Below, piece after piece: positions 1 to 64,000 of a stretch of DNA of 64,000 nucleotides. Source of the DNA: an uncultured Gammaproteobacteria bacterium. Its GTDB lineage: Bacteria; Patescibacteriota; Patescibacteriia; UBA1558; GWA2-36-10. The DNA lies in the NCBI GenBank assembly GCA_964638415.1, contig CAZWYP010000006.1, positions 2,244 through 66,243 on the forward strand, in the 5' to 3' direction. Position 1 is the first letter of the stretch; each line of letters starts with the position of its first letter. The notes beneath the pieces are model-generated. The model did not search any database. It saw only the letters and a program-made list of their open reading frames with translations, and was not told the origin of the DNA. A program made the translations under genes and the position numbers.

Positions 1-109
1 TTAATAATCTATGCGGGGCAGACGGCACATGCTTGCGCCAAGAATGGCTGGTTTTTAATCTCATACTCTCCTCTTTTCTAAAGCTTACTATCTTTTGTGT
101 CGTTTAATA

Positions 110-1195
110 TTAAACAACGATGCGCTTAATATAACTGTTGATTCTGGTAATAACTTCGTAATTAATAGTTCTGGCATGTTCAGCTAATTCTTCCACCTTA
201 ATTTCCGGACCGATAATCTCCACTTCCGTGCCCATCATCGCCTGGTGCTTAGCCGGCAACTCTATCATAGTTAAATTCATGCAGATATTGCCTCTAATTG
301 GGCAACGCTGCTTATTTACCACCACCTCCGCCTTATTGGACAAGCTGCGGTCATATCCCTCATTGTAGCCAATGGGTAGAATAGCGATATCGCAATCCTT
401 ATCTGTCACATAGGTGCGGTTGTAGCCAATGCTCTGTCCAGCTTTTAATCTTTTAACTTGGACGATCTTGGTTTTCCAGGATAACACTGGCTTAAGTTTT
501 AAGCCTAATTTCAAGCCTCTCTCCTGAGCAGCGACTGACGGCCATAAGCCATATAAAGATATGCCTAAGCGGATAATATCTCCATGGCGGTTATGCTGGC
601 TTAAAGCGGCCGCTGAACAAGCCGTATGATTCTTGTACTTGGGGAAATGCTGGCAAACGCTTTTAAACACATCAAGCTGTTCGGTAGTAAAAGTCTGGTC
701 ATCATTCTCAGATTCAGCATAGTGGGTATATAGGCTGTCGATTTTAAGATTTTCCAAGGTTTCAATATGCTTAATGGCTTTAACCGCCTCCTCTGCCCTG
801 AAGCCTAAGCGGGAAGTTCCCGTATCTATTTTAATAGACACTAAAAAGCTCTTGCCCAAGGTGTTAAGGTAATGGGCGGTATCTAAGTCATAAATAGGCA
901 AGGCAATCTGCTCAGCAGAAGCCTGTACCAACTCCTCTTCTGAACGGTCAAAGTAGCTTAAAACCATAATGGGCTTTTTGGTTAAGCGCTTAAGTTCAAT
1001 AGCCTCTGACAAAGATACTACCATAAAGCCAAAAACATGCTTATTGGCGTCTAAAATCTTAGCTACTTCCGCTAAGCCATGGCCATAGGCATTGCTCTTA
1101 ATTACCGGCCAAATGGGCAGATCGGGAGACAATTTATGGTACTGATCTACATTATGATTTAGATTTTTACTGTTAATTTCCAGCCAAGTAAGCAT
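110..1195 (-). CDS. alr: alanine racemase (PLP-dependent)
   Basis: 361 aa. N-terminal PLP-lysine motif VIKSNAYGHG. Overall Alr length and architecture. Confidence 0.85.
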   Translation of the reverse strand: MLTWLEINSKNLNHNVDQYHKLSPDLPIWPVIKSNAYGHGLAEVAKILDANKHVFGFMVVSLSEAIELKRLTKKPIMVLSYFDRSEEELVQASAEQIALPIYDLDTAHYLNTLGKSFLVSIKIDTGTSRLGFRAEEAVKAIKHIETLENLKIDSLYTHYAESENDDQTFTTEQLDVFKSVCQHFPKYKNHTACSAAALSQHNRHGDIIRLGISLYGLWPSVAAQERGLKLGLKLKPVLSWKTKIVQVKRLKAGQSIGYNRTYVTDKDCDIAILPIGYNEGYDRSLSNKAEVVVNKQRCPIRGNICMNLTMIELPAKHQAMMGTEVEIIGPEIKVEELAEHARTINYEVITRINSYIKRIVV

Positions 1196-1243
1196 AGTTT
1201 TTAGTTAAAAATAACAGTTTAATCTTAGCAAAAATTAGGCAAA

Positions 1244-1280
1244 AGAAAAAGCCCGGATTATCCCTTGATAACCCAGGCTT
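1244..1280 (-). terminator. putative rho-independent terminator downstream of membrane-protein gene
   Basis: Imperfect 12-bp hairpin gcccggattatc/gataacccaggc with an A-run on the plus strand, which reads as a T-run on the minus strand. Confidence 0.4.
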
Positions 1281-1297
1281 TTATGATGATTTCCGTC

Positions 1298-2017
1298 CTA
1301 ACTTTTGGTCTTGCTGGCTTCCCGCAAATTGCGAGCACTGGCTTCTTCGGACTTCAAGTTAGCAACTGTCACCCAGTCGTAGAAAACAGAAAAAGCTTTC
1401 CAACACAATTGCAGAATAGCTCCACAGACTACGAGAGTTAGAATAAGCAAGGCTGTCAGCACAATGCCGACCAGAAAGCTCCAGTAAATACCGGAGGCAC
1501 CGCCGAAGATCAGGGCAATTGCCAAACTGCCATAGAGAGAATCACGGCCCTTGAGCTTAGGATGATTCATCAGGCGGAAGAACAAGAAGATCATCAAAGC
1601 GGCAAAGATGGGATCCAAGATCCTTGGACTGGAGAAAGGCAATGGGAAGCGGAAAATATCCCGATACAATGTCTGGGTAATAGTTTCCCCTGCTTCCGCT
1701 TGTGCTTCAGATACAGCAGTAGAATCTTTGGCAACTGAATCTTTTGCTGTTGAATCAGCCAGTGCCTGGGTAGAGTCGCCAGCAGCTTTGGCCGCTGGTT
1801 TTTTGGTTTCCACCACCTGGCCAGTGGCTTTGCTCAGGGTAATGGTCACTATCTGACCGTCTTTCATCACTGCTTGCCGATGAGCAATAGCAGAAACGCT
1901 GGGAATGCTATTTCCCGACAGCGCCCAAATAAGCCAAAACAGGGCTACCACGGTAAAGGTGGTAATAGCCATTCGCTTTGCTATTATAACATCGCGATCA
2001 AGATTTTTGGCAGGCAT
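1298..2017 (-). CDS. hypothetical membrane protein with Ala/Ser/Thr/Asp-rich low-complexity linker
   Basis: 239 aa ORF. TM helices at both ends. Central low-complexity segment AAKAAGDSTQALADSTAKDSVAKDSTAVSEAQAEAGE. Confidence 0.5.
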   Translation of the reverse strand: MPAKNLDRDVIIAKRMAITTFTVVALFWLIWALSGNSIPSVSAIAHRQAVMKDGQIVTITLSKATGQVVETKKPAAKAAGDSTQALADSTAKDSVAKDSTAVSEAQAEAGETITQTLYRDIFRFPLPFSSPRILDPIFAALMIFLFFRLMNHPKLKGRDSLYGSLAIALIFGGASGIYWSFLVGIVLTALLILTLVVCGAILQLCWKAFSVFYDWVTVANLKSEEASARNLREASKTKS

Positions 2018-2113
2018 AAAATACTCCTTTTAGTCTGCGGTTAGGGATGTTTAAGTACTGCTTTACTTGGCAATCCTAACAGACTATCCTAAGGCCTGTC
2101 AATAAGATAAAAT

Positions 2114-3355
2114 TTATACTTTCAATGCCTTTTTACCAACAAATGGCTGTAATACTTTAGGCACCAACACTGAACCGTCGGTCTGCTGATTCTGCTCCAA
2201 AATAGCGGGAATAAGACGGCTGGTAGCTAAACCGGAAGCATTCAAGGTATGGACAAAATCATTCTTGCCTGTTTTATTATCCTTGTAGCGGATATTACCT
2301 CTCCTCGCTTGGTAATCTAAAGCATTAGAAACTGAAGACACTTCCTTGTAAGTATTCATGGAAGGAATCCAGACTTCCAAATCAACAGTCTTAGCCATAG
2401 CAGCGCTGCAATCTTCCGCCGCTAAAGCCACTGTCTGGTAATGCAAATCCAAGCCTTCAATTAATTTCTGGGCATTTAATAACAGCTCGTCAAAAGCCTT
2501 CCAAGATTCTTCCGGCTTAGTAAACTGGAACATTTCAATTTTATTGAACTGATGACCTCTAATCATCCCCCGCTCCTCTTTGCGGTAAGCGCCAGCTTCC
2601 CGACGAAAACAAGTAGAATAGGCAAAATATTTCAAAGGCAGATCTTTGTCTGGCAAAATTTCATCACGATGCAAATTACCAAGCATCATTTCACTGGTAG
2701 CATTAAGGCAGAGCTTATCCTGGGTCCAGAATAAATCATCGCGGAATTTAGGCAAATGACCGGAAGTATAGGCGGATTTTTCCGTTAATAAATAAGGCGG
2801 TAAGATAAACTGGTAGCCGTTCTTCCGGTGAAATTCAATAAAATAATTAAGCAAAGCCCATTCCAGAATCGCTCCATCGCCGGTATATAGCCAGAAGCCG
2901 CTGCCGGACATTTTAGCCGCCCGCTCATAGTCAATTAGCTTCAAGGAGGTGGCTAATTCCACATGGTCTTTTATTTTATCAAGCTTTGGCTGGCTGCCAA
3001 AAGTCTTAATAACCTTGTTATTTTCCTTGCCACCAGCCAGCACATCATCAGCCGGTAAATTAGGCAATTCCGACAAACGCAAATACAATTCCGCTTCAAT
3101 GCCCGCTAATTTCTTATCTAGCTTCTTAATATCTTCCCCGATCTTCTTCATCACCGCAATGGTTTTAGCATCCGGCTTAACTTTAGATGACTGATTGCGC
3201 TTAGCTTTTAATTCATCATTTTTAGTAATTACTTCCCGGCGTTGATCATCTAATTTAATAATGCTGTCCAAATCCAAATCTACTTTGGACATTCGCTTCA
3301 GCAAGCCTGCTTCTACCTGATCTTTATGGTCTCTAATTAATTGTATATCCAACAT
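2114..3355 (-). CDS. serS: seryl-tRNA synthetase
   Basis: 413 aa. N-terminal coiled-coil arm plus class II catalytic core. Typical SerRS length. Confidence 0.9.
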   Translation of the reverse strand: MLDIQLIRDHKDQVEAGLLKRMSKVDLDLDSIIKLDDQRREVITKNDELKAKRNQSSKVKPDAKTIAVMKKIGEDIKKLDKKLAGIEAELYLRLSELPNLPADDVLAGGKENNKVIKTFGSQPKLDKIKDHVELATSLKLIDYERAAKMSGSGFWLYTGDGAILEWALLNYFIEFHRKNGYQFILPPYLLTEKSAYTSGHLPKFRDDLFWTQDKLCLNATSEMMLGNLHRDEILPDKDLPLKYFAYSTCFRREAGAYRKEERGMIRGHQFNKIEMFQFTKPEESWKAFDELLLNAQKLIEGLDLHYQTVALAAEDCSAAMAKTVDLEVWIPSMNTYKEVSSVSNALDYQARRGNIRYKDNKTGKNDFVHTLNASGLATSRLIPAILEQNQQTDGSVLVPKVLQPFVGKKALKV

Positions 3356-3361
3356 AATATT

Positions 3362-4837
3362 TTATTTACTTTTTGGCCTCATAGTTGGGAAGAAAATTAC
3401 TTCCTTGATATTCTCCACATTGCCTAAGAGCATAATTAGTCTATCAATACCGATGCCTAAACCGGCCGTAGGCGGCATGCCGTGCTTTAAGGCTTCCACG
3501 AATTCATCATCTGCTCCCTGCGCTTCCTCATCCCCTTTTTTCGCCAAAGCTTTTTGCTCGGCAAAGCGCTCCGCCTGATCCAAAGGATCATTAAGCTCGG
3601 AAAAAGCATTACAGACTTCCGCGGTATTCACTACCAATTGGAAGCGCTCTACATAATTAGGACGATCAGCTATTTTTTTGGCTAAAGGAGAAATTTCAAT
3701 GGGATGATTAATTAAGAAAGTCGGCTGGATAATCTGCGGGCGAATAACTTTTTTATACAACTCATCTAATAATTTACCCCTACCCCAGCTTTTATCTGTC
3801 TTTAAACTCTGCTTTTTAGCCAAAACCATTAAATCTTTATCTGACAGCTTATCTATATCCACCTGGTAATATTTGGTGAATAAATCCTTAAAATCTACCC
3901 GGGGATAAGGATCTTTAAAATTTAAAGTATGCTCTCCGCTTTTTACCTCATAGCTGCCGGTAACAGCTTTAGCTAAAGCTGCCATGAATTTCTCCACAAA
4001 CTCCATCAGTCCCTCATAATCCTGGTAAGCCCAATATGCTTCAATCTGGGTAAATTCCGGATTATGCTGGTGGTCAATGCCTTCATTGCGGAAACAGCGG
4101 GCAATTTCATACACTTTCTCGTAACCGCCAATAATTAATCTTTTAAGATACAATTCCGGGGCAACGCGCAAGTATAGATCTATATCCAAAGCATTATGGT
4201 GGGTTTGGAAAGGCTGAGCAGTTGCACCAGAAGCCACTGCCTGCAGCATTGGCGTATCCACTTCCACAAAGCCAGCTTGGTTATAGTATTGCCGGATAAA
4301 GTCAATTACTTTGCTGCGCAACAGGAAAATATTCTTTACTTCGGGATTAGCCAGCAAATCCAAATATCTTTTTCTAAACCTTAAATCCTGATCTGCCAAG
4401 CCGGAATGTTTATCTGGTAAAGGCAATAGAGCTTTAGCTAGCATCATAACTTGGGAAGCTAAAATGGTCGGCTCGGCAGTTTTAGTCACAAAAGCTTGTC
4501 CGGTAATCTGAATGAAATCCCCTAAGTCAAAATTATCCTTGAAATTTTGGTAAGCTTCTTCGCCTAAATTATCTTTGCGGATAAAGCCCTGCACTTTGCC
4601 AGACTCATCTTCAAAATGCAGAAAGCAGGAACCACCCTGCAAGCGCAAGGAACGAATGCGTCCGGCTAGCACCACGGTTTGCTGGCTCGTAACCAAAGAC
4701 TTGAATTCAGCTAGAAAATCGCCAATAGTTTTATTTCTCTGGCTATTAGCTGGATAAGCAGCAACACCAGCTTTAGCCAATTGCTTTAGCTTTTTTAACC
4801 GCTGCTGGTATTCATCGTTAATATTGTATTCTGTCAT
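3362..4837 (-). CDS. lysS: lysyl-tRNA synthetase, class II
   Basis: 491 aa. OB-fold anticodon-binding N-terminus. Class II motifs (FRNEGID, GGLGIGIDRL). Confidence 0.9.
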   Translation of the reverse strand: MTEYNINDEYQQRLKKLKQLAKAGVAAYPANSQRNKTIGDFLAEFKSLVTSQQTVVLAGRIRSLRLQGGSCFLHFEDESGKVQGFIRKDNLGEEAYQNFKDNFDLGDFIQITGQAFVTKTAEPTILASQVMMLAKALLPLPDKHSGLADQDLRFRKRYLDLLANPEVKNIFLLRSKVIDFIRQYYNQAGFVEVDTPMLQAVASGATAQPFQTHHNALDIDLYLRVAPELYLKRLIIGGYEKVYEIARCFRNEGIDHQHNPEFTQIEAYWAYQDYEGLMEFVEKFMAALAKAVTGSYEVKSGEHTLNFKDPYPRVDFKDLFTKYYQVDIDKLSDKDLMVLAKKQSLKTDKSWGRGKLLDELYKKVIRPQIIQPTFLINHPIEISPLAKKIADRPNYVERFQLVVNTAEVCNAFSELNDPLDQAERFAEQKALAKKGDEEAQGADDEFVEALKHGMPPTAGLGIGIDRLIMLLGNVENIKEVIFFPTMRPKSK

Positions 4838-4927
4838 ATTTTTATTGTCTTTCTGGCTATAATTTTACTGAATTTTTAGCCAAATAGCAAGAAAAATAAT
4901 ACTTTAACAATAAATAAAAACTATCTA

Positions 4928-4956
4928 TTGACAAAATAATTAAAATATGATAGATT
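4928..4956 (+). promoter_or_regulatory. putative sigma70-type promoter (TTGACA-17-TAGATT)
   Basis: Perfect -35 TTGACA at 4928-4933. 17-nt spacer. TAGATT at 4951-4956. Lies upstream of the 5016 start. Confidence 0.35.
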
Positions 4957-5015
4957 ATATTGCTTTGCGTCCTTTGTCAACTTGTCTTGTTTCACCAAGA
5001 AAAGGGAGTCTTTCC

Positions 5016-6629
5016 ATGTTTCGTTTCATTTTCGTGGTTTTGTTTGCCTGCCTGGCAACCATATCCATATCTTCCGCTGAAGTCATTGACAACAACGTTG
5101 TCTGCCAATTGCCCAACTCGTCCTCCTTGGACGATACTTTGGATCAGCAAGTCATGGCCTTTGACGTATTAGTCGGCGACTACGACGATCAGGACAGTAC
5201 AGTTTATGTGGCTTGGACATCATTTCAAGGCGACAACGACCAAACTGTCGTTGCGGCTTACCGAAATGGTGAGGAACTTTGGCGCACAATAGTACCTTTC
5301 CCCGGCGATGCTTATCCCATCGCCGTCAAAATGGTTGGAGGAAGGGTTATTGTTTGTAGCCAAACCGTTTCATCAAACCCATTCGAGACACAACTGTCAA
5401 TCGCGGCAATTGCCAATTTCAATGGTGGCTTTCTGTATTACGGACACGTTACGCCAAGTTATTCCGCTAGTTTGCCATGGCAATTCGAAATGTACACTGC
5501 TCCAAATGATTTATTAATAGACACAGCCGTTGTGATCTGGCATGTGCAAGGAAGCGGATCTTCGTATTTCCAACGCGTCAATGTAGCTGAAAATCCACCC
5601 ACTCTTTTTGACGGCGATGGAACTGCTTTCCCGAATGGCTGTTATGTCAACTCCGACGCCGCCTGGCAAGGTGGGCGCTGGTGGTTTTCCGACTGCGGTA
5701 CAACTATGTACTCAATTAGTCCTACCGAGGGTTTAGTCGGAATAGACACTACTTCTTCCAACTACTGGACTATGTTCAGTGGCAGCGAAGATTCTCTGTG
5801 GGGAGTAACCTTTAATAACGGAATGGTCCTAGAGCACCTGTCAACTTCCGGTGAAGTAAACCCGATAGACACCCGTGTCTTACTCAGTTTACACACAGAT
5901 CCCGATTGGTCATTTCGCATGTCCCACGAACGATTTATTACCGGTGGACGATTCTTGACGACGAGCATGATTGAAGACACGCCATGGCCGTGGTATCACG
6001 TTTCCGTAGGTTGGTATGATTTGGAAACTGGTGGAAATTGGGGCTTTAGTCTACCAACTTACAATCCCCCCATCTCACATGCCGGCGCCATTTCGGACCA
6101 CATGATCGGCCTGATTACAGCTGGCCAAACCACTGTTCGTTTCGACGCTTGGGATATTTTAGACAGCGCTTATACCATCAGCGTTGATTCCATCGGTCCG
6201 CACCAAGATGGTTGGGGCGGCTGGTCAAGAATTTTCCCAGACGGTCACGGTGGGGCTGAGCTATTCTGGACTACTGCCGAAGGCATGGGGCCGGGCACGT
6301 TATATCATTATCACGTCACAAACGTGCAATCGACAAACAACCCAATTCAGACGAACATTCCTATAGACATGTCGCTCGGCCAGAACTACCCCAACCCGTT
6401 CAATCCGACGACGACCATTCCGTTCAACCTGCATCGCGCCGGTCCGGTAACACTGAAAGTATTCAATATTACCGGGCAGTTGGTTGCTACCGTGCTGAAC
6501 AACCAGGTGATGTCGGCCGGACAGCAGCAAGTTAATTTTGACGGCTCGCAGCTGTCCAGCGGCGTTTACGTCTATACCATTTCCAGCGGCAACTTCCAAG
6601 CTGCTCAGAAGATGGTCCTGATGAAATAA
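5016..6629 (+). CDS. secreted protein with T9SS-type (Por) C-terminal sorting domain
   Basis: Start reassigned to the internal Met (MFRFIFVVLFACLATISISSA signal peptide) preceded by a strong SD AAGGGAG 7 nt upstream. C-terminus NYPNPFNPTTTIPF...VYVYTI matches the TIGR04183/Por_Secre_tail motif. Coding GC is visibly higher than that of flanking genes. Confidence 0.7.
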   Translation: MFRFIFVVLFACLATISISSAEVIDNNVVCQLPNSSSLDDTLDQQVMAFDVLVGDYDDQDSTVYVAWTSFQGDNDQTVVAAYRNGEELWRTIVPFPGDAYPIAVKMVGGRVIVCSQTVSSNPFETQLSIAAIANFNGGFLYYGHVTPSYSASLPWQFEMYTAPNDLLIDTAVVIWHVQGSGSSYFQRVNVAENPPTLFDGDGTAFPNGCYVNSDAAWQGGRWWFSDCGTTMYSISPTEGLVGIDTTSSNYWTMFSGSEDSLWGVTFNNGMVLEHLSTSGEVNPIDTRVLLSLHTDPDWSFRMSHERFITGGRFLTTSMIEDTPWPWYHVSVGWYDLETGGNWGFSLPTYNPPISHAGAISDHMIGLITAGQTTVRFDAWDILDSAYTISVDSIGPHQDGWGGWSRIFPDGHGGAELFWTTAEGMGPGTLYHYHVTNVQSTNNPIQTNIPIDMSLGQNYPNPFNPTTTIPFNLHRAGPVTLKVFNITGQLVATVLNNQVMSAGQQQVNFDGSQLSSGVYVYTISSGNFQAAQKMVLMK

Positions 6630-6648
6630 GGCAAGACAATACGATGAA

Positions 6649-6687
6649 AGACCCGTTATCTATGAAGGTAACGGGTCTCTTTTTTAC
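6649..6687 (+). terminator. rho-independent terminator
   Basis: Hairpin gacccgtta...taacgggtc followed by tcttttttact. Confidence 0.6.
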
Positions 6688-6696
6688 TAATAGATA

Positions 6697-7500
6697 CTAT
6701 TTCACTTCCGGTAATTTCTGCCCGCGGAATTTCCAGAAGTATTTAATAAAGCTCAAAATATGTTGGCGGGAATATTTGCTGAAAGCAGTCTTTAAGACAT
6801 TCTCCGCAGCTGACTGGCGGCGATGCAGGTGAATCACTTCCGCCTGACCAACATAAGCTACTTGCCAGCCAGCTTGCCAAAACCTCCGGCACCAGTCAAT
6901 ATCCTCCAAATACATAAAGTATCTTTCATCCAAGAGGCCGACTTTTTCTAAAGCAGCACTGCGTACTAATAAACAAGCGCCGAATAAAGCCGGCACGGGA
7001 AAATTCTGATGATGATCATGATCTTTAAGAAAATAATAATTAAGCCAGTCTTGTCCGGCTTTAGTCTCTGCCAAGGTAGTGCGCCGATAAAGAGGCAGGC
7101 GCCAATCCGGAAAACGAGTGCAGGAATATTGGATAGTTTTGTCAGCATTAATTAGCCGCGGTCCGCATAAGCCGACTTGCGGATTATCTTCCAAATACTG
7201 ATACATAATATTTACCGCATCAGATAGAATGGCCAAATCCGGATTAAGGATGAGAATATACTTGCCCTGCGCCTGCTTAATTCCTAAATTATTACCCGCC
7301 GCAAAACCGCTATTCTTCTTATTCTGAATAAACTTAGCTTGAGGATACTCTTTTACTATCTCCTCCACTCCGTCATAGGAAGCATTGTCCACCACGATTA
7401 TTTCATAACTATGAGGCAATTTTAATTCCGCGATATTCTTTAATAATTCGCGGATCAAGTCTTTATTAAAATAATTAAGAATGACAATAGATAAATCCAT
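6697..7500 (-). CDS. glycosyltransferase family 2
   Basis: Start set to the internal Met (MDLSIVILNYFN) so the gene no longer overlaps the upstream gene. GT-A N-terminal motif and DxD region. Confidence 0.75.
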   Translation of the reverse strand: MDLSIVILNYFNKDLIRELLKNIAELKLPHSYEIIVVDNASYDGVEEIVKEYPQAKFIQNKKNSGFAAGNNLGIKQAQGKYILILNPDLAILSDAVNIMYQYLEDNPQVGLCGPRLINADKTIQYSCTRFPDWRLPLYRRTTLAETKAGQDWLNYYFLKDHDHHQNFPVPALFGACLLVRSAALEKVGLLDERYFMYLEDIDWCRRFWQAGWQVAYVGQAEVIHLHRRQSAAENVLKTAFSKYSRQHILSFIKYFWKFRGQKLPEVK

Positions 7501-7510
7501 TTTATTAAAT

Positions 7511-8497
7511 TTAAACAAACCAGCGCTGCATGTCTTCCGCTTTAATCTGGCGGTATTTTTTAATCTGCCTTTTTTTGTCGCGGAATTTAGGCAATAGCTG
7601 GAAGAATTCAAGCCAGCCTTTCAGCGTAGCTCTTTCCCTTAATAATAAATAGCCAAATTTCTTAAATTCATACCAAATAATTGGAAAAAAATCCTTGAAG
7701 AAATTCTTAGCAAAAGAGTTTTTGTAAATCATTGCCAGATGATTGCGGTAAGACAAGCGATTAGCAAAGCCCCTTTGCTTGCGGAAGCCCAACCCTTTAT
7801 TACTCACTGTCCGATGATGGTAAGCTATGGTTTCTGCTACCAGCCAATTCTCCCAGCCATTCAAGCGCAGGCGCCAAGCCAAATCAATGTCCTCCTTGTA
7901 AGCAAAGAAGTCCTCATCAAAATACTCGTAATTGCCATTGCCCTTGTCGTACTTAATCTTCTCCAGGCACTGGCGCCTAACCAATAAAGCAGTAGCGGAT
8001 AATCCGAAAACTTCCTGATTGATAGGATCATTATCTGGCTGGCCTTGAGCCATGTCTACTACCTGGCGATTGCGGCTTATTTTCAGCCCCAAAGAATCTA
8101 TGGTCTGGGTAAGATTATTGGCATGGAAATCCCAATATAATAGTTTGCCGGAAGCTGACGCAGCCATGGGATTAGCTTCCATAAACGCTACTAACTTCTC
8201 TAAATAGTCATTGGCCAGCATCACATCCTGGTTAAGGAATAGAATATAGTCCGACTTAGACCAGTTAATTAATAAATTGTGGCCTTTGGCAAAACCGATA
8301 TTCTGCTTCTGCTGGATGACTTTGGCCGGTGGATAATACTCCTTCATAGTAGCGACGGAATTATCGGTGGAAGCATTGTCCAAAACCAATAATTCCCAGT
8401 CGGTAAAAGTCTGGTTCTGCAGGCTTTTAATTAACCAGGGCAAATACTGGGCGCCATTCCAAGTTAATAAGCTAATAGTTACTTTAGGCTTGTTCAT
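7511..8497 (-). CDS. glycosyltransferase family 2
   Basis: 328 aa. VTISLLTWNGAQYL...LVLDNASTDNS GT2 signature. Confidence 0.75.
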   Translation of the reverse strand: MNKPKVTISLLTWNGAQYLPWLIKSLQNQTFTDWELLVLDNASTDNSVATMKEYYPPAKVIQQKQNIGFAKGHNLLINWSKSDYILFLNQDVMLANDYLEKLVAFMEANPMAASASGKLLYWDFHANNLTQTIDSLGLKISRNRQVVDMAQGQPDNDPINQEVFGLSATALLVRRQCLEKIKYDKGNGNYEYFDEDFFAYKEDIDLAWRLRLNGWENWLVAETIAYHHRTVSNKGLGFRKQRGFANRLSYRNHLAMIYKNSFAKNFFKDFFPIIWYEFKKFGYLLLRERATLKGWLEFFQLLPKFRDKKRQIKKYRQIKAEDMQRWFV

Positions 8498-9378
8498 AGG
8501 ATATCGATATCAAAATCTCGGTGGCGGTTAACCCAGATAATATAACAGAAAGTTAAAAACAGATTAAGCGGAATAAATAATAAAATAATCAAAGCAGTTA
8601 AAGGATTGTGGTGCTTGTAAAAATAATACAATATGCTCCAGTCAAAAATTGCCTGCTTAAAGAATTTACTTTCCTGGTCAAAACTTGCTCCGCCATAGTG
8701 AACTATGGAACTAGCCGGATAATATTCAATAGCCAGACCAGCTTTTGCTGCCCGCTTGCACCAATCCACTTCTTCAAACCAGATAAAAAACTTGGGATCA
8801 AAATAACCTACTTCTTTCAATGCTTCCCGGCGCCAAACCATCGCCGCTCCCATGATCTGCTGGACTAATTGCGCACGGTTATAATCAAAATCTTTAGCCA
8901 GATAATGGCGCAATAGCAGATTATTAGGAAAAACCTTGCTCAATTTCAGCAGGACAAAAAGCTGGGACCATAGCCCGGGAAAACGCCTGACTGAAGGCTG
9001 GATAGAGCCATTGGTATTTAAAACCTTCGGTCCTAAAATTTTTATCTCCGGATGCTGGTCTAGGTGTTCAATGATCTGCCGGAAAAAACCCGGCTTTACT
9101 TCCGTATCCGGATTCAGTAAAAAAAGATATTTGCCTTTAGCCTGCTTTAAAGCCAGATTGTTGGCTTGGGCAAATCCCCGGTTTTTCGGCAAAGCAATCA
9201 TGGTCACTTCGGGATAATTAGCAATAACCATTTCAGAAGTTTCATCGCGAGAATCGTTATCTACCACAAAAATCTCGCGGGAAAAATCCTGCGAATCTGC
9301 CAAGATTGAATCAAGGCATTTTTCCAATAATGGCCTGACTTTCCAATTGACAATAATAACCGAAATAATTGGCTGCAT
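8494..9378 (-). CDS. glycosyltransferase family 2
   Basis: 294 aa. ISVIIVNWKVRPLL...FVVDNDSRDET GT2 signature. C-terminal TM segment. Confidence 0.75.
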   Translation of the reverse strand: MQPIISVIIVNWKVRPLLEKCLDSILADSQDFSREIFVVDNDSRDETSEMVIANYPEVTMIALPKNRGFAQANNLALKQAKGKYLFLLNPDTEVKPGFFRQIIEHLDQHPEIKILGPKVLNTNGSIQPSVRRFPGLWSQLFVLLKLSKVFPNNLLLRHYLAKDFDYNRAQLVQQIMGAAMVWRREALKEVGYFDPKFFIWFEEVDWCKRAAKAGLAIEYYPASSIVHYGGASFDQESKFFKQAIFDWSILYYFYKHHNPLTALIILLFIPLNLFLTFCYIIWVNRHRDFDIDIL

Positions 9379-9379
9379 A

Positions 9380-10552
9380 TTAATTTAATTTTTTGTTAAC
9401 CAGTTCCAGCATCTTATTGACCGTGCTTAACCAGGAATACTTTTTGACAAACTCCTGCCGCGCTTGCCGGGCAGCATCATTATCTTGGGCCAAAGCTTCA
9501 TTGACTGCTTTGACAAAATCCTCTTTTGTTTCGGCAATAGTCACTAACTCCGCTAGATTCTCCGTACCGGCTTTGGCGGTAGCCACCACCGGCTTGCCGC
9601 AAGCTAAATACTCGTACATCTTCATGGGATTAGTGCTTAAGGAAAATTCTCCGGTCTTATGGGGAATGATACCGACATCAAACTGCTGGATGTACATGGG
9701 CGCTTCCGCATAACCCTTATAGCCTAAGAAGTGGATATTAGGCAGGCTTTCCAGCTCTGCTCTTGCTTGATCCTGTTGGTTCCAAACCGGACCGACTAAA
9801 ACCACTGACTTGTCTGGATTGTTTTCGGCTAAGTATCTGATCCAATCCAAATCCACTCTTTCCTGTATCACGCCAATGTAACCGATAATCGGCTTAGGCA
9901 ATTCCGCGATATCACGGTTAACTAAAGTAAATTTCTGGGTATAATGCTTGAAGTCAACGCCATTAGGTATCCAATAGACATTTGGCTGGTCATCAAAGAA
10001 TTTAACCAAGCTGGGCGAGACAGTGAAAATTAAATCTGCCTGATCTTTAATTAAGCGGTAATCCTGCTGCAGCCGCTCTTTATAAGCCTCATAAGACGGA
10101 TGATTAAGCCAATTATCCACTGCTTCAAAAACCGTCAATTTCTGCCCTAAATTCTGCCAATACGGAGCAGCAAAAGGAAAAAAGGACCAGAGCACAGCAT
10201 CCCCGAAATTAAGGCTCAAGGCTGTCTTTTTAATATTATTAAAAACCATTTTGGGATTAAAGAAGAATCTGACATCAGAATAAACATAAAGCTTTTCTGA
10301 CAACTTAGTCACCTTGAAAGTCAGCCTCTTTTTAATAACTTCCCCTTCATTGAGATTCAAGGCGATATTCTCCTTGTAATTCCTCAAGGCTCGCTTCCAA
10401 TTAAGTGGCAAGTAATCTACAGCTAAGATCTTGCCAATCTGCTCATTGTGCAGCAATTGCTGCAGCACATGATAATTACGATTGGATACGCCTTCCTCCC
10501 ACTCCGAGTAAGAGGACATATTAAGCATAATAACGTCAAATTTCTTTTCCAT
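9380..10552 (-). CDS. glycosyltransferase, GT-B fold (GT1/GT4-like)
   Basis: 390 aa. C-terminal GT-B nucleotide-sugar binding motifs (E..P.K..EYLACGKPVVAT). Confidence 0.65.
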   Translation of the reverse strand: MEKKFDVIMLNMSSYSEWEEGVSNRNYHVLQQLLHNEQIGKILAVDYLPLNWKRALRNYKENIALNLNEGEVIKKRLTFKVTKLSEKLYVYSDVRFFFNPKMVFNNIKKTALSLNFGDAVLWSFFPFAAPYWQNLGQKLTVFEAVDNWLNHPSYEAYKERLQQDYRLIKDQADLIFTVSPSLVKFFDDQPNVYWIPNGVDFKHYTQKFTLVNRDIAELPKPIIGYIGVIQERVDLDWIRYLAENNPDKSVVLVGPVWNQQDQARAELESLPNIHFLGYKGYAEAPMYIQQFDVGIIPHKTGEFSLSTNPMKMYEYLACGKPVVATAKAGTENLAELVTIAETKEDFVKAVNEALAQDNDAARQARQEFVKKYSWLSTVNKMLELVNKKLN

Positions 10553-10562
10553 GGAAATATAA

Positions 10563-11642
10563 TTATAAAATTTCTGCTAATTTTCTGGCTTGGCTTGGCG
10601 CTTGGATAAATTCCTGACTGCGATCATAAACGGCAGCAGCCAATCTTGTTGACAATTCATTATCCGTTAATAACCTCTCTAAAGCCAAAGCTATGGCTTT
10701 AACATCTTCTGCTACCAACAAAGCATTAACTTCATTAATCAGCCATTCGCTGGCTCCTCCGCTTTGGCCGGCAATAATCGGCAGTTTAGCCTGAGCCGCT
10801 TCTGCAAAGACAATACCAAAGCCTTCAGCATCAAATTGGCTTGAGCGGTGCGGCAAAATAAAAATATCCGCGAGGTTATAATAACCTATCAGCTCATTAT
10901 CTTCAACCCGGTTAATAATCCTCACCTTATCCGTCAACTGCTCCTGCTTAATAAGCTTAAGCAGATTGTTTTGCTCTTCTCCTTGCCCCACAATTAAATA
11001 CTGCACTGGATATTTTCTTAACTGAGCTAAAGCTTTAATTACCAGATCATGCCCCTTGCGGAAAGCTAGGCGTCCCACCGTGAGTAAGATTTTTTCTCCT
11101 ACAGCAATATTTAATTCCTGCCTTAATTTAGTTAACTTATTTTCATCAGTGTTTCCTAACGGATCAATACTAGGATAGAACAGTTTTATTTTCTCTTCAG
11201 GCAGCTTCAAATCAGCCAAAGACTGCTGGGTATCTAAGCTGTTAACTAGAATATACTTGGCGTTTCCCAAAATCTTTTTAGTTAGCGCTGGCTTGTTTTT
11301 TAAGGCCAGCTTAATATCCAAACCATGCAGGGAAATAATATACGGAACTTTAAGAAAATAAGCTAAGGAACCTAAAGGTAAAATATTGGGAGTAAATATC
11401 TGTTCAATCTTATTCTCTTTAATTATTCTCTTCAATTTAAAATAACTAAATAACCAAGTTGGCCTAATGAAGTTATTTTTCAATTTCAATTTAATCACCT
11501 GCTTATTAGCCTTCACTTCCGGATGGTCGGTTGCCACCAGATAATCTTCCAAGGGAAAAAACTTAAAGAGATTATAAACATAGCGGGCTACGCCGCCCTT
11601 AAAAGGAAAATATTCATGGGTTAAGACTAAAGTCTTTTTCAT
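10563..11642 (-). CDS. glycosyltransferase family 4
   Basis: 359 aa. GT4 EX7E-like region (FGIVFAEAAQAKLPIIAG). Confidence 0.75.
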   Translation of the reverse strand: MKKTLVLTHEYFPFKGGVARYVYNLFKFFPLEDYLVATDHPEVKANKQVIKLKLKNNFIRPTWLFSYFKLKRIIKENKIEQIFTPNILPLGSLAYFLKVPYIISLHGLDIKLALKNKPALTKKILGNAKYILVNSLDTQQSLADLKLPEEKIKLFYPSIDPLGNTDENKLTKLRQELNIAVGEKILLTVGRLAFRKGHDLVIKALAQLRKYPVQYLIVGQGEEQNNLLKLIKQEQLTDKVRIINRVEDNELIGYYNLADIFILPHRSSQFDAEGFGIVFAEAAQAKLPIIAGQSGGASEWLINEVNALLVAEDVKAIALALERLLTDNELSTRLAAAVYDRSQEFIQAPSQARKLAEIL

Positions 11643-13087
11643 TATTCCGGTTTTTTAACAAATAAAGAGTCTCGTAAAAATTTCAATTCACTAACTGTAA
11701 CTACCTGCCAGGCAAACATAAACAGCAGATAAATTCCCCCGCCAATAACAATAGTCAAAGGCCAGAAAATATTATCTTTAAGATACACTACCGCTAAGCC
11801 CATTAATAGGGCTAATAATAAAGATTTAAACAGGGGCTTTAAATCATATAATCTGCCTTGTCCTAAAGGCCAGGCATAAAATAGATTGAGAATAAATAAA
11901 ATTAATGTACTAACACTAGAAGCAAAAGACGCTCCAACCACTCCCCATTCCTTAATAAAAACCAGATTGAGAATAATATTAACTACCATGACTAATCCTA
12001 AATTTCTGGTATTAACTGCCTGGCGATTGGTAGCATTTAATAAACTGGATAAAGTAAAATTAATGAACAAAAACGGCAGGCTGGCAATTAGAATCTGCAA
12101 AGGCCAGACTGACCAGGCATATTCCGAACTGTAAATCTGGTGGATAATCTCCGGGGCTAATGCAATAATACCGGCAGATAAAGGCAAGGCAATAAAGCCT
12201 AAATAATTAAAACTGCGGACAAATACCCGGGACAATTCATTAGACTGCTGCTGGTAAAGATGGGTAAAGGCTGGATACAAAGCCGCCACCATAGCTAAGG
12301 GAATAAACTGAAAAGCAAAAGTTATTTTATACGCTACGCTATATAATCCTACTTCCACATTGCCTAATAATATCTTCAATAATACGGAATCAATATAGGC
12401 ATAGACTTTGGCAAAAATTGCCGCTAAGGCAAAAGGAAGACTAATCCAGAATATTTTTTTAATCAGTTCCTGGTCAAATAACAATTTAAGCTTAGCTTGA
12501 AATTTACCAACTAAGATTAAGCCAGAGAAAACTAGATTAAATAAAGAAGCTAAGCCTAAGACTGTAATGAGTAATAATAAATTCCTATTAAAATACAAAA
12601 GAGTCAAGCCAAAAACCATGACAATTAATTGGAAGATAATAGTGCCAATGGATTCAAATTTTAAATTCTGCTGTCCCCTAATAAAAGCATAAAACAATAA
12701 AGTAAAGCTATCAATCACTACAATTAAAGTGGTTAAATAAATCAAAGGCTGAACTGGATCATTAGCAAAAACTGTCCAGTTAATAATTAAAAGAAAAATA
12801 ACTGCCAGTAAAGTAAATAATAGCTTTAAAGAAAAAATCTGCTGGAACCAGCGCTGCTGATCTTGCTGGTTTCTAGCCACCTCTCTAATTAAAACCGGAG
12901 ACAAGCCAAAATCCATTAAAACAGCAAACATGGTAGCAAAAGAAATAGCAAAAAAATACTGCCCAGTATATTCTGGCCCTAAGGATCTAGCTAAAATAGT
13001 AAAATAAACAAAAGACAGCACTTTCTGCATAACTAAAGCCGTCAAGAAAAAAGCGGAATTAGCTGTTATTTTCCTAGTAGTTAACAT
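11642..13087 (-). CDS. oligosaccharide/polysaccharide flippase (MOP/Wzx-like)
   Basis: 481 aa with about 12-14 TM helices. Polysaccharide biosynthesis protein architecture. Sits in a GT cluster. Confidence 0.7.
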   Translation of the reverse strand: MLTTRKITANSAFFLTALVMQKVLSFVYFTILARSLGPEYTGQYFFAISFATMFAVLMDFGLSPVLIREVARNQQDQQRWFQQIFSLKLLFTLLAVIFLLIINWTVFANDPVQPLIYLTTLIVVIDSFTLLFYAFIRGQQNLKFESIGTIIFQLIVMVFGLTLLYFNRNLLLLITVLGLASLFNLVFSGLILVGKFQAKLKLLFDQELIKKIFWISLPFALAAIFAKVYAYIDSVLLKILLGNVEVGLYSVAYKITFAFQFIPLAMVAALYPAFTHLYQQQSNELSRVFVRSFNYLGFIALPLSAGIIALAPEIIHQIYSSEYAWSVWPLQILIASLPFLFINFTLSSLLNATNRQAVNTRNLGLVMVVNIILNLVFIKEWGVVGASFASSVSTLILFILNLFYAWPLGQGRLYDLKPLFKSLLLALLMGLAVVYLKDNIFWPLTIVIGGGIYLLFMFAWQVVTVSELKFLRDSLFVKKPE

Positions 13088-13154
13088 GCAGATATTATAA
13101 CAAAATGATTAAAAATAAACAAATATTATATAATCATTTTTTGGCTAACATTAA

Positions 13155-13188
13155 ATAAAAAAACTCGCAGATTAATGCGAGTATTTTT
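13155..13188. terminator. bidirectional rho-independent terminator
   Basis: Hairpin ctcgcag attaa tgcgag flanked by an A-run and a T-run. Downstream of rpsI on the minus strand. Confidence 0.5.
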
Positions 13189-13195
13189 ACAAACT

Positions 13196-13627
13196 TTAAC
13201 GTTTTGACCATTGCGGAGCACGGCGAGCTCTCTTCAAACCTGGTTTCTTTCTTTCCTTCTTGCGGTCATCTCTAGTTAATAGGCCTTCTGCTCTCAAATT
13301 TGGTTTCAAAGCTTCGTCAGCTTCCAATAAAGCGCGGGCAATGCCGTGTCTGACGCCTTCCGCTTGACCACGCTGTCCACCACCCTGAACTTTAACAGTA
13401 ATCGCAATATTCTCTCGGCCAGCAACACGCAATGGTTCCAGAACCTGATCCTGCCATTCAAAATAAGGAAAGTATTCCTTATAATCCTTGCCATTAACAG
13501 TGATCTGGATGCCAGTTACTTTCTTATCCAAAATCCTGACGCGGGCAATCGCTGTTTTACGGCGGCCGACAGCTGGAACATAAGCCTCTTTCTTAATAAT
13601 TTCAGGAGTTGTCTTTGTCTTTACCAT
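13196..13627 (-). CDS. rpsI: 30S ribosomal protein S9
   Basis: 143 aa. C-terminal KRARRAPQWSKR. Confidence 0.9.
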   Translation of the reverse strand: MVKTKTTPEIIKKEAYVPAVGRRKTAIARVRILDKKVTGIQITVNGKDYKEYFPYFEWQDQVLEPLRVAGRENIAITVKVQGGGQRGQAEGVRHGIARALLEADEALKPNLRAEGLLTRDDRKKERKKPGLKRARRAPQWSKR

Positions 13628-13975
13628 TTACTTGATGATTAATCTCTTAAACATTTTTGGTCTTAGCTTGTTCTTAGGAAGCATATTCCAAACAGTGCGG
13701 CGCAAAACTTCCGCCGGATTGGAAACAAATAAATCCTTAAGCTGCTTGGTACGGATACCGCCAGGATAACCGGTAGTGCGGTAATATGTTTTCTGCTGCA
13801 CTTTCTTGCCGGAGAATTTCAAGCCTGCCACATTGCTTACTTCCACGCTGTCACCCTGATCAATATTGGGTTGGTAAATTGTCTTATGCTTGCCCTGCAG
13901 TAAAAAAGCAATTTCCGAAGCCAAGCGGCCGGCAATTTTTCCTTCAGCATCAATTTTATGAATCTTTCTTTCCAT
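13628..13975 (-). CDS. rplM: 50S ribosomal protein L13 (compact)
   Basis: 115 aa. GKIAGRLASEIAFLLQGKHK matches the L13 core. Shorter than typical L13 at both ends. Confidence 0.85.
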   Translation of the reverse strand: MERKIHKIDAEGKIAGRLASEIAFLLQGKHKTIYQPNIDQGDSVEVSNVAGLKFSGKKVQQKTYYRTTGYPGGIRTKQLKDLFVSNPAEVLRRTVWNMLPKNKLRPKMFKRLIIK

Positions 13976-13980
13976 AGTCT

Positions 13981-14334
13981 TTATTTCACTAATTCAATCA
14001 AAGCCATTTTAGCGCGATCACCTACGCGGGGAGCCAATTTCACAATTCTGGTATAACCGCCTGATCTTTCCTGATAGCGTGGTCCTAAGACATCCAGCAC
14101 TTTCTGCACGGCTTTTTTATCTTTCAACCAGCGTCCTAATTGCTGCTTACTGTGAACAGATTTTACTCTACCACGAGTGATTAACTTCTCCACTAAAGGT
14201 TTAACAGTCTTAGCTTTAGCCTCTGTGGTCTTAACCTTTTCGTACAAAATAATGGAAGTAGCTAAGTTGTTCAACATAGCTTCCCGCGGCGCTTTCTTGC
14301 GATCCAGTTTTTTATTGACTTTTCGGTGTCTCAT
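13981..14334 (-). CDS. rplQ: 50S ribosomal protein L17
   Basis: 117 aa. MRHRKVNKKLDRKKAPREAMLNNLATSII. Confidence 0.9.
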   Translation of the reverse strand: MRHRKVNKKLDRKKAPREAMLNNLATSIILYEKVKTTEAKAKTVKPLVEKLITRGRVKSVHSKQQLGRWLKDKKAVQKVLDVLGPRYQERSGGYTRIVKLAPRVGDRAKMALIELVK

Positions 14335-14358
14335 AAATTTATTTGATCATTCAATGGC

Positions 14359-15123
14359 TTATTCTTCCTCTGCTTCTTCAGTTTCTTCTTCGCTCTTAGC
14401 CTTTTTACCTCTCTTCGCTTTTGGCTTTTCCTCTTCTTCCTTCTTCAACCACAAAGCAAAATGGCTTTCTAAGATAGCGGAAGCTTGGGATAAAGCATCT
14501 TCAGCAGTAATCGTACCGTCAGTAACGACATCCATTACTACTTTTTCATAGTTAGTCATCTTACCCACGCGGACATTCTCAATCTTGTAGCCGACATTTA
14601 ACACTGGAGAAAAACTTGAGTCAATGGCAATGGTACCGATATCCAACTTCTCTTTTTCTCGCTGTTCAACAGTGACATAACCCAAACCGTTCTCCACGGT
14701 AATTTCCATATCCAGATTAGATCCTTTGTCAGTCAAAGTGGCTATTACCAAATCCTTGTTGCTGATTTCCACCTGGGAATTCTTTTCAATATCTCCAGCT
14801 TTTAATACCTTTTCTCCTTTACCAGTTAATCTTAATTTAACCGGTTCTTCAGAATAGACTTTTAAGCGCAGCTGCTTTAAGTTCAACATAATCTCCACTA
14901 CGTCTTCTTTGACGCCGTTAACGGCATCAAATTCATGCTGCACGCCCTGGATCTTAAAAGCAGTAACCGCACCGCCGGATAAGGATGAGAGTAATACTCG
15001 GCGCAAAGCATTGCCGATAGTCACGCCAAAACCGGGATAGAATGGTTCAATAGATACCTGGTAATGGTTATCTTCTTGGCTTAAGATATTAATTTTTTCT
15101 GGTAAAGAAATTTGCTTATTCAT
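14359..15123 (-). CDS. rpoA: DNA-directed RNA polymerase alpha subunit, N-terminal domain only
   Basis: 254 aa. alpha-NTD motifs (GFGVTIGNALRRVLLSS). Ends in a K/E-rich acidic tail with no alpha-CTD. Confidence 0.85.
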   Translation of the reverse strand: MNKQISLPEKINILSQEDNHYQVSIEPFYPGFGVTIGNALRRVLLSSLSGGAVTAFKIQGVQHEFDAVNGVKEDVVEIMLNLKQLRLKVYSEEPVKLRLTGKGEKVLKAGDIEKNSQVEISNKDLVIATLTDKGSNLDMEITVENGLGYVTVEQREKEKLDIGTIAIDSSFSPVLNVGYKIENVRVGKMTNYEKVVMDVVTDGTITAEDALSQASAILESHFALWLKKEEEEKPKAKRGKKAKSEEETEEAEEE

Positions 15124-15187
15124 ATTTTTATTGGCCTGTTAATTTTTATCCTGCTTGCCCTCCTCCAAGGAAGCTTAACAGGTGAAA

Positions 15188-15802
15188 TTATCTAGAATAG
15201 AATTCCACAATTAAATTAGTTTGAATATTCTTCGGTAGATCGTCATCATTCAAAGCGCTGTTGATGACAATAGTCATTTTCTTCTGGTCAAAGCTCAACC
15301 AGCCAGCCGGTTCAATCTTTTCTAATTTGGCTTCCATCGCTTTCCAGTAAGGTTTTTTTAGCTTATTGGCTTTTATTTGGATTACCTGCCCGGGTTTAAC
15401 CTGGTAGGAAGGAATGTTGGTATTTTTGCCATCCACGGTAAAATGTCCATGAGTTACCAGCTGTCTTGCTAAACGGTGAGTAGCGGCCAAGCCGGAGCGG
15501 AAAATAACATTATCTAAGCGAGTTTCCAATAAGATCATTAAATTCTTACTGACATCGCCGGGCATTTTCTGCGCTCTTTTGAAAGTCAGGCTAAACTGCT
15601 TTTCTAATAAGCCATAAATAGTCTTAGCTTTTTGTTTAGCCAATAACTGTTTGCCATATTCGGAAACTTTAGCAAAAGCTTTCTTATTACCATGAACTCC
15701 CGCTGGATAAGGACGCTTATCTAAAGGAGATTTGACAGTATCCGCTACATTTTCCCCAAAACGGCGGCTAGCTTTATGTCTAGGTTTGAGATTTCTTCCC
15801 AT
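15188..15802 (-). CDS. rpsD: 30S ribosomal protein S4
   Basis: 204 aa. MGRNLKPRHKASRRFGENV N-terminus. Confidence 0.9.
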   Translation of the reverse strand: MGRNLKPRHKASRRFGENVADTVKSPLDKRPYPAGVHGNKKAFAKVSEYGKQLLAKQKAKTIYGLLEKQFSLTFKRAQKMPGDVSKNLMILLETRLDNVIFRSGLAATHRLARQLVTHGHFTVDGKNTNIPSYQVKPGQVIQIKANKLKKPYWKAMEAKLEKIEPAGWLSFDQKKMTIVINSALNDDDLPKNIQTNLIVEFYSR

Positions 15803-15823
15803 ATTATCTTAGTATTAGGTAAA

Positions 15824-16195
15824 TTAAACGCGTCTAACTTTCTTTGGTCGGCAGCCATTGTGCGGAATTGGCGTCATGTCTTTGATGGTATTAACCGCAA
15901 TGCCATTGGTGTGTAAAGCGCGGATAGCAGCTTCGCGGCCGGCACCTACGCCTTTAACAAAAACATCCACTTCCTGCAAGCCGTATTCTTTGGCTTTTTC
16001 TGCCGCATTCTTAACAATAATGGAAGCAGCATAAGGCGTTGCTTTTTTCGGACCCTTAAAGCCGTTAGCACCAGCAGAAGACCAGGATAAGGCATTGCCG
16101 GTCTGATCGGTAAAAGTGACAATCGTATTGTTGTAAGTGGCCTGGATATGCACTTGGCCCTTGCTTACTTTCTTTTTAATCTTTTTCTTAGCCAT
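15824..16195 (-). CDS. rpsK: 30S ribosomal protein S11
   Basis: 123 aa. S11 family signature. C-terminal CRPKKVRRV. Confidence 0.9.
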
Positions 16196-16222
16196 GTTGA
16201 TAATTCAATAGTTCAAATAAAA

Positions 16223-16612
16223 TTAAGTCTTTTGAGCAGCTTTAGCGCGTCCAGAACCCATAGTCACACGCTTATTGCCCCGAATCGTGCGGGAATTAGT
16301 CTTAGTGCGCTGGCCTCTGACTGGCAAGCCTTTTAAATGGCGGACTCCGCGATATGCTTTAATTTCTTTCAAGCGTTTGATATTAGTCAGTTTATTGCGG
16401 CGCAATTCACCTTCCACTACCAAATCCTTCTCAATCTTGGTGCGCAGCTTATTAACTTCTTCATCCGTCAAGCTCTTAACTCTGGTATCTGGATTGACTT
16501 TTAATTCCTTCAAAAGCTTATTAGCAGTAGTTATGCCAATGCCGTAAATATAGGTCAGGGCGACCGCTACTCTTTTTTCACTGGGAATATTGACTCCGGA
16601 AATTCTTGCCAT
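16223..16612 (-). CDS. rpsM: 30S ribosomal protein S13
   Basis: 129 aa. [26 protein letters not shown]. Confidence 0.9.
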
Positions 16613-16637
16613 ACTTTTTCACTTAATAAAATAATAA

Positions 16638-16751
16638 TTAACCCTGTCTCTGCTTATGCTTAGGATTTTTACAAATGCAAATTACCCGATTTTTGCGTCG
16701 GATAATCTTACAATCTTTGCACATTGGTTTGACAGAAGCTCTGACTTTCAT
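16638..16751 (-). CDS. rpmJ: 50S ribosomal protein L36
   Basis: Not in the ORF track because it is under 60 aa. Minus-strand translation [37 protein letters not shown] is the canonical L36 with its zinc ribbon. Expected position between infA and rpsM. Confidence 0.8.
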
Positions 16752-16764
16752 TTTTTTATGATAA

Positions 16765-17001
16765 TTATTTTCTAAAAATAATACGACCTTTGGTCATATC
16801 ATATGGACTCATTTCTACGACTACTTTGTCTCCCGGCAGTATTCTAATCTTATTCATGCGCATCTTTCCAGATAAATGAGTGAGAATTTCCAAGCCATTT
16901 TCCAAAGCGACTTTAAAATTGGCATTGGGCAGTAATTCTACCACCTCTCCCTCAATCTCCAAAAAACCTTTTTTATTGACTTTAGTCTGACTGTCGTTCA
17001 T
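16765..17001 (-). CDS. infA: translation initiation factor IF-1
   Basis: 78 aa. S1-like fold. [30 protein letters not shown]. Confidence 0.9.
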
Positions 17002-17186
17002 TAAAAAGTAATCTAAAATAAATTATTTATAAAACAAAATTGTCTTATAAATAACTAAAATATTGTCTAAATCTGTAATTAACGCCCCTAAAATTTAGCA
17101 GATTTGCTTTTATTTGTCAATGATTTTAGGCCTAATTGCCTTATTTTCTTAAAAACTAGCAAAAAATGCCTTAAAATAAGGGGTTT

Positions 17187-18107
17187 TTACAATAAAGTCT
17201 GCACTTCTTCCTGCAGCTGAATACCGTACTTATCCCTAATCTGCTGCTTAATTAAGCTCATTAAAATAACTACTTCCTCTGCTTTGGCATTGCCTAGGTT
17301 AATAATATAATTGGCATGCTTTTCTGAAATCTTAGCTTGGCCTATCTGCTTACCAGCCAGCCCCGCCTGTTCAATTAGCCAGCCAGTAGGAATCTTGCGG
17401 TGCTGGGCAAACTGCTCAATAGCTAATCCCCGCCTTTTTAAATCTTCAGTATCCACTTCATCAAAGCTGATGTTTTTAAAGACACAGCCGCAAGACGGCT
17501 CATTAGGATGCCGATCTTTACGGTAAATTAAGCGTTCTTTAATTAGCTGGCGACTAGCTGCTACATCTCCCCGCTGCAGTCTAATTTTAACTTCCAAGAT
17601 AATCCAAGGATGCTCTTTAAAAATACTATGGCGATACTGCCAGCCAGCTTGAGAGCCTAGCATAGTTCTCACTGCCAGATTCTCATCCAAATAAGTTATT
17701 TCTTCCGTTACATCTGACATACCAACGCCATAAGTACCAGCATTGCCTCTGACTGCGCCACCGACGGTACCGGGAATACCCGCGGCAAATTCCAAACCGG
17801 TTAATCCCTTGCTTAAACTTTCGTTCATCAGCAAAGTAAGATTAGCGCCAGCACCCACTGTTGCTTCCGTATCATTAAATTCAATTTTATTAAGATCCAA
17901 CTTAACCACCAAGCCATTAAAGCCATTGTCGGAAATTAAAATATTACTACCACCACCCAACATGAACATTTGCTGGTTATTAGTCTTGGCCCAAGTTTCT
18001 GCTTCTTTGACATCTTCCGCAGTTTTGGCTACCACAAAATATCTAGCTGGTCCGCCAATCTTGTAACTGGTATATGGTGCTAATATGACATTCTCTTGTA
18101 ATTGCAT
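17187..18107 (-). CDS. murB: UDP-N-acetylenolpyruvoylglucosamine reductase
   Basis: 306 aa. FAD-binding N-terminus (YTSYKIGGPARYF). MurB C-terminal domain. Confidence 0.85.
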   Translation of the reverse strand: MQLQENVILAPYTSYKIGGPARYFVVAKTAEDVKEAETWAKTNNQQMFMLGGGSNILISDNGFNGLVVKLDLNKIEFNDTEATVGAGANLTLLMNESLSKGLTGLEFAAGIPGTVGGAVRGNAGTYGVGMSDVTEEITYLDENLAVRTMLGSQAGWQYRHSIFKEHPWIILEVKIRLQRGDVAASRQLIKERLIYRKDRHPNEPSCGCVFKNISFDEVDTEDLKRRGLAIEQFAQHRKIPTGWLIEQAGLAGKQIGQAKISEKHANYIINLGNAKAEEVVILMSLIKQQIRDKYGIQLQEEVQTLL

Positions 18108-18127
18108 AGGGTTAATAAATAATAATC

Positions 18128-19495
18128 TTACTTAACTAGTTCTCTTGCTAAAGCATCAATATCTCCAGCTCCGACAAATAATAATACGGCATTATTAGGA
18201 TCAAGCTGCCTAATTAATCTCTTCACTTCCTTATGATCAGCAGCATAAGCTACCTTCTGCTGCTGAATGGCTTTGACTAAATCCCTACTGCTTATCTCTT
18301 CATGCTCTTCATTTTCCCGGCCGCTGACCTGGTAAATTTCGGAGATTATCAACTGATCAGCTAAAGTAAAGCATTTGGTAAAGTCATTAAACAAGGTCTT
18401 GGTCCGGTTATGGTGATGGGGCTGGAAAATAACTATTAACTCCCGCTCGGGATAAAAATCCTTGGCGGCCTGTAATAGTAGTTTAATGGAATCGGGATGA
18501 TGAGCGTAGTCTGAAATAACCACATTGCTTTTATAATCTCCCAAATTCTCAAAGCGCCGCCAGGTGCCGGCAAATTCCTGCAAGCTGTTCCAGATCTGAT
18601 GCTTATTAACCTGCAAATAGTCTGCCACCGCAATAGCCGACAAAGCATTGTAAACATTGTAATTGCCGGGAACCTTCAATTCAAAATCCCCCAAAGCCTT
18701 ATTATTCTTCTTAACGCTAAAAGTCTGTAAACCGGGCTTAACTTCTAAATTGCCAAAAGCATAATCTGCATTTTGTTCTTGGCCGAAAGTAAGTGTTTTA
18801 ACTGCTGCCTGTATCCTCTGGCTATTGGCATCATTAATATTTTTTACCAATAATCCTGCTTGAGGAAGCTTATCTGTAAATTTTTGAAAATGCTTCTGGA
18901 TATCGTTTAAATCCTGGTAATAGTCTAAATGATCTTCCGCTACATTGGTTAAGACAATAATCTCTGGTGTTATTTCCAGCATATGCGCCCGCCATTCACA
19001 GGCTTCCACTACCAAAATATTAGACTTACCAAAACGGAAATTACTCTGCCACTGAGGCACTAGGCTGCCGACAATAACCGTCGGATCCAAGCCAGCTTTT
19101 TCTAAAATTAAGCCAATCATCGCGGTAGTGGTAGTTTTGCCATTAGTGCCGGCCACGGCAATGGTGCGGTAATTCTTACTTAAGATGCCTAAAAACTGGA
19201 AATAACTAAGCGTGGGAATATTCAATTCCCGAGCCTTGGCTAATTCTGGATGATTATCTGGTAAAGCGGAAGTGTGGATGAATAAATCTAAATCGCTTTT
19301 AATATTATTAGCTTTCTGTTTTTTGTTAATATACACTCCCTTATCTTCCAAACGCTTGGTAATTTCTGACCACGACAAATCCGAACCTTCTACTTCCTTA
19401 CCTAAGTGCAGGAAATAATAGGCTAAGGCAGATAAGCCAATTCCCCCGATACCGGATAAATATACTTTATTTATTTTATTTAAATCAATTTCCAT
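18128..19495 (-). CDS. murC: UDP-N-acetylmuramate--L-alanine ligase
   Basis: 455 aa. Mur ligase motifs (GTNGKTTT). Rossmann N-terminus (GIGGIGLSALA). Confidence 0.85.
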   Translation of the reverse strand: MEIDLNKINKVYLSGIGGIGLSALAYYFLHLGKEVEGSDLSWSEITKRLEDKGVYINKKQKANNIKSDLDLFIHTSALPDNHPELAKARELNIPTLSYFQFLGILSKNYRTIAVAGTNGKTTTTAMIGLILEKAGLDPTVIVGSLVPQWQSNFRFGKSNILVVEACEWRAHMLEITPEIIVLTNVAEDHLDYYQDLNDIQKHFQKFTDKLPQAGLLVKNINDANSQRIQAAVKTLTFGQEQNADYAFGNLEVKPGLQTFSVKKNNKALGDFELKVPGNYNVYNALSAIAVADYLQVNKHQIWNSLQEFAGTWRRFENLGDYKSNVVISDYAHHPDSIKLLLQAAKDFYPERELIVIFQPHHHNRTKTLFNDFTKCFTLADQLIISEIYQVSGRENEEHEEISSRDLVKAIQQQKVAYAADHKEVKRLIRQLDPNNAVLLFVGAGDIDALARELVK

Positions 19496-19498
19496 TGA

Positions 19499-20521
19499 TT
19501 ATTTCTTAGCTAAAATATCTTCCACCAAACGAATATAATTGTCAACTGCGTTTTGGGGAAATAATTTCTGCAAATTCAAACCCAGCTGTTTGCGCAATTC
19601 CGAATTTGCCAATAATTTCTGCAGATACCTCTCCATTATTTTCTCCGAGCCTTGTTTCACGTAAATAGCGGCATTATGTTTGGCAAAAAATTCCGCATTA
19701 TCCTCCTGATGGCTCTGGGGTATGGGAATTAGCACCAAAGCTTTAGCTAGACTAGCCGCTTCCGTAATTAAGGAAAGACCCGCGCGGGAAATAATTATAG
19801 CTGCCCTAGATAATAACCCAGCCATATCACCAGTAGCAAAAGTCTGGCAGTAATAATTAGGCAAAGACAAAGCCTGATCCACATTATCTCTGCCGACAAT
19901 ATGGTATACGGGATAATGCTTAGTAAGCTCGGGAATTATTCCTTTCAGAAAATTATTAAAGCTTCTGGCTCCTAAACCGCCGCCGGTAATTAAGATAATT
20001 GGTTCTTCAGAGTCTGGCGGAATAATTCTCACTGGATTGCCAGTTAATACTATTTTATTACTGCTAAATAACTTTAATTGATCAGGAAAAGTTACGGTAA
20101 TTTTAGTAGCCAACTTAGCCATCAGCTTATTAGCCAGACCAACTTTAATATCCTGCTGGTGAACAACTCTGGGTATTCGGCAGAACCAAGCCGCTAAAAT
20201 CATCGGCACGGCTACAAAACTGCCAGCAGACAAAACCAACTCCGGCTTAAATTGCCTAATAATCCTCAAAGACTGGAAAAAACCAATCTTAAACCTAAAA
20301 ATATCTACTAAATTCTGCCAAGACCAGTAACGGCGTAATTTACCGGAAGCAATAGTCTCAAATTTAAAACCTAGCTTTTCCACTACCAGCCTTTCCGGAC
20401 CCTGCTGACTGCCGACAAATAAATACTCTGCCGGGTATTTAGAGGCAATGGCCAGCAAGGGACTGACTGAGCCCATAGTACCGCCTCCTACTAGAATTAT
20501 TTTTGGTTTTTTGCTAGCCAT
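19499..20521 (-). CDS. murG: undecaprenyldiphospho-muramoylpentapeptide beta-N-acetylglucosaminyltransferase
   Basis: 340 aa. GT28 (GGGTMGSVSPLLAIA N-terminus). 1-nt overlap with the ftsW stop. Confidence 0.85.
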   Translation of the reverse strand: MASKKPKIILVGGGTMGSVSPLLAIASKYPAEYLFVGSQQGPERLVVEKLGFKFETIASGKLRRYWSWQNLVDIFRFKIGFFQSLRIIRQFKPELVLSAGSFVAVPMILAAWFCRIPRVVHQQDIKVGLANKLMAKLATKITVTFPDQLKLFSSNKIVLTGNPVRIIPPDSEEPIILITGGGLGARSFNNFLKGIIPELTKHYPVYHIVGRDNVDQALSLPNYYCQTFATGDMAGLLSRAAIIISRAGLSLITEAASLAKALVLIPIPQSHQEDNAEFFAKHNAAIYVKQGSEKIMERYLQKLLANSELRKQLGLNLQKLFPQNAVDNYIRLVEDILAKK

Positions 20522-21684
20522 TAATTATTCTCCTTCACTGTATACTTAGAAATATTAGCCAAGATACCCACCGCTCCCAGAGTAATCGCTAAATTACTGC
20601 CACCTAAAGAAACAAAAGGCAGCGGCACACCGGTTAGCGGCATTAAGCCAATAATGGAAGCAATGTTAATAAAAATCTGGATAGACAACCAACTGGTAAT
20701 GCCTAGAGCAATTAATTTGCCAAAATCATCATTGGCATTCTTGGCTATTTTAAATCCTTTAACCATCAGCATGGCAAATAAGATAACAAAAGCTAAGCTG
20801 AAGATAAAGCCAATTTCTTCCGCTACCACCGCAAAAATTGAATCTCCAAAAGCTTCCGGCAGGTAATTGAATTTCTGGCGGGAGTACCCCAAGCCTAAGC
20901 CAAACCAGCCACCAGAGCCCACAGCGATTAAAGCTTGGTTAATTTGGTAATTAATTCCCTGCGGATCTATTTCCGGGTGTAGAAAAGCCGTTAAACGCTG
21001 CATGCGATACGGAGCGGCTTTAATCATCGCTAAGAAACCAACTATACCTAAACCAATAATTAAACCTAAATGACGCCAATTAGCCCCAGCCACAAAATAC
21101 ATGGCTAAAGCCGTAAAGACAATAATGCTTAAAGTGCCCAAATCCGGCTGAAGGATTAATAAAGCGGAGATTAAAAATAATATAATAATAAATGGACGGG
21201 CACCGACTTTCCACTCCTTAATGCGCCAGCCTAATTTAGACAACCAACCGGCTAAAAACAAGATAAAAGATAATTTAACAATCTCGCTGGTCTGGATGGA
21301 AAATCCCACATCAATCCAAGATTTAGCCGCGCCATAACCGGCTGACAAGCCGGGAACAAATACCAAGAGTAAAAGCAGAAAAGAGACAATTAAAAACCAT
21401 TGGTAAAACTCCAGATATTTTTTGTAATCCGTGCGTAAAGTTAAGTAGAATAAAACCAGCCCCGGCAATACTCCATTAGTTATCTGCTTGATCACAAAAA
21501 AATAAGTGCTCTGATCATGCTGGTAAAAAGCCATGGAAGCAGAAGCAGATGACAAAAACAGCAAGCCAAAAAGCAATAGCAAGCCTACTACTGACAATAG
21601 CCCTCGATCCGGCAAATGGCCGCCCTGGCCTAAGCCAAACGGCGCCCAAAACCATTCTTTAAAGCTTTTTTTTCTTCTGATCAT
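20521..21684 (-). CDS. ftsW: cell division protein FtsW/RodA (SEDS family)
   Basis: 387 aa with 10 TM. SEDS motifs (GLMPLTGVPLPFVSLGGS). Confidence 0.8.
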   Translation of the reverse strand: MIRRKKSFKEWFWAPFGLGQGGHLPDRGLLSVVGLLLLFGLLFLSSASASMAFYQHDQSTYFFVIKQITNGVLPGLVLFYLTLRTDYKKYLEFYQWFLIVSFLLLLLVFVPGLSAGYGAAKSWIDVGFSIQTSEIVKLSFILFLAGWLSKLGWRIKEWKVGARPFIIILFLISALLILQPDLGTLSIIVFTALAMYFVAGANWRHLGLIIGLGIVGFLAMIKAAPYRMQRLTAFLHPEIDPQGINYQINQALIAVGSGGWFGLGLGYSRQKFNYLPEAFGDSIFAVVAEEIGFIFSLAFVILFAMLMVKGFKIAKNANDDFGKLIALGITSWLSIQIFINIASIIGLMPLTGVPLPFVSLGGSNLAITLGAVGILANISKYTVKENN

Positions 21685-23074
21685 TTTTTACCAATTGATT
21701 AAATTTCCGAGCGCGGTCAAATTCATTAACAAACATATTAAAGCTAGCAGCAGCTGGAGAGAATAATAATAAGTCAGCCTTAACTAAATTCTTTTTAGCC
21801 AAAGTATAAGCAGCCTTTAAACTGGAAAATCCTTTAGCTAAGTGCTTGAGTGGATACTTCACTTTATGCAAAGCCGCGATTAATTTATCACTGCCAGTAC
21901 CCTTAAGTAAAACTACATTCTTTACCTGTTCTTTAATTACTTTAGCCAAGGCTCCATAATCCAGATTTTTATCCTGCCCACCAGCCAACAATACTATCTT
22001 CTTGCCAGCCAGAGCTTTAATCGCTGCCATCGTTGCATCCGGCGTAGTAGAAGTAGAATCATTGTAAACTAAAGCCTTTCCTAATTTACCAATAAACTGC
22101 AGACGAAAATCTACGCCAGTAAAAGAATTAATTGCTTTAGCAATATTAAGATTATTTACCTTAAGCAGCTTAGCTACGCAAATTGCTGCTAAAATATTAG
22201 CTAAATTATGCTCGCCTAACAGCTTTATTTTTTTAATGTCCATTACTCTCTCTTGGCGTTTACCATCGTAAAAATAAATTTCTCCTGACTGGTAATATAT
22301 TCCTTTGACTTTCTTAAGTAGAGAAAAATAAAAAACTTTAGCTTTTGTTAATTTAGCTGCTTGGGATGACAGTTTATTATCCCAATTTAAGACAGCATAA
22401 TCTTCCTTCCCTTGATTTCTTACAATATGGTATTTAGCTTCAGCATAAGCCTGCATACTACCATAACGGTTCAGATGATCCGACATAATATTGGTAATAA
22501 CTGCTACTGCCGGGGATATTTTATACTCCCCCAAATTCTCCAGATGCCAGCTAGATAATTCCAAGACTGGCCAGCTGTTGGTCTGTAATTTATCTAGCAC
22601 GGAAAACATCGGAGTGGTAGCAATATTACCAGCTAAAACATTGCCTTTAATTGCAGTCTTTAGAATATGATGAATTAAGGTGGCGGTGGTAGACTTACCT
22701 CTAGTGCCGGTAACACCAACACTACTCCCCCTAAATAAGCCAAAAAACATCACTGCCTCATTGACAATGGGAATCTTATTTTCTCTCGCCTGTTTAAGAT
22801 ATAAGGAATTAGCCGGTACGCCGGGATTCTGTACAATTAAATCCTGTTTAACAAAATCTGCCAAAGAATGCCGGCCTAAGGTATATTTAATTTTATTACT
22901 ACCAGCTAAAGCTTTGATCTTTTTTAAAGTTGGCTCTAATTGCTTCGCCGTTTTTAAGTCAGTAATGGTTAATTGCGCACCACGCTTTAATAGCCATTTT
23001 ACTACCTGAAAAGCGCCACCATGCAAACCCAGTCCCATAATTAAAACTCTCTGTTTAGACCAAGCTTTTACCAT
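21659..23074 (-). CDS. murD: UDP-N-acetylmuramoylalanine--D-glutamate ligase
   Basis: 471 aa. Mur ligase core (GTRGKSTTATL). Position between ftsW and mraY. Confidence 0.85.
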   Translation of the reverse strand: MVKAWSKQRVLIMGLGLHGGAFQVVKWLLKRGAQLTITDLKTAKQLEPTLKKIKALAGSNKIKYTLGRHSLADFVKQDLIVQNPGVPANSLYLKQARENKIPIVNEAVMFFGLFRGSSVGVTGTRGKSTTATLIHHILKTAIKGNVLAGNIATTPMFSVLDKLQTNSWPVLELSSWHLENLGEYKISPAVAVITNIMSDHLNRYGSMQAYAEAKYHIVRNQGKEDYAVLNWDNKLSSQAAKLTKAKVFYFSLLKKVKGIYYQSGEIYFYDGKRQERVMDIKKIKLLGEHNLANILAAICVAKLLKVNNLNIAKAINSFTGVDFRLQFIGKLGKALVYNDSTSTTPDATMAAIKALAGKKIVLLAGGQDKNLDYGALAKVIKEQVKNVVLLKGTGSDKLIAALHKVKYPLKHLAKGFSSLKAAYTLAKKNLVKADLLLFSPAAASFNMFVNEFDRARKFNQLVKNDQKKKKL

Positions 23075-24126
23075 AAGCTCATATCAATAATAGCTACAAT
23101 TAAGCCAATCACCGCGGTGACACCGGCAATTACCCAGAAACGCATGACAATTTTAGGCTCTGACCAACCTTTGGCTTCAAAATGATGATGAATAGGCGCC
23201 GATAAAAATACTTTGCGCTTGCGAATCTTCTTGGAGAGGATTTGAATGATTACCGAACCGGATTCTATTAACAGAATAAAGCCAATAATTGGCAAAAGCA
23301 AAGGATAACCCGTCAACACTGCCACAATGCCTAAAGCTACTCCTAAAGACATAGCGCCGGTATCGCCCATAAAGAATCTGGCGGGATTAATATTAAACCA
23401 CAAGAAAGAAAGCAAGGCTCCGATGATCACCCCGCAGAAAGCCGCTAAATTATAATCTCCCTGGACAAAAGCAATGGTGCCGTAAGCACCAAAAGCCGCT
23501 AAAACTATACCGCCGGCTAAACCGTCTAAACCGTCTGTTTCATTGACAGAAAAAGCAGTAGCGACAATTACAAAAATAAAGAAAGGAATAAACCAGTAGC
23601 CTAATTCAAATACTCCCACAAACGGTATCCTAACTACATCCCATTCCAATTTAAAATAAAACCACCAAGCACCGAAAACAGCAATTAAAGCGTACATCAG
23701 CAAGCGGTGCTTAACTGTTAAGCCGCCTCCCTTACCACCGCCCTGTCGGCGAACATTAAACCAGTCATCCAGTAAGCCCACTAAAGCCGAGGCAATCAAG
23801 GCGCCTAAAGGCAGATAAGTCTCCGACCTAGTCAAAAAATTCCAGCTGGCTAAAAAAGAATCTGGCCATACCTTGTAAATCCAGAAAAAAACCAAGGCTA
23901 ATAATAAAGTGGTAAACCAAATCAATACTCCACCCATAGTCGGTGTACCGGATTTAACCTGATGGATCTTGGAAAAAATAGGCGTCAATCCGTCATTACG
24001 GACACTCTTGCCCAAACGATGCTTATATAAAAAATGCGTCCATAACGGAGTAAGCAGGGTGGCTAGTAAAAAAGCAATAGCTGTTAGCGCCAAAATTTTA
24101 ATAATAACAAAATTTTCGGTCATCAT
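23068..24126 (-). CDS. mraY: phospho-N-acetylmuramoyl-pentapeptide transferase
   Basis: 352 aa. Polytopic. Conserved Asp-rich loops (DDWFNVRR, NETDGLDGLA). Confidence 0.9.
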   Translation of the reverse strand: MMTENFVIIKILALTAIAFLLATLLTPLWTHFLYKHRLGKSVRNDGLTPIFSKIHQVKSGTPTMGGVLIWFTTLLLALVFFWIYKVWPDSFLASWNFLTRSETYLPLGALIASALVGLLDDWFNVRRQGGGKGGGLTVKHRLLMYALIAVFGAWWFYFKLEWDVVRIPFVGVFELGYWFIPFFIFVIVATAFSVNETDGLDGLAGGIVLAAFGAYGTIAFVQGDYNLAAFCGVIIGALLSFLWFNINPARFFMGDTGAMSLGVALGIVAVLTGYPLLLPIIGFILLIESGSVIIQILSKKIRKRKVFLSAPIHHHFEAKGWSEPKIVMRFWVIAGVTAVIGLIVAIIDMSLW

Positions 24127-24482
24127 AAATTGTAGCTAATAATATTATAAAGATAGATTAAAACCATAAAATTAATTACCGCTACGGCAGTAATGATAAA
24201 ATGGCTCCAAATAGTCTGCTTATTCCATAACCAATAAGCTAAAGCTAAATCCAATATGCTAATCACTAAGCTAATAGCTGGTAATAAATACAGCCAATAC
24301 CACGGTCCAATCGCGTCAAAACCAAAGTAAATATTATAGTGTAAAATAGATAAATCGCTTCTGACTATAGGCCGAAAAAGTAAAAGCAGCCAGCCGGCTA
24401 AAATAAATAAAACCGCCGCATTAATCAACCAAAAATTCAAACGGTCCTTGTAAAAAACCTTAATGTTCTTTATCAACAGCAT
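24123..24482 (-). CDS. hypothetical small membrane protein
   Basis: 119 aa with 3-4 predicted TM helices. 4-nt overlap with mraY. Confidence 0.45.
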   Translation of the reverse strand: MLLIKNIKVFYKDRLNFWLINAAVLFILAGWLLLLFRPIVRSDLSILHYNIYFGFDAIGPWYWLYLLPAISLVISILDLALAYWLWNKQTIWSHFIITAVAVINFMVLIYLYNIISYNL

Positions 24483-24576
24483 ATTTTCTCATATTTTAAC
24501 ATAAAAGATTAAAAAAATCTACTTTAATAATTAGCTTAAATATAGTATAATAAAAGCAAAATTAACCCATAAATCT

Positions 24577-25446
24577 ATGGCAGTAAAAAAGGCTATCAAG
24601 GCCAAAAAAGCCACTACTTCTAAAACCCAAGCTCTCCAGCTAGATAAATTGCTAGCAGCAGCACTTAAGGTAAAAGCTACCAGCATTCATTTAGAGCGCC
24701 ATAGCGAACAAGCCAAGGTTAGATACCGAGTAATGAATGAATTAAAATCGGGAGAGAAGATTTCTTTGGATTCCTTTCTGGCTTTAAGCCAAAAGCTTAA
24801 AGCTTTGGCTAATGTTGATCCCACCGCTAATACTCCCCAGGAAGGACGCTTTAGGGCTCGCTCCGGAGAGCAAGAATTACAGCTAGGTACTGCTTTCTGG
24901 CCAATGTATGAAGGAGAAAAGATTATTATTAAAATTCTGGACGATAAATCAGCTAAACTATCTACTTTATTGCTGACTGAGGAAGATTTCCATAAAATAT
25001 CTTCTGCGCTGCAAGATAAATCGGGCTTAATCCTACTGACAGAAATGAAATTAACAGAAAAAAACCGCCTGCTATATGCCCTACTTAATGAGCTTAATCG
25101 GGAAGCCTTGGATATCTTCACTCTAGAAGACTTTATCGAATACCCCCTGCCGGGTATTCATCAGCAGCAATTGGAAAACTTTGAAGATAATAAATTAAGT
25201 AATACTTTAGCTAAACTGCTTAGGCATGAACCGGATGTGGTGATGATTTCCAAGATTACTGGTCCGGAAACTGCCAAGCAAATAGTCAATGCTGCCGCTC
25301 ATAATATTGTTCTTACCTATTTACCAGGCCGAAACTTAGAAGAAAGCATGCATTTTCTCAAAGCCTGGGGAATTGATGATTATATTCTAGAATCTGTCTT
25401 AAAATCAATTATTACCCAAGCAGATAATAAATTTAAAATAATCTAA
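24577..25446 (+). CDS. degenerate PilB/GspE/PilT-like secretion ATPase homologue (pseudo-ATPase)
   Basis: 289 aa. It aligns to the N2 domain and ATPase core of T2SS/T4P ATPases: PQEGRF..GEKIIIKIL vs PQDGRf..GEkvvlRiL, the Asp box TLEDFIEY, and LRHEPDVVM. The Walker A is replaced (GLILLTEMKLTEKN vs [14 protein letters not shown]). The Walker B Glu is lost (MISKITGPETA vs [11 protein letters not shown]). The His box is degenerate and the C-terminal subdomain is absent. Confidence 0.7.
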   Translation: MAVKKAIKAKKATTSKTQALQLDKLLAAALKVKATSIHLERHSEQAKVRYRVMNELKSGEKISLDSFLALSQKLKALANVDPTANTPQEGRFRARSGEQELQLGTAFWPMYEGEKIIIKILDDKSAKLSTLLLTEEDFHKISSALQDKSGLILLTEMKLTEKNRLLYALLNELNREALDIFTLEDFIEYPLPGIHQQQLENFEDNKLSNTLAKLLRHEPDVVMISKITGPETAKQIVNAAAHNIVLTYLPGRNLEESMHFLKAWGIDDYILESVLKSIITQADNKFKII

Positions 25447-25475
25447 GAAAAGCCGCGGTGAACGCGGCTTTTTAA
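25447..25475. terminator. bidirectional rho-independent terminator at convergent junction
   Basis: Perfect hairpin gccgcg gtgaa cgcggc with a 5' A-run and a 3' T-run. Sits between the converging stops at 25446 and 25472. Confidence 0.6.
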
Positions 25476-25693
25476 ACTAATTTAATTTCTTTTACTTCCG
25501 GGCACTGGCATTTTATCTCTGTTTCAATCAAGCCCCGGAAAGTAAGATCAGCAATCGGACAGTGAGCGCAAGCGCCTTTAAATTTCAAACTTAATACTCC
25601 GGAATCTTGGTTAAATTCTACCAACTCCATATCTCCTCCATCCGACTGCAAGGCCGGCCTAATCTTAGCAATAACTTGCTCTACTGCTGTCAT
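25472..25693 (-). CDS. NifU-like (Nfu) Fe-S cluster scaffold domain protein
   Basis: 73 aa. LKFKGACAHCP CxxC motif typical of the Nfu/NifU C-terminal domain. Confidence 0.7.
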   Translation of the reverse strand: MTAVEQVIAKIRPALQSDGGDMELVEFNQDSGVLSLKFKGACAHCPIADLTFRGLIETEIKCQCPEVKEIKLV

Positions 25694-26100
25694 TGTATTT
25701 TACCAGATAAACTCTGGAAGGTTTCGTCTAATTTTTCTTTTTCTTCTTCCTTAGTCTGCCAATGTACTAAATCATCATTCAGATAACGGGGAATAACATG
25801 CCAATGCACATGATCAATTACCTGTCCGGCTGCCTTGCCATTATTTAATCCCAGATTAAAACCAGCTGCTTGTAATAATCCGGCAATCTGCGGCGCTAAA
25901 CGGTGAACAACTTTAATTAAATTAGCAGCAGACTCTGCATCCATCTCTGTAAAATTGGCAAAATGCTCTTTAGGCACTACTAAAGTATGACCCTTAGTAT
26001 TGGGAGCAATATCTAAAAAAGCCAGATAATCTTGATCTTCATATACTTTCTGGGCGGGAATTTCTCCGGCCGCTATTTTACAAAAAACGCAATCTACCAT
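25690..26100 (-). CDS. HIT-family nucleotide hydrolase
   Basis: 136 aa. Histidine triad HVHWHVIPR. Confidence 0.85.
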   Translation of the reverse strand: MVDCVFCKIAAGEIPAQKVYEDQDYLAFLDIAPNTKGHTLVVPKEHFANFTEMDAESAANLIKVVHRLAPQIAGLLQAAGFNLGLNNGKAAGQVIDHVHWHVIPRYLNDDLVHWQTKEEEKEKLDETFQSLSGKIQ

Positions 26101-26102
26101 AA

Positions 26103-27734
26103 TTATTCTTTAAATTCTATTTTAATTAATTTAAACTCTTCATTTATCTCAACTGTTTGCTGAAAAGTCAAACCACTCTCCTCTGCTTCCTGCTTAACTT
26201 CTAATAATTTATCTGCTGGCTGCGAAGTATAAAAATAAATCGGAGTCTTGTCTTTTATCTTAGCAATGCGTGGCCAAAGAGGCAAATCTCCCTGCGGCAC
26301 TACTACCCGGTAATACGGAAAAAATATCTTGTCGCTCCGTTCGGTAATAATAACCGAATGCTTAGGCGCGTAATTCTGCACCCTGACAAACTGCCGGTAA
26401 TAACTCTGTAAATTTGCAGTATTAGCAACTAGCCCATCATAAGGAGAATAATATGCTAATCTCACGGAAAAAATTCCTAGAATAATTACCAATATCAATG
26501 GCCAACTGACTGCTAAATATTTCTGTTTTAAATTGCTGAGGCCTAAAATAGCTTTAGCAACAAATGGCAAAATTAAAATATAAATCGGTAGAAAATAACG
26601 CACATAAGAAATACTAATGGTATTATATTGCTTAACCAAAGGATCAGCTAAATCCCAATTGGCGTAATAGATTAAAATAATTATACTGACTAAACTAGTA
26701 GCTATAAAATACTTAAACCAGAGAGATTGCCTGTTAAATACTTGGTCTTTCAAATACCACCAAGATAATAAAGCTAAGAGATAATACGGCCACATTAATT
26801 CTACTAAATAATGCCAGGTGTTAGATAATAACAATCTGGTCTGCCAACCAAAAGGCAAAATAATTACCTGCAGATAACCAATTAATCCTCGATGTCCTGA
26901 AGCAAACTCTGTCGGCAGGCTATTATTCTGCAGATTAAGATAGCCAAACAGCCACCATGAGCCATAAACTGCTTTATTTAAAGATAGACTGGCTAAAGCG
27001 GTAAAAATAAATAAGAGTGCAGCAATAATAATCTGCTTTTTAGTAATTAACTTATAATTAAAATACCAGAGCAGCAATAATAGAACTGCTACCCATAAAA
27101 TTTCCGTGGGCCTGACTGCTAAAGCGCAAAGTATTAGCCAACTGCCAATAATAAACCACAGATTGCTTTTCTTTTCTGCAAATAAAAACAATCCTAATAA
27201 GCCAAAGCTTAAGAGGAAAATAAATAGAATTACGGGCAGCATGGCCTCATTGGTAAAAAACAGCCAAGGCGCTAAGGGTAATAATAATAAAGCGCATAAT
27301 AAGCTTAAATCCAGATCATGCCAGATCCGGTAAAACAGCTGGTAGATAATAAAAACAGTAGCGACTGCCAGTATGGGAGTCAAGAATAAGATGCTTAGTG
27401 GCCCCAATAATTTAAAAGCTAAGCCAAAAATAAGCAGTCCTGGTAAAAAAGTCATGGGCACCAGCCAACCGTTAATCACATTAATACTGCGGGTATGTAA
27501 TAGATTATCTGTCCAGAAATTCAAATACTCTAAAGAGAAAAGGGAATTAAGGCGGCTAAATGACTCGGCAAAGAAATAATTAGCATTAGCATCAGGCCAA
27601 TTAAAAATCATCTGCTTGGTTGCTAGCCATTGCGGCAACCAGGTAGACCAAATGGTATAGGAATAAAGCCAGAAGAAAATCAGACTCAAGCCAATAACTA
27701 GAATACTATAAGTAGTTTTTTTATTGATCTGCAT
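26103..27734 (-). CDS. GT-C fold membrane glycosyltransferase (ArnT/PMT-like, GT39/GT83)
   Basis: 543 aa with at least 11 TM and a C-terminal extracytoplasmic domain. First-loop motif PDANANYFFAESF resembles the ArnT/PMT DE..YAEIA catalytic loop. Confidence 0.5.
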   Translation of the reverse strand: MQINKKTTYSILVIGLSLIFFWLYSYTIWSTWLPQWLATKQMIFNWPDANANYFFAESFSRLNSLFSLEYLNFWTDNLLHTRSINVINGWLVPMTFLPGLLIFGLAFKLLGPLSILFLTPILAVATVFIIYQLFYRIWHDLDLSLLCALLLLPLAPWLFFTNEAMLPVILFIFLLSFGLLGLFLFAEKKSNLWFIIGSWLILCALAVRPTEILWVAVLLLLLWYFNYKLITKKQIIIAALLFIFTALASLSLNKAVYGSWWLFGYLNLQNNSLPTEFASGHRGLIGYLQVIILPFGWQTRLLLSNTWHYLVELMWPYYLLALLSWWYLKDQVFNRQSLWFKYFIATSLVSIIILIYYANWDLADPLVKQYNTISISYVRYFLPIYILILPFVAKAILGLSNLKQKYLAVSWPLILVIILGIFSVRLAYYSPYDGLVANTANLQSYYRQFVRVQNYAPKHSVIITERSDKIFFPYYRVVVPQGDLPLWPRIAKIKDKTPIYFYTSQPADKLLEVKQEAEESGLTFQQTVEINEEFKLIKIEFKE

Positions 27735-28920
27735 TGATATATTCTAAAAGCTTACCAATATAATTAGGCAATAGATAACTGCTGACGCTGTGTTGGCAAT
27801 TAGCAGACAATAAGGATAGCTTCTCCCGCTGCTGGTACAAACCGATAATCTTCTTATTCATCAACTCCCAGTTGGCGGCTGGAAAAATCCAGCCGTTTTT
27901 TCCTTCCTTTATCAGCTCCGCTGTTCCGCCAATATCGGCCGCCAAAACTGGAATTCCTAAATTCAGCACCTCATAAATCACCGTTGGTGAATTCTCATAG
28001 CATAAAGAAGGCACTACTGCCAAATCCATCTTAGCTAATAATGGCAATAACTGCTGCTGAGACAGCCAGCCGTAGAAAATAATCCGCTGGTCATCATCAG
28101 CTAATTCTTTGGCTTTAGCCAGATCCTGACCAACACCGGCAACATGCAGCCTGGCCTGCGGCAAAGATAATTTACGGAAATTGGTAATCAGTTCTAAAAC
28201 TCCCTTAGCTTTATGCACTTGCCCCAAATAAAGCAGATTTAACTCCGCAGTTGGCTTCTTATGCAAATTAATTGCTGAACGAACTGGATTGGGCAAAACT
28301 ACCTTCTGCGACTGCGGAAAAAATCCTTTTTCCTGGTAGAAATTCAAAAGATAACGGGAAGGAGAAATAATTAATTGCGGAGAAGCAAATAATTTTTTAG
28401 TAAGCTTGTCATAACCGGTTAATTTGACTAAGCGACTTTCCCAGTTATTCTCCTGTTCTTTAATTATTAAGCCGGAAGGGATAACCAGCTGCACATCATG
28501 CAAAATATGAACATGCTTAATTTTTAATTGGCGCAGCAGTAAAGGAATTAAAAAGCCAAAACCGGTTAAATTATGAGTAATAACCACCTCTGGTTTTTCT
28601 TGCAATAAAATTCTTCTGGTCTGCCAGTAAGAAAAGATATTGAAGATATCAAATAAGCGCCAGATAAAACGAATGGGAAGAGGAAATTTGTAATCATTTA
28701 AATAATAATAGATATTAGCCGGATAAATGCGCTTAACTGGAATGTCATTAACTTCACCCTCGGATATTTGCCAGGATTTAAAACCTTGGGCTGGCTTAGT
28801 AGAAATTACAAACACGTGCTGCCAAGCTTCTTTTAAGCCTTCGGCCATCATGGCGGCAACCAATTCCGCCCCTCCCCTGATTAACGGCGGGTATAAATTA
28901 GAAATTATTCCTATTTTCAT
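27721..28920 (-). CDS. glycosyltransferase family 4
   Basis: 399 aa. GT-B. C-terminal EX7E-type region (SLCYENSPTVIYEVLNLGIPVLAADIGG). Confidence 0.75.
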   Translation of the reverse strand: MKIGIISNLYPPLIRGGAELVAAMMAEGLKEAWQHVFVISTKPAQGFKSWQISEGEVNDIPVKRIYPANIYYYLNDYKFPLPIRFIWRLFDIFNIFSYWQTRRILLQEKPEVVITHNLTGFGFLIPLLLRQLKIKHVHILHDVQLVIPSGLIIKEQENNWESRLVKLTGYDKLTKKLFASPQLIISPSRYLLNFYQEKGFFPQSQKVVLPNPVRSAINLHKKPTAELNLLYLGQVHKAKGVLELITNFRKLSLPQARLHVAGVGQDLAKAKELADDDQRIIFYGWLSQQQLLPLLAKMDLAVVPSLCYENSPTVIYEVLNLGIPVLAADIGGTAELIKEGKNGWIFPAANWELMNKKIIGLYQQREKLSLLSANCQHSVSSYLLPNYIGKLLEYINADQ

Positions 28921-30059
28921 TTCACTACACTCTGTAAAACATTATCCAATTGGTAACCTATTTTCTCCCAGGTATATTTAGCTATTACCTTCTCCCGTCC
29001 CGCATTGCCATAAGCTTTGGCTACTCTGGGATTATCCAAAAGATATTTTAACATTAAAACTAAATTATCTACATTGCCAGGCTTAACCAATAAGCCATTC
29101 TGCTTTTTATCCACTACCGATCTGACTCCCGGTAAATCAGAAGCAATTACCGGCACATTAGTAGCCATCGCCTCCAATAAAACGATACCGAAAGCTTCCG
29201 AGCGATCAATGGAAGGTAAGACAAAAATATCAGCTAGGTTATAAAAACGGGGCAAATCGCTGTCCGATACAAAACCGGCAAAAATAACTTTTTTAGATAA
29301 GCCTAAGCTGTTTACTAAGCTTTGGTAGCTCTCTTTAAGATCACCACCACCGGCAATAACTAAGCGGATGTCATTATTATTGGATAATTTGCTCATGGCT
29401 TGAATCAGAATATTCACTCCCTTGAAATAATGGGCTTTATCTAAAGCACCGACAAATAAAATTACTTTTTTATCATAAAGATCATAGCGCTGCATTAATT
29501 CCTTATCCGGTAAGCGACGCTTGAATAGTAGATGATTAACTCCGCAGGGAATTTCCACGAACTTTTCCGGCTCTACCTGCAAACGCTCCTTAAGACTGGA
29601 CTGTCGGGCATAATCATAAGAAGTGACAATAATCTTATCGGCCCGATCCAAAATCTTAGGCAATACATGCTGAGTGTGCCAACCAAAAAACTTAGCTAAT
29701 AAGCCCGTACCTACTACATCCATATGGTAAGTGACGACCAGCTTCAAGTCCTTGAATTTATCTAAAAAGTAAATAGTTTCTGCTCCGCCAAAAAAAGGAT
29801 AATGCAGATGAATAACATCATATTTAGGTAAATGCCACCATAATTGGGGCAAAATACCGGCATTGCCGTATTTAAACCAAGGATAAAGCCGCATTACTTT
29901 AAAAGGCAATTCTTCAGTCTGACTGAATTTTTTATATAAAGGCGTAAAGACTGTCACTTCATGACCCAAAGCAGCCAAAGACCAGGAATTGTAATAAGCG
30001 ACATTGCCAATGCCTCCTTTATATGGTGGGAATGTAGATGTGACTTCCGCAATTTTCAT
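28917..30059 (-). CDS. glycosyltransferase family 4
   Basis: 380 aa. GT-B. RSEAFGIVLLEAMATNVPVIASDLPG. Confidence 0.75.
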   Translation of the reverse strand: MKIAEVTSTFPPYKGGIGNVAYYNSWSLAALGHEVTVFTPLYKKFSQTEELPFKVMRLYPWFKYGNAGILPQLWWHLPKYDVIHLHYPFFGGAETIYFLDKFKDLKLVVTYHMDVVGTGLLAKFFGWHTQHVLPKILDRADKIIVTSYDYARQSSLKERLQVEPEKFVEIPCGVNHLLFKRRLPDKELMQRYDLYDKKVILFVGALDKAHYFKGVNILIQAMSKLSNNNDIRLVIAGGGDLKESYQSLVNSLGLSKKVIFAGFVSDSDLPRFYNLADIFVLPSIDRSEAFGIVLLEAMATNVPVIASDLPGVRSVVDKKQNGLLVKPGNVDNLVLMLKYLLDNPRVAKAYGNAGREKVIAKYTWEKIGYQLDNVLQSVVK

Positions 30060-30078
30060 TAAGCTAAATTTAAAATAA

Positions 30079-31149
30079 TTACCAAATAATTAATATTCTA
30101 ACAATCTGCCAATATGCATTAAAAACTATATTGGCTATCTTTAAAGCTGTATTCTCCAAAGGCTGGAAAAGAATCTTGCCAGTAAACCGGCGACAAATTT
30201 CCCGATCATTCACTTTCCTTTTAGTCTGGATATTCCGGCGCCGGGAAAAGAATATTTCCCACTGTTCATAGTCAATTAGCCATTGGTAAGCCTTAAGCTT
30301 CTCCCGCCAGTATTTATTCTTTACGGCAAATATCCACTGGCCGATTTCCATCACCAGCCAAGCGGGAAATAATAAGAGAATAGTTAATAGCTTGTAATTC
30401 TTTAAGGACACCCATAAGCGGTTTCTTTCAAACCAATAGACTTGCTTGAAAGTTCTATCAAATTCATATTTGTGGTAAATAATGCTTTGCGGTATTAAAT
30501 AATTATCATAACCCAATAAGCGCAGAGACCAGCCTAAATCCAAATCTTCCAGATACATAAACATGGTATCGTCAAACAAATAGCCTAATTCTGACAAAGC
30601 GGACATGGAGATAAAGACACCGGCACCGGAAGCATAGTTAATCTTACTGACTTCCTGCTTATTATCATCAACCTCTTCGCAATGCGTGGCATAGCCAAAA
30701 CCCAAGTAATGAATATCATTGCCTAAAGAGTTAATCAGCGGACTGTTGTCCGGAGACCAAATCCTAATCTTTGACTGCAATGATCCAAACTTATGCTCCT
30801 TGGCAAAGTTATACAGCGGCTGCAAAAATCCCGGTTCAATAACCGTATCCTGATTCAATAAATAAATAAAATCAGCACCGATGCTTTGGGCATACTCATA
30901 ACCCACATTATTAGCACCGACATAGCCTAAATTCTTCTTATTGACAATAACCTTAATCTCCGGATAATGCTGTTCTAAATAAGAAACAGAGTCATCGCTG
31001 GAATTATTATCCACTACCAAAATTTCCCAATCAAAATCTTCATACTTCTCCTTGGTTAAAGTTGGTAATAAATCATCCCAGTACTTGCGGCTGTTATAGC
31101 TTGGTATTATTACAATTACCTTATCTCTTTTTGGCATGGTTAATAGCAT
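30079..31149 (-). CDS. glycosyltransferase family 2
   Basis: 356 aa. VIVIIPSYNSRKYW...LVVDNNSSDDS. C-terminal TM. Confidence 0.7.
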   Translation of the reverse strand: MLLTMPKRDKVIVIIPSYNSRKYWDDLLPTLTKEKYEDFDWEILVVDNNSSDDSVSYLEQHYPEIKVIVNKKNLGYVGANNVGYEYAQSIGADFIYLLNQDTVIEPGFLQPLYNFAKEHKFGSLQSKIRIWSPDNSPLINSLGNDIHYLGFGYATHCEEVDDNKQEVSKINYASGAGVFISMSALSELGYLFDDTMFMYLEDLDLGWSLRLLGYDNYLIPQSIIYHKYEFDRTFKQVYWFERNRLWVSLKNYKLLTILLLFPAWLVMEIGQWIFAVKNKYWREKLKAYQWLIDYEQWEIFFSRRRNIQTKRKVNDREICRRFTGKILFQPLENTALKIANIVFNAYWQIVRILIIW

Positions 31150-31453
31150 CCTCGCGAGTTAATCTGGTCAGGTCTGTTTCTATCTTATTCAAGCGGATAA
31201 ATATTCTGAACAATAGATAGAAGACAATAATAATAGACAAATAGACTACTAAGTCGGCACCACGGCCAATGCCTAAGATATTTGCCAGATAACTAGTGCT
31301 ATTAGGCTGCCAGAAAACCAATAAGATCGCCAGCCACAGCAGCAGCCAGATTAAAAAATTAGCCGTAGATATTTTATCTGCTTGTTTTTGTTTAAATAGC
31401 TTGAAAACCATAACTAGCGTAAACAAGCTTACTATAATCTGCAACCAAATCAT
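31121..31453 (-). CDS. DUF2304-like small membrane protein
   Basis: 110 aa with two TM. Central GIGRGADLVVYLSIII motif. Adjacent to a polyprenol-phosphate GT2, as is typical for DUF2304. Confidence 0.55.
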   Translation of the reverse strand: MIWLQIIVSLFTLVMVFKLFKQKQADKISTANFLIWLLLWLAILLVFWQPNSTSYLANILGIGRGADLVVYLSIIIVFYLLFRIFIRLNKIETDLTRLTREDAINHAKKR

Positions 31454-32133
31454 TTGCTTAATTTGTTAAATAATAAATCTTTAATAATCTGCAAGCCTCC
31501 CTGCCCCCGACCCTTGCCGGCTAAAAGCGATTGTCCGAAAGAAAAATATTTGACAGTCATCGGCACTTCTTTTATCCGCAGTTTCAATTTATGGGCTTTA
31601 GCGGCAATTTCACTGCAATGGGCTGCTCCATCGTGCTCAATAATAATCTTGGCTGCTGTTTCCTTAGTCATCGCCCGAAAACCGCTTTGCGGATCTGTAA
31701 GCTTTATACCTAAAAACAAGCGATTAATCAACCGGGCAATGGGAAAGATCAACTTATCCTTAAGCCAGGGCAATTCTGATTTCTTATCCAAAAAACGGGA
31801 GCCAAAAACAATATCATATTGCTGAGTTAATAATGGAGCAATAATCTCCGATATTTCTTTGACTAAAAATTGCCCATCAGCGTCAAAATGGACAATTATA
31901 TCGGCACCCATCTTCAGAGCATAATCATTGCCGGTTTGCAAAGCTGCTCCCTGGCCGCGATTAAGACGGTGGGATAATAAAACCACCGGAAACTGCTCTA
32001 CTATTTTAGCCGTCTGGTCAGAAGAGGCGTCGTTTATTACTACCACTTCATAAGGCAAATTTTTCAGCTCCGCCAATACTGAACCAATGCTTTGTTCTTC
32101 ATTGAAAGCCGGAATAACGACAAATACTCTCAT
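31450..32133 (-). CDS. polyprenol-phosphate glycosyltransferase (Dpm1/ArnC-like GT2)
   Basis: 227 aa. MRVFVVIPAFNEEQSIGSVL...VVVINDASSDQT. Soluble GT2 of the dolichol-phosphate mannosyltransferase type. Confidence 0.75.
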   Translation of the reverse strand: MRVFVVIPAFNEEQSIGSVLAELKNLPYEVVVINDASSDQTAKIVEQFPVVLLSHRLNRGQGAALQTGNDYALKMGADIIVHFDADGQFLVKEISEIIAPLLTQQYDIVFGSRFLDKKSELPWLKDKLIFPIARLINRLFLGIKLTDPQSGFRAMTKETAAKIIIEHDGAAHCSEIAAKAHKLKLRIKEVPMTVKYFSFGQSLLAGKGRGQGGLQIIKDLLFNKLSK

Positions 32134-32150
32134 AACCTTATTAAATTTAA

Positions 32151-33197
32151 TTATTCATCTACTTCACCGCTGTCTTGACTTAAATACGGGCGATACAAAC
32201 GACCGCGAGACTGGAAATCATCAACGGTTTCCCTCAAGCCTTCATCGATAGAGACCAAGGGAAGCCAATTAAGCTCAGTTTTGGCTTTGGCAATATCCGG
32301 TAAAGCAGGTTTGGTAGCATAAGCAAAATTCTCCTGATTGGCAATAACTGCCTTAGAATTAGTCAGGGAGATAATCTTGCTAGCAATTTCATTCAATGTG
32401 TAAGTATTTTCATCACCAAAGTTCACTGGATCTTTAATATCTGAGGCCATCAAGGAAATCAGGCCTTCTACTAAATCTTTAACATAACAAAAACTGTAAG
32501 TTAAATTCTCTGCTCCGGCGATTACTACTTCTTTGCCGTCTAATGCTTCCTGAATATAATCCGGAATATGCCGGCCGCTATGCTGCAGCATTCTCGGTCC
32601 GTAGGTGGAAAAAATTCTGGCAATGCGCGTGTCTAATTTATAAAAATCACGATAAGTAGCCGTTAAAGTTTCAGCAAATCTTTTGCCTTCATTATAACAA
32701 GCTCGAGGTCCTAAATAATTAATCAAACCATAATAATCTTCCTTGACTCGAGAGTTGTCTTCCGGCGGTTCACCATAAACCGATGAGGTAGAAGCTAATA
32801 AATAACGGGCTTTGTATTTTTTAGCAATTTCCAAGCTGTTAATTACTCCCAAGGAATTAGCGTGAGCAGTTTCAATGGGCAACTTGGTATAATCCTTAGC
32901 GGAAGTTGGGCAAGCTAGATTATAAACTTCCTGAAATCCCTGCAAGTCCACCTTAAATTTCTGCAATTCCGGAAATTCATCAAAATTCAACTCCCGATTA
33001 ATATCGTGGCGGACAAATTCAAAATTGGGATATTCCAAAAGCATTTTAATGTTCTCCACGTCGGAAGAGATAAAATTATCTACGCAAATTACATTATCTC
33101 CAGATTTCAATAGCGACTCGCATAAATGCGAACCGATAAATCCAGCGCCACCCAAGACTAGAATGTTCTTTTTAGTGATAGGAATTCTTGTCGTCAT
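32151..33197 (-). CDS. UDP-glucuronate decarboxylase (UXS / ArnA-C-terminal-like SDR)
   Basis: 348 aa. GGAGFIGSHL Rossmann motif. LLASTSSVYGEP...GPRACYNEGKRFAE...RIFSTYGPRM closely matches UDP-xylose synthase. Confidence 0.75.
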   Translation of the reverse strand: MTTRIPITKKNILVLGGAGFIGSHLCESLLKSGDNVICVDNFISSDVENIKMLLEYPNFEFVRHDINRELNFDEFPELQKFKVDLQGFQEVYNLACPTSAKDYTKLPIETAHANSLGVINSLEIAKKYKARYLLASTSSVYGEPPEDNSRVKEDYYGLINYLGPRACYNEGKRFAETLTATYRDFYKLDTRIARIFSTYGPRMLQHSGRHIPDYIQEALDGKEVVIAGAENLTYSFCYVKDLVEGLISLMASDIKDPVNFGDENTYTLNEIASKIISLTNSKAVIANQENFAYATKPALPDIAKAKTELNWLPLVSIDEGLRETVDDFQSRGRLYRPYLSQDSGEVDE

Positions 33198-33202
33198 ATT
33201 TT

Positions 33203-33910
33203 TTATTTAATTTTTTTAAAAGTATAATACCAACGAATTTTAATAAGTTCAGCTAAAGTCAAAAAATAACCCTTTATTCCTACCTTGGAATCCAGATTAT
33301 TCTCCCAGACAATCGGCACTTCTTTTACTGCTAATTTATGCTGCCTAGCTAGCCACATCAGCTCAAAGTCAAATCCCCAACCGTTAGTAATCATCTGTGA
33401 AAATAAAATTTTACAATCCGCGCGAAAAAGCTTGAAGCCGCATTGAGTGTCTTTGATATCCAAAGACAATAAATACCTAACTAGCCAATTACCAGATTTT
33501 CCTAACATTACCTTCAGCTTATTCTGCTCTTTTAAAATAACTGAATCTGCTAAAGCTCTGGAGCCAATAACTATTGGGTATTGCGAGCAATACGGCAACA
33601 ATTTACTTAATTCGCTAATGTCGGTGGAATTATCCGCATCCATGAATAAAATTAAATCGCCGGTCGCCGCCAAAACCCCCTTCTTAACAGTATAGCCTTT
33701 ACCATGATTGCCTAAATTGCGCAAAAGCTTAATTCCGGAAATTTTCTCTAAAATGTGCCTGGTGTTGTCTGTAGAACCGTCATCTACCACAATTATCTCT
33801 GAATGACTAAAATTCTCAAGCAGCCAAGTCTTAACTTTAGCCAAAGTTTCACCGATTATTGCTGCTTCATTGAAAGCCGGAATAACCACACTGATTTTCT
33901 TCTGTTCCAT
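33203..33910 (-). CDS. polyprenol-phosphate glycosyltransferase (GtrB-like GT2)
   Basis: 235 aa. ISVVIPAFNEAAIIGETL...IIVVDDGSTDNT. Confidence 0.75.
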   Translation of the reverse strand: MEQKKISVVIPAFNEAAIIGETLAKVKTWLLENFSHSEIIVVDDGSTDNTRHILEKISGIKLLRNLGNHGKGYTVKKGVLAATGDLILFMDADNSTDISELSKLLPYCSQYPIVIGSRALADSVILKEQNKLKVMLGKSGNWLVRYLLSLDIKDTQCGFKLFRADCKILFSQMITNGWGFDFELMWLARQHKLAVKEVPIVWENNLDSKVGIKGYFLTLAELIKIRWYYTFKKIK

Positions 33911-34338
33911 TAATTTACCTTAAACGTCCAAAGTTTCTGCAACCAAAAATTCCAATTCATTACAATAATAATCGTTAATACTTTAGCTAAAATATCATAC
34001 CAATGCAAATGGTCAACAAAAATGTACAAAAAGAATAAAGTCCATAACAAACCGCCGCTGGCTACCAAGATGAATTTAAAATACTGACCGGAAAAACTTT
34101 GATGATTAACTTTAAAAGTCCAGTATTTATTCAGTAAAAAACTGCAGCTAGCTGCCAAGAAAAAGGCCATAATCGCAGCAGATAAGTAATGCCAATAAAC
34201 TATTCTAGTAAAGAAAACATAAACTGCCAAATCAACCAAAGTATTAAAACCGCCAATTAAAGAAAATTTGATAAACTGCTTAACTGAAGGACGGTCATTT
34301 AACCAACGGATAATTTGCAAATCATTATCTATCCACAT
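33910..34338 (-). CDS. GtrA-family membrane protein
   Basis: 142 aa with 4 TM. FIKFSLIGGFNTLVDLAVY...NKYWTFK GtrA signature. Confidence 0.65.
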   Translation of the reverse strand: MWIDNDLQIIRWLNDRPSVKQFIKFSLIGGFNTLVDLAVYVFFTRIVYWHYLSAAIMAFFLAASCSFLLNKYWTFKVNHQSFSGQYFKFILVASGGLLWTLFFLYIFVDHLHWYDILAKVLTIIIVMNWNFWLQKLWTFKVN

Positions 34339-34339
34339 A

Positions 34340-36430
34340 TTAAGAAGCTACTTCCAATTGATAACCATTCTTATCATTACTGTCGCGCAGATAAAAACTA
34401 TTTTTTTCTACGCCGTCATAATTGTAAATTCGCAATAAAGCAGCTGATCCTTTATGCGGCAAAGTTAAAATCTCAGGAATGCCATCGCCAGATAAATCAC
34501 GCACCACCAATTCCACTCCTCCTTTATAATTAGCATTAAAGGCTAACCAATCATGTTTAAGCTTACCCTTATAGCTAAATAAGCGAATCTGAGTGGCTAA
34601 ATTACGACTGGGAGCGGTAACAATTTCCTGCCAACCGTCATTATTCACATCACCTACGCTTACCTCTACTCCCTGGTCAAAATTGTCATAAGCAACAAAC
34701 TGGCTGTATAAACGGTTGCGCCAGTCAAAAACCTTCACTTCACTTATTCGACCGGCTGCTGGCGCAGTAATGATCTCGTCTTTACCATCATTATTCACAT
34801 CGCCAAGAGCTAAATTTACTCCGCCATAATAATTTCCCTCATAAACGAAAAATTGGTTTTTTACCTGACCCTGCCAATTAAAAATCTTCAAATGCGGGCC
34901 ACCCTTACTTTCTGGGGCAGTAATAATTTCGTTTTGGCCATCGCCATCAATATCCCCGATGGCAATATTGACTCCGCCGGAAAACTTAGCATCATAAGCA
35001 AACCACTCGGATAATAATTCTCCAGCTAAGCTAAAAACTTTAAGATGCGGTCCGCCGCCGGCTTTGGGAGCAGTGATAATTTCCATTAAATCATCATTAT
35101 TCACATCACCGATAGCAATATTGACTCCACCTTTAAACTTTTCTGCATAAGCCAGAAAATTATCTAATTCATTTCCTTCCTGATCTAAAACAATAATTTG
35201 GGGAATTTGACCGCTGTCTGGAGCTATTACCAAATACTTTAATTCATCTTCCAATTGCGCGGCTAAATTAAGAGCCGCACCAATATCAATTAAGCCGGAG
35301 CCTAGAGCTGCATAGTTATCTGGATTAGCCGTTTTTAAGCTTTGAGAGCTCTGAGATAGAATATTATAAATATTATAAGGGCGCAGGTTGGGATAATGCA
35401 TTTTCAACAAACTGGCGGTGCCGGAAATTATCGGCGCAGCCACTGATGTTCCTGACCAGCCAGTTCCGTAATACGCTGTTAGTTTACTATCTCCAGTTTT
35501 TTGAAATAAAGTAGAATAAAAGTTAGCGCCGGGAGCGGAAAGATCAATACAGTTGCTGCCATGATTGGCAAAGGTAGCTAATTTTTTCTGATTATCAACC
35601 GCCGATACTCCCAACACCCGGTTAATCTCATCCAATTCACATACCGGGTAACGCGGAGTAACATTAAGATTCAATCCTTTGTTCTCTTCATTGCCGGAAG
35701 CTGCCACCACTACCACTCCCGCCTCATAAGCTTCCTTAATCGCTTGCTTAATAGTATTATCGTAAGACTTACCAACTAAGCTTAGATTAATAATATCCGC
35801 TCCATTCTCTACGGCATAATCAATAGCTTGGGACAAAACTAAAGTATTGCCCTGACCAAATTCATCCAAAATACGCAAAGGCATTATTTTAGCGTGGGGA
35901 GCAATGCCGACAATCCCGCTGTCATTAGCCGTTCCGGCCAAAATTCCCGCCACTACTGTACCATGATTAATTGACACTATATCGTATTCCCCAGAAACAT
36001 CTGGCTCTGGAACATTGTCGCTGTCAACAAAATCCCAGCCTACCACATCGTCAATATAGCTATTGCGATCATCATCAATGCCATTATCCGCTATTTCTCC
36101 GGCATTTAACCAAATATTATTAACTAAATCCGGATGATCCAAATCAACTCCGGAATCTAAGATAGCCACTACTACTTCTTTATTCACTTGCAAATCATTA
36201 GACCAGCTGGGCTTAATATTAATCAAATCAAAATACGTCTGGTAAACCAAGTTGGGATCCTGCGGAGTATAATCCTGTTTAAACCTGCTAACCGCAGAAA
36301 CTGTAGGCAATAAAAGCAATAAGCCAAGGGTTAAATTTAAAGAATATAATAACTTTTTTAACACGCCGTGGTTAATTAAATAATTAGGCCATAATTTGTC
36401 TAAATTATAACAAAAAACCCTGTTAATCAC
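34340..36430 (-). CDS. subtilisin-like serine peptidase (S8) with C-terminal FG-GAP repeat beta-propeller
   Basis: 696 aa. Catalytic triad motifs DSGVDLDHPDL, HGTVVAGI, GTSVAAP. C-terminus has 5-6 repeats of about 47 aa (GGVNIAIGDVNNDG..EIITAP..GGPHLKVF). Confidence 0.8.
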   Translation of the reverse strand: MINRVFCYNLDKLWPNYLINHGVLKKLLYSLNLTLGLLLLLPTVSAVSRFKQDYTPQDPNLVYQTYFDLINIKPSWSNDLQVNKEVVVAILDSGVDLDHPDLVNNIWLNAGEIADNGIDDDRNSYIDDVVGWDFVDSDNVPEPDVSGEYDIVSINHGTVVAGILAGTANDSGIVGIAPHAKIMPLRILDEFGQGNTLVLSQAIDYAVENGADIINLSLVGKSYDNTIKQAIKEAYEAGVVVVAASGNEENKGLNLNVTPRYPVCELDEINRVLGVSAVDNQKKLATFANHGSNCIDLSAPGANFYSTLFQKTGDSKLTAYYGTGWSGTSVAAPIISGTASLLKMHYPNLRPYNIYNILSQSSQSLKTANPDNYAALGSGLIDIGAALNLAAQLEDELKYLVIAPDSGQIPQIIVLDQEGNELDNFLAYAEKFKGGVNIAIGDVNNDDLMEIITAPKAGGGPHLKVFSLAGELLSEWFAYDAKFSGGVNIAIGDIDGDGQNEIITAPESKGGPHLKIFNWQGQVKNQFFVYEGNYYGGVNLALGDVNNDGKDEIITAPAAGRISEVKVFDWRNRLYSQFVAYDNFDQGVEVSVGDVNNDGWQEIVTAPSRNLATQIRLFSYKGKLKHDWLAFNANYKGGVELVVRDLSGDGIPEILTLPHKGSAALLRIYNYDGVEKNSFYLRDSNDKNGYQLEVAS

Positions 36431-36530
36431 AAGTAAAATTTATAATCACTATAAATACATGATATACTAAAAAAGATGTCTTCAAGGCTCATTAAAGTCT
36501 TGGCTAATAATTAACAAAAAAATATGAATA

Positions 36531-36560
36531 AAAAAACACCCTGTTTTCAGGGTGTTTTTT
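36531..36560. terminator. bidirectional rho-independent terminator
   Basis: Perfect hairpin caccctg tttt cagggtg flanked by an A7 run and a T6 run. Immediately after the stop of the glycoside hydrolase gene. Confidence 0.55.
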
Positions 36561-37548
36561 ATTTGACAAATAATTGCTTGGCAAAATCCCAATACTGACT
36601 ATCCCCGTTCTGCTTTTGCCAATACCACCACTCTATTCCCCATAAATAAGTAGCAGGAAAATTAATATTCTGTGCTAGCTGGACATTGGCTCTAAATTGC
36701 TGCAAATCAAAAGATTTTTGGTACTCTTCCTTAGATAAATCCTGCAAACGGCCAGTGGGAGACCAAGGTTCAGCTTGTAATTCACTAATCACTACTTGAT
36801 CTGCCTTATCTACTCTAGCTGCTTTCCATTGGTAAAACCAGCTGGGTAAAAACCAGCGCCAATAACCGAAATTCTTATTCCACGCCACCCGATACAATGA
36901 TGATCCCAATTGGTCAGCTAATTTCCCTTCTTTGCCCCACATGCTTAATTCTCCAGAAACAGTAAGTAAAATCGGGCGATCGTCCAAACTTTTAACTAGG
37001 GAGATTTCTTTCTTTAAAAAATCCTCATCAGCAGCTGGGCAAACACCAAACCAATCTACTAGCGGCTCATTCTCTACCTGCCAGGCAATAATTTCCTTTC
37101 GATCTCGGTAGCGTTCTACCACCATTTTCAGCATCGCCAAGGTTCTTTGCTGCTTAACTTCCAATTCAGAATTTTCTAACCAAGCCGGCGTATGGCATTC
37201 CGGCCAGCGCGGCAAGCGCCAGCCAATTGCTGCCAAAAACTGAACATCGCGCTTAGCGCCTTCATTTAAAATTTCATCGAATTTGCCAAAATCATAAACA
37301 CCTTCTGTGGCTTCGATCTCATCCCAGTAAATCGGCAAACGCACCTTTTTAATCTGCAGGTCGTCAAAAGCTGCTTGGTAAACTTCCTGCCAGGATAATT
37401 CTAAACGATCCGTCTGCTTGGTGGAGAAAGTCACTCCCCAGAACTGATTATCTGTCCTTAATTCTTTTATCCGGGGATAATGCTTGTCAAAACGGAGATA
37501 CCAAACAGCAAAAACGATAATTAAAATTAGAATAATAATTTTCCACAT
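36559..37548 (-). CDS. membrane-anchored clan GH-A (TIM-barrel) glycoside hydrolase, GH5/GH10-like
   Basis: 329 aa. N-terminal TM. Putative acid/base motif WQVENEP and nucleophile motif VISELQ. Confidence 0.5.
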   Translation of the reverse strand: MWKIIILILIIVFAVWYLRFDKHYPRIKELRTDNQFWGVTFSTKQTDRLELSWQEVYQAAFDDLQIKKVRLPIYWDEIEATEGVYDFGKFDEILNEGAKRDVQFLAAIGWRLPRWPECHTPAWLENSELEVKQQRTLAMLKMVVERYRDRKEIIAWQVENEPLVDWFGVCPAADEDFLKKEISLVKSLDDRPILLTVSGELSMWGKEGKLADQLGSSLYRVAWNKNFGYWRWFLPSWFYQWKAARVDKADQVVISELQAEPWSPTGRLQDLSKEEYQKSFDLQQFRANVQLAQNINFPATYLWGIEWWYWQKQNGDSQYWDFAKQLFVK

Positions 37549-37551
37549 AAT

Positions 37552-38484
37552 TTAAATGGCAATAAAATACAAACCTAGACTAATTAAAATAATAGCAATC
37601 GCCTTCTGGATAATTACCGCTTTACTAATATTCTCTTTGACTATTTGCGGGAAAAACAAAGACAATAATGCGCCAAAGATCAGGAGAAAAGCATATTCCA
37701 CTCCCTGCAAAGCGCTCACTAAAGCCACTGAGGCTAAAGATACTGCATAATTCTGGAGCAAGAAACCGACAGCAGCAATTAATTGGTTAATTAAAAAAAT
37801 AATCCTCCCTTTTTGTTTTAAATTAAACAAACTTTTAAAAATCTTCTTCCGGTAATCATTCCTAATTAGCAAAAACAAGACGGCAATAAAACTGCCTAAA
37901 CGCATCCAGATAAAACCGCTAAAGAAGGGCTGATGGGTATAAAGATATTTAGTGCCGACAAAAAATAAGCCAAAAAACAAACCAGCACCCAAAGCAAACC
38001 AAATAGCCAAAACTTGGTTTTCCGCTTCCGGACGAAACCAAGCTTTAATCTTATCCCATAATTCATGAGAGTCAGGAAACCAAGAAATAATAATAGTACC
38101 TAAAAGCAATAAAATAATAGCTAGCCATTGGTAGAAAGTAAAAGACTCCTTCAGTAAAAAAATGGACAGAATTAAGATAAAAATAGGTATAGAGCCTCCC
38201 ATAATGGGAATGATCCGCGAAGCTTCGCCTAATTTTAAGGCTTTGTACATTAAAAGCAAAGCAATAGGAAACAAAGCGCCAACTAATAAATTAAGGCTAA
38301 AAACCGTCCAGCCGCTCCAGATTAGCCACCAGGGCGCCAATAGCCAGACTAATAAACCCAATATTCCTACGAGAAAAGTATAAGCATGGTGATTAGGTAA
38401 GAATTTCTGCAGTAAAAACTTATCAGTCAAATTGACTAGAGCGAGAATAAAATAAGCAATAATAGCAATTAATAACCAAGACAT
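37552..38484 (-). CDS. EamA/DMT-superfamily membrane transporter-like protein
   Basis: 310 aa with about 10 TM. GEASRIIPIMGGSIPIFILILSIFLLKE resembles the EamA motif. Confidence 0.45.
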   Translation of the reverse strand: MSWLLIAIIAYFILALVNLTDKFLLQKFLPNHHAYTFLVGILGLLVWLLAPWWLIWSGWTVFSLNLLVGALFPIALLLMYKALKLGEASRIIPIMGGSIPIFILILSIFLLKESFTFYQWLAIILLLLGTIIISWFPDSHELWDKIKAWFRPEAENQVLAIWFALGAGLFFGLFFVGTKYLYTHQPFFSGFIWMRLGSFIAVLFLLIRNDYRKKIFKSLFNLKQKGRIIFLINQLIAAVGFLLQNYAVSLASVALVSALQGVEYAFLLIFGALLSLFFPQIVKENISKAVIIQKAIAIILISLGLYFIAI

Positions 38485-38500
38485 ATAAATATTATATTAT

Positions 38501-39616
38501 TTAATCTTGAATGCAGCGAACAGAGCCTGCATAAAAATCTCCAGAAATAGCACCTCGATAACGACCTACCGTAGCTAAAGCACTGCTAAAAGTCCGATAC
38601 CAAGCACTACTTAAGCCATATTTAGTAGAAGACCAAATCCAGCCTGTACCGTCTTGATACAAAAACATATATTCATAATTATCCCAAATTCCGCCTAAAA
38701 CATCATTAAATCCAGAGGAACCTCCTGCTTTTAATTTAGTGCCTTCATTGGTTCCTCGCCAACCAGTAGTAGTCGTGTCAATCGGAAAATCAGTAGTACA
38801 GCTGCCAGAAGTACAGACTGCTCTTTCTAAAGTAGTAAATTCATCATGAGTTGGAATATGCCAACCGGTTGGACAAATACCTTGAGCGCCATTAACTTCC
38901 GAGCCACACATCGCTTGTGGCCAGATGTAAATACCACCATCTGCTGTACAATTAGCTTCCGAATCATTATAGCAATACTTTTTAATAGCCGCTGCCGAAA
39001 CGCAACTGTAACCACCAGTACCCCCAGCTACCCTGGTGCCGACATTAAGATTCTGTGCAAACCAGCACTGCGTGCCAATCTGCACAGTTGCATAATTAAC
39101 CCCCTCGTAACTAACCGTATCACCACAAGCAAATCCACCACCACCTTCTTCTCCGGCACTAGCTGTATATTCATAACAATGTTCAACTACAAAACCGGCA
39201 TCGCTTACTCTGGTAATATAATAACCCGTATCATCACCCGTAGCATCAGGATCAATTGGCAATTCACCAATGTACGGCTCCATTAAAGAAGCTAGATCAA
39301 CTCTGGCAATATCCTGACCCAAAGTGGTGCAGGTAGCATTACCGGCAGTGGAACCCCCAGCAGAAACCAGCATATAAGGAGTATTAAGAGTTAAAGCGGC
39401 AATAGCTGCTGGCACTGTGCCATTATTATCTGCTACTAAGGTAGTTAAGCATTTTTCTAACTCATCACAATTCTTATCTCGTAAGGAGTTTTGTGCTTCG
39501 CCAAAACGTCGAGCTGGATCAACTGCAACAAAAACTACCGCCGCCAATACCCCAATAACGGCAATTACTAAAATGATTTCTATTAAAGTAAACCCTTTCT
39601 CTTTACTTAAAAACAT
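38501..39616 (-). CDS. type IV pilin-like protein with C-terminal Fib_succ_major (FISUMP) domain
   Basis: 371 aa. Class III signal plus N-methylation site KG/FTLIEIILVIAVIGVLAAV. C-terminal QCWFAQNLN...CPTGWHIPTHDEF...WSSTKYG...GSVRCIQD matches the TIGR02145 pattern. Confidence 0.7.
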   Translation of the reverse strand: MFLSKEKGFTLIEIILVIAVIGVLAAVVFVAVDPARRFGEAQNSLRDKNCDELEKCLTTLVADNNGTVPAAIAALTLNTPYMLVSAGGSTAGNATCTTLGQDIARVDLASLMEPYIGELPIDPDATGDDTGYYITRVSDAGFVVEHCYEYTASAGEEGGGGFACGDTVSYEGVNYATVQIGTQCWFAQNLNVGTRVAGGTGGYSCVSAAAIKKYCYNDSEANCTADGGIYIWPQAMCGSEVNGAQGICPTGWHIPTHDEFTTLERAVCTSGSCTTDFPIDTTTTGWRGTNEGTKLKAGGSSGFNDVLGGIWDNYEYMFLYQDGTGWIWSSTKYGLSSAWYRTFSSALATVGRYRGAISGDFYAGSVRCIQD

Positions 39617-39718
39617 GTAAAATTGTTGCTTATCAACATTTTTAAGTTAACTTTAGCATTATTTGTAAGTAATTATAACATTTTTAATCAAAAAATCCAA
39701 AAATAATATTAAGAGGAA

Positions 39719-39747
39719 TTGACAAAAAATATAATCCAGAGTATGCT
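39719..39747 (+). promoter_or_regulatory. putative promoter TTGACA-17-TATGCT
   Basis: Perfect -35 hexamer at 39719-39724. 17-nt spacer. The gene at 39791 is preceded by a strong SD GGAGG. Confidence 0.35.
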
Positions 39748-39790
39748 ATTGCTTAATTTGTTCATTACACCAATTTAATCGGAGGAATCC

Positions 39791-40225
39791 ATGACTAGTT
39801 TAGGCCAATTTACCTGCCTTAATCCCCACTGTCCTGATCACCAAAAACCAGAACAAGGAAACATAACTTTATACACCTTTTACAGCCGGAAGCGAGTCCG
39901 CTTGTTACTCTGCCGTACTTGCGGCAAAACCTTCAGTGAACTGAAAGGGACGCCATTCTGGGGCACTAGACTGGATTGGAATACAATCGTTATCATTTAC
40001 CGTGGACTATTGTCTGGTGGGACCATTCGCGGCACAGCTAGAGACTACAATTTCTCCAAAAATACCATCAAGCGCTACCTAGATCTGCTTAATGACAATT
40101 TTCCTGCTGTGGAGAAATTACTAATTGACCAGCAGGTGATCTTACCTGGACAGCAGCAAATGCTCCTAGATCTAAAAAAACGCTTTCCTAGAACTGTTAA
40201 ATTAGCAGGCAAAAAAGCTCACTAG
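39791..40225 (+). mobile_element. IS1 InsA-like / transposase N-terminal zinc-ribbon + HTH protein (orphan, no DDE domain)
   Basis: 144 aa. C-x4-C...C-x2-C zinc ribbon (CLNPHCPD...CRTCGKTF) followed by an HTH (GTIRGTARDYNFSKNTIKRYL), as in IS1 InsA and IS1595 N-termini. Higher GC and a strong SD, unlike native genes. No downstream transposase catalytic ORF. Confidence 0.5.
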
Positions 40226-40242
40226 AACAGTGCTAATGGAAA

Positions 40243-40284
40243 TAAAAAACCCTGAACCAATTTGGACAGGGTTTTCTTCTTTTA
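40243..40284. terminator. bidirectional rho-independent terminator
   Basis: Hairpin aaccctg...cagggtt flanked by an A-run and ttttcttctttt. Shared by the plus-strand IS-like gene and the minus-strand Cys-rich ORF. Confidence 0.55.
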
Positions 40285-40285
40285 T

Positions 40286-40423
40286 TTAAGAGCAGCAGTC
40301 GCATCCATCGGCACAATTACAGCCTTCGCCGGAACAATTGCAGTCATTTTTACCGCAATTGCAACCCATTGAATCGCTGCAAGTACATGGATCATTGCCG
40401 CAATTTGGACAAACATCTCCCAT
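40286..40423 (-). CDS. metallothionein-like cysteine-rich small protein (45 aa)
   Basis: Not in the ORF track because it is under 60 aa. Minus-strand ATG to TAA gives MGDVCPNCGNDPCTCSDSMGCNCGKNDCNCSGEGCNCADGCDCCS. It has 13 Cys in 45 residues, arranged as CxC/CC clusters with no aromatic residues. Terminator immediately downstream. Confidence 0.5.
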   Translation of the reverse strand: MGDVCPNCGNDPCTCSDSMGCNCGKNDCNCSGEGCNCADGCDCCS

Positions 40424-40454
40424 GATTTGCAAATTAATAATTAACTATTTGTTA

Positions 40455-41789
40455 TTATAGACTATTAATAATTTCCCGCAAGGGCTGCATTAAACTGGAA
40501 GAGAATTCTCTATCAGTAATAGCCGATGAGGCCACAATAGCGTTATGTGGTTTATGCTTATCTCTCTGATATTTCCTGGGATAATGCGCTTCAATAGCAC
40601 CATTAGGTAAAACAAAAATATGATTGAGTTTCAATTCTTCAATTAACTGATCTGCATTATTGCTCTTTGGTCTAATCTTTAAATAATTTAAAATATTATT
40701 CAGCTGCCAACCAACTGCATCCCTATCCATGACAATTAAAAATCTGATGTTGAAAATCTTGAGTAATTCAATAAACAGCATCATATTCCCTTTGCCGTGG
40801 GTTTGCACCACCTTTATCTCCTGATCACCGCCATAATAACGATCAATTAAGCCGCGTAATAGGATTCTATCCGATACTCCTTCCACCAAAACTACGGTAT
40901 CGGCAAAAAACATTTCCAAATTATCCGCATCTAATTCCTGGATTAAGCGCTGGCCAAAATAATGACGTTTGGTCAAAGACAAACCAAAAGCTTCCGTACT
41001 CTTTTCGCTTTTTACCACTCTAATTACCTGCGGCAAGGTAATAGCTTTAATAAATAATGGAGAATGGGTAGTGAAGAATATCTGAGCACCACTGCTATTC
41101 TGCATCGCCCACAATAATTTCTTGATTAAAATAGGATGCAAATGAGTTTCTGGTTCGTCAATAATCACCAATTGGTATTCTGGATGGAAGATATAAAGCA
41201 AGATGGTAAAAACCCGGCGGAAGCCGGAACCTAGACGATCTAAGGTGACTTTCCTATCTGCTTCCTGCAGACCAGTTGTCTCATAATTAATATCTAGGGC
41301 ATTCTTGCCAGTAACTATCTTGGGAAAATGTTTAGCTAGATTCTGCTGAAACTCAGCCAAACTCTCCGGATATTTTCGCAGACTCTGCCAATCTTTCTTA
41401 ATCTGATCTAAATTATGAAAATCATTAGAAGTAAGGTGCTTAACTGTCTTTGCTAAATAATTAGCTAATTTTCCTTGGTAAGGCAATACTTTATTGCCAA
41501 AAATTAACTGCCGTTGCTTATTTTTTAACTGTAATAGGCCTTGGCTTAAAGGTAAATTAAATTGTTTCTGCTCTTCTTTGCTAAAATTCAACGCAATTTC
41601 AATATCTGCCTTGGGATAATCTAAAGCCTCACTGGTATCTTTCTTATTAAAAGCATAATCTATAGCATAAAGAATATTACTTTTGCCACAGTTGTTCTGA
41701 CCGATCAAAATACTAATCGGTAAACCAGTCAGTAAAATAGGCTTCTTGATGCTTTTGTAATAATTTATTTTTAGCTTGGCAATGCGCAT
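40455..41789 (-). CDS. OLD-family ATP-dependent endonuclease (AAA_21-type ATPase + TOPRIM)
   Basis: 444 aa. Walker A LIGQNNCGKSNILYAI (P2 Old/GajA-like GxNxxGKSN). Walker B LVIIDEPETHLHP. H-loop FFTTHSP. TOPRIM motifs VVLVEGVSDRILL and LIVMDRDA. Confidence 0.65.
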   Translation of the reverse strand: MRIAKLKINYYKSIKKPILLTGLPISILIGQNNCGKSNILYAIDYAFNKKDTSEALDYPKADIEIALNFSKEEQKQFNLPLSQGLLQLKNKQRQLIFGNKVLPYQGKLANYLAKTVKHLTSNDFHNLDQIKKDWQSLRKYPESLAEFQQNLAKHFPKIVTGKNALDINYETTGLQEADRKVTLDRLGSGFRRVFTILLYIFHPEYQLVIIDEPETHLHPILIKKLLWAMQNSSGAQIFFTTHSPLFIKAITLPQVIRVVKSEKSTEAFGLSLTKRHYFGQRLIQELDADNLEMFFADTVVLVEGVSDRILLRGLIDRYYGGDQEIKVVQTHGKGNMMLFIELLKIFNIRFLIVMDRDAVGWQLNNILNYLKIRPKSNNADQLIEELKLNHIFVLPNGAIEAHYPRKYQRDKHKPHNAIVASSAITDREFSSSLMQPLREIINSL

Positions 41790-43123
41790 TATAGCAATTG
41801 GATATCCTCTATTTCCCTGACCTTGTTATGCAAAACAATATTTTCAATGTGATAAGTTCCCATTTTCGGAGCATCTAAATATCCTTGCATAGCAGCTTCT
41901 GCCAGCCAGCCGGAATTCAGCCAGTCAAACAACCACTCATTGACATATTTGACATCCGGGGCATCAATGCCCGCTCCCAGAGCCAATAACCAATCCCGGT
42001 TATAAAACTCCTGAGAACCTACCGGTGGAGTCATTAAAATAGGAATGCCCAAGCCGCTGTAAAAAGTAAGTTCCGAGGGCTTGGTCCACAGAATATCCGT
42101 TGCTCTTAAGGCTTTGTTGAATAATTTAAAATAGTTCTGCTTGTCTTCAGAAAAGATAATATCAATATTTCTACAATCATTAAGCCGGCAGTCTTTAATG
42201 GCCTTTTGGAAAAAAACATAAACATCATTTCTGGCACCCGCTACTAAATTTAAATGAATTTGCCCAGTCTTAATTTGTCTATGCAATAAATGGGCAATTT
42301 CTGCGCCAATCTCTCTTTGCGCGCCAGCTCCACCCACCGCAAAAGTAATAGTCAATGGACGATTAGGCTTTTTAATGTTGCGAATCGGGCAAAGATAGTC
42401 TTCTAATAATTTTGAGTACTTATGCCGGTAAATTCCTTTGGGATCCAGCATAGCCAAGCGATCTTTTAAATCGCTTTTTAAAATCTTCTGATCCAAGCCT
42501 CCAATGTTCTCCTTAGGCAAAGGAAAGCCAGTGACATAAATATTCTGGGCTTTCACGCCGTACAATAAAAGGCGTTCTCTCACCCGCTTATTGGGAGCTA
42601 AATAGATAATTCTGCTTCTTTTTGGCTCCATTGGCGCCCAGGCTCTGGCGACATCGGCATCGGTAACTACTAGATAAATCTTTTCCGGATAATTATTGTA
42701 TTCTGCTACATAGGCCGGAACAAAAAAAGTAGTCACCATAGGCAATGGTTTTTTGCGCAAAATGTCTATTAAATTCTTGCCCATGCCCCGCTTAATCTTG
42801 CGGTAAAAGAATTTAAGCTGGGAATAAGGCTTAGATAAATCGCGCCGAGGATAAAACGGCTCAATCCTCTGGAAATAGTCCATTAAACGAAAAACCCATG
42901 GGCCGATGATCGGCACATCCTTAAAACGTGAAATCAATTCGTACAAAGTCCGGCTTTCATTCCATTCATACTGCTCGCGGCGAGAAATTCCCTGGTAGAA
43001 ATTAGCATTGATTACCCCATTGGGGCTTGAGCCAGCTAAGGGATGAGCGGCTCGCTGATGGCCATAGCCCATATCCACGGCAACGACATACATTTTATTT
43101 TGTTTTGGTGTTGGCTTGTCCAT
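41789..43123 (-). CDS. GT-B glycosyltransferase, MGDG-synthase/UgtP-like (GT28)
   Basis: 444 aa. N-terminal MYVVAVDMGYGHQRAA (cf. UgtP ILTANYGNGHVQVAK). Mid-region FVPAYVAEY...YLVVTDADVARAW...NIYVTGFPL parallels UgtP. C-terminal GT28 motif GIPILMTPPVGSQEFYNRDWLLALGAG. Its stop overlaps the OLD gene's start (TAATG). Confidence 0.65.
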   Translation of the reverse strand: MDKPTPKQNKMYVVAVDMGYGHQRAAHPLAGSSPNGVINANFYQGISRREQYEWNESRTLYELISRFKDVPIIGPWVFRLMDYFQRIEPFYPRRDLSKPYSQLKFFYRKIKRGMGKNLIDILRKKPLPMVTTFFVPAYVAEYNNYPEKIYLVVTDADVARAWAPMEPKRSRIIYLAPNKRVRERLLLYGVKAQNIYVTGFPLPKENIGGLDQKILKSDLKDRLAMLDPKGIYRHKYSKLLEDYLCPIRNIKKPNRPLTITFAVGGAGAQREIGAEIAHLLHRQIKTGQIHLNLVAGARNDVYVFFQKAIKDCRLNDCRNIDIIFSEDKQNYFKLFNKALRATDILWTKPSELTFYSGLGIPILMTPPVGSQEFYNRDWLLALGAGIDAPDVKYVNEWLFDWLNSGWLAEAAMQGYLDAPKMGTYHIENIVLHNKVREIEDIQLL

Positions 43124-43257
43124 TATAACTAATATCGCAAGCTGATAATATTCTTGCCGGATTTTTTCCGATGCTTTTTCAAAGCTTGTTTGCGCTTCTT
43201 ATTCATCTTAAAAAATCTATTAACTAATTATATTAAGTATATTATAACACAAACTAG

Positions 43258-43431
43258 CTACTTCTTAGAAGTCAGGCGTAAATATATTCCTAATAGCAAA
43301 AGAAAATAAAACCAGTATTCTAAGTTAATAAATCGCTGCACTGAGCCGGATGATGATAATTCCCAGACTACTAATAGCAACCAAACTGCCAAAGCAATAA
43401 CAAATAATTCTTTAATCAGCTTTCTAATCAT
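43258..43431 (-). CDS. possible small membrane peptide (57 aa)
   Basis: Minus-strand ORF MIRKLIKELFVIALAVWLLLVVWELSSSGSVQRFINLEYWFYFLLLLGIYLRLTSKK. Its ATG overlaps the upstream gene's TGA (ATGA). One or two TM. No homology recognised. Confidence 0.25.
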   Translation of the reverse strand: MIRKLIKELFVIALAVWLLLVVWELSSSGSVQRFINLEYWFYFLLLLGIYLRLTSKK

Positions 43432-43925
43432 CGCTTAAGAATTAATTTTAAATCATTGAAAGTAATACTGCCGGGATCCATTAAATCCGGAAAAGAGAAG
43501 ATAATCTGCAGTTTATTATTATTAATAGCTGCTGAAGATAAGTCAAAGCCTGTTGTAAACTCTCCCTTAGCAAGTTCCTGCCATTGCCAGCTGCCGTCTG
43601 ACTGCTTAAGGCCAATATCTGCCCTAACGGGTGAAGAAATATTTCCCACTATCGACAGCTTGCTATAGCCATCGGGAATATAAGCCTGTAGATACAAGGG
43701 TTCAGCTAAAACTGCTAACTGCTTATTGGCTGGCAGAAAATTAGTGCGATTTAATGGATAAAGTCCAAAAACATCCCTAGTTAAACCGTCTTTAAAATCC
43801 ACTGAATAAGTAAGTTCTTGAGATAAAACAAAATTATTCTGCACTAAATAACCAAATAAGATTATTGAAATTAACAACAGAAAATATCGCCAACCTAAAA
43901 TAATTTTTTCCTGATTTAATAACAT
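43428..43925 (-). CDS. hypothetical secreted/membrane-anchored protein
   Basis: 165 aa. N-terminal signal anchor. No recognisable motif. Confidence 0.45.
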   Translation of the reverse strand: MLLNQEKIILGWRYFLLLISIILFGYLVQNNFVLSQELTYSVDFKDGLTRDVFGLYPLNRTNFLPANKQLAVLAEPLYLQAYIPDGYSKLSIVGNISSPVRADIGLKQSDGSWQWQELAKGEFTTGFDLSSAAINNNKLQIIFSFPDLMDPGSITFNDLKLILKR

Positions 43926-43970
43926 GGCTTTATTTTAACAAAAAAGGCGAATTATGTTAAACTATAGCCG

Positions 43971-46091
43971 ATGATTACTTTTGGTAAAATCCAGCATTTA
44001 GCTATTCAAAGCGGAACAATATTAGTCTTGGCAGCTAATTGGCAATGGTGGCATTCTCCGCTAGTCGGCATTTTGGCCGGTTTTTTTTATTTATTCTTCA
44101 ATAGCAAGAAATTAGGCGATATCTTTTTTGACAAAGCCCGACCCAGCTTTAAAAATATCTTGGGCTTATTGACTATTATTATCTACTTAAGCCTACTCTA
44201 TACCACTGCTTATCATTTCTACCAAATCAATGACTTAATTTTCTGGGTAGCTTTGCTTTCCATACCTTTAGCGGTAGAAATTATTTCTCGCAGCTTGAAC
44301 CGGGAGCATTATTATTTTACCGAATTGGATATCCCTAATATCCGCTTGGCTAATATTAAAAACTTAATCCTTCCTCTTATTATCCTAATTTTAGATGGTT
44401 TAACTTTCTGGCTGCTGTTTCGCCGAGCAACAGTGGAAGTTTTACGCTCCCCTTGGGAGATATTAGATGCTAAATTCTGGCTATTATTAATTGTCAGCAC
44501 AATCTTGCTGGTAATTTTTATTCTGCACAGCCAGCAAGCTAATAAGCCATTATTTCTAATGGCTGTCCACTTCCTATTATTCTCCAGCATTGCTTTAATC
44601 CTCTATCCTTTGGGCTTTGGCTATGATCCGTTTATCCACCAGGCTAATATGAAAATAATCGCCGAAACCGGAACTTTAAATCCTCGACTCTTCCTGTACA
44701 TCGGACAATATGGGCAGATATTCTTCTTAAGCGATTTATGGCAAATTTCTTTGAATACTATCAATAAGCTATTCATGCCTTTTGCTTTCAGCTTATTCTG
44801 GCCTTATACCCTTTATTACGGCCTGCGCTATGGCTTGAACTGGCCGCGCAGAATGAGCATGATCTGCATTTTAGCCAGCTTACTGGTTGGTTTTAATTTT
44901 GCCATCATGTCCACTCCGCAAAATCTGACTTTTCTGCTGTTTGCTATCTTCATTTTCCTGATTCCAGTTATTCGCAAGGGAAGCATCAGTCTTTATTTCG
45001 GATTAAGTTTAAGCTTAGCCGCTTTAACTATTCATCCTTTAGGCGGTATCCCCCTGCTTTATTCCGTAGTATTGCTGATGATAACCAAATCCGAATTTTC
45101 TAAGCTATGGAAAAGTATTTTATACTACTTATCTTTACTAGGTGCAGCTATTAGCTTACCCCTGCTGTTAGCGCTCTACCAGCGCTTAGCTGGCCGCTCT
45201 TGGCAAGCTATTCTAACTTGGCATCCTTGGCCACTAATTGATTTCCCGCCTTTACAATTCTACTCTGCTTATTCCTGGCCTTTGGACATGCTGCACAATC
45301 TTTGGGATAATCGCTTCTGGCTATTCTTCCTGCTACTTACTATTGGCCTGGTGTTGATTATTAAAAAAAACAAGGTTTTATTCTTCAAAAGGCATTTAAC
45401 TATTCTAGGTCTATTAATCTCTAATTATTTACTAGCGAGATTATTTATCTCCTTTGACACGCAAATCGCCTATGAGCAGACTGCCTATCTGTTGCGCATT
45501 ACTTATTTAATTAGCCTGACTGCTTTGCCAATAATCCTCACTGCTTTTTACTTCTGGTGGCGCCCCTATACGGAAAAAAATAATTTCACTTGGTACAAGC
45601 TCTGGCTAACTGTCCTCACCAGCTTATTATTATTCGTCAGCCTGTATTTCAGCTATCCAGTCTATGACCGCTATACCAACAGCAAAAGCTTCAATGTCAC
45701 CGCTGCTGATCTGGAAACTGTGACCACCATTGAACAGACTGCGGGCAACCAGCCGTATATTGTCCTAGCTAACCAAATGGTGGGAGCAGCCGCTATTAAC
45801 ACCTATGGCTTTGCCCATTATTACCCAGCGGGCAGCCATGATAATTTCTATTATTCCATGCCTTTGGGCATTGACAATATTTACCAAAACTTCCTTAATA
45901 TGATAGAAGCCAAAGCTGACCGAGCTGAAGCTTTAGCCGCGATGGATAAAGCTGAAGTAGACAGACTATATTTCGTGGTCAATAATTACTGGCATTCAGC
46001 TAAAACCGCCATTAGCCAAGCTAAGACAACTGCTGATGAATACTTTACTGTCAGCGGAGAAAAAAATTACGTTTTTGTCTATTACCGCTAA
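43971..46091 (+). CDS. hypothetical large polytopic membrane protein (possible GT-C-like)
   Basis: 706 aa with at least 14 TM followed by a C-terminal soluble domain of about 170 aa. No catalytic motif identified. Confidence 0.5.
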   Translation: MITFGKIQHLAIQSGTILVLAANWQWWHSPLVGILAGFFYLFFNSKKLGDIFFDKARPSFKNILGLLTIIIYLSLLYTTAYHFYQINDLIFWVALLSIPLAVEIISRSLNREHYYFTELDIPNIRLANIKNLILPLIILILDGLTFWLLFRRATVEVLRSPWEILDAKFWLLLIVSTILLVIFILHSQQANKPLFLMAVHFLLFSSIALILYPLGFGYDPFIHQANMKIIAETGTLNPRLFLYIGQYGQIFFLSDLWQISLNTINKLFMPFAFSLFWPYTLYYGLRYGLNWPRRMSMICILASLLVGFNFAIMSTPQNLTFLLFAIFIFLIPVIRKGSISLYFGLSLSLAALTIHPLGGIPLLYSVVLLMITKSEFSKLWKSILYYLSLLGAAISLPLLLALYQRLAGRSWQAILTWHPWPLIDFPPLQFYSAYSWPLDMLHNLWDNRFWLFFLLLTIGLVLIIKKNKVLFFKRHLTILGLLISNYLLARLFISFDTQIAYEQTAYLLRITYLISLTALPIILTAFYFWWRPYTEKNNFTWYKLWLTVLTSLLLFVSLYFSYPVYDRYTNSKSFNVTAADLETVTTIEQTAGNQPYIVLANQMVGAAAINTYGFAHYYPAGSHDNFYYSMPLGIDNIYQNFLNMIEAKADRAEALAAMDKAEVDRLYFVVNNYWHSAKTAISQAKTTADEYFTVSGEKNYVFVYYR

Positions 46092-46092
46092 A

Positions 46093-46131
46093 CAAAAAAA
46101 ATAACCCTGCACTTAGTGCAGGGTTATTTAA
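46093..46131. terminator. bidirectional rho-independent terminator
   Basis: Perfect hairpin aaccctgcac tta gtgcagggtt with an A8 run upstream and a T-rich stretch downstream. Sits between convergent genes. Confidence 0.6.
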
Positions 46132-46141
46132 TTTAACAGAA

Positions 46142-46423
46142 TTACAATACGGCTTCTTTAGCAGCCTTAGCAATGCGGAATTTGCAAACAGTCTTGGCTG
46201 GAATAGTAATCGTAGCGCCAGTGGCTGGATTGCGTCCCTGTCGGGCCTTGCGGTGCATTTTAACTAACTTACCAATGCCAGGCACGGTAAATTCACCATT
46301 TGATTTGACTTCTTTGTAAGCCAATTCAGTCATGAAGTCCAAAACAGTTTGGACATCCTTCTTGCTCAAACCTGACTTTTCAGCCAAGGTAGAGAGCACT
46401 TGAGTTTTGCTCATTTTAGCCAT
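46142..46423 (-). CDS. hup: DNA-binding protein HU
   Basis: 93 aa. HU/IHF signature GFGKF-like arm (NPATGATITIPAKTVCKFR). Confidence 0.9.
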   Translation of the reverse strand: MAKMSKTQVLSTLAEKSGLSKKDVQTVLDFMTELAYKEVKSNGEFTVPGIGKLVKMHRKARQGRNPATGATITIPAKTVCKFRIAKAAKEAVL

Positions 46424-46611
46424 ATTTTTGACTTTTTAGTTAATTAATTATTTATTTTATCTAACTTCACTACTGCTAATTTATCTTGTGGATAAGTCAG
46501 AGTATGGAAATTACTTAGGAATATTAGCATATTTTAAAAAGTTTGTGAATATTTAACCAATGTTTTCGGGGTTTTTTAATACATAGATAAAAAAATATGT
46601 CAAATGTTTAA

Positions 46612-46642
46612 AGAAAAAACAAGCCGAATTTGGCTTGTTTTT
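46612..46642. terminator. rho-independent terminator (bidirectional)
   Basis: Hairpin caagcc gaattt ggcttg flanked by an A-run and a T-run. Immediately after the stop of the 46646 gene. Confidence 0.55.
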
Positions 46643-46645
46643 CGC

Positions 46646-48223
46646 TTATTGCAGATTAGCGCCAGTCGGATAATTCAGTAAATGAGTCTGGTTAACTTCC
46701 ACAATATCTGACCAATTATATCCGCGATCTAAGAAAGATTGAGTAGAGATAATCGGTCTTTTAGTGTTGTTTTCCAATAGATAAACAGTTTTATCTCCTA
46801 TTCCCTTAATTAATTTAACATCCTGGTAGCTATCTAAATCCAGTTTGTCTATAGTGACAATCTGGCTCCAGCTATTCTGCGGATAAGAAGTAAATACCTT
46901 GGCATTAGGAATAGCTAATTTAATAAACTGGTCATTAGCTTTTTTATATAGATAATATACCGTAGCATTATCTGGAGATTTAACTAATTTAACATCCGGC
47001 AGATTATTTACTTGATTTGAGCTGGCAATCTTTACACTAGACCAGCTGTAGCCATTGCGCTGGAAAATATTAGGATTTTTAACATAGTGCTTGCGGCCAT
47101 TTAATAAAGCATATAACTTATCTCCTACTTTGTAGATAACAGAGGGTGCTGTCTTATTGGCACGGTTAGCTGCCAAACTGACATTCTGGCCAGCAGAAAC
47201 AGGCAAGGCCTGGGTAGTAAAGCTTTTAATTTCCGACTTAGCGCTTTTGCCAAAAACATCCTTAGTTTCTACCTGGTAATAATACTGGGTTTCCGGTTTT
47301 AAGCCGGTAATTTCAATGCGGTGATCGAAGCTTTTCAAAGAGTCCTTAATGCTGACTTTCTTTTTCAGCTTATCCGCACTAGTGCCATAACGCACTAAAG
47401 CGCTGGCTAACTTATTACTCTGCCAGGTAATAACTGCGCTGCGGTTGGTAATGCCGGCATCTTTAGAGCTAACTGGCCTAATATTGTAATTAGCTAAAGT
47501 TTCCCTGTCGGCATTATCCGTAATTAAGGTGCGAAAAGTAATATCCTGGCCAACTTGCTTATTACCATCCTTATCTTTAACTTCTACCTTGAAGTGATAC
47601 AAAGTGCCGGGAGATAATTTAGTCAAAGTTACTTCCTGCCATAGGCGGCGGGACTTAACTGAAACTTTCTTGCCGTATTCAATGGTTTTACCATAATACA
47701 CAATGCCGGAAGTTAATTCACTGGTCTGCCACTGGATAGTAGCCACGGTACCAGCCACATAAGGAATATTAATAACTTCAATGTCTGGAATGACATTATC
47801 GTCAATATCATCGGTATTAAATACCTGGTCAAAAGAAGATACTTCCTGATCCGCGGTATAAGCTACTATGCGGAAGTGGTAGTCTTCATCGGCTAATAAG
47901 CCGAATAAATTAATCTCATGATTAGTCCGGGGATTTATTTGAGCAGTAACCTGGCGGCCATATTCATTAGTTAAGCCATATTCAATACGCCCATTAGCGG
48001 GAATATTGGTATACCACTTAATCATGACCTTTTCCTGGCTAACTTCAACTTCAATATTGCTAATCTCCAATTCGCCATAAGCAGAAGCTGGATAGGCTAA
48101 TCCTAAACCAAAACTGAATAGAGCCAGCTTGGTAATTAAGCTCAATATTGTTAATTTTTGGCTAAAATTAGATATTTTCTGCCACATATTATTAATATTA
48201 ATTAATATACAATAATAGCACAA
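46646..48223 (-). CDS. secreted protein with three Fn3-like repeats
   Basis: 525 aa. Signal peptide. Three divergent repeats of about 90 aa, each containing an (E/R)YG..x..YG element (IEYGLTNEYGRQV, VYYGKTIEYGKKV, VRYGTSADKLKKKV), as in purple-acid-phosphatase N-terminal/Fn3 domains. C-terminal domain of about 180 aa of unknown function. Confidence 0.5.
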   Translation of the reverse strand: MCYYCILININNMWQKISNFSQKLTILSLITKLALFSFGLGLAYPASAYGELEISNIEVEVSQEKVMIKWYTNIPANGRIEYGLTNEYGRQVTAQINPRTNHEINLFGLLADEDYHFRIVAYTADQEVSSFDQVFNTDDIDDNVIPDIEVINIPYVAGTVATIQWQTSELTSGIVYYGKTIEYGKKVSVKSRRLWQEVTLTKLSPGTLYHFKVEVKDKDGNKQVGQDITFRTLITDNADRETLANYNIRPVSSKDAGITNRSAVITWQSNKLASALVRYGTSADKLKKKVSIKDSLKSFDHRIEITGLKPETQYYYQVETKDVFGKSAKSEIKSFTTQALPVSAGQNVSLAANRANKTAPSVIYKVGDKLYALLNGRKHYVKNPNIFQRNGYSWSSVKIASSNQVNNLPDVKLVKSPDNATVYYLYKKANDQFIKLAIPNAKVFTSYPQNSWSQIVTIDKLDLDSYQDVKLIKGIGDKTVYLLENNTKRPIISTQSFLDRGYNWSDIVEVNQTHLLNYPTGANLQ

Positions 48224-48276
48224 ATTATTATTTTTGTCAATATATACAGTAATTATAGCAAAATTAGCAATTATAA

Positions 48277-48306
48277 TAAAAGTCGCCTTGGGAGCGACTT
48301 TTTTTA
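48277..48306 (-). terminator. rho-independent terminator
   Basis: Hairpin gtcgc cttggga gcgac flanked by an A-run and a T-run. Downstream of the glyoxalase-family gene. Confidence 0.5.
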
Positions 48307-48315
48307 CTTTAAATT

Positions 48316-48705
48316 CTACTTAGCATTCTTATCCGCCTGATGCAAGCCAAAGGTGTTTCCTTCGGTATCCAGAAAATATCCCTGCCAGGCCATTCCTACC
48401 AAAGCATATTTTGGCAAGGCAATTTTACCGCCAGCTGATATAATCTTTTCCGCATAGAGATCAAAATTATCTACCTGCACAGTGCAAACATAAGCATTAG
48501 CACCGGCTGAATTTGCTGGACTTGGTCTTTGTAACAATCCTCCATTAATACCAGGTTCAGTGCTGCCTTCTGGGGCAGTCATCACTCCCCAGTACACCGG
48601 ATCCTCCAACCACTTGGGAAACTCCCAGCCAAAAACAGCTTGATAAAACTTTTTAGCGCGCTCAATGTCATCAGCGTGAATTTCAAAATGAACTACTCTA
48701 GGCAT
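48316..48705 (-). CDS. VOC/glyoxalase-bleomycin resistance family protein
   Basis: 129 aa. MPRVVHFEIHADDIERAKKFYQAVFGWEF N-terminal beta-alpha-beta-beta-beta module. Confidence 0.8.
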   Translation of the reverse strand: MPRVVHFEIHADDIERAKKFYQAVFGWEFPKWLEDPVYWGVMTAPEGSTEPGINGGLLQRPSPANSAGANAYVCTVQVDNFDLYAEKIISAGGKIALPKYALVGMAWQGYFLDTEGNTFGLHQADKNAK

Positions 48706-48724
48706 AATATTGTATATTAAATAA

Positions 48725-49303
48725 TTAAATCAAATGGATTAAACCGGCAGCAAACAGCAAGTTAAACAAAAAAGTTCCCAATAACATTACAATAAACAAT
48801 TCCCTCAACCGATAACCCAAAATAGCTAAAGGAATGATAATTAATTCATTAGGTAAGGGTACAAACATCACGAATAAAGCCAAAATAATAATCGGCCACC
48901 AGTAATTTCTATCCCGCCAACGGTCTAATCTCTGAAACCATTTATTCTGCACAGTTGACAGAGTAATTTCGCGGCCGGCATGGCCCAAGAAATACGCTAA
49001 GCAGTCCGCTAAAGTCATGCCTAGACTAATAATAATAATTGTCAGCCAGAAACTTAAGCCTGACTCTAAAAACAAAGGCAAAAAAGTAATAGCTGGAATA
49101 GGGACAATTAGATTAAAGCCAGAAATAGTCGAGATAATAAAAATTGCCCAATAGCCATAGATCATTACCAGTTCTCTCAGCAATTCATTATCCTTGGCAA
49201 AATGGCTAAGCCATAAAGCAAAAGCTAAAAAACAAAAAAAGAAAAGCAAGCGAATAATCGCTTTGGTAATTCTAGTGCTTTTCTTTAATTGTTTTCTGGC
49301 CAT
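48725..49303 (-). CDS. DedA/TVP38-family membrane protein
   Basis: 192 aa. LGMTLADCLAYFLGHAGRE resembles the DedA G..D..Y..GR..G motif. Confidence 0.5.
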   Translation of the reverse strand: MARKQLKKSTRITKAIIRLLFFFCFLAFALWLSHFAKDNELLRELVMIYGYWAIFIISTISGFNLIVPIPAITFLPLFLESGLSFWLTIIIISLGMTLADCLAYFLGHAGREITLSTVQNKWFQRLDRWRDRNYWWPIIILALFVMFVPLPNELIIIPLAILGYRLRELFIVMLLGTFLFNLLFAAGLIHLI

Positions 49304-49388
49304 TGAATAGATTATAACAAATTTTAGAGAAATAATCTAAAATACCACCAATAAAAATTGGGGTATTATGTTTAATCAAGAATTAATA

Positions 49389-50096
49389 TTAAAAATTTCC
49401 AAAGAATCTTCCCGCTGCCAAACCAACCACTAAGGCTACACTACCTAATAACAAAGTTCTTAGCCCAGCTGACAACCAAGGCTTTTTAGTATATCTAGTA
49501 GTGACTGCTCCTAAAGCAAATAAGGCAAAGAGGGCTAAAATTATGGAAAAATAAACCGCCTGATCAATAGGGAAAAATAAATAAGCAGATAAAGGAATAT
49601 AACCGCCGATGATATAGGAGAAAAACATGAATAATCCCCGACGAATACTATCTTGGGAAGCATTGGGAAAAACATGCATCTCATGCACAGACATCTCTTT
49701 CAGCATTAATTTCTTGTTTTGCGTGGCAGCCGAGGCCATTTCCTTAGCTAAAGCTTTTGGCCAGCCATCGCGTAGGTAAATATTAGCTAAAATTTTTTTC
49801 TCCTCTTTGGTAAAATTAACTATTTCATATTTTTCCTCGGAGATTTTCCGCTCGGCAATATCTGCTTCTGATTTATTAGATAAATAAGAGCCAATCCCCA
49901 TGGAAATAGACTCTACGGCAATAATAACAAAACCAGCTAATAATACTGTCTGGTGACTTTGGCTGCCAGCCGCTACGCCGCTGACTGCTCCTAAGGTAGA
50001 GACCATGCCGTCTTCCAAGCCAAATAAAATCTCCCTAATGGTGGAAGCTACCTTGGATTTATCATGATGGAGGAAATTTTTGCGCTGATCAATCAT
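49389..50096 (-). CDS. VIT1/CCC1-family iron/manganese transporter
   Basis: 235 aa. LFGLEDGMVSTLGAVSGVAAGS VIT motif. Five TM. Confidence 0.65.
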   Translation of the reverse strand: MIDQRKNFLHHDKSKVASTIREILFGLEDGMVSTLGAVSGVAAGSQSHQTVLLAGFVIIAVESISMGIGSYLSNKSEADIAERKISEEKYEIVNFTKEEKKILANIYLRDGWPKALAKEMASAATQNKKLMLKEMSVHEMHVFPNASQDSIRRGLFMFFSYIIGGYIPLSAYLFFPIDQAVYFSIILALFALFALGAVTTRYTKKPWLSAGLRTLLLGSVALVVGLAAGRFFGNF

Positions 50097-50126
50097 TTAA
50101 ATATTGCATCAGAATAATATTATTTA

Positions 50127-50603
50127 TTAAGCTGGCAATTTACTGTGGCGGACAATTATCAAGATAGACAATGCCAAAGATAAAATAAAGAAAACCAAAC
50201 CAAAGAAACAAGGGGTTAAAAATGGACTGGTAGTCACTACCCCAGAACAGCCGGCTGTAGGATTAAATCCCGCCTGGTAAAACTTAGTAAAGGTATAAAC
50301 CATATTGCCCCAAGCAAATAAGACACAAGCTACCAATAACCAGCGTAATTTCTTTTCTGCTGACAGTCTTTTTTCCTCTGCCAGCTTGTAAATCTTGACT
50401 GACCAGACTAAGGCGACAATAAAAGCAATAGCACCATAAAAACAAGGTGTGACTACGGGATTAGGCACGGTGCAATCCTTAACTTTAAAAATAGTGCCTT
50501 CTAAATCATAAAACCTAATAAAATCAGTAACCACGGTATACCAGGCAAAAATAGCGCCAGCTATCAATAGCCAGATCTGAGCAAGATATAATTTTTTAAG
50601 CAT
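50127..50603 (-). CDS. hypothetical 4-TM membrane protein with internal duplication and paired cysteines
   Basis: 158 aa. The two halves share C-x10-12-(T)PCF(Y/F)G motifs (CTVPNPVVTPCFYGAIAFIV and CSGVVTTSPFLTPCFFGLVFFIL). Confidence 0.4.
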   Translation of the reverse strand: MLKKLYLAQIWLLIAGAIFAWYTVVTDFIRFYDLEGTIFKVKDCTVPNPVVTPCFYGAIAFIVALVWSVKIYKLAEEKRLSAEKKLRWLLVACVLFAWGNMVYTFTKFYQAGFNPTAGCSGVVTTSPFLTPCFFGLVFFILSLALSILIIVRHSKLPA

Positions 50604-50607
50604 ATCT

Positions 50608-50979
50608 TTAACGATTAATTTCTCTTTTATTGACTTCCGTGGGATTGAATAATTCCACTATTTCAGCAAATACTTTCCTAGTTCCTTCGGTATTATCTTT
50701 AGTATAATTGCAGATAAATACATCTAAAGTCAGATAATTATACTCTGGCCAGGTATGCATGCAGATATGCGATTCTGACAAGACATTAGCGCCGGTATAA
50801 CCTCCTTCATTGGGAAAAGAATAATAAAAAGCATGCAATTCTTTGAACTGATGCTTTTTAATAATTTCTGAAATTTTATCTTTAACTAATTCTGGGTTAA
50901 CCAGCAGGGATAATTGGTCGGTATGAATCTCTCCGACAATGTGCAGTCCACTGACTGCGCCATTAGGCCGTTGTTCCAT
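50608..50979 (-). CDS. speD: S-adenosylmethionine decarboxylase proenzyme (small prokaryotic type)
   Basis: 123 aa. Self-cleavage and pyruvoyl site VLSESHICMHTWPEYNY...LDVFIC matches Bacillus-type AdoMetDC (ISESHLTIHSFPE...DVYTC). Confidence 0.8.
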   Translation of the reverse strand: MEQRPNGAVSGLHIVGEIHTDQLSLLVNPELVKDKISEIIKKHQFKELHAFYYSFPNEGGYTGANVLSESHICMHTWPEYNYLTLDVFICNYTKDNTEGTRKVFAEIVELFNPTEVNKREINR

Positions 50980-51043
50980 TTCTTTGTTAAGGCTAAATAA
51001 TAATGGGATTATTATACCACTAGCAGCTTAAAAATTCAATAAT

Positions 51044-51712
51044 TTAGTTGTTAATGCTGCGTAAAGTTACTTCAAAAATAAGGGTAGCATTGGGAGGAAT
51101 CGGTCCAGAACCGCTCTCACCATAAGCTAATTCTGAAGGAATGGTCAGTTTTCTTACTTCACCAACTTTCATTCCTAACAAACCCTGATCCCAACCGGGA
51201 ATCACTGTGCCTTCGCCAATGGTAAAGGTATATGGCTCGCGGCCTACGCTGGAATCAAATTGAGTACCATCTTCCAAGGTACCGGTATAGTCCACGGTGA
51301 TAGAGTCACCGGAAACCACCACTGCTTCTCCAGTACCGGGAGTTAAAATTTCTGTCTGTACTTGCATATTAGTATTATTTACATTAGGTTGATTAGCTGC
51401 CATTTGTTCGGCAATCTCTTTAATATTCATCCCTTCGGGGAAAAACAATTCTCCATCCTTGGTAAGGTAAGAATCTACTACTGTGCCATTAGGCAAAGTC
51501 AGGGATAATTTATACATACCGCGATCTTTTACCGCTTCCTTAACAGTCACTGTAGAACCAGGCTGCATTAAATTATCATTAATGAATTTTTCACCAATAG
51601 TCTTGGCTTCCTCTAAAGAAATTGCTTTGACATTGTCTTTAGTGAAAATAATATATCCGGCCAAGCCTAGGATAATAACGGCAAAAACCGCTAATAGGAT
51701 ATTCTTTTGCAT
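51044..51712 (-). CDS. FKBP-type peptidyl-prolyl cis-trans isomerase (secreted/lipid-anchored)
   Basis: 222 aa. N-terminal TM. C-terminal FKBP domain [16 protein letters not shown]...[15 protein letters not shown]...LIFEV. Confidence 0.85.
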
Positions 51713-51791
51713 GGTTTAAATTTAATAATTAGCTGGTATATTATACTACTCTGCCTTCAATGAGTAAAGGAAAAACCTGAAACTTCAGATC

Positions 51792-51820
51792 TTGACTTTT
51801 TTTAATTTTTTAAGTATTAT
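51792..51820 (+). promoter_or_regulatory. putative promoter TTGACT-17-TATTAT upstream of tRNA-Thr
   Basis: Hexamers at 51792-51797 and 51815-51820 with a 17-nt spacer, 19 nt before the tRNA 5' end. Confidence 0.4.
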
Positions 51821-51838
51821 TTAGTGCGTATAATTTAC

Positions 51839-51914
51839 GCCACCCTAGCTCAGTTGGTAGAGCTACAGTTTTGTAAACTGTGGGTCGTCGGTTCGAGTCC
51901 GACGGGTGGCTCCA
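51839..51914 (+). tRNA. tRNA-Thr (anticodon TGT)
   Basis: 76 nt. Full cloverleaf folds by hand: acceptor GCCACCC/GGGTGGC, D-stem GCTC/GAGC, anticodon stem ACAGT/ACTGT with loop TTTGTAA, T-arm GTCGG-TTCGAGT-CCGAC, encoded CCA. Confidence 0.85.
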
Positions 51915-51944
51915 GAAAATTAACTAATTTTAAATAGCAACAGT

Positions 51945-52100
51945 ATGTCACAGGATAATTTAGCTAAATTAGAGTGCACAGAATGCCGTAATATCAATTA
52001 CCAGACTTCTCGCAATAAGAAAGTAATTAAAGAACGTCTGCAAATGAAGAAATATTGCGAACACTGCAAAAAGCACGTCTTACACAAAGAAACCAAATAA
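51945..52100 (+). CDS. rpmG: 50S ribosomal protein L33
   Basis: Not in the ORF track because it is under 60 aa. [51 protein letters not shown] matches the L33 zinc-ribbon form (cf. B. subtilis [31 protein letters not shown]). Confidence 0.8.
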
Positions 52101-52122
52101 TCCCATACCTTTGGGATTCTTT

Positions 52123-52196
52123 GGGGGGTTAGTATAGTGGCAGTACAAGGGTCTCCAAAACCTTTGGCGTGGGTTCGATTCCTACACCCCCTGCCA
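52123..52196 (+). tRNA. tRNA-Trp (anticodon CCA)
   Basis: 74 nt. Acceptor GGGGGGT/ACCCCCT. Anticodon arm AGGGT-CTCCAAA-ACCTT with one G-U pair. T-arm GTGGG-TTCGATT-CCTAC. Encoded CCA. Confidence 0.8.
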
Positions 52197-52280
52197 AAAA
52201 TACCTATAGCAATATGGGTGTTTTTATTGCCTTGATTTTTCTAACAATCCTCTGCTAAGATAAAATCATAATCCAAACCT

Positions 52281-53483
52281 ATGAAAAAAATATTATCCTT
52301 ACTACTTATAACCATTGTCTTAGCGGGTTGTACCCCTAAAGGTTATGGAGAATTAAGTAAATTTCTTCGTCCAGATATTAAGGACGATTTCTGTGGAGTA
52401 CATATTAATTTTCAATACTGTAAATGTGCCTTCCATAATGAATACTGTGATGCTATTGGTTTAGACAAAGGGGCTGCTAAATCTTATGTCTATTCAGAAT
52501 ATGATAAGTGGATCAATGACTTACTAGCTACTTTTGAGACTAGTTGTACTACTGCTGGTGGTTTTTACACCGATGAAGCTTGTCAGTACTGTACTGACGG
52601 TTATGTATCAAATGGTGAAGATTGTGTAGATCAAACTGTCTTAGCTGAAAAAGGATCAGAAGAAATAGCAAATAATACTGGCGAAGAACTATTTGATGCA
52701 GACTGTAATCTTAATCAGGAGTTATTTGATCAAGATTGGCGTAAATACTCTGACATTGATGATGTTATTCCTTTTGAAGAAAGAAGTTATGAAGCTAAAC
52801 AAGCAGTCACTGCCTATGAAAACATGATAGAAAAAATGGTCTTAGCCTTTGAATTAGAAAGAGATATTGAAATAGAAAATCAAATGCAGACAGAATTAAC
52901 TGAATATAGAACTGCTTTAGTTAATAATATTAAAACTAACTTATTAAAAGCTTTTTGGAGACTATCTTGGGTAACTTACAACACCATCCAAAGCGGTAAA
53001 GGCTTGGGCCAATCTTACACTCAGGTATTAAATGCCAGCGAAGCAGCCGAAGCAGTAGGCGCTGGTTTAAAAGTAGTTCAAGGAGTAATTCCCGGTAATT
53101 CTTCTTTAGCTATTGATACTTCCGACTTTAGTGGCAAAGTGGAATCAGTTGGTGTTAATGTGGCTTTAGAAGCAGTAGACACTTTAGGTGACCCAGTTAA
53201 AGTAGCTACTGAATTATTTAAGAGCGCAGCATCAGCACCTCTACCTTCCGCTGATATCTCAGAAGAAGAAATAAACATCCTAAGAGAACAACATCTAAAT
53301 AAAGGTGTGATAGATAAAGCACTAGCTGACAGCCAAGCAGCTAATAATGAACGACAAACAAAACTTAATCAGTTAGAGACGGAAATAGTTGAATTACAAA
53401 CTCAAATAGATGAATGGGAGGCCAAAGAAAAAGACCGAGTCAAAGCTGGATTAGAAAATACTTGTGAGAATGGAAATTTGTAA
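52281..53483 (+). CDS. hypothetical lipoprotein with Cys-rich N-domain and C-terminal coiled coil
   Basis: 400 aa. Lipobox LAGC at residues 14-17. 16 Cys in the first 130 residues. C-terminal heptad-like region (NERQTKLNQLETEIVELQTQIDEWEAKEKD). Confidence 0.5.
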   Translation: MKKILSLLLITIVLAGCTPKGYGELSKFLRPDIKDDFCGVHINFQYCKCAFHNEYCDAIGLDKGAAKSYVYSEYDKWINDLLATFETSCTTAGGFYTDEACQYCTDGYVSNGEDCVDQTVLAEKGSEEIANNTGEELFDADCNLNQELFDQDWRKYSDIDDVIPFEERSYEAKQAVTAYENMIEKMVLAFELERDIEIENQMQTELTEYRTALVNNIKTNLLKAFWRLSWVTYNTIQSGKGLGQSYTQVLNASEAAEAVGAGLKVVQGVIPGNSSLAIDTSDFSGKVESVGVNVALEAVDTLGDPVKVATELFKSAASAPLPSADISEEEINILREQHLNKGVIDKALADSQAANNERQTKLNQLETEIVELQTQIDEWEAKEKDRVKAGLENTCENGNL

Positions 53484-53487
53484 ATAA

Positions 53488-53524
53488 AAGAAATAATCCC
53501 TGTAAAGGGATTATTTCTTTTTTC
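53488..53524. terminator. bidirectional rho-independent terminator
   Basis: Hairpin aataatccc tgtaaa gggattatt between convergent genes. Flanked by A-rich and T-rich runs. Confidence 0.5.
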
Positions 53525-53720
53525 TCATCTTCTTAATAGCCGCTACTCCTACCAATAAAGCGGTTGCTCCAGCAATAGTGGTAAGTAATTTCTTTTTCTT
53601 AGCCGGCTCCATTTTATCATATTTAGCCTTTAAGCCTTTCATCTGGATCAGCATTTTATTAGTCAGCTGCTGCAAATACTCATACTTATCCGTAGTTTTT
53701 TTAGTTGTTTTCTTAGGCAT
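53511..53720 (-). CDS. hypothetical small C-tail-anchored basic protein
   Basis: 69 aa. Lys-rich, with a single C-terminal TM. Weak evidence that it is a real gene. Confidence 0.3.
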   Translation of the reverse strand: MPKKTTKKTTDKYEYLQQLTNKMLIQMKGLKAKYDKMEPAKKKKLLTTIAGATALLVGVAAIKKMRKKK

Positions 53721-53761
53721 AAAATTATTCCTCCTAAATTAATTGTAGCATTAAAAGCAGA

Positions 53762-54859
53762 TTACCACCAACTCTTCTTACTGGACTTTAATTCTTTGTC
53801 TAATTCTTCAATTAATTGCTTTTGCTTTTTAGTCAGTTTAGTCGGCACATCTACTTGCACAATTACCACCTGATCTCCCCTACCTCTACTATTTAAATGA
53901 TTAACTCCCTTATTGCGCAGAATGAATTGCTGGCCGGACGGAGTACCATTTGGAATCTTCAACTTAACCTGTCCGTCAATAGTTTTAACTTTAACTTCAC
54001 CGCCTAAAACTGCCGTACTGAAAGGAATCTCCATTTTGGTAATTAAATCATCGCCTTCCCTTTCAAAACCAGCTTCTGGACGAATACGCACGGCAATGTA
54101 TAAATCTCCAGCACTAGCTCCTCTGACACCGCCATTTCCTTTGCCAGATAATCTAATAGACTGCCCTTCATTAATACCAGCCGGTATTTCTACCTTAATA
54201 TGCTCAGTTTCTGTTTTTAAGCCATCACCGCCACACTGGCCGCATTTCTCTTTAATCTGCTTGCCTTTACCTCGGCAATGCGGGCAAGTGGTTTGTGTCT
54301 GAAATTGCCCTAAAATAGTAGTGGTGACTCTACCGCGCCCATTACAGGCACTGCAGGTTTCAAAAGCAGTTCCCTCTTTAGCCCCACTGCCATCGCAAGA
54401 CTGGCATTTGTTCTGCTTGCGCAAAGATATTTCTTTGCTAGCGCCAAACACTGCTTCGGATAAGCTTATTTCCAAATCTACTTCAATATCTGAACCGCGT
54501 TCAGTCCTTGTTTGTCGTCCACCCATACCACCACCAAAGAAACTACCAAAAATATCTCCAAGATCAAAATCAAAGTCAGCGGTACCCTGTTGAAATCCCC
54601 CAAAAGGATTATTACCAAAAGGATTGCTGCCGCCAAAGCCTTGGGCTCCCTCAAAAGTCTGCCCGAATTGATCATACTGGGCGCGCTTGTCTTTATTACC
54701 TAATACCTGGTAAGCTTCATTGATTTCCTTAAACTTAGCATCCTGACCACTGTTTTTATCTGGATGATGTTCATGAGCTAATTTGCGGAAAGCTTTTTTT
54801 ATATCTTCAGCACTGGAATTTTTTTCCACACCGAGAATTTTATAGTAGTCTTTGGACAT
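53762..54859 (-). CDS. dnaJ: chaperone DnaJ
   Basis: 365 aa. J-domain HPD motif. Gly/Phe-rich linker. Four CxxCxGxG zinc-finger repeats. Confidence 0.9.
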   Translation of the reverse strand: MSKDYYKILGVEKNSSAEDIKKAFRKLAHEHHPDKNSGQDAKFKEINEAYQVLGNKDKRAQYDQFGQTFEGAQGFGGSNPFGNNPFGGFQQGTADFDFDLGDIFGSFFGGGMGGRQTRTERGSDIEVDLEISLSEAVFGASKEISLRKQNKCQSCDGSGAKEGTAFETCSACNGRGRVTTTILGQFQTQTTCPHCRGKGKQIKEKCGQCGGDGLKTETEHIKVEIPAGINEGQSIRLSGKGNGGVRGASAGDLYIAVRIRPEAGFEREGDDLITKMEIPFSTAVLGGEVKVKTIDGQVKLKIPNGTPSGQQFILRNKGVNHLNSRGRGDQVVIVQVDVPTKLTKKQKQLIEELDKELKSSKKSWW

Positions 54860-54866
54860 CTACAGA

Positions 54867-56753
54867 CTATTTATTATCCTTAACTTCTTCGTATTGGCCC
54901 TCAACCGGCTCATCTTTCTTCTGCTCTGCTTCCGGTTGTGCCTGTTGCTGATTAGCCTGCTGGTACATCGCTGCACCGATTTTCTGCACAACTTCATCCA
55001 TGTCTTTAATGGCAGCTTTAATCGCTTCAATGCTAGAGCCGTCTTTTACTGCCTTAACTGCAGAAATCTTTTCTTCCATTAATTTCTTGTCTTCTTCTTT
55101 AATCTTATCTGCATTTTCCTTAATGAACTTCTCCGTCTGGAAAATAACATTGTCTGCCTGATTGCGGGTATCTACTTCTTCTTTCTTCTTTTTATCTTCT
55201 TCAGCGTGCATTTCTGCATCTTTCTGCATGCGGTCAATTTCATCTTTAGACAAGCCGGAAGAAGACTGAATAGTAATCTTTTGCTCCTTACCAGTAGCCT
55301 TATCTTGTGCCTTAACGTTCAAAATGCCATTAGCATCAATGTCAAAGCTAACCTCAATCTGCGGAATGCCGCGAGGTGAAGGCGGAATACCATCAAGCAT
55401 AAAACGGCCTAGGGTTTTGTTGTCAGCGGCCATTTCACGCTCTCCCTGCAGGATATGGATTTCCACACTAGGCTGGTTATCTGCAGCGGTAGAAAAAATC
55501 TGGCTCTTGGAAGTAGGAATAGTAGTATTGCGGGGAATTAAAGGAGTTCGTACGCCGCCTAAAGTTTCAATGCCTAAAGTCAAAGGAGTAACGTCTAATA
55601 ATAACACGTCCTTAACATCTCCTTGTAATACTCCAGCTTGTACGGCAGCACCCATCGCTACCACTTCATCTGGATTAACAGAGATATTAGGCTTCTTGCC
55701 AAAAAACTCCTCCACTTTCTTCTGTACCAAAGGCATGCGAGTCATACCGCCAACTAAGATTACTTCTTCAATATCTGCCGGAGTAACCTGGGCATCGGTT
55801 AAAGCTTTCTTGCAGGGTTCCAAAGTCTTATTTACCAAATCTCCTACTAATTCTTCCAATTTAGCCCTAGTCATCTTCATTACCAAGTGCTTGGGACCAG
55901 ACGCATCAGTGGTAATAAACGGTTGGTTAATTTCTGTTTCCATTGAGGAAGATAATTCAATTTTGGCTTTTTCTCCCGCTTCTTTCAAGCGCTGCAAAGC
56001 CAAGGGATCGTGAGACAAGTCAATGCCTTCCTGTTTTTTAAACTCGGAAATAATCCAGTCAATAATCCGCTGATCAAAATCATCACCGCCTAGGTGGGTA
56101 TCTCCGTTAGTGGATTTCACTTCTACCGTATCCTGGGAAACATCCAAAATGGAAATATCAAAAGTACCGCCACCCAAGTCATAAACAGCGATCTGCTGGT
56201 CTTTTTTCTTGTCAAAGCCATAAGCTAAAGCGGCCGCAGTCGGTTCATTAATAATGCGTTTAACTTCCAAACCGGCAATTTTACCAGCATCCTTAGTTGC
56301 TTGTCGCTGAGAATCATCAAAATAGGCCGGTACGGTAATCACCGCTTCCGTTACCGGTGAACCCAGTCTTTCTTCAGCATCAGCTTTAAGCTTCTGCAAT
56401 ACCATGGCAGAAATTTCCTGCGGGCTGTAATCTTTACCAGCCATCACTACTTTAACGCCAGATCCGTCTTTACTTATTTTATACGGCAAATTCTTCACAT
56501 CCTGGTCAACCGTGCTGTCATTAGAACGGCGGCCAATTAATCTCTTCACGGAAAAAATAGTATTCTCCGGATTAGTCACTGCCTGCCGTTTAGCCGGTAA
56601 ACCCACTACCCGCTCATTACTCTTGGTAATTGCTACCATGGACGGCGTAGTCCTATTACCTTCTTTGTTTTCCAAAATTTTAGGCTTACCCCCTTCAATA
56701 ATTGCTACTGCGGAGTTGGTGGTACCTAAGTCTATACCAATAATCTTTCCCAT
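54867..56753 (-). CDS. dnaK: chaperone DnaK (Hsp70)
   Basis: 628 aa. [18 protein letters not shown]. Confidence 0.95.
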
Positions 56754-56758
56754 ATTAT

Positions 56759-57082
56759 TTATTCTTTAAAATTTTTTAATAAATTATTATTTTTAATAAC
56801 CTCCCTGATGGCCAATACGTCATCGGCCGACAAATCATCGCCAACGGCAAAATCCATCACTTCCTGGGGCTTAAGATCGGTCAAAATCGCATTACCCACC
56901 ACGCCTTGCGGCACCGAAGCTAATTTAGTTAATAAGCTGGCGCCGCAAGTAGCACAAGTGGCATAGGTTAAAATGCCCAGCTCGCTTTCGTCTAATACCT
57001 GGATCATCGCCGACTGGTAATCTGCGCTGCAAACCGGGCATTTCCGTATTAATCTTAAATTTATCGGTAAATGGCTGAGCAT
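56759..57082 (-). CDS. hypothetical zinc-ribbon protein within the heat-shock operon
   Basis: 107 aa. CPVCS...CATCG tetracysteine. No recognised family. Confidence 0.45.
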
Positions 57083-57478
57083 TTACTTGGCAATGTCAAT
57101 TTTAATATTGCGTGACTTAGCCCGCTCTTCTTTAGGCAAGACTACTTTCAATAAGCCATTAGCAAAGGTAGCCTGAGCCTTATCTGCCTGAACAGAAGCC
57201 GGCAAAATAACCGAGCGGTGGAAAGAGCCAGTCCGCACTTCTTTGCGGTAATAGTTCTTCTCTTCCAATTCCGATTTGGATTCCCGCTTGCCTTCCACAG
57301 TGAAGACATCATCTTTAACGGAAATACTGACGTCTTCCGGAGCAATGCCAGCCAAACTGGTTTCAATTACCACATTCTCCCGATCTTCATAAACATCCAT
57401 GGCGGGCAAGAAATTGGTCAAACCGCTTTCCAAATTCTCAAAGGTGTCCAAAAATGGACTCCAAGGTATGATTGACAT
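57083..57478 (-). CDS. Hsp20/alpha-crystallin small heat-shock protein
   Basis: 131 aa. Alpha-crystallin domain (AMDVYEDRENVVIETSLAGIAPEDVSISVKDDVFTVEGKRE). Confidence 0.85.
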   Translation of the reverse strand: MSIIPWSPFLDTFENLESGLTNFLPAMDVYEDRENVVIETSLAGIAPEDVSISVKDDVFTVEGKRESKSELEEKNYYRKEVRTGSFHRSVILPASVQADKAQATFANGLLKVVLPKEERAKSRNIKIDIAK

Positions 57479-57493
57479 AGTTTTCTCCTTTCT

Positions 57494-57973
57494 TTAACTT
57501 AATTGATTAATTATTACTTTAGCCGGTCTAATTATCTGCCCTTCCGCCTGAAAACCAGCTTGCTTTTCCTCCACGATTTCCTGATCCGGCTTGCTATCGT
57601 CTTGGATCTGCCCGATGGCTTCATGCTGGTGAGGATCAAATAACTCTCCGACTGTTTTTATTTTTTTAATATTATGGCTGCTTAAGAAGCTTTCCCACAT
57701 TTTCAGAATATGTTCTAAACCAACTGCCCAGGAATCTTGCTTGTTATTGCTGGGAATATGTTCCAAAGCAGTCTGGTAATTGTCAAAGATGGGTAATAGT
57801 TCAGAAATGATATCAGTTACTAACCAACTTTTTAATGAAATAATTTTCTGCTCTGACTCTTTCTGCAAGTTTTGGTAATCCGCCAATGCTGTCTGCCAGC
57901 CCAGTAAATTCTGCGCCGCTTCTTCCTCTAACTGCACTAAGCGCTCTTGCTCGTTTATTTTCTCTTCACTCAT
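57494..57973 (-). CDS. grpE: nucleotide exchange factor GrpE
   Basis: 159 aa. Coiled-coil N-terminus. C-terminal GrpE beta-domain (FDPHQHEAIGQ). Confidence 0.85.
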   Translation of the reverse strand: MSEEKINEQERLVQLEEEAAQNLLGWQTALADYQNLQKESEQKIISLKSWLVTDIISELLPIFDNYQTALEHIPSNNKQDSWAVGLEHILKMWESFLSSHNIKKIKTVGELFDPHQHEAIGQIQDDSKPDQEIVEEKQAGFQAEGQIIRPAKVIINQLS

Positions 57974-57978
57974 AATTA

Positions 57979-58644
57979 TTATTTAATAACTTTAACGGTA
58001 GTGGCTAATAATCCCAAAACCTTATTGTAATCCATCCGAGCTGGTCCTAAGATAGCCAATAACTCTCTGCCTTTAGTCGGCAGCGGAGTAATTACCATCG
58101 CGCAATGCTCATGGAAAGGATTACGACTGCCAATTAATACCTGCGCTTCATTAATCTCATGGTAAATCTTAGCCAGGGCTTTTTCCAAACTGTCTACTAC
58201 TTGGGTGACAGATAAAACCATTTTGTAGTCGGCAAATTCTGGCTGGGAAAATAAATTGAATAAGCCGGTAAAGTAGAAATCGCTGGGTGCTAAAGCCACC
58301 AAAGAAGCTAAGTTTGTTTTAGCCGATAACAATTTGGCTAAATCCCTGATATCCTGATCATACGCTTTTTTTAATTCGGTAAATTCTGTATCAGAAGAAT
58401 TCTCTACGCTCAAAAGATGGTCTAAATAATACTGATAGCCTTTAGCGGTTGGTATGCGCCCGGCCGAAGTATAAGGCTGGTAAATATAACCATCCTGTTC
58501 CAATTCCAACATGGCATTGCGGATAGTAGCTGGACTAACATTAAAAATCTTATCCTCCACCAAGACTTTAGAGCCAATCGGGTGAGCGGTTTTAACATGC
58601 AATTCCACAATGGCTTTTAATAATTTTTCCAATCTGGCTTCCAT
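57979..58644 (-). CDS. hrcA: heat-inducible transcription repressor HrcA (compact)
   Basis: Start moved to the second Met so the CDS does not overlap the CIRCE element. Winged-helix N-terminus (LLKAIVELHVKTAHPIGSKVL...SPATIRNAMLELEQDGYI). Operon context with grpE and dnaK. Confidence 0.75.
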   Translation of the reverse strand: MEARLEKLLKAIVELHVKTAHPIGSKVLVEDKIFNVSPATIRNAMLELEQDGYIYQPYTSAGRIPTAKGYQYYLDHLLSVENSSDTEFTELKKAYDQDIRDLAKLLSAKTNLASLVALAPSDFYFTGLFNLFSQPEFADYKMVLSVTQVVDSLEKALAKIYHEINEAQVLIGSRNPFHEHCAMVITPLPTKGRELLAILGPARMDYNKVLGLLATTVKVIK

Positions 58645-58664
58645 GTATAATATTATAAAGCAAA

Positions 58665-58691
58665 TTAGCACTCTTGGTCAAGGAGTGCTAA
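58665..58691. promoter_or_regulatory. CIRCE operator (HrcA binding site)
   Basis: TTAGCACTC-ttggtcaag-GAGTGCTAA is a perfect match to the CIRCE consensus TTAGCACTC-N9-GAGTGCTAA. It lies 20 bp upstream of hrcA, and a TATAAT reads on the minus strand between CIRCE and the start codon. Confidence 0.85.
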
Positions 58692-58724
58692 ATAATTAAA
58701 AATTTAGGCTAATTTTAAATAAAA

Positions 58725-59978
58725 TTAACTTTGCCTTAAAGCATCAATAGGATTAAGGTTAGCAGCTTTTTTAGCCGGATAAATACCAAAAATTAAGCCA
58801 ATGATCATAGAAAAGCCAATGGCAATAACTAAAGCCTTGGGCGGCAAAGACCAGGACCAGGTAAATTCCTGGTATTGGGCAACAAGATAAATCAGGAAAT
58901 TAATAATAATGCCTAAAATAGTACCAGCGACAGAACCAATAGCAGTAATCACAATAGCTTCAGTTAAAAACTGCCTCATAATATCCTTATACTTAGCCCC
59001 GGCCGATTTGCGCAAACCGATTTCAAAAGTCCTTTCCGCCACGGAAACATACATAATATTCATAATCCCCACTCCTCCGACAATTAAGGAAATACTAGCC
59101 AAAGCAATTAATAATAAACTGACTCCGCCAATAATCGTTCCTAGTAATTCCTTAGCATCATCTAAAGAACTGACGGCAAAGTCATCTTTATCCGGATCAT
59201 TACCTTTAATATCATGCCGGTCTCTTAATAAATACTCCATATCGGCAATGGTTGAATCTTCCAAGGAAGGGTCTATCATATGGGAGGTGATAAAAGTCAC
59301 ATGGTTTATTCCCCATAATAATTTTTGTCCGGTCTGGATGGGTATGTAAATAACATTATCCTTATCAAAAAACAAAGAACTGCCTTCAGATTCTAATTCT
59401 CCAATTACTTTAAAATTAAGCTGTCTGATTTTAATATTCTGGCCAATCGCCTCGCTATTGCCGAATAGTTTTTCCTTAATCTTAGAACCTAGCACCGCTA
59501 CTCTAGCTAAAGAATCATCTTCTTCCTTATTAAAAAACCGTCCTTTAGAGACTTTAGCGCTGTCTATTTCCATAACTTCCGCATTGGAGCCGAAAATAAG
59601 GCTATTCTTCACATTGCCTTCCCACTGCGCCACTTCCTGACCAATAAAAGCCGCATAGCTTTTATCTATATTCGGCAGACGGTTAATCGCTTCCCTATCC
59701 TCTAAAGTCAAAGTAGTAATTACCACTCCCTGCACTTGGGAGGTGGCATTCTCTGCTGATTCATACTTAGTATTAGGAACCTTGACTTCTGTCTGCAGAA
59801 TATTACTGCCAAAACTGTCAATTTCAGAGAAAATAAACTTTTCAATGCTCTGGCCGGCAGAAATAACCACAATAACTGCCGCAATGCCAATAACAATTCC
59901 TAAGATAGTCAAAATTGCCCGAGCCCGATTGACTCGCAAAGCATTAACGGCGATTTTTACTGCTTCCCGATATTTCAT
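58725..59978 (-). CDS. ABC transporter permease, MacB/FtsX family
   Basis: 417 aa. N-terminal TM, large periplasmic domain, C-terminal FtsX 3-TM bundle. Confidence 0.75.
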   Translation of the reverse strand: MKYREAVKIAVNALRVNRARAILTILGIVIGIAAVIVVISAGQSIEKFIFSEIDSFGSNILQTEVKVPNTKYESAENATSQVQGVVITTLTLEDREAINRLPNIDKSYAAFIGQEVAQWEGNVKNSLIFGSNAEVMEIDSAKVSKGRFFNKEEDDSLARVAVLGSKIKEKLFGNSEAIGQNIKIRQLNFKVIGELESEGSSLFFDKDNVIYIPIQTGQKLLWGINHVTFITSHMIDPSLEDSTIADMEYLLRDRHDIKGNDPDKDDFAVSSLDDAKELLGTIIGGVSLLLIALASISLIVGGVGIMNIMYVSVAERTFEIGLRKSAGAKYKDIMRQFLTEAIVITAIGSVAGTILGIIINFLIYLVAQYQEFTWSWSLPPKALVIAIGFSMIIGLIFGIYPAKKAANLNPIDALRQS

Positions 59979-61216
59979 TATTCGTATCTTAAAGCTTCAA
60001 TTGGTTTTAATTTAGCGGCTTTCTTAGCCGGATACCAGCCAAAAACTATTGCTACCAAGAAAGTAAATACTACGGCCAAAAATACGGAAAATGGCGGTAC
60101 TACAAAATCCCAATCATAACCCAAGCCATTAGCCGCTAAACTGACTAATAAAGAGATCAGAACACCGAAGGCAATACCGATAAAACCGCCAGCTGCTGAC
60201 AGAATAAAAGTCTCGGCTAAAAATTGCTGGCTGATATCTGCTGACTTAGCACCTACTGCTTTCCGCAAGCCGATTTCCCTAGTTCTCTCCGTTACCGCTA
60301 CCAGCATGATATTCATTACGCCAATGCCTCCCACTAATAAAGAAACTGCCGCCACTGCTGCCAAAAAATAATTCAAGGCATTGGTAATATTCTTTAAGGT
60401 ATCCAAGGCTTTGTCTGCAGACTCCGCAGTAAAATCATCCTCTTCCGTAGAGTTAATATCATGCCGCTCTCGCAGTATCTTTTTCACTTCATCCAAAGCT
60501 ACATCAATGTTAGTCCCTTCCGCTATTTTAGCCCTGGCAAAGCTAATATGGTTAACTCCCAGCATTAATTTCTGGGCAGTGGTTAAGGAAATAAATATCT
60601 GATCATCCTGATTCTGGAAACCAGCACTGCCTCTGGGCTCCATCACGCCAATCACAGTAAAAGTCTCTTTATTAACCTTAATCTTTTCATTAAGCGGATC
60701 CTGGTTGCCAAATAAATCCTCCTTAACTTGCGAACCTAAAATCGCTACTCGGACTACTTCCTCTTCTTCTTCGGTTGTTAAAAAACGGCCGCTAATTACC
60801 TTAGCTTCTTCCACTTGGATATAATTAGCAGTTACGCCGACAAAACTGCTGTCCGTACTGCGATTCTGCCAGGCAATATTGGCAACACCGCGAATATACG
60901 CTGTCGCTGCTTCAATTTCCGGCAATTGTTTTTGAACGGCTTTAATATCGTCAGCCGTTAAGGTAGTGACATTAACTCCCAAAGTAGCAGAAGGCTGTCC
61001 GCTGTCTAAAGCTGCTCCCGGCAGAATACCGATTAGATTAGAGCCAATGCCTTTAATCTGGTTAAATACCAGGCTGGAAGCACCGGCGCCAATGGACATG
61101 ATCATTATCACCGAAGCAATACCAATAATAATCCCCAAACTGGTCAGGAAAGAGCGCATCTTATTTCTAACCAAGGTGCGCCAAGGGATTACAAAGATGT
61201 CATGATCAAGATGCAT
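59978..61216 (-). CDS. ABC transporter permease, MacB/FtsX family
   Basis: 412 aa. Same architecture as its neighbour. Paralogous (IGLRKAVGAK vs IGLRKSAGAK). Confidence 0.75.
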   Translation of the reverse strand: MHLDHDIFVIPWRTLVRNKMRSFLTSLGIIIGIASVIMIMSIGAGASSLVFNQIKGIGSNLIGILPGAALDSGQPSATLGVNVTTLTADDIKAVQKQLPEIEAATAYIRGVANIAWQNRSTDSSFVGVTANYIQVEEAKVISGRFLTTEEEEEVVRVAILGSQVKEDLFGNQDPLNEKIKVNKETFTVIGVMEPRGSAGFQNQDDQIFISLTTAQKLMLGVNHISFARAKIAEGTNIDVALDEVKKILRERHDINSTEEDDFTAESADKALDTLKNITNALNYFLAAVAAVSLLVGGIGVMNIMLVAVTERTREIGLRKAVGAKSADISQQFLAETFILSAAGGFIGIAFGVLISLLVSLAANGLGYDWDFVVPPFSVFLAVVFTFLVAIVFGWYPAKKAAKLKPIEALRYE

Positions 61217-61238
61217 CTCAATTAAATAGCTAAAATTA

Positions 61239-61958
61239 TTATTTCAATTCCTGCTCGCTGGCAGCTATCTTGCGTTCAAAATTCTTGCTGTCATTTACTA
61301 AATAGCCATCTTTAACACTAATAATCCTAGTGGCATGGCGAGCAGTGGTAGTTTCGTGGGTAACTAAAATAATGGTTTTGCCCTCGTCATTAAGACGCTG
61401 CAGAATGGACATAATCTGCAAACCGGTTTTGGAGTCCAAATTTCCGGTCGGCTCATCAGCAAAGATGATTTCCGGCTGATTAACCAAGGCGCGGGCAATT
61501 GCTACTCGCTGTTTTTCTCCGCCGGACAGTTGATTAGATAAATAATCCCGACGATGTTCAAGATTAACGCTTTTAATCGCCTGATCAACAGCTTTGGTTT
61601 CAAATTTTTTATCACTATACAATAAAGGCAGGCGCACATTATCCCAGACTGAAGTCTTGGGTAATAGGTTAAAATTCTGGAAAACAAAACCCACTTTATT
61701 ATTACGGAAACTAGCTAAAGTATCATCGTCTAAAACACTGACATCCTGACCCTGAAACAGATACTGTCCTTGGCTTAAAGTGTCTAAAAAGCCCAAAATA
61801 TGCATCAAGGTGGACTTACCGCTGCCAGAGGGCCCCATGATAGAGATAAACTCCCCGGCTTTAACTTCAAAATTGATGTCAAATAAAACTTTAGTGACTA
61901 CATCTTCGTTGACATACTCCTTATATAGATTCTTGATTTCAATTAAATTATTTGCCAT
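61239..61958 (-). CDS. ABC transporter ATP-binding protein (MacB/LolD-type)
   Basis: 239 aa. Walker A GPSGSGKST. Signature LSGGEKQRVAIARAL. Walker B IIFADEPTGNLD. Confidence 0.9.
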   Translation of the reverse strand: MANNLIEIKNLYKEYVNEDVVTKVLFDINFEVKAGEFISIMGPSGSGKSTLMHILGFLDTLSQGQYLFQGQDVSVLDDDTLASFRNNKVGFVFQNFNLLPKTSVWDNVRLPLLYSDKKFETKAVDQAIKSVNLEHRRDYLSNQLSGGEKQRVAIARALVNQPEIIFADEPTGNLDSKTGLQIMSILQRLNDEGKTIILVTHETTTARHATRIISVKDGYLVNDSKNFERKIAASEQELK

Positions 61959-63615
61959 TGCTGGTTAAAGTAATAACTTGCTGGCCTTGAGTTAAGCCCT
62001 CAATTATTTCAATCATGCCGTCATCGCCTTTGATGCCAGTCACCACTTCCTGATCAACTACCTGATTATCTGCTTGGAGGATCTGTACAATTCTTTTGTT
62101 CTCCTTATAAATCACTGCCCGGGCAGGGATTATTAAAACATCATCCTTCTTATCGGTTAAGATGGTTAAATCAGCAGTCATGCCTGATTTTATCTGGTCA
62201 TTCTTATCAACAAAATTAACTTTTATTTTGTAATAAATAACATCATTAATCACCGTGGCCGCTGGATCAATAAAGGTAACAGTGCCAGCAATAGCACTTT
62301 CAATGTTAAGAGCATCTAAAACAATATCTACCTGATCAGCTAAAGCGATTTTGGTAATATCCGATTCTGGGACATTGACTTCAATCTGTAAATTAGTTAA
62401 GCCAATCATGGAAATGACCGGAGTAGTAATTGAGGAAGACTCGCCGGGATCAAAATTAACTTTGGTAATCAGTCCATCAACCGGCGCTTTAATGATTGTA
62501 TCGGAAAATTGGCTTAAAATCCGGCTTAAATTGGCTTGCGCTCTTCTAACATTAGCTTCAGCGGATTTTATGTCAAAATCGCGAGGATCAGCAGTTTTGT
62601 AATTTAACTTGGCCTTAGCTAAATTTAAGCTGGTTAAAGCCGACTGAATATCATTATTGGCATCAGTAATCTGATTTTGGTAATAAATATCTCTAGTGCG
62701 GATATCGCTAGAAGCGTCTCGTACTGAACTAATCGCAGTATTAACCGTAGTGCTTTGGGTATTAATAGTTGTTTTCCAGGTGTCGATAACTGACTGGGTA
62801 TAAGTACCACTGGCCCGGGCTGCTTGGAAAACCTGGAAGCCGTAGCTAAGAGTCTGGGAGATATCATTCAATAAAGCCTCTAAACTATCTAGCGTATTTA
62901 GTATCTCTGCTTGATCACTTCCTTGATTTAAGCCGCTAACCGCTGAAGACAAGCCGTTAAAATCTATCATCGCCAAATCATACCTGTTTTCCGCATTAAT
63001 CAGAGCCTGGGAATCGCTGGTTAATAAATTACTGTCGGCATTAGTATCTAATAAACTGTCATTAATAATCTCCAAAGCATACTGGGCGACAAAATACTTG
63101 TCCTTAGCAGTATTAACCCCAGTCACATACAAATTATTTAATTCCTGGTTGCGCGTATTCTCTAAACCAGCTAAAGCATCTACCGCACTGTTATAAGAGA
63201 TCTCCGCTGCGCGCAATTCTTCCTGAGTGACCTGAATATCTTCGTCACTGGCTCCAGCCAATAATTTATCCAATTCGCTGCGGGCAATGTCCACAGCTGC
63301 CTGAGCATCGTTAATTTGAGCGCTAATATCTCCAGCCCGCAAGCTAGCTAAAGTCTGGCCGGCCTTAACTTCATCGCCAACTTTGACGCCAATACTCTGG
63401 ATAATGCCGCCTGACTTGAAATTAAGATCAATTTCATCAGCCGACTCCACCTGACCGGTCACTTCCACTGTCTGAGTAATTGAGCCGCGTTCAACCGCAG
63501 CGGTCACATAAGTAGTTTCCGGCGGAGTAGATAATTTATAAGCAGCCAGAATAATTACCCCGATAATTACCAGCCACCACCATCGCTTCTTCATAAAAAT
63601 AAAGATTTTCCCCAT
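61948..63615 (-). CDS. HlyD/MacA-family periplasmic adaptor (membrane fusion protein) with long coiled-coil
   Basis: 555 aa. N-terminal TM. Biotinyl/lipoyl-like half-motifs. Extended alpha-helical hairpin. C-terminal beta-barrel. Confidence 0.75.
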   Translation of the reverse strand: MGKIFIFMKKRWWWLVIIGVIILAAYKLSTPPETTYVTAAVERGSITQTVEVTGQVESADEIDLNFKSGGIIQSIGVKVGDEVKAGQTLASLRAGDISAQINDAQAAVDIARSELDKLLAGASDEDIQVTQEELRAAEISYNSAVDALAGLENTRNQELNNLYVTGVNTAKDKYFVAQYALEIINDSLLDTNADSNLLTSDSQALINAENRYDLAMIDFNGLSSAVSGLNQGSDQAEILNTLDSLEALLNDISQTLSYGFQVFQAARASGTYTQSVIDTWKTTINTQSTTVNTAISSVRDASSDIRTRDIYYQNQITDANNDIQSALTSLNLAKAKLNYKTADPRDFDIKSAEANVRRAQANLSRILSQFSDTIIKAPVDGLITKVNFDPGESSSITTPVISMIGLTNLQIEVNVPESDITKIALADQVDIVLDALNIESAIAGTVTFIDPAATVINDVIYYKIKVNFVDKNDQIKSGMTADLTILTDKKDDVLIIPARAVIYKENKRIVQILQADNQVVDQEVVTGIKGDDGMIEIIEGLTQGQQVITLTSNGK

Positions 63616-63665
63616 AAAATTAACTGATTTCTTAAAGCAATCCCATTATAACCTATTTATCTTAA

Positions 63666-63700
63666 TTAAAAAAGGGGCTAAAGATAACCCCCTTTTTAAA
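63666..63700. terminator. rho-independent terminator
   Basis: Hairpin aagggg ctaaagataa cccctt flanked by an A-run and a T-run. Downstream of the partial minus-strand ORF. Confidence 0.45.
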
Positions 63701-63716
63701 GGAAAATTACAATTTA

Positions 63717-63971
63717 TTATCTCTGAACATAAATAGAAGAATCGGCATAATTGCTTTCTATACAAGCTCCAATCTTAATACGACCATTAGAATCCTTTAA
63801 TAAGTAATAACCAGTGCCATCAGAACCAGCTGTTAATTGAGTATAAGTCGGATCAATCGGCATGGTAGGGATGTAGGTAGAAACTATGCCGGAAGAAATA
63901 TCGCGCTTAGCAATAGAATCGCCGTGGCAAGTCTCACTAGTAACATCTGAATTTCCCGCTACATGGATCAA
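63717..63971 (-). CDS. hypothetical protein, C-terminal fragment (ORF continues beyond the window end)
   Basis: Open to the window end. The C-terminus ...GACIESNYADSSIYVQR has a Cys-containing tail that could fit a pilin-like C-terminus, but this is not supportable. Confidence 0.3.
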   Translation of the reverse strand: MIHVAGNSDVTSETCHGDSIAKRDISSGIVSTYIPTMPIDPTYTQLTAGSDGTGYYLLKDSNGRIKIGACIESNYADSSIYVQR

Positions 63972-64000
63972 ATAAGTTGTACCAGCGGAAGCAGTGCTGA

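Follow-up and report, generated by a model that had tools for sequence, protein, structure and literature searches.

The DNA analysed here is a single stretch of 64,000 nt (the window), and at positions 40286-40423 its minus strand carries a short Cys-rich ORF that raises two questions, namely whether it is a gene and, if so, whether its product is a metallothionein. The ORF runs from an ATG at 40423-40421 to a TAA at 40288-40286 (138 nt), and its product, MGDVCPNCGNDPCTCSDSMGCNCGKNDCNCSGEGCNCADGCDCCS, has 45 aa, of which 13 (29 %) are Cys and none are F, Y, W or H. The peptide also contains 6 Asn, 6 Asp, 7 Gly, 1 Glu and 1 Lys, and is acidic and without a signal peptide. The first-pass annotation had reported this ORF, and its coordinates, strand, start, stop and translation were all correct when re-read from the sequence, as was its count of 13 Cys in 45 residues with no aromatic residues.

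In all six frames of the 64 kb window, no 45-codon stretch apart from the Cys ORF contains more than 7 Cys without a stop. The runner-up stretches, with 9 and 8 Cys, are both interrupted by stops, as is every other stretch with 7-9 Cys. The ORF has 15 TGY triplets, and 13 of them share one frame. A chance origin of this Cys codon periodicity, which had been raised earlier as grounds for setting the ORF aside, is disfavoured, as a frame with 13 TGY never arose in 20,000 dinucleotide-preserving shuffles of the ORF, where the highest count was 12 (seen twice). Judged by its sequence, the Cys ORF is non-random and probably a genuine small gene.

The G+C content of the ORF (0.464) is numerically higher than the window mean (0.396), as had been claimed. 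However, this is no sign of horizontal transfer and the argument built on it was rejected, as GC3 is 0.391, in line with the gene mean of 0.396, and the excess sits in GC2 (0.609), which is raised because the TGY codons for Cys and the GGN codons for Gly lift codon position 2. The choice of synonymous codons resembles that of the native genes. No DNA repeat was detected in the ORF by Tandem Repeats Finder, and Rfam gave nothing relevant, the sole match being a chance one to a snoRNA (E 0.22). An AlphaFold single-sequence model of MGDVCPNCGNDPCTCSDSMGCNCGKNDCNCSGEGCNCADGCDCCS was uninformative (pLDDT 53).

The Cys frame is overlapped on the minus strand by a +1-frame ORF (40282-40416) for a hydrophobic 44 aa peptide, MFVQIAAMIHVLAAIQWVAIAVKMTAIVPAKAVIVPMDATAALK, and either could be the gene. 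A public Logan contig, L001 (SRR10064596), which carries the adjacent OLD gene, is 100 % identical to the window over 17.2 kb, and on this contig the gene finder called the +1 frame (L001 7259-7393) and not the Cys frame. The exact MGDVCPNCGNDPCTCSDSMGCNCGKNDCNCSGEGCNCADGCDCCS is absent from public gene calls because the gene caller took the other frame. If this call is right, the locus encodes a small hydrophobic membrane peptide and the Cys frame is its shadow. The codon and amino-acid log-likelihood, trained on the long ORFs of the window, agrees with the gene finder, giving +0.32 per codon for the +1 frame, which is typical of genes here, and -0.30 for the Cys frame. However, this gap reflects only the rarity of Cys, which accounts for 0.56 % of the training codons. 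The two frames are entangled, such that TGC-AAT-TGC read one base on is GCA-ATT-GC. When the Cys peptide was resampled with synonymous codons, the +1 frame was open in 100 % of trials and equally hydrophobic (GRAVY 1.52, compared to the observed 1.48), and the +1 ORF therefore carries no independent information. In the reverse direction, synonymous resampling from the +1 peptide gave a Cys frame with about 9 Cys on average, which favours the +1 frame to some extent, but just 1.2 % of trials yielded a Cys frame that was open and had 13 Cys or more. Similarity in the databases belongs to the Cys frame only, with no homologues of MFVQIAAMIHVLAAIQWVAIAVKMTAIVPAKAVIVPMDATAALK found in a word-indexed search, from an index in which very short proteins may be missing. 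In addition, a GGGAG abuts the ATG of the +1 ORF with zero spacer. The hydrophobic +1 ORF was thus judged to be an automatic by-product, or shadow, of the Cys frame, and the opposite relationship is very improbable. This is an annotation trap, in that the hydrophobic +1 frame outscores Cys-rich micro-ORFs in gene finders. As the +1 frame of such micro-ORFs is always open and rich in Ala, Val and Ile, they are likely to be systematically mis-called and, as a consequence, absent from protein databases.

An intrinsic terminator, consisting of a hairpin and U-run at 40244-40277 on the minus strand, begins 8 nt past the stop codon of the Cys ORF. The hairpin is strong (dG -17.1 kcal/mol, z = -3.15; none of 200 shuffles equally stable), confirming the terminator previously noticed here, and is missed by a simple terminator scan as its loop exceeds 8 nt. 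Because it is flanked on both sides by T-rich sequence and adjoins a convergent plus-strand gene, lying 18 nt beyond the end of that gene, the hairpin may also terminate transcription from the other direction. On the upstream side, a perfect TATAAT (40454-40459, minus strand) that overlaps the stop codon of the OLD gene, 30 nt before the ATG, is a putative -10 element. The putative -35, TTGCGG (40476-40481), is separated from it by a 16 nt spacer and matches at 3 of 6 positions. This pair scores under the threshold of the promoter scan and was read by eye from the sequence, and because the -35 is poor, a promoter of its own at TATAAT is considered possible for the Cys ORF. The leader of the ORF is AT-rich and has no Shine-Dalgarno sequence, like the other genes of the window, and the missing ribosome-binding site is therefore normal here. 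Among the 45 long ORFs of the window, the leaders are AT-rich and almost no Shine-Dalgarno motifs precede the starts, and the organism seems to initiate translation without them.

The first-pass annotation had suggested either a metallothionein or a small zinc-ribbon peptide. A sequence relationship to the known metallothioneins (SmtA/BmtA, PF02069; MymT; eukaryotic) was not supported. Searches with MGDVCPNCGNDPCTCSDSMGCNCGKNDCNCSGEGCNCADGCDCCS found 0 families in Pfam and NCBIfam at E values up to 10 (the composition filters of HMMER may suppress weak Cys-driven matches), no PDB chain at E values up to 10, and no match in PADLOC or PHROGs. The zinc-ribbon option came nearer, as the N-terminal 18 residues are a CPxCGxxPCxC knuckle with four Cys (Cys4) and the rest resembles two degenerate copies of it. 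Among 1.84 billion representative proteins, searched exhaustively with phmmer, there was no full-length homologue and one match, P0001 (E 1.8e-4), which has three DVCPxCGNxPCTC repeats matching residues 3-20 of MGDVCPNCGNDPCTCSDSMGCNCGKNDCNCSGEGCNCADGCDCCS. A word-indexed homologue search with MGDVCPNCGNDPCTCSDSMGCNCGKNDCNCSGEGCNCADGCDCCS returned nothing, from an index that may omit very short proteins. When P0001 was used as the query, P0003 was found, a protein in which three tandem CPxCGKxPCxC repeats precede a rubredoxin-like RUBY_RBDX domain. The Smith-Waterman z scores of MGDVCPNCGNDPCTCSDSMGCNCGKNDCNCSGEGCNCADGCDCCS, calculated relative to shuffles of the peptide, were 8.8 for P0003 and 5.7 for P0001. 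The corresponding values for metallothioneins were 3.8 for human MT2A, 2.9 for MymT, 2.7 for the Neurospora Cu-metallothionein and 0.3 for SmtA, which is no better than shuffles. Using tblastn, the only matches in cultured phages had E values of 0.8 or worse. A match in a metagenome pattern scan, L004, was due to chance, as it shares just PNCGNDPC within an unrelated reading frame. Literature searches returned nothing pertinent on CPxCGxxPCxC motif strings, Patescibacteria metallothionein or tape-measure zinc sites, and the best-ranked literature matches, in so far as their accessible text goes, report no metallothionein from the candidate phyla radiation.

Within MGDVCPNCGNDPCTCSDSMGCNCGKNDCNCSGEGCNCADGCDCCS, module 1, CPNCGNDPCTC (Cys 5, 8, 13 and 15; 40379-40411, minus strand), is a canonical CPxCGxxPCxC knuckle. 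Residues 1-18, GDVCPNCGNDPCTCSDS, scored 27.8 bits against an HMM of 79 viral instances of the motif (E 1.2e-7 among 1,668 six-frame segments), compared to 7.2 bits for the next-best segment of the window and 11.5 for the highest-scoring of 2,000 peptide shuffles. Agreement is also seen at non-Cys positions, namely D-V before the motif, G-N-D-P inside it, T between the last two Cys, and an acidic/Ser tail. On these scores, module 1 clearly belongs to the CPxCGxxPCxC phage-type motif family. Module 2, CNCGKNDCNC (Cys 21, 23, 28 and 30; 40334-40363, minus strand), is degenerate, having lost both Pro and one residue, and it is found by the motif HMM only as a weak second domain (CGKNDCNC, -0.5 bit). 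However, in the alignment with P0003, VCPNCGNDPCTCSDSMGC-NCGKNDCNC is placed over LCPKCGKDPCKCEDSSVCPKCGKNPCKC, which puts module 2 in register with the second P0003 repeat, and the spacing from module 1 to module 2, 16 residues, is the tandem-repeat period of P0003. Module 3, CNCADGCDCC (Cys 35, 37, 41, 43 and 44; 40292-40321, minus strand), is the most degenerate and is metallothionein-like with its CxC and CC. DNA identity between the modules is 51-59 % and is dominated by the Cys codons. Overall, we read MGDVCPNCGNDPCTCSDSMGCNCGKNDCNCSGEGCNCADGCDCCS as three Cys4 modules in tandem, each more degenerate than the one before, with one additional Cys. This reading is strong for module 1 and, for modules 2 and 3, is made by pattern only.

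A degenerate DNA pattern for C-P-x-C-G-x-x-P-C-x-C was found in at least 120 viral contigs, compared to 48 viral contigs for a reversed-pattern control with equal information content in a complete scan. The HMM used above was based on the 79 distinct instances, among the viral matches listed, that are inside ORFs of at least 100 aa. Their consensus, [ED][VTK]CP[EKV]CG[KQN][NDS]PC[EVTQ]C[ED], is conserved also at positions where the pattern was left free, and DVCPECGKNPCVCE is an example of the canonical module, which is 11-15 residues long. Among the matches listed (L006-L125), the motif is found in tape measure proteins, fused prohead protease/major head protein, prohead protease/scaffold fusions, a prohead-protease-like protein with a coiled-coil tail, and several PHROGs of unknown function. 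It is often within acidic linkers, and examples of motif-bearing loci are L045:1302-4943 (-), L026:4957-6843 (-) and L094:924-2249 (-). Tandem copies are present in L078 (a 231 kb viral contig, P0003 type), L016, L057, L008, L011 and L111, and in L078 and P0003 the motif adjoins the rubredoxin-like RUBY_RBDX metal domain. No Pfam or NCBIfam model covering the CPxCGxxPCxC motif was found, nor was any paper naming it. The motif is real, and is a very common, uncurated four-cysteine knuckle of phage virion proteins.

Small Cys-rich viral proteins were also noted. A stand-alone 47 aa phage ORF, L096:8795-8938 (-), has the modules CPACGCDPCDC and CSRCGSGDCWC and is part of a tight gene array. GroEL-like, ClpP-like and amidase genes are also present on this contig. 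Among the matches listed, the 47 aa ORF is the closest architectural analogue of MGDVCPNCGNDPCTCSDSMGCNCGKNDCNCSGEGCNCADGCDCCS. A 128 aa viral protein encoded by L016:4502-4885 (-) contains 17 Cys and two tandem CPxCGxxPCxC modules, together with the Met/His-rich sequences MHMMGMGNM and DMHMAHDHQ, which recall sequences that bind Cu(I). A viral scan for the module 2 pattern (CNCG-x3-CNC) was set aside as it yielded mostly short out-of-frame chance ORFs. The one exception was a conserved 33 aa phage micro-ORF, MSDQNLENSKIKSCACGCLCTEQCNCGCEDCNC, which is metallothionein-like with 10 Cys and, in two freshwater viral contigs (L184:5814-5912 (+) and L187), exactly fills the gap between two co-directional genes.

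Residues 1-18 of MGDVCPNCGNDPCTCSDSMGCNCGKNDCNCSGEGCNCADGCDCCS are like the motif in the phage proteins, both those with tandem copies (P0003/L078, P0001 and L057) and those with single copies (tape measure, prohead protease/scaffold/head). However, the modules make up the whole of MGDVCPNCGNDPCTCSDSMGCNCGKNDCNCSGEGCNCADGCDCCS with no host domain, the second and third copies are shortened and without prolines, and the Cys ORF is on a Patescibacteria chromosome and not in a recognisable phage. With metallothioneins (the Neurospora-type Cu-metallothionein, the vertebrate beta-domain, SmtA/BmtA and MymT), MGDVCPNCGNDPCTCSDSMGCNCGKNDCNCSGEGCNCADGCDCCS shares small size, 29 % Cys and CxC/CC clusters, and it is likewise without aromatic residues or His and rich in Gly, Asn, Asp and Ser. 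The metallothionein-like composition that had been claimed for it is thus borne out, and MGDVCPNCGNDPCTCSDSMGCNCGKNDCNCSGEGCNCADGCDCCS has the features by which metallothioneins are operationally recognised (small size, about 15-30 % Cys, few or no aromatic residues or His), a likeness of composition only. The C-terminal CxC-x4-CxC-x4-CxC-x3-CxCC of MGDVCPNCGNDPCTCSDSMGCNCGKNDCNCSGEGCNCADGCDCCS is similar to the spacing in the metallothionein beta-domain and in fungal metallothioneins (z 3.8 for MT2A and 2.7 for N. crassa), but the CPxCG knuckle at the N-terminus is foreign to metallothioneins. The layout with a Cys4 in each module suggests separate sites and not the bridged M3S9/M4S11 clusters.

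A further comparison is with the haloarchaeal C(P)XCG zinc-finger micro-proteins, described in PMC2253796 and PMC11241148 as proteins of <70 aa that include Brz, with 49 predicted in Haloferax volcanii. As portrayed in these two sources, they are like MGDVCPNCGNDPCTCSDSMGCNCGKNDCNCSGEGCNCADGCDCCS in their tiny size, in having a CPxCG-type Cys knuckle and in being frequently missed by annotation. However, compared by description (PMC11241148), MGDVCPNCGNDPCTCSDSMGCNCGKNDCNCSGEGCNCADGCDCCS has one CPxCG with an adjacent CxC and far more Cys. Going by that account of the group, MGDVCPNCGNDPCTCSDSMGCNCGKNDCNCSGEGCNCADGCDCCS falls outside it, as it contains one CPxCG (CPNCG) and the CNCG of module 2 is CxCG, not CxxCG (PMC11241148). 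In rubredoxin, CPNCG is the classical second knuckle. There, the two knuckles are about 30 residues apart on a beta-sheet fold, whereas module 1 has four Cys within 11 residues, and MGDVCPNCGNDPCTCSDSMGCNCGKNDCNCSGEGCNCADGCDCCS has no match to rubredoxin in Pfam.

In minus-strand order, the genes in the region are a DUF6938/MGDG-synthase-like gene (41789-43123, minus), a gene for a 444 aa OLD-family ATPase with a TOPRIM nuclease (40455-41789, minus), the Cys ORF, the terminator, a convergent 144 aa gene (39791-40225, plus), a type IV pilin-like Fib_succ_major gene (38501-39616, minus), and genes for EamA, a glycoside hydrolase and an S8 peptidase. The OLD gene is upstream of the Cys ORF, co-directional with it and 31 nt away. 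The neighbouring genes include no metal-sensing regulator, P-type ATPase or CDF transporter. The convergent 144 aa ORF had been called a transposase remnant. It has a Cys4 ribbon, an HTH-like stretch and weak TnsD-like similarity, but no catalytic domain, and its score against the Pfam TnsD-like model is sub-threshold (25.2 bits; cut-off 32.4), so that the label is only partly upheld.

Among 185,579 species genomes, a relative of the OLD protein was found in one only, the Patescibacteria MAG L003 (52 % identity). The order in L003 is DUF6938, OLD, EamA and glycoside hydrolase, with 1 nt from the OLD stop to the EamA start, and a block of 1,970 bp (38485-40454), which includes the Fib_succ_major gene, the TnsD-like gene, the terminator and the Cys ORF, is therefore absent there. 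No trace of the Cys peptide or of the TnsD-like gene was found in L003 using tblastn. The presence and absence of this variable block fits its acquisition or loss as a unit, and with two genomes compared, gain and loss cannot be told apart. The earlier proposal that the Cys ORF was acquired together with the IS-like gene is helped by the finding that both are in the block missing from L003, but not by the GC content. A search for repeats found no convincing element ends for the 2 kb block. Conservation of the reading frame in relatives, to which the first-pass annotation had looked for a decision, is neither supported nor contradicted, as the sole other copy is 100 % identical and the lone related genome lacks the segment. 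The Cys ORF, as a member of this block of about 2 kb, probably stems from the gene pool of phages or mobile elements, in which the module is frequent.

Further features of the flanking genes were observed. The OLD gene (40455-41789) and the DUF6938 gene (41789-43123) overlap by one base and, because of this overlap, are probably translationally coupled. The DUF6938-OLD pair is syntenic in two Patescibacteria (L003 4655-7335, 52 % identity), where it is inside a cell-envelope/glycosylation cluster, and it has no helicase or other known partner gene alongside. The protein encoded at 38501-39616 has an N-terminal methylation motif, is type IV pilin-like and is fused to a Fibrobacter succinogenes major domain. 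Its gene, which is in the same variable block as the Cys ORF, has a GC3 of 0.27 and a GC2 of 0.51.

The reading we tentatively prefer, with something approaching an even chance of being correct, is that the product of the Cys ORF is a metallothionein-like peptide predicted to bind, buffer or sequester metal. Four thiolates within 11 residues, opening with a rubredoxin-type CPxCG turn, are the geometry of a minimal metal knuckle, and the RUBY_RBDX domain beside the motif in P0003 and L078 fits metal binding by analogy. A role in metal buffering is proposed because the peptide holds no other domain. Translation of MGDVCPNCGNDPCTCSDSMGCNCGKNDCNCSGEGCNCADGCDCCS, metal binding, its stoichiometry and the physiological role are what we infer, and the sequence of events would be as follows. 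Transcription would come from read-through from the DUF6938-OLD operon, or from the TATAAT at the OLD stop codon, and the transcript would end at the hairpin at 40244-40277. The product would be made up solely of the three tandem Cys4 modules, module 1 forming the rubredoxin-type CPxCG turn followed by PCxC, and modules 2 and 3 being drifted copies with the metallothionein-type patterns CxC-x4-CxC and CxC-x3-CxCC. In each module, four thiolates would enclose one soft metal ion, giving about three ions per peptide. Zn(II) would be the most likely metal, and Cu(I) or Cd(II) are possible alternatives. Confidence in this reading is held back because there is no metal-homeostasis gene nearby and no orthologue.

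Other readings of the peptide have to be set beside metal buffering. The metal might merely stabilise the fold of a peptide whose action is to bind a protein, DNA or RNA partner, as a mobile-element or phage accessory, e.g. a regulator, an anti-defence factor or an assembly factor. The module mostly occurs in one or a few copies in phage tape measure, prohead protease/scaffold and head fusion proteins, as a structural knuckle, and by analogy its location inside large phage structural proteins suggests a structural, not a buffering, role. The linkage of the Cys ORF to a Zn-ribbon/HTH transposase-like gene in the variable block points the same way, as do the regulatory and other non-buffering roles of haloarchaeal C(P)XCG micro-proteins, in the accounts of PMC2253796 and PMC11241148. 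However, a peptide with 29 % Cys has hardly any surface other than Cys (one Lys, no basic patch and no aromatic residues) and hence little scope for specific recognition of a partner or nucleic acid, and modules 2 and 3 are metallothionein-like, without the Pro residues of the structural motif. We consider an accessory of this kind unlikely. Alternatively, the ORF might be an inert leftover, namely a Cys-knuckle linker fragment of a phage or mobile-element protein with an ATG and stop kept by chance, and be unexpressed or inconsequential. It is an orphan in one genome and missing from the relative L003, it adjoins an apparently truncated transposase-like gene, its modules 2 and 3 are degenerate, and chance readily produces ORFs of this size (9 kb of sequence contains 55 with 30 aa or more). 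That it is a leftover nonetheless appears quite unlikely. The ORF fills its gap exactly, because the motif flank usually begins two residues after the position of the ATG, and a strong terminator follows the stop after 8 nt. Moreover, all 13 Cys codons are intact and in frame, codon usage is native-like, there is no upstream in-frame continuation (a TAG is at 40447-40445), and comparable stand-alone micro-ORFs occur in tight phage gene arrays.

The position of the Cys ORF, which follows the OLD ATPase-TOPRIM gene after 31 nt and in the same direction, might be taken to indicate that the peptide is the partner of the OLD nuclease in a two-gene defence system, and the presence of an S8 peptidase and an EamA exporter within 6 kb that it is the precursor of a ribosomally made natural product. 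Both are highly improbable. The former is largely refuted by synteny, as OLD directly precedes EamA in L003, where OLD, EamA, the glycoside hydrolase and the remaining neighbourhood are kept without the peptide. OLD is therefore not an obligate partner, and the peptide has no PADLOC match. As for the latter, the neighbours lack radical-SAM, lanthionine and cyclodehydratase genes and the peptide lacks a leader/core organisation. A SCIFF or other Cys-rich ribosomal peptide precursor was likewise rejected, with no NCBIfam match and no maturase among the neighbours.

What appears to be new here is a stand-alone tandem Cys4 micro-ORF that is placed by its sequence outside the metallothionein families and is tied to a widespread phage motif. 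The value of this finding is limited by its being a single-genome orphan. Bacterial metallothioneins are few and, if MGDVCPNCGNDPCTCSDSMGCNCGKNDCNCSGEGCNCADGCDCCS does bind metal, it would represent a new family derived from a different module. It is conceivable, though doubtful, that the Cys ORF is the minimal stand-alone form of a widespread phage-world Cys4 mini-domain and that, in tandem, this mini-domain constitutes a new, independently evolved type of prokaryotic metallothionein. If true, an ultra-small Patescibacteria genome would have captured such a metallothionein, and genes of this kind would be systematically missed by gene finders, which would call the hydrophobic shadow frame in their place.

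What the first reader, a model, noticed from the sequence alone, without database searches (positions are those of the whole stretch)
40455..43123. OLD-family ATPase/TOPRIM nuclease translationally coupled to a UgtP/MGDG-synthase-like glycosyltransferase
Seen in sequence. The 444-aa downstream protein has the hallmark motifs of OLD-family nucleases: Walker A IGQNNCGKSNILYAI (P2 Old and Gabija GajA share GxNxxGKSN), Walker B LVIIDEPETHLHP, H-loop FFTTHSP, and TOPRIM VLVEGVSDRILL...LIVMDRDA. Its start codon overlaps the stop of the upstream 444-aa gene by one nucleotide (TAATG at 41787-41791). That upstream gene is a clear GT-B/GT28 diacylglycerol-glycosyltransferase homologue: MYVVAVDMGYGHQRAA; YLVVTDADVARAW...NIYVTGFPLP; GIPILMTPPVGSQEFYNRDWLLALGAG.

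Established knowledge: OLD proteins act in phage defence (P2 Old, Gabija GajA with the helicase GajB, class 2 OLD with UvrD-like helicases, PARIS AriA/AriB). They are normally solo or paired with helicases.

Inference: a glycosyltransferase partner is not a known arrangement. It could be a new defence or modification pairing (a sugar-transferring effector/sensor with a nuclease), or a nuclease inserted into a glycolipid-synthase operon. The pair sits in an accessory islet next to a transposase remnant and a foreign-looking Cys-rich ORF.
Basis: partly seen in the sequence, partly recalled or inferred. Interest (0 to 1): 0.7.

Follow-up and report, generated by a model that had tools for sequence, protein, structure and literature searches.

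The report
Compact OLD nuclease inside envelope operon
A small OLD-family ATPase-nuclease gene sits, overlapping by one base, behind a sugar-transferase gene in a Patescibacteria (CPR) genome, but comparison with about 120 related loci shows the nuclease was slotted once into an older cell-envelope operon and then inherited vertically, so it looks like a standalone (Class 1-type) OLD and not a new nuclease/glycosyltransferase defence pair.

Summary
Two 444-aa genes lie on the minus strand. The upstream one is a GT-B glycosyltransferase-like protein (Pfam DUF6938, remotely GT28/UgtP-like). The downstream one is a complete OLD-family ABC-ATPase + TOPRIM nuclease. They share one base (TAATG, 41787-41791).

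The proposed new GT+OLD defence pairing is not supported.
- The GT family is widespread in Patescibacteria, and GT is often followed by an EamA transporter and a GH-A-type glycosidase.
- OLD was absent from all 56 informative loci outside one monophyletic GT clade, and present in 13 of 13 loci inside it.
- In the sister OLD clade a CAP gene separates GT from OLD, or no GT is found in the 2.7 kb upstream.
- The next closest compact OLDs are solo genes in unrelated contexts.
- Within the clade, OLD diverges at the same rate and with nearly the same tree as GH. No defence genes flank it, its GC content is ordinary, and no viral relatives were found.

Best reading: a compact Class 1-type OLD was inserted once into an envelope operon. 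It was then retained under selection, since all catalytic residues are invariant. Whether it serves defence or a housekeeping role like archaeal Cran1 is open.

Interest is modest.

The parts
41789..43123 (-). DUF6938 GT-B glycosyltransferase-like protein (444 aa), remotely GT28/UgtP/MGD1-like. It is the upstream gene of the pair.
   Evidence: ORF. Pfam DUF6938 4e-14 (above cut-off); MGDG_synth 2e-4 (below cut-off). Family profile vs PDB: UgtP 9wde 3e-7. AF2 model pLDDT 86 with GT-B fold hits MnaA, MGD1 and MurG. More than 5600 homologues, very conserved (mean column identity 66-68%).
40455..41789 (-). Compact OLD-family ABC ATPase + TOPRIM nuclease (444 aa), Class 1-type.
   Evidence: Pfam AAA_15, AAA_21 and OLD-like_TOPRIM. 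PADLOC Old 1.4e-36. Ts OLD 6p74 is the best hit by sequence and by fold. AF2 pLDDT 86.
41787..41791 (-). TAATG junction: the GT stop codon and the OLD start codon share base 41789.
   Evidence: The same -1 overlap is found in L002, L007, L015 and L087. The gap is -4 in L090, +1 in L004, +22 in L010 and +565 in L008.
41661..41705 (-). Walker A / P-loop, IGQNNCGKSNILYAI (G30 and K36 invariant in the family).
41133..41174 (-). Walker B region, QLVIIDEPETHLHP. E212 is invariant. D211 varies between D, N and S among homologues.
   Evidence: Aligns with Ts OLD IIEEPE (E276).
41058..41078 (-). H-loop, FFTTHSP (H242 invariant; equivalent to Ts OLD H310).
40590..40910 (-). TOPRIM nuclease domain with invariant E303, D307, D355, D357 and E400. 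These correspond to Ts OLD metal A ligands E377/D431/D433 and metal B ligands D381/E480.
   Evidence: Pfam OLD-like_TOPRIM res 294-357. Alignment to 6p74. Invariance. Ts residues taken from PMC7049728.
37552..38484 (-). EamA/DMT-family transporter. It is the gene that most often follows GT in Patescibacteria and follows OLD in clade A.
   Evidence: Pfam EamA 6e-17. Synteny.
36559..37548 (-). Membrane-anchored clan GH-A (GH42/GH5/GH10-like) glycosidase-like protein, the last gene of the operon.
   Evidence: Pfam Glyco_hydro_42 1.4e-8. Conserved after EamA. Its tree matches the OLD tree.
36531..36560 (-). Terminator-like hairpin (13 bp stem followed by a T-run) right after the GH gene; the likely operon end.
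43258..43925 (-). Two small predicted membrane proteins (165 aa and 57 aa) upstream of GT. The 165-aa gene (tblastn) and a short following ORF (gene calls) recur at this position in clade A. A promoter-like site lies at 43960-43932.
38501..40454 (.). Segment between OLD and EamA that is specific to this genome. It holds a Cys-rich 48-aa ORF (40286-40432, -), a TnsD-like fragment (39791-40225, +) and a pilin-like N_methyl + Fib_succ_major protein (38501-39616, -).
   Evidence: In other clade A genomes the OLD-to-EamA gap is -4 to 968 nt.

Best explanation
The locus is a conserved Patescibacteria cell-envelope operon. It runs: small membrane proteins, DUF6938 GT-B glycosyltransferase, EamA/DMT transporter, membrane-anchored GH-A glycosidase-like protein, terminator.

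In the ancestor of one lineage, a compact (~440 aa) Class 1-type OLD gene was inserted once between GT and EamA. It has been inherited vertically with the operon ever since. In clade A the gene sits tightly against GT. In several genomes it sits equally tightly against EamA.

Shown:
- The identity and fold of both proteins.
- Invariance of the ATPase residues (K36, E212, H242) and of the two-metal TOPRIM residues (E303, D307, D355, D357, E400).
- The phylogenetic distribution.

Inferred:
- The OLD works on its own, like Ts OLD, P2 Old and Vibrio cholerae OLD. It would act as an oligomeric ABC ATPase whose nucleotide state licenses metal-dependent nicking or degradation of DNA by the TOPRIM domain.
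- Its most likely role is protection against phage or other foreign DNA.
- It is co-transcribed with the envelope genes only because of where it landed.
- The GT is most likely a UDP-sugar-dependent lipid/envelope glycosyltransferase that works with EamA and the GH-like protein, not with the nuclease.
For: 1. GT-to-EamA-to-GH is a common arrangement. EamA follows GT directly in 23 loci.
2. OLD is absent from all 56 informative loci outside one clade.
3. All 13 OLD+ loci, including the window, form one clade in the GT tree. Its closest outgroups, L009 and L011, have GT then EamA with gaps of only 24 and 7 nt.
4. Synteny in OLD+ genomes is HU / 700-aa membrane protein / 166 aa / ~60 aa / GT / OLD / EamA / GH / S8 peptidase / GtrA / GT2 / epimerases. 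The four-gene block also persists in a different flank (L090).
5. In the OLD tree, clade A is monophyletic and its sister (P0241, P0242) is also embedded upstream of EamA-GH. There, however, a CAP gene (L091) lies between GT and OLD, or no GT is found in the 2.7 kb upstream (L125). The next relatives are solo genes beside an integrase, beside TraG/PTP/MnmA, or beside an RND pump.
6. Within clade A, mean pairwise identities are GT 0.67, OLD 0.57, GH 0.60 and EamA 0.55. The OLD tree is nearly the GH tree. Distance correlations are GT-OLD r=0.44 versus GH-OLD r=0.77.
7. Tight junctions are not specific to GT-OLD. OLD overlaps EamA by 4 nt in L004 and sits 1 nt from it in L007 and L087.
8. There is no GC anomaly. 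PADLOC finds no defence hit in 10 neighbours apart from a generic subtilase, and none for GT. No close relative of either protein was found in IMG/VR.
9. The best solved relative is the Class 1 Ts OLD, and the catalytic residues are invariant.
Against: - The -1 or -4 GT/OLD overlap is kept in most clade A lineages, whereas the OLD-to-EamA junction is the one that accumulates insertions (gaps up to 1970 nt). GT-OLD is therefore the tighter junction.
- A defence gene fixed in every sampled member of a clade, at one locus, evolving no faster than its neighbours, is atypical for defence genes. It resembles the Cran1 pattern (PMC12796447).
- The GT of L091 groups with a different GT clade than the OLD tree predicts. 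The history may therefore involve losses or block transfer, not one clean insertion.
- No biochemical or expression data exist.
- The Walker B Asp is replaced by N or S in many homologues, so ATPase properties may be unusual.
Confidence: 0.6

Rival explanations
1. Domesticated OLD with a non-defence role. After fixation in the operon, the compact OLD would serve a housekeeping function. One candidate is chromosome or cell-cycle-related nicking, as with archaeal Cran1. Another is processing of DNA taken up through the pilus/competence machinery for nucleotide salvage in these auxotrophic CPR cells.
For: - The gene is present in 13 of 13 sampled clade A loci. It is vertically inherited with a conserved neighbourhood and evolves at the same rate as its neighbours.
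- A second compact-OLD lineage (P0244/P0245) also sits at a conserved housekeeping locus in two different genomes.
- Cran1 is a precedent in which the same signature led to a cell-cycle function (PMC12796447).
- Pilin-like genes have inserted next to OLD in two genomes: the window at 38501-39616, and L008 at 7320-7877.
Against: - Most relatives of the GT operon lack the gene entirely, so it is not generally required.
- One close relative lies beside an integrase (L093), which is typical of mobile or defence cargo.
- There is no experimental evidence.
- All characterised bacterial OLDs are defence-related (PMC10568477).
Confidence: 0.25
2. A true two-gene GT+OLD system. The glycosyltransferase would act as sensor, modifier or effector together with the nuclease, for example by sugar-modifying DNA or a surface receptor while the OLD attacks unmodified or foreign DNA.
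For: - The 1-nt stop/start overlap is conserved in most clade A lineages.
- The adjacency is retained across roughly 50-60% OLD identity.
- At least 34 of the 120 best OLD clusters share a longest-contig length with one of the 120 best GT clusters.
Against: - The GT family (>5600 hits) exists overwhelmingly without OLD, and when it does it keeps a similar sequence and, in many loci, the same EamA/GH partners.
- Compact OLDs exist without GT.
- GT and OLD are split by a pilin gene in L008 and by a CAP gene in L091.
- GT has no PADLOC hit, and the surroundings are not a defence island.
- GT-OLD distances correlate less well than GH-OLD distances.
- GT is among the most conserved genes at the locus, which is not the behaviour of an arms-race component.
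Confidence: 0.08
3. Chance juxtaposition unique to this genome, or a recent mobile-element insertion that brought OLD together with the TnsD-like fragment and the Cys-rich ORF.
For: A TnsD-like fragment, a Cys-rich ORF and a pilin-like gene lie directly downstream of OLD in this window only.
Against: - OLD occupies the same position in all 13 clade A loci, from MAGs variously labelled Komeilibacteria, Nomurabacteria or Parcubacteria. Most of them lack that extra segment.
- GC content is at background.
Confidence: 0.02

Closest known systems
Class 1 OLD nucleases (Thermus scotoductus OLD, PDB 6p74; phage P2 Old; Vibrio cholerae OLD; E. coli YbjD)
   Same: - N-terminal ABC ATPase with a helical insert plus a C-terminal TOPRIM domain in one chain.
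- No helicase, reverse transcriptase or AriB partner.
- No Class 2 helical insert or C-terminal bundle.
- Equivalent catalytic residues: K36/E212/H242, and E303/D355/D357 plus D307/E400.
- Ts OLD is the best sequence and fold match.
   Different: - About 80 residues shorter than Ts OLD (444 vs 525 aa). Most of the deficit lies before residue ~175, where the model shows only three helices (res ~106-154) in place of the four-helix dimerisation domain.
- Only ~17% identity to Ts OLD.
- The Walker B Asp position varies (D/N/S).
- The gene is embedded in, and co-oriented with, a conserved envelope operon and is vertically inherited. Class 1 genes are otherwise found in variable neighbourhoods.
Gabija GajA (Class 2 OLD) with the GajB helicase
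   Same: ATPase + TOPRIM fold (Foldseek 3e-17 to 8sm3_A); many PADLOC GajA profiles hit.
   Different: - No UvrD/PcrA-like helicase gene next to it.
- It is shorter.
- PADLOC matches cover only res ~200-360.
Cran1 (Sulfolobales OLD clade U11, PMC12796447)
   Same: Clade-restricted, vertically inherited OLD with a conserved gene neighbourhood.
   Different: Cran1 is archaeal and essential, with a demonstrated cell-cycle role.
GT28 lipid glycosyltransferases (B. subtilis UgtP, Arabidopsis MGD1, MurG), for the upstream gene
   Same: - GT-B fold.
- C-terminal TKP...G.P...GSQE..N nucleotide-sugar motif aligned to UgtP.
- N-terminal D-x-G-x-G-H loop. Its resemblance to the MGD1/UgtP G-loop is from memory, not tested.
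   Different: - Below the Pfam MGDG_synth and NCBIfam cut-offs.
- It forms its own family, DUF6938, which no paper in the searched library mentions.
- It is ~60-100 aa longer, with extra helices.
- Its partners are EamA and a GH-like protein.

Membership tests
OLD family (ABC ATPase + TOPRIM nuclease) | N-terminal ABC-type ATPase with Walker A Lys, Walker B acidic residue and H-loop His | tested here: met
   Pfam AAA_15 and AAA_21 above cut-off. K36, E212 and H242 are invariant in 25 homologues and align to Ts OLD K34, E276/E277 and H310.
OLD family (ABC ATPase + TOPRIM nuclease) | C-terminal OLD-type TOPRIM with conserved Glu and DxD, plus metal B ligands | tested here: met
   Pfam OLD-like_TOPRIM 3e-15, 56.9 bits vs cut-off 23.2. 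E303, D307, D355, D357 and E400 are invariant.
OLD family (ABC ATPase + TOPRIM nuclease) | Overall fold like solved OLD proteins | tested here: met
   AF2 model pLDDT 86. The top Foldseek hits are Ts OLD 7e-20, GajA 3e-17 and retron Eco8 OLD 4e-15.
OLD family (ABC ATPase + TOPRIM nuclease) | ATP hydrolysis and metal-dependent DNA nicking/cleavage | not testable with these tools
   Requires purified protein.
Class 1 OLD | Standalone gene: no adjacent UvrD/PcrA-like helicase (Class 2), no RT/ncRNA (Class 3), no split TOPRIM partner AriB (Class 4) | tested here: met
   Neighbours are GT, a Cys-rich ORF, a TnsD fragment, a pilin-like protein, EamA and GH. PADLOC finds no defence hit in 10 neighbours apart from a generic subtilase. 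No Rfam retron RNA. The TOPRIM is fused to the ATPase.
Class 1 OLD | Lacks the Class 2 TOPRIM helical insert / C-terminal helical bundle; shorter than Class 2 | tested here: met
   444 aa in total, with only ~45 residues after E400. Ts OLD (Class 1) is the best hit by both sequence and fold.
Class 1 OLD | Variable gene neighbourhoods / not in defence islands | tested here: inconclusive
   The compact-OLD family as a whole occurs in at least five different contexts. This clade, however, keeps one fixed operon position.
Gabija (GajA/GajB) | GajB UvrD-like helicase encoded next to GajA | tested here: not met
   No helicase in the flanks of the window or of any of the 13 clade A loci.
GT28 / MGDG_synth (UgtP, MGD1) | Match to Pfam MGDG_synth / Glyco_tran_28_C above the gathering score | tested here: not met
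   MGDG_synth 21.9 bits vs cut-off 25, and no Glyco_tran_28_C hit. NCBIfam diglucosyl-DAG synthase 24 bits vs cut-off 500.
GT28 / MGDG_synth (UgtP, MGD1) | GT-B fold with the C-terminal nucleotide-sugar motif | tested here: met
   Foldseek hits to MnaA, MGD1, MurG and WaaG. Profile vs UgtP 3e-7, aligning TKP...GxP...GQE..N.
Pfam DUF6938 | Match above the gathering score | tested here: met
   53.2 bits vs cut-off 27. All 120 listed homologues carry PF22053.
Hypothetical GT+OLD two-gene defence system | The two genes co-occur as a unit across unrelated genomes, independent of other neighbours | tested here: not met
   Co-occurrence is limited to one vertically related clade. GT occurs without OLD in 56 loci. 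OLD occurs without GT in L093-L097 and L125. Other genes intervene in L008 and L091.

The most novel reading that the evidence does not exclude
The compact OLD has been domesticated in a CPR lineage. It would be fixed inside a cell-surface operon, co-expressed with envelope and pilin-type genes, and used for a non-defence job. One possibility is Cran1-like chromosome or cell-cycle nicking. Another is processing of DNA imported for nucleotide salvage. Alternatively, it may be functionally coupled to the envelope module (GT/EamA/GH) in a way no known OLD is.
Probability: 0.2. Interest if true: 0.65.

Novelty: new member of a known kind. Interest (0 to 1): 0.3.

Why it matters
If the best reading holds, this is an ordinary standalone OLD nuclease. 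It is notable mainly as a minimal (~440 aa) Patescibacteria subfamily with a shortened dimerisation insert, which could be a convenient small model for Class 1 OLD biochemistry.

The case also shows that a 1-nt overlap in a compact CPR genome is not evidence of a functional pair.

Two side products may matter more:
1. An OLD gene that behaves like a core gene (fixed locus, vertical descent, neighbour-like evolutionary rate). This echoes the recent discovery that archaeal Cran1 is not a defence protein.
2. The DUF6938-EamA-GH triad. It is a very conserved, uncharacterised envelope module of Patescibacteria, organisms that cannot make their own lipids.

Tried and rejected
- The genome-contig scan with the single GT protein returned only one locus (L001). 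That locus was still informative, because GT there is followed by EamA and GH with no OLD. It consumed the only scan of that collection.
I rebuilt the alignment as A3.
- The look-up of P0246 found nothing on record.
- Rfam scans of the OLD-EamA gap in L002 and of window 36000-46500 gave only sub-threshold chance hits. There is no retron or other ncRNA.
- The viral-contig scans found no close relative of either protein.
- Literature searches for DUF6938 and for OLD + glycosyltransferase + Patescibacteria found nothing relevant.
- I considered a DNA-glucosylating GT, like T4 beta-glucosyltransferase, paired with a nuclease, and rejected it. The GT family is near-universal in these lineages, is partnered with a transporter and a membrane-anchored glycosidase, and is independent of OLD.
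- I considered a single clean insertion. The L091 GT groups with a different GT clade than its OLD does, so losses or transfer of an OLD-EamA-GH block cannot be excluded.
Full report
**1. The observation**

Window 40455-43123 holds two 444-aa ORFs on the minus strand.
- The upstream ORF (41789..43123) ends in a TAA whose last base is also the A of the ATG of the downstream ORF (40455..41789). The + strand reads CATTA at 41787-41791, which is TAATG on the coding strand.

**2. The downstream protein is an OLD-family enzyme**

Sequence and fold evidence:
- Pfam gives AAA_15 (4e-26), AAA_21 (3.5e-24) and OLD-like_TOPRIM (3e-15, residues 294-357), all above the gathering scores.
- The best PADLOC profile is 'Old' (1.4e-36), followed by AriA and many GajA profiles.
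- The best solved relative by sequence is the Class 1 OLD of Thermus scotoductus, 6p74 (1.3e-13).
- An AF2 model (pLDDT 86) finds the same protein first by fold (7e-20), then GajA and the retron-Eco8 OLD.

Catalytic residues in 25 homologues of 49-61% identity:
- Invariant: Walker A G30/K36, E212, H-loop H242, and TOPRIM E303, D307, D355, D357 and E400.
- These align with the Ts OLD residues shown by mutagenesis to be needed for ATPase activity (K34, E276, H310) and for two-metal cleavage (E377/D431/D433 and D381/S478/E480; PMC7049728).
- The Walker B Asp position (D211) varies between D, N and S.

Size: the protein is about 80 residues shorter than Ts OLD. Most of the deficit lies before residue ~175, where the model has three helices (about 106-154) in place of the four-helix dimerisation domain.

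**3. The upstream protein is a GT-B enzyme of its own family**

- Pfam places it in DUF6938 (4e-14). MGDG_synth scores 21.9 bits, under the cut-off of 25, and the NCBIfam diglucosyl-DAG synthase models score 24 bits against a cut-off of 500.
- A profile of 13 family members hits B. subtilis UgtP (9wde) at 3e-7 and aligns the C-terminal TKP...GxP...GQE..N motif.
- The AF2 model (pLDDT 86) has a GT-B fold, with UDP-GlcNAc 2-epimerases, MGD1, MurG and WaaG as best matches.
- 'UgtP/MGDG-synthase-like' is therefore acceptable as remote homology. 'Clear GT28 homologue' is too strong.
- The family is large (>5600 hits among the 8000 candidates scored), is labelled Patescibacteria wherever a source names the organism, and is very conserved (66-68% mean column identity).
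- No paper in the searched library mentions DUF6938.

**4. Is the pair conserved?**

Yes, but only in one lineage.
- At least 34 of the 120 best OLD clusters share a longest-contig length with one of the 120 best GT clusters.
- Direct look-ups show a common gene order in MAGs variously labelled Nomurabacteria, Komeilibacteria or simply Patescibacteria. The order is HU, a ~700-aa membrane protein on the other strand, a ~166-aa and a ~60-aa protein, GT, OLD, EamA transporter, GH-like protein, S8 peptidase/FG-GAP, GtrA, GT2, epimerases.
- In L090 the flanks differ, but GT-OLD-EamA-GH stays together.

**5. What the wider family shows**

I fetched 80 metagenome loci with a GT alignment, added L001, and scored each for the window's neighbours.
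- EamA follows GT directly in 23 loci, usually with the GH-like gene after it. L001 shows the same order with a more divergent EamA.
- OLD is found only where the GT is at least 63% identical to the window's.
- On a GT tree, the 13 OLD+ loci form one clade. None of the 56 informative loci outside it has an OLD.
- The closest outgroups, L009 and L011, have GT then EamA with gaps of only 24 and 7 nt.

OLD is therefore an addition to an older GT-EamA-GH operon.

**6. What the OLD's own relatives show**

An exhaustive search found only 34 50%-identity clusters at E <= 1e-30. These are a 'compact OLD' family of about 390-540 aa, most of them 420-480 aa. Beyond it, ordinary 530-700-aa OLD/GajA proteins match only residues ~170-360.

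Contexts of the nearest outgroups:

| Protein | Identity to window OLD | Locus | Context |
|---|---|---|---|
| P0241 | 42% | L091/L092 | GT, CAP-domain membrane protein, OLD, EamA, GH |
| P0242 | ~42% (tblastn) | L125 | dockerin-like protein, CAP, OLD, 123 aa, EamA, GH; no GT in the 2.7 kb upstream |
| P0243 | 39% | L093 | solo, beside a phage-type integrase |
| P0244, P0245 | 39-40% | L094-L096 | between a TraG-like/phosphatase pair and MnmA/AlaRS, in two genomes |
| P0249 | 35% | L097 | between an RND pump and a glyoxalase |

In the OLD tree, clade A is monophyletic. P0241 + P0242 are its sister, and the solo genes branch outside.

The association that persists longest is therefore OLD upstream of EamA-GH, not GT-OLD. 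The family as a whole is standalone.

One inconsistency remains. The GT of L091 is nearest (59%) to GTs of a different clade, while its EamA and GH are slightly closer to clade A. Losses, or a transfer of an OLD-EamA-GH block, cannot be excluded.

**7. Is the coupling specific?**

| Junction | Gap (nt) and loci |
|---|---|
| GT to OLD | -1 in L002, the window (L006), L007, L015, L087; -4 in L090; +1 in L004; +22 in L010; +565 in L008 |
| OLD to EamA | -4 in L004; +1 in L007, L087; +17 in L090; +19 in L008; then 676, 968 and 1970 where extra DNA has inserted |

(Gap values are.)
- In L008 a type-IV-pilin-like gene sits between GT and OLD.
- Tight junctions on both sides are what a compact CPR operon looks like. 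The GT-OLD junction is nevertheless the more stable of the two, and I count that as mild evidence for the rival.

Within clade A:
- The OLD tree is almost the GH tree.
- Mean pairwise identities are GT 0.67, OLD 0.57, GH 0.60 and EamA 0.55.
- Distance correlations are 0.44 for GT-OLD against 0.77 for GH-OLD.
- There is no sign of special GT-OLD co-evolution, of horizontal transfer inside the clade, or of accelerated, arms-race-type evolution.

**8. Is it a defence island or a mobile islet?**

- GC content is at the window background.
- Ten neighbours give no PADLOC hit except a generic subtilase, and GT gives none.
- Neither protein has a close relative in IMG/VR.
- Rfam finds no retron or other RNA.
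- The 'transposase remnant' (a TnsD-like fragment, below the Pfam cut-off), the Cys-rich 48-aa ORF and a pilin-like Fib_succ_major protein form a ~2 kb segment between OLD and EamA. That segment is specific to this genome.
- A strong terminator-like hairpin follows the GH gene, and a promoter-like site precedes the 165-aa ORF. This fits one transcription unit from 43.9 kb down to 36.5 kb.

**9. Mechanism**

Shown: a complete OLD enzyme with intact, selected ATPase and two-metal TOPRIM sites, inserted into a vertically inherited envelope operon and retained there.

Inferred: it acts autonomously, as Class 1 OLDs do. It would be an oligomeric ABC ATPase that controls metal-dependent nicking or exonucleolytic degradation of DNA, most probably foreign DNA (PMC7049728, PMC10568477, and the abstracts of PMC12392090 and PMC13261556).

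The GT most likely transfers a sugar from a UDP-sugar to a lipid or envelope acceptor. EamA would act as exporter or flippase, and the membrane-anchored GH-A protein would work outside the cell. This is inference from family and context only.

**10. Comparison and novelty**

By the published context-based definition, the gene is a Class 1 OLD: standalone, with no helicase, RT or AriB partner, no Class 2 insert, and Ts OLD as nearest structure.

It differs in three ways:
- It is minimal in size.
- Its Walker B Asp position is variable.
- In this clade it behaves like a core operon gene.

The last trait recalls Cran1. That Sulfolobales OLD drew attention because of its vertical inheritance and conserved neighbourhood, and it turned out to act in the cell cycle (PMC12796447). 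I give that type of reading about 0.2-0.25.

A true GT+OLD system gets about 0.08.

**Verdict**

This is a new member (a compact CPR subfamily) of a known kind. Interest is 0.3.

Noticed in passing
window 40286-40432 (-): A 48-aa ORF with 15 Cys (MQIMGDVCPNCGNDPCTCSDSMGCNCGKNDCNCSGEGCNCADGCDCCS) starts 23 nt after the OLD stop. It looks like a metallothionein or a Cys-rich peptide precursor. The Logan gene caller chose an overlapping 44-aa frame instead. No ORF of this kind was seen in the OLD-EamA gaps of L002 and L015, the two other clade A loci inspected.
   Followed up: partly
window 38501-39616 (-); L008 7320-7877 (+): Type-IV-pilin-like genes (N-terminal methylation motif; in the window it is fused to a Fib_succ_major domain) have inserted next to the OLD gene in two different genomes. 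In the window the insertion is downstream of OLD, and in L008 it is between GT and OLD. The junctions around OLD seem to be a landing site for surface-protein genes.
   Followed up: partly
window 39791-40225 (+): A 144-aa ORF with a weak TnsD (Tn7-like) match (1e-5, below the Pfam cut-off) lies on the opposite strand and appears only in this genome. It is probably a remnant of a mobile element.
   Followed up: partly
window 36559-38484 and 41789-43123 (-); L001, L009, L011, L035, L052, L060-L076 etc.: DUF6938 GT-B protein, then an EamA/DMT transporter, then a membrane-anchored GH-A glycosidase-like protein. This is a widely conserved three-gene module in Patescibacteria, and the GT is unusually conserved (66-68% mean column identity). 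No paper in the library mentions DUF6938. It may be an important envelope glycolipid/glycan pathway in organisms that lack lipid synthesis.
   Followed up: partly
window 43971-46091 (+): A 706-aa polytopic membrane protein with no Pfam match is transcribed divergently from the operon and is conserved at this position in clade A genomes (47-56% identity). It could be a GT-C-type or other envelope enzyme.
   Followed up: no
L094 6001-7332, L096 6001-7305: A second compact-OLD lineage sits at a conserved position in two different CPR genomes: SecDF, sigma-70, DUF8128, TrwB/TraG-like ATPase, PTP phosphatase, OLD, MnmA, AlaRS. This is another case of an OLD gene with stable, housekeeping-type neighbours.
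   Followed up: no
L091 3135-9561 (GC 52%) vs clade A loci (GC 29-39%): The GT of L091 groups with a different GT clade (59% to L030/L040) than its OLD, EamA and GH suggest. This hints at recombination or block transfer within the operon, or at multiple losses of OLD elsewhere.
   Followed up: partly
L002 12664-13631: A 968-nt stretch between OLD and EamA has no convincing ORF, only spurious-looking short ORFs, and no Rfam match above threshold. Its nature is unknown.
   Followed up: partly
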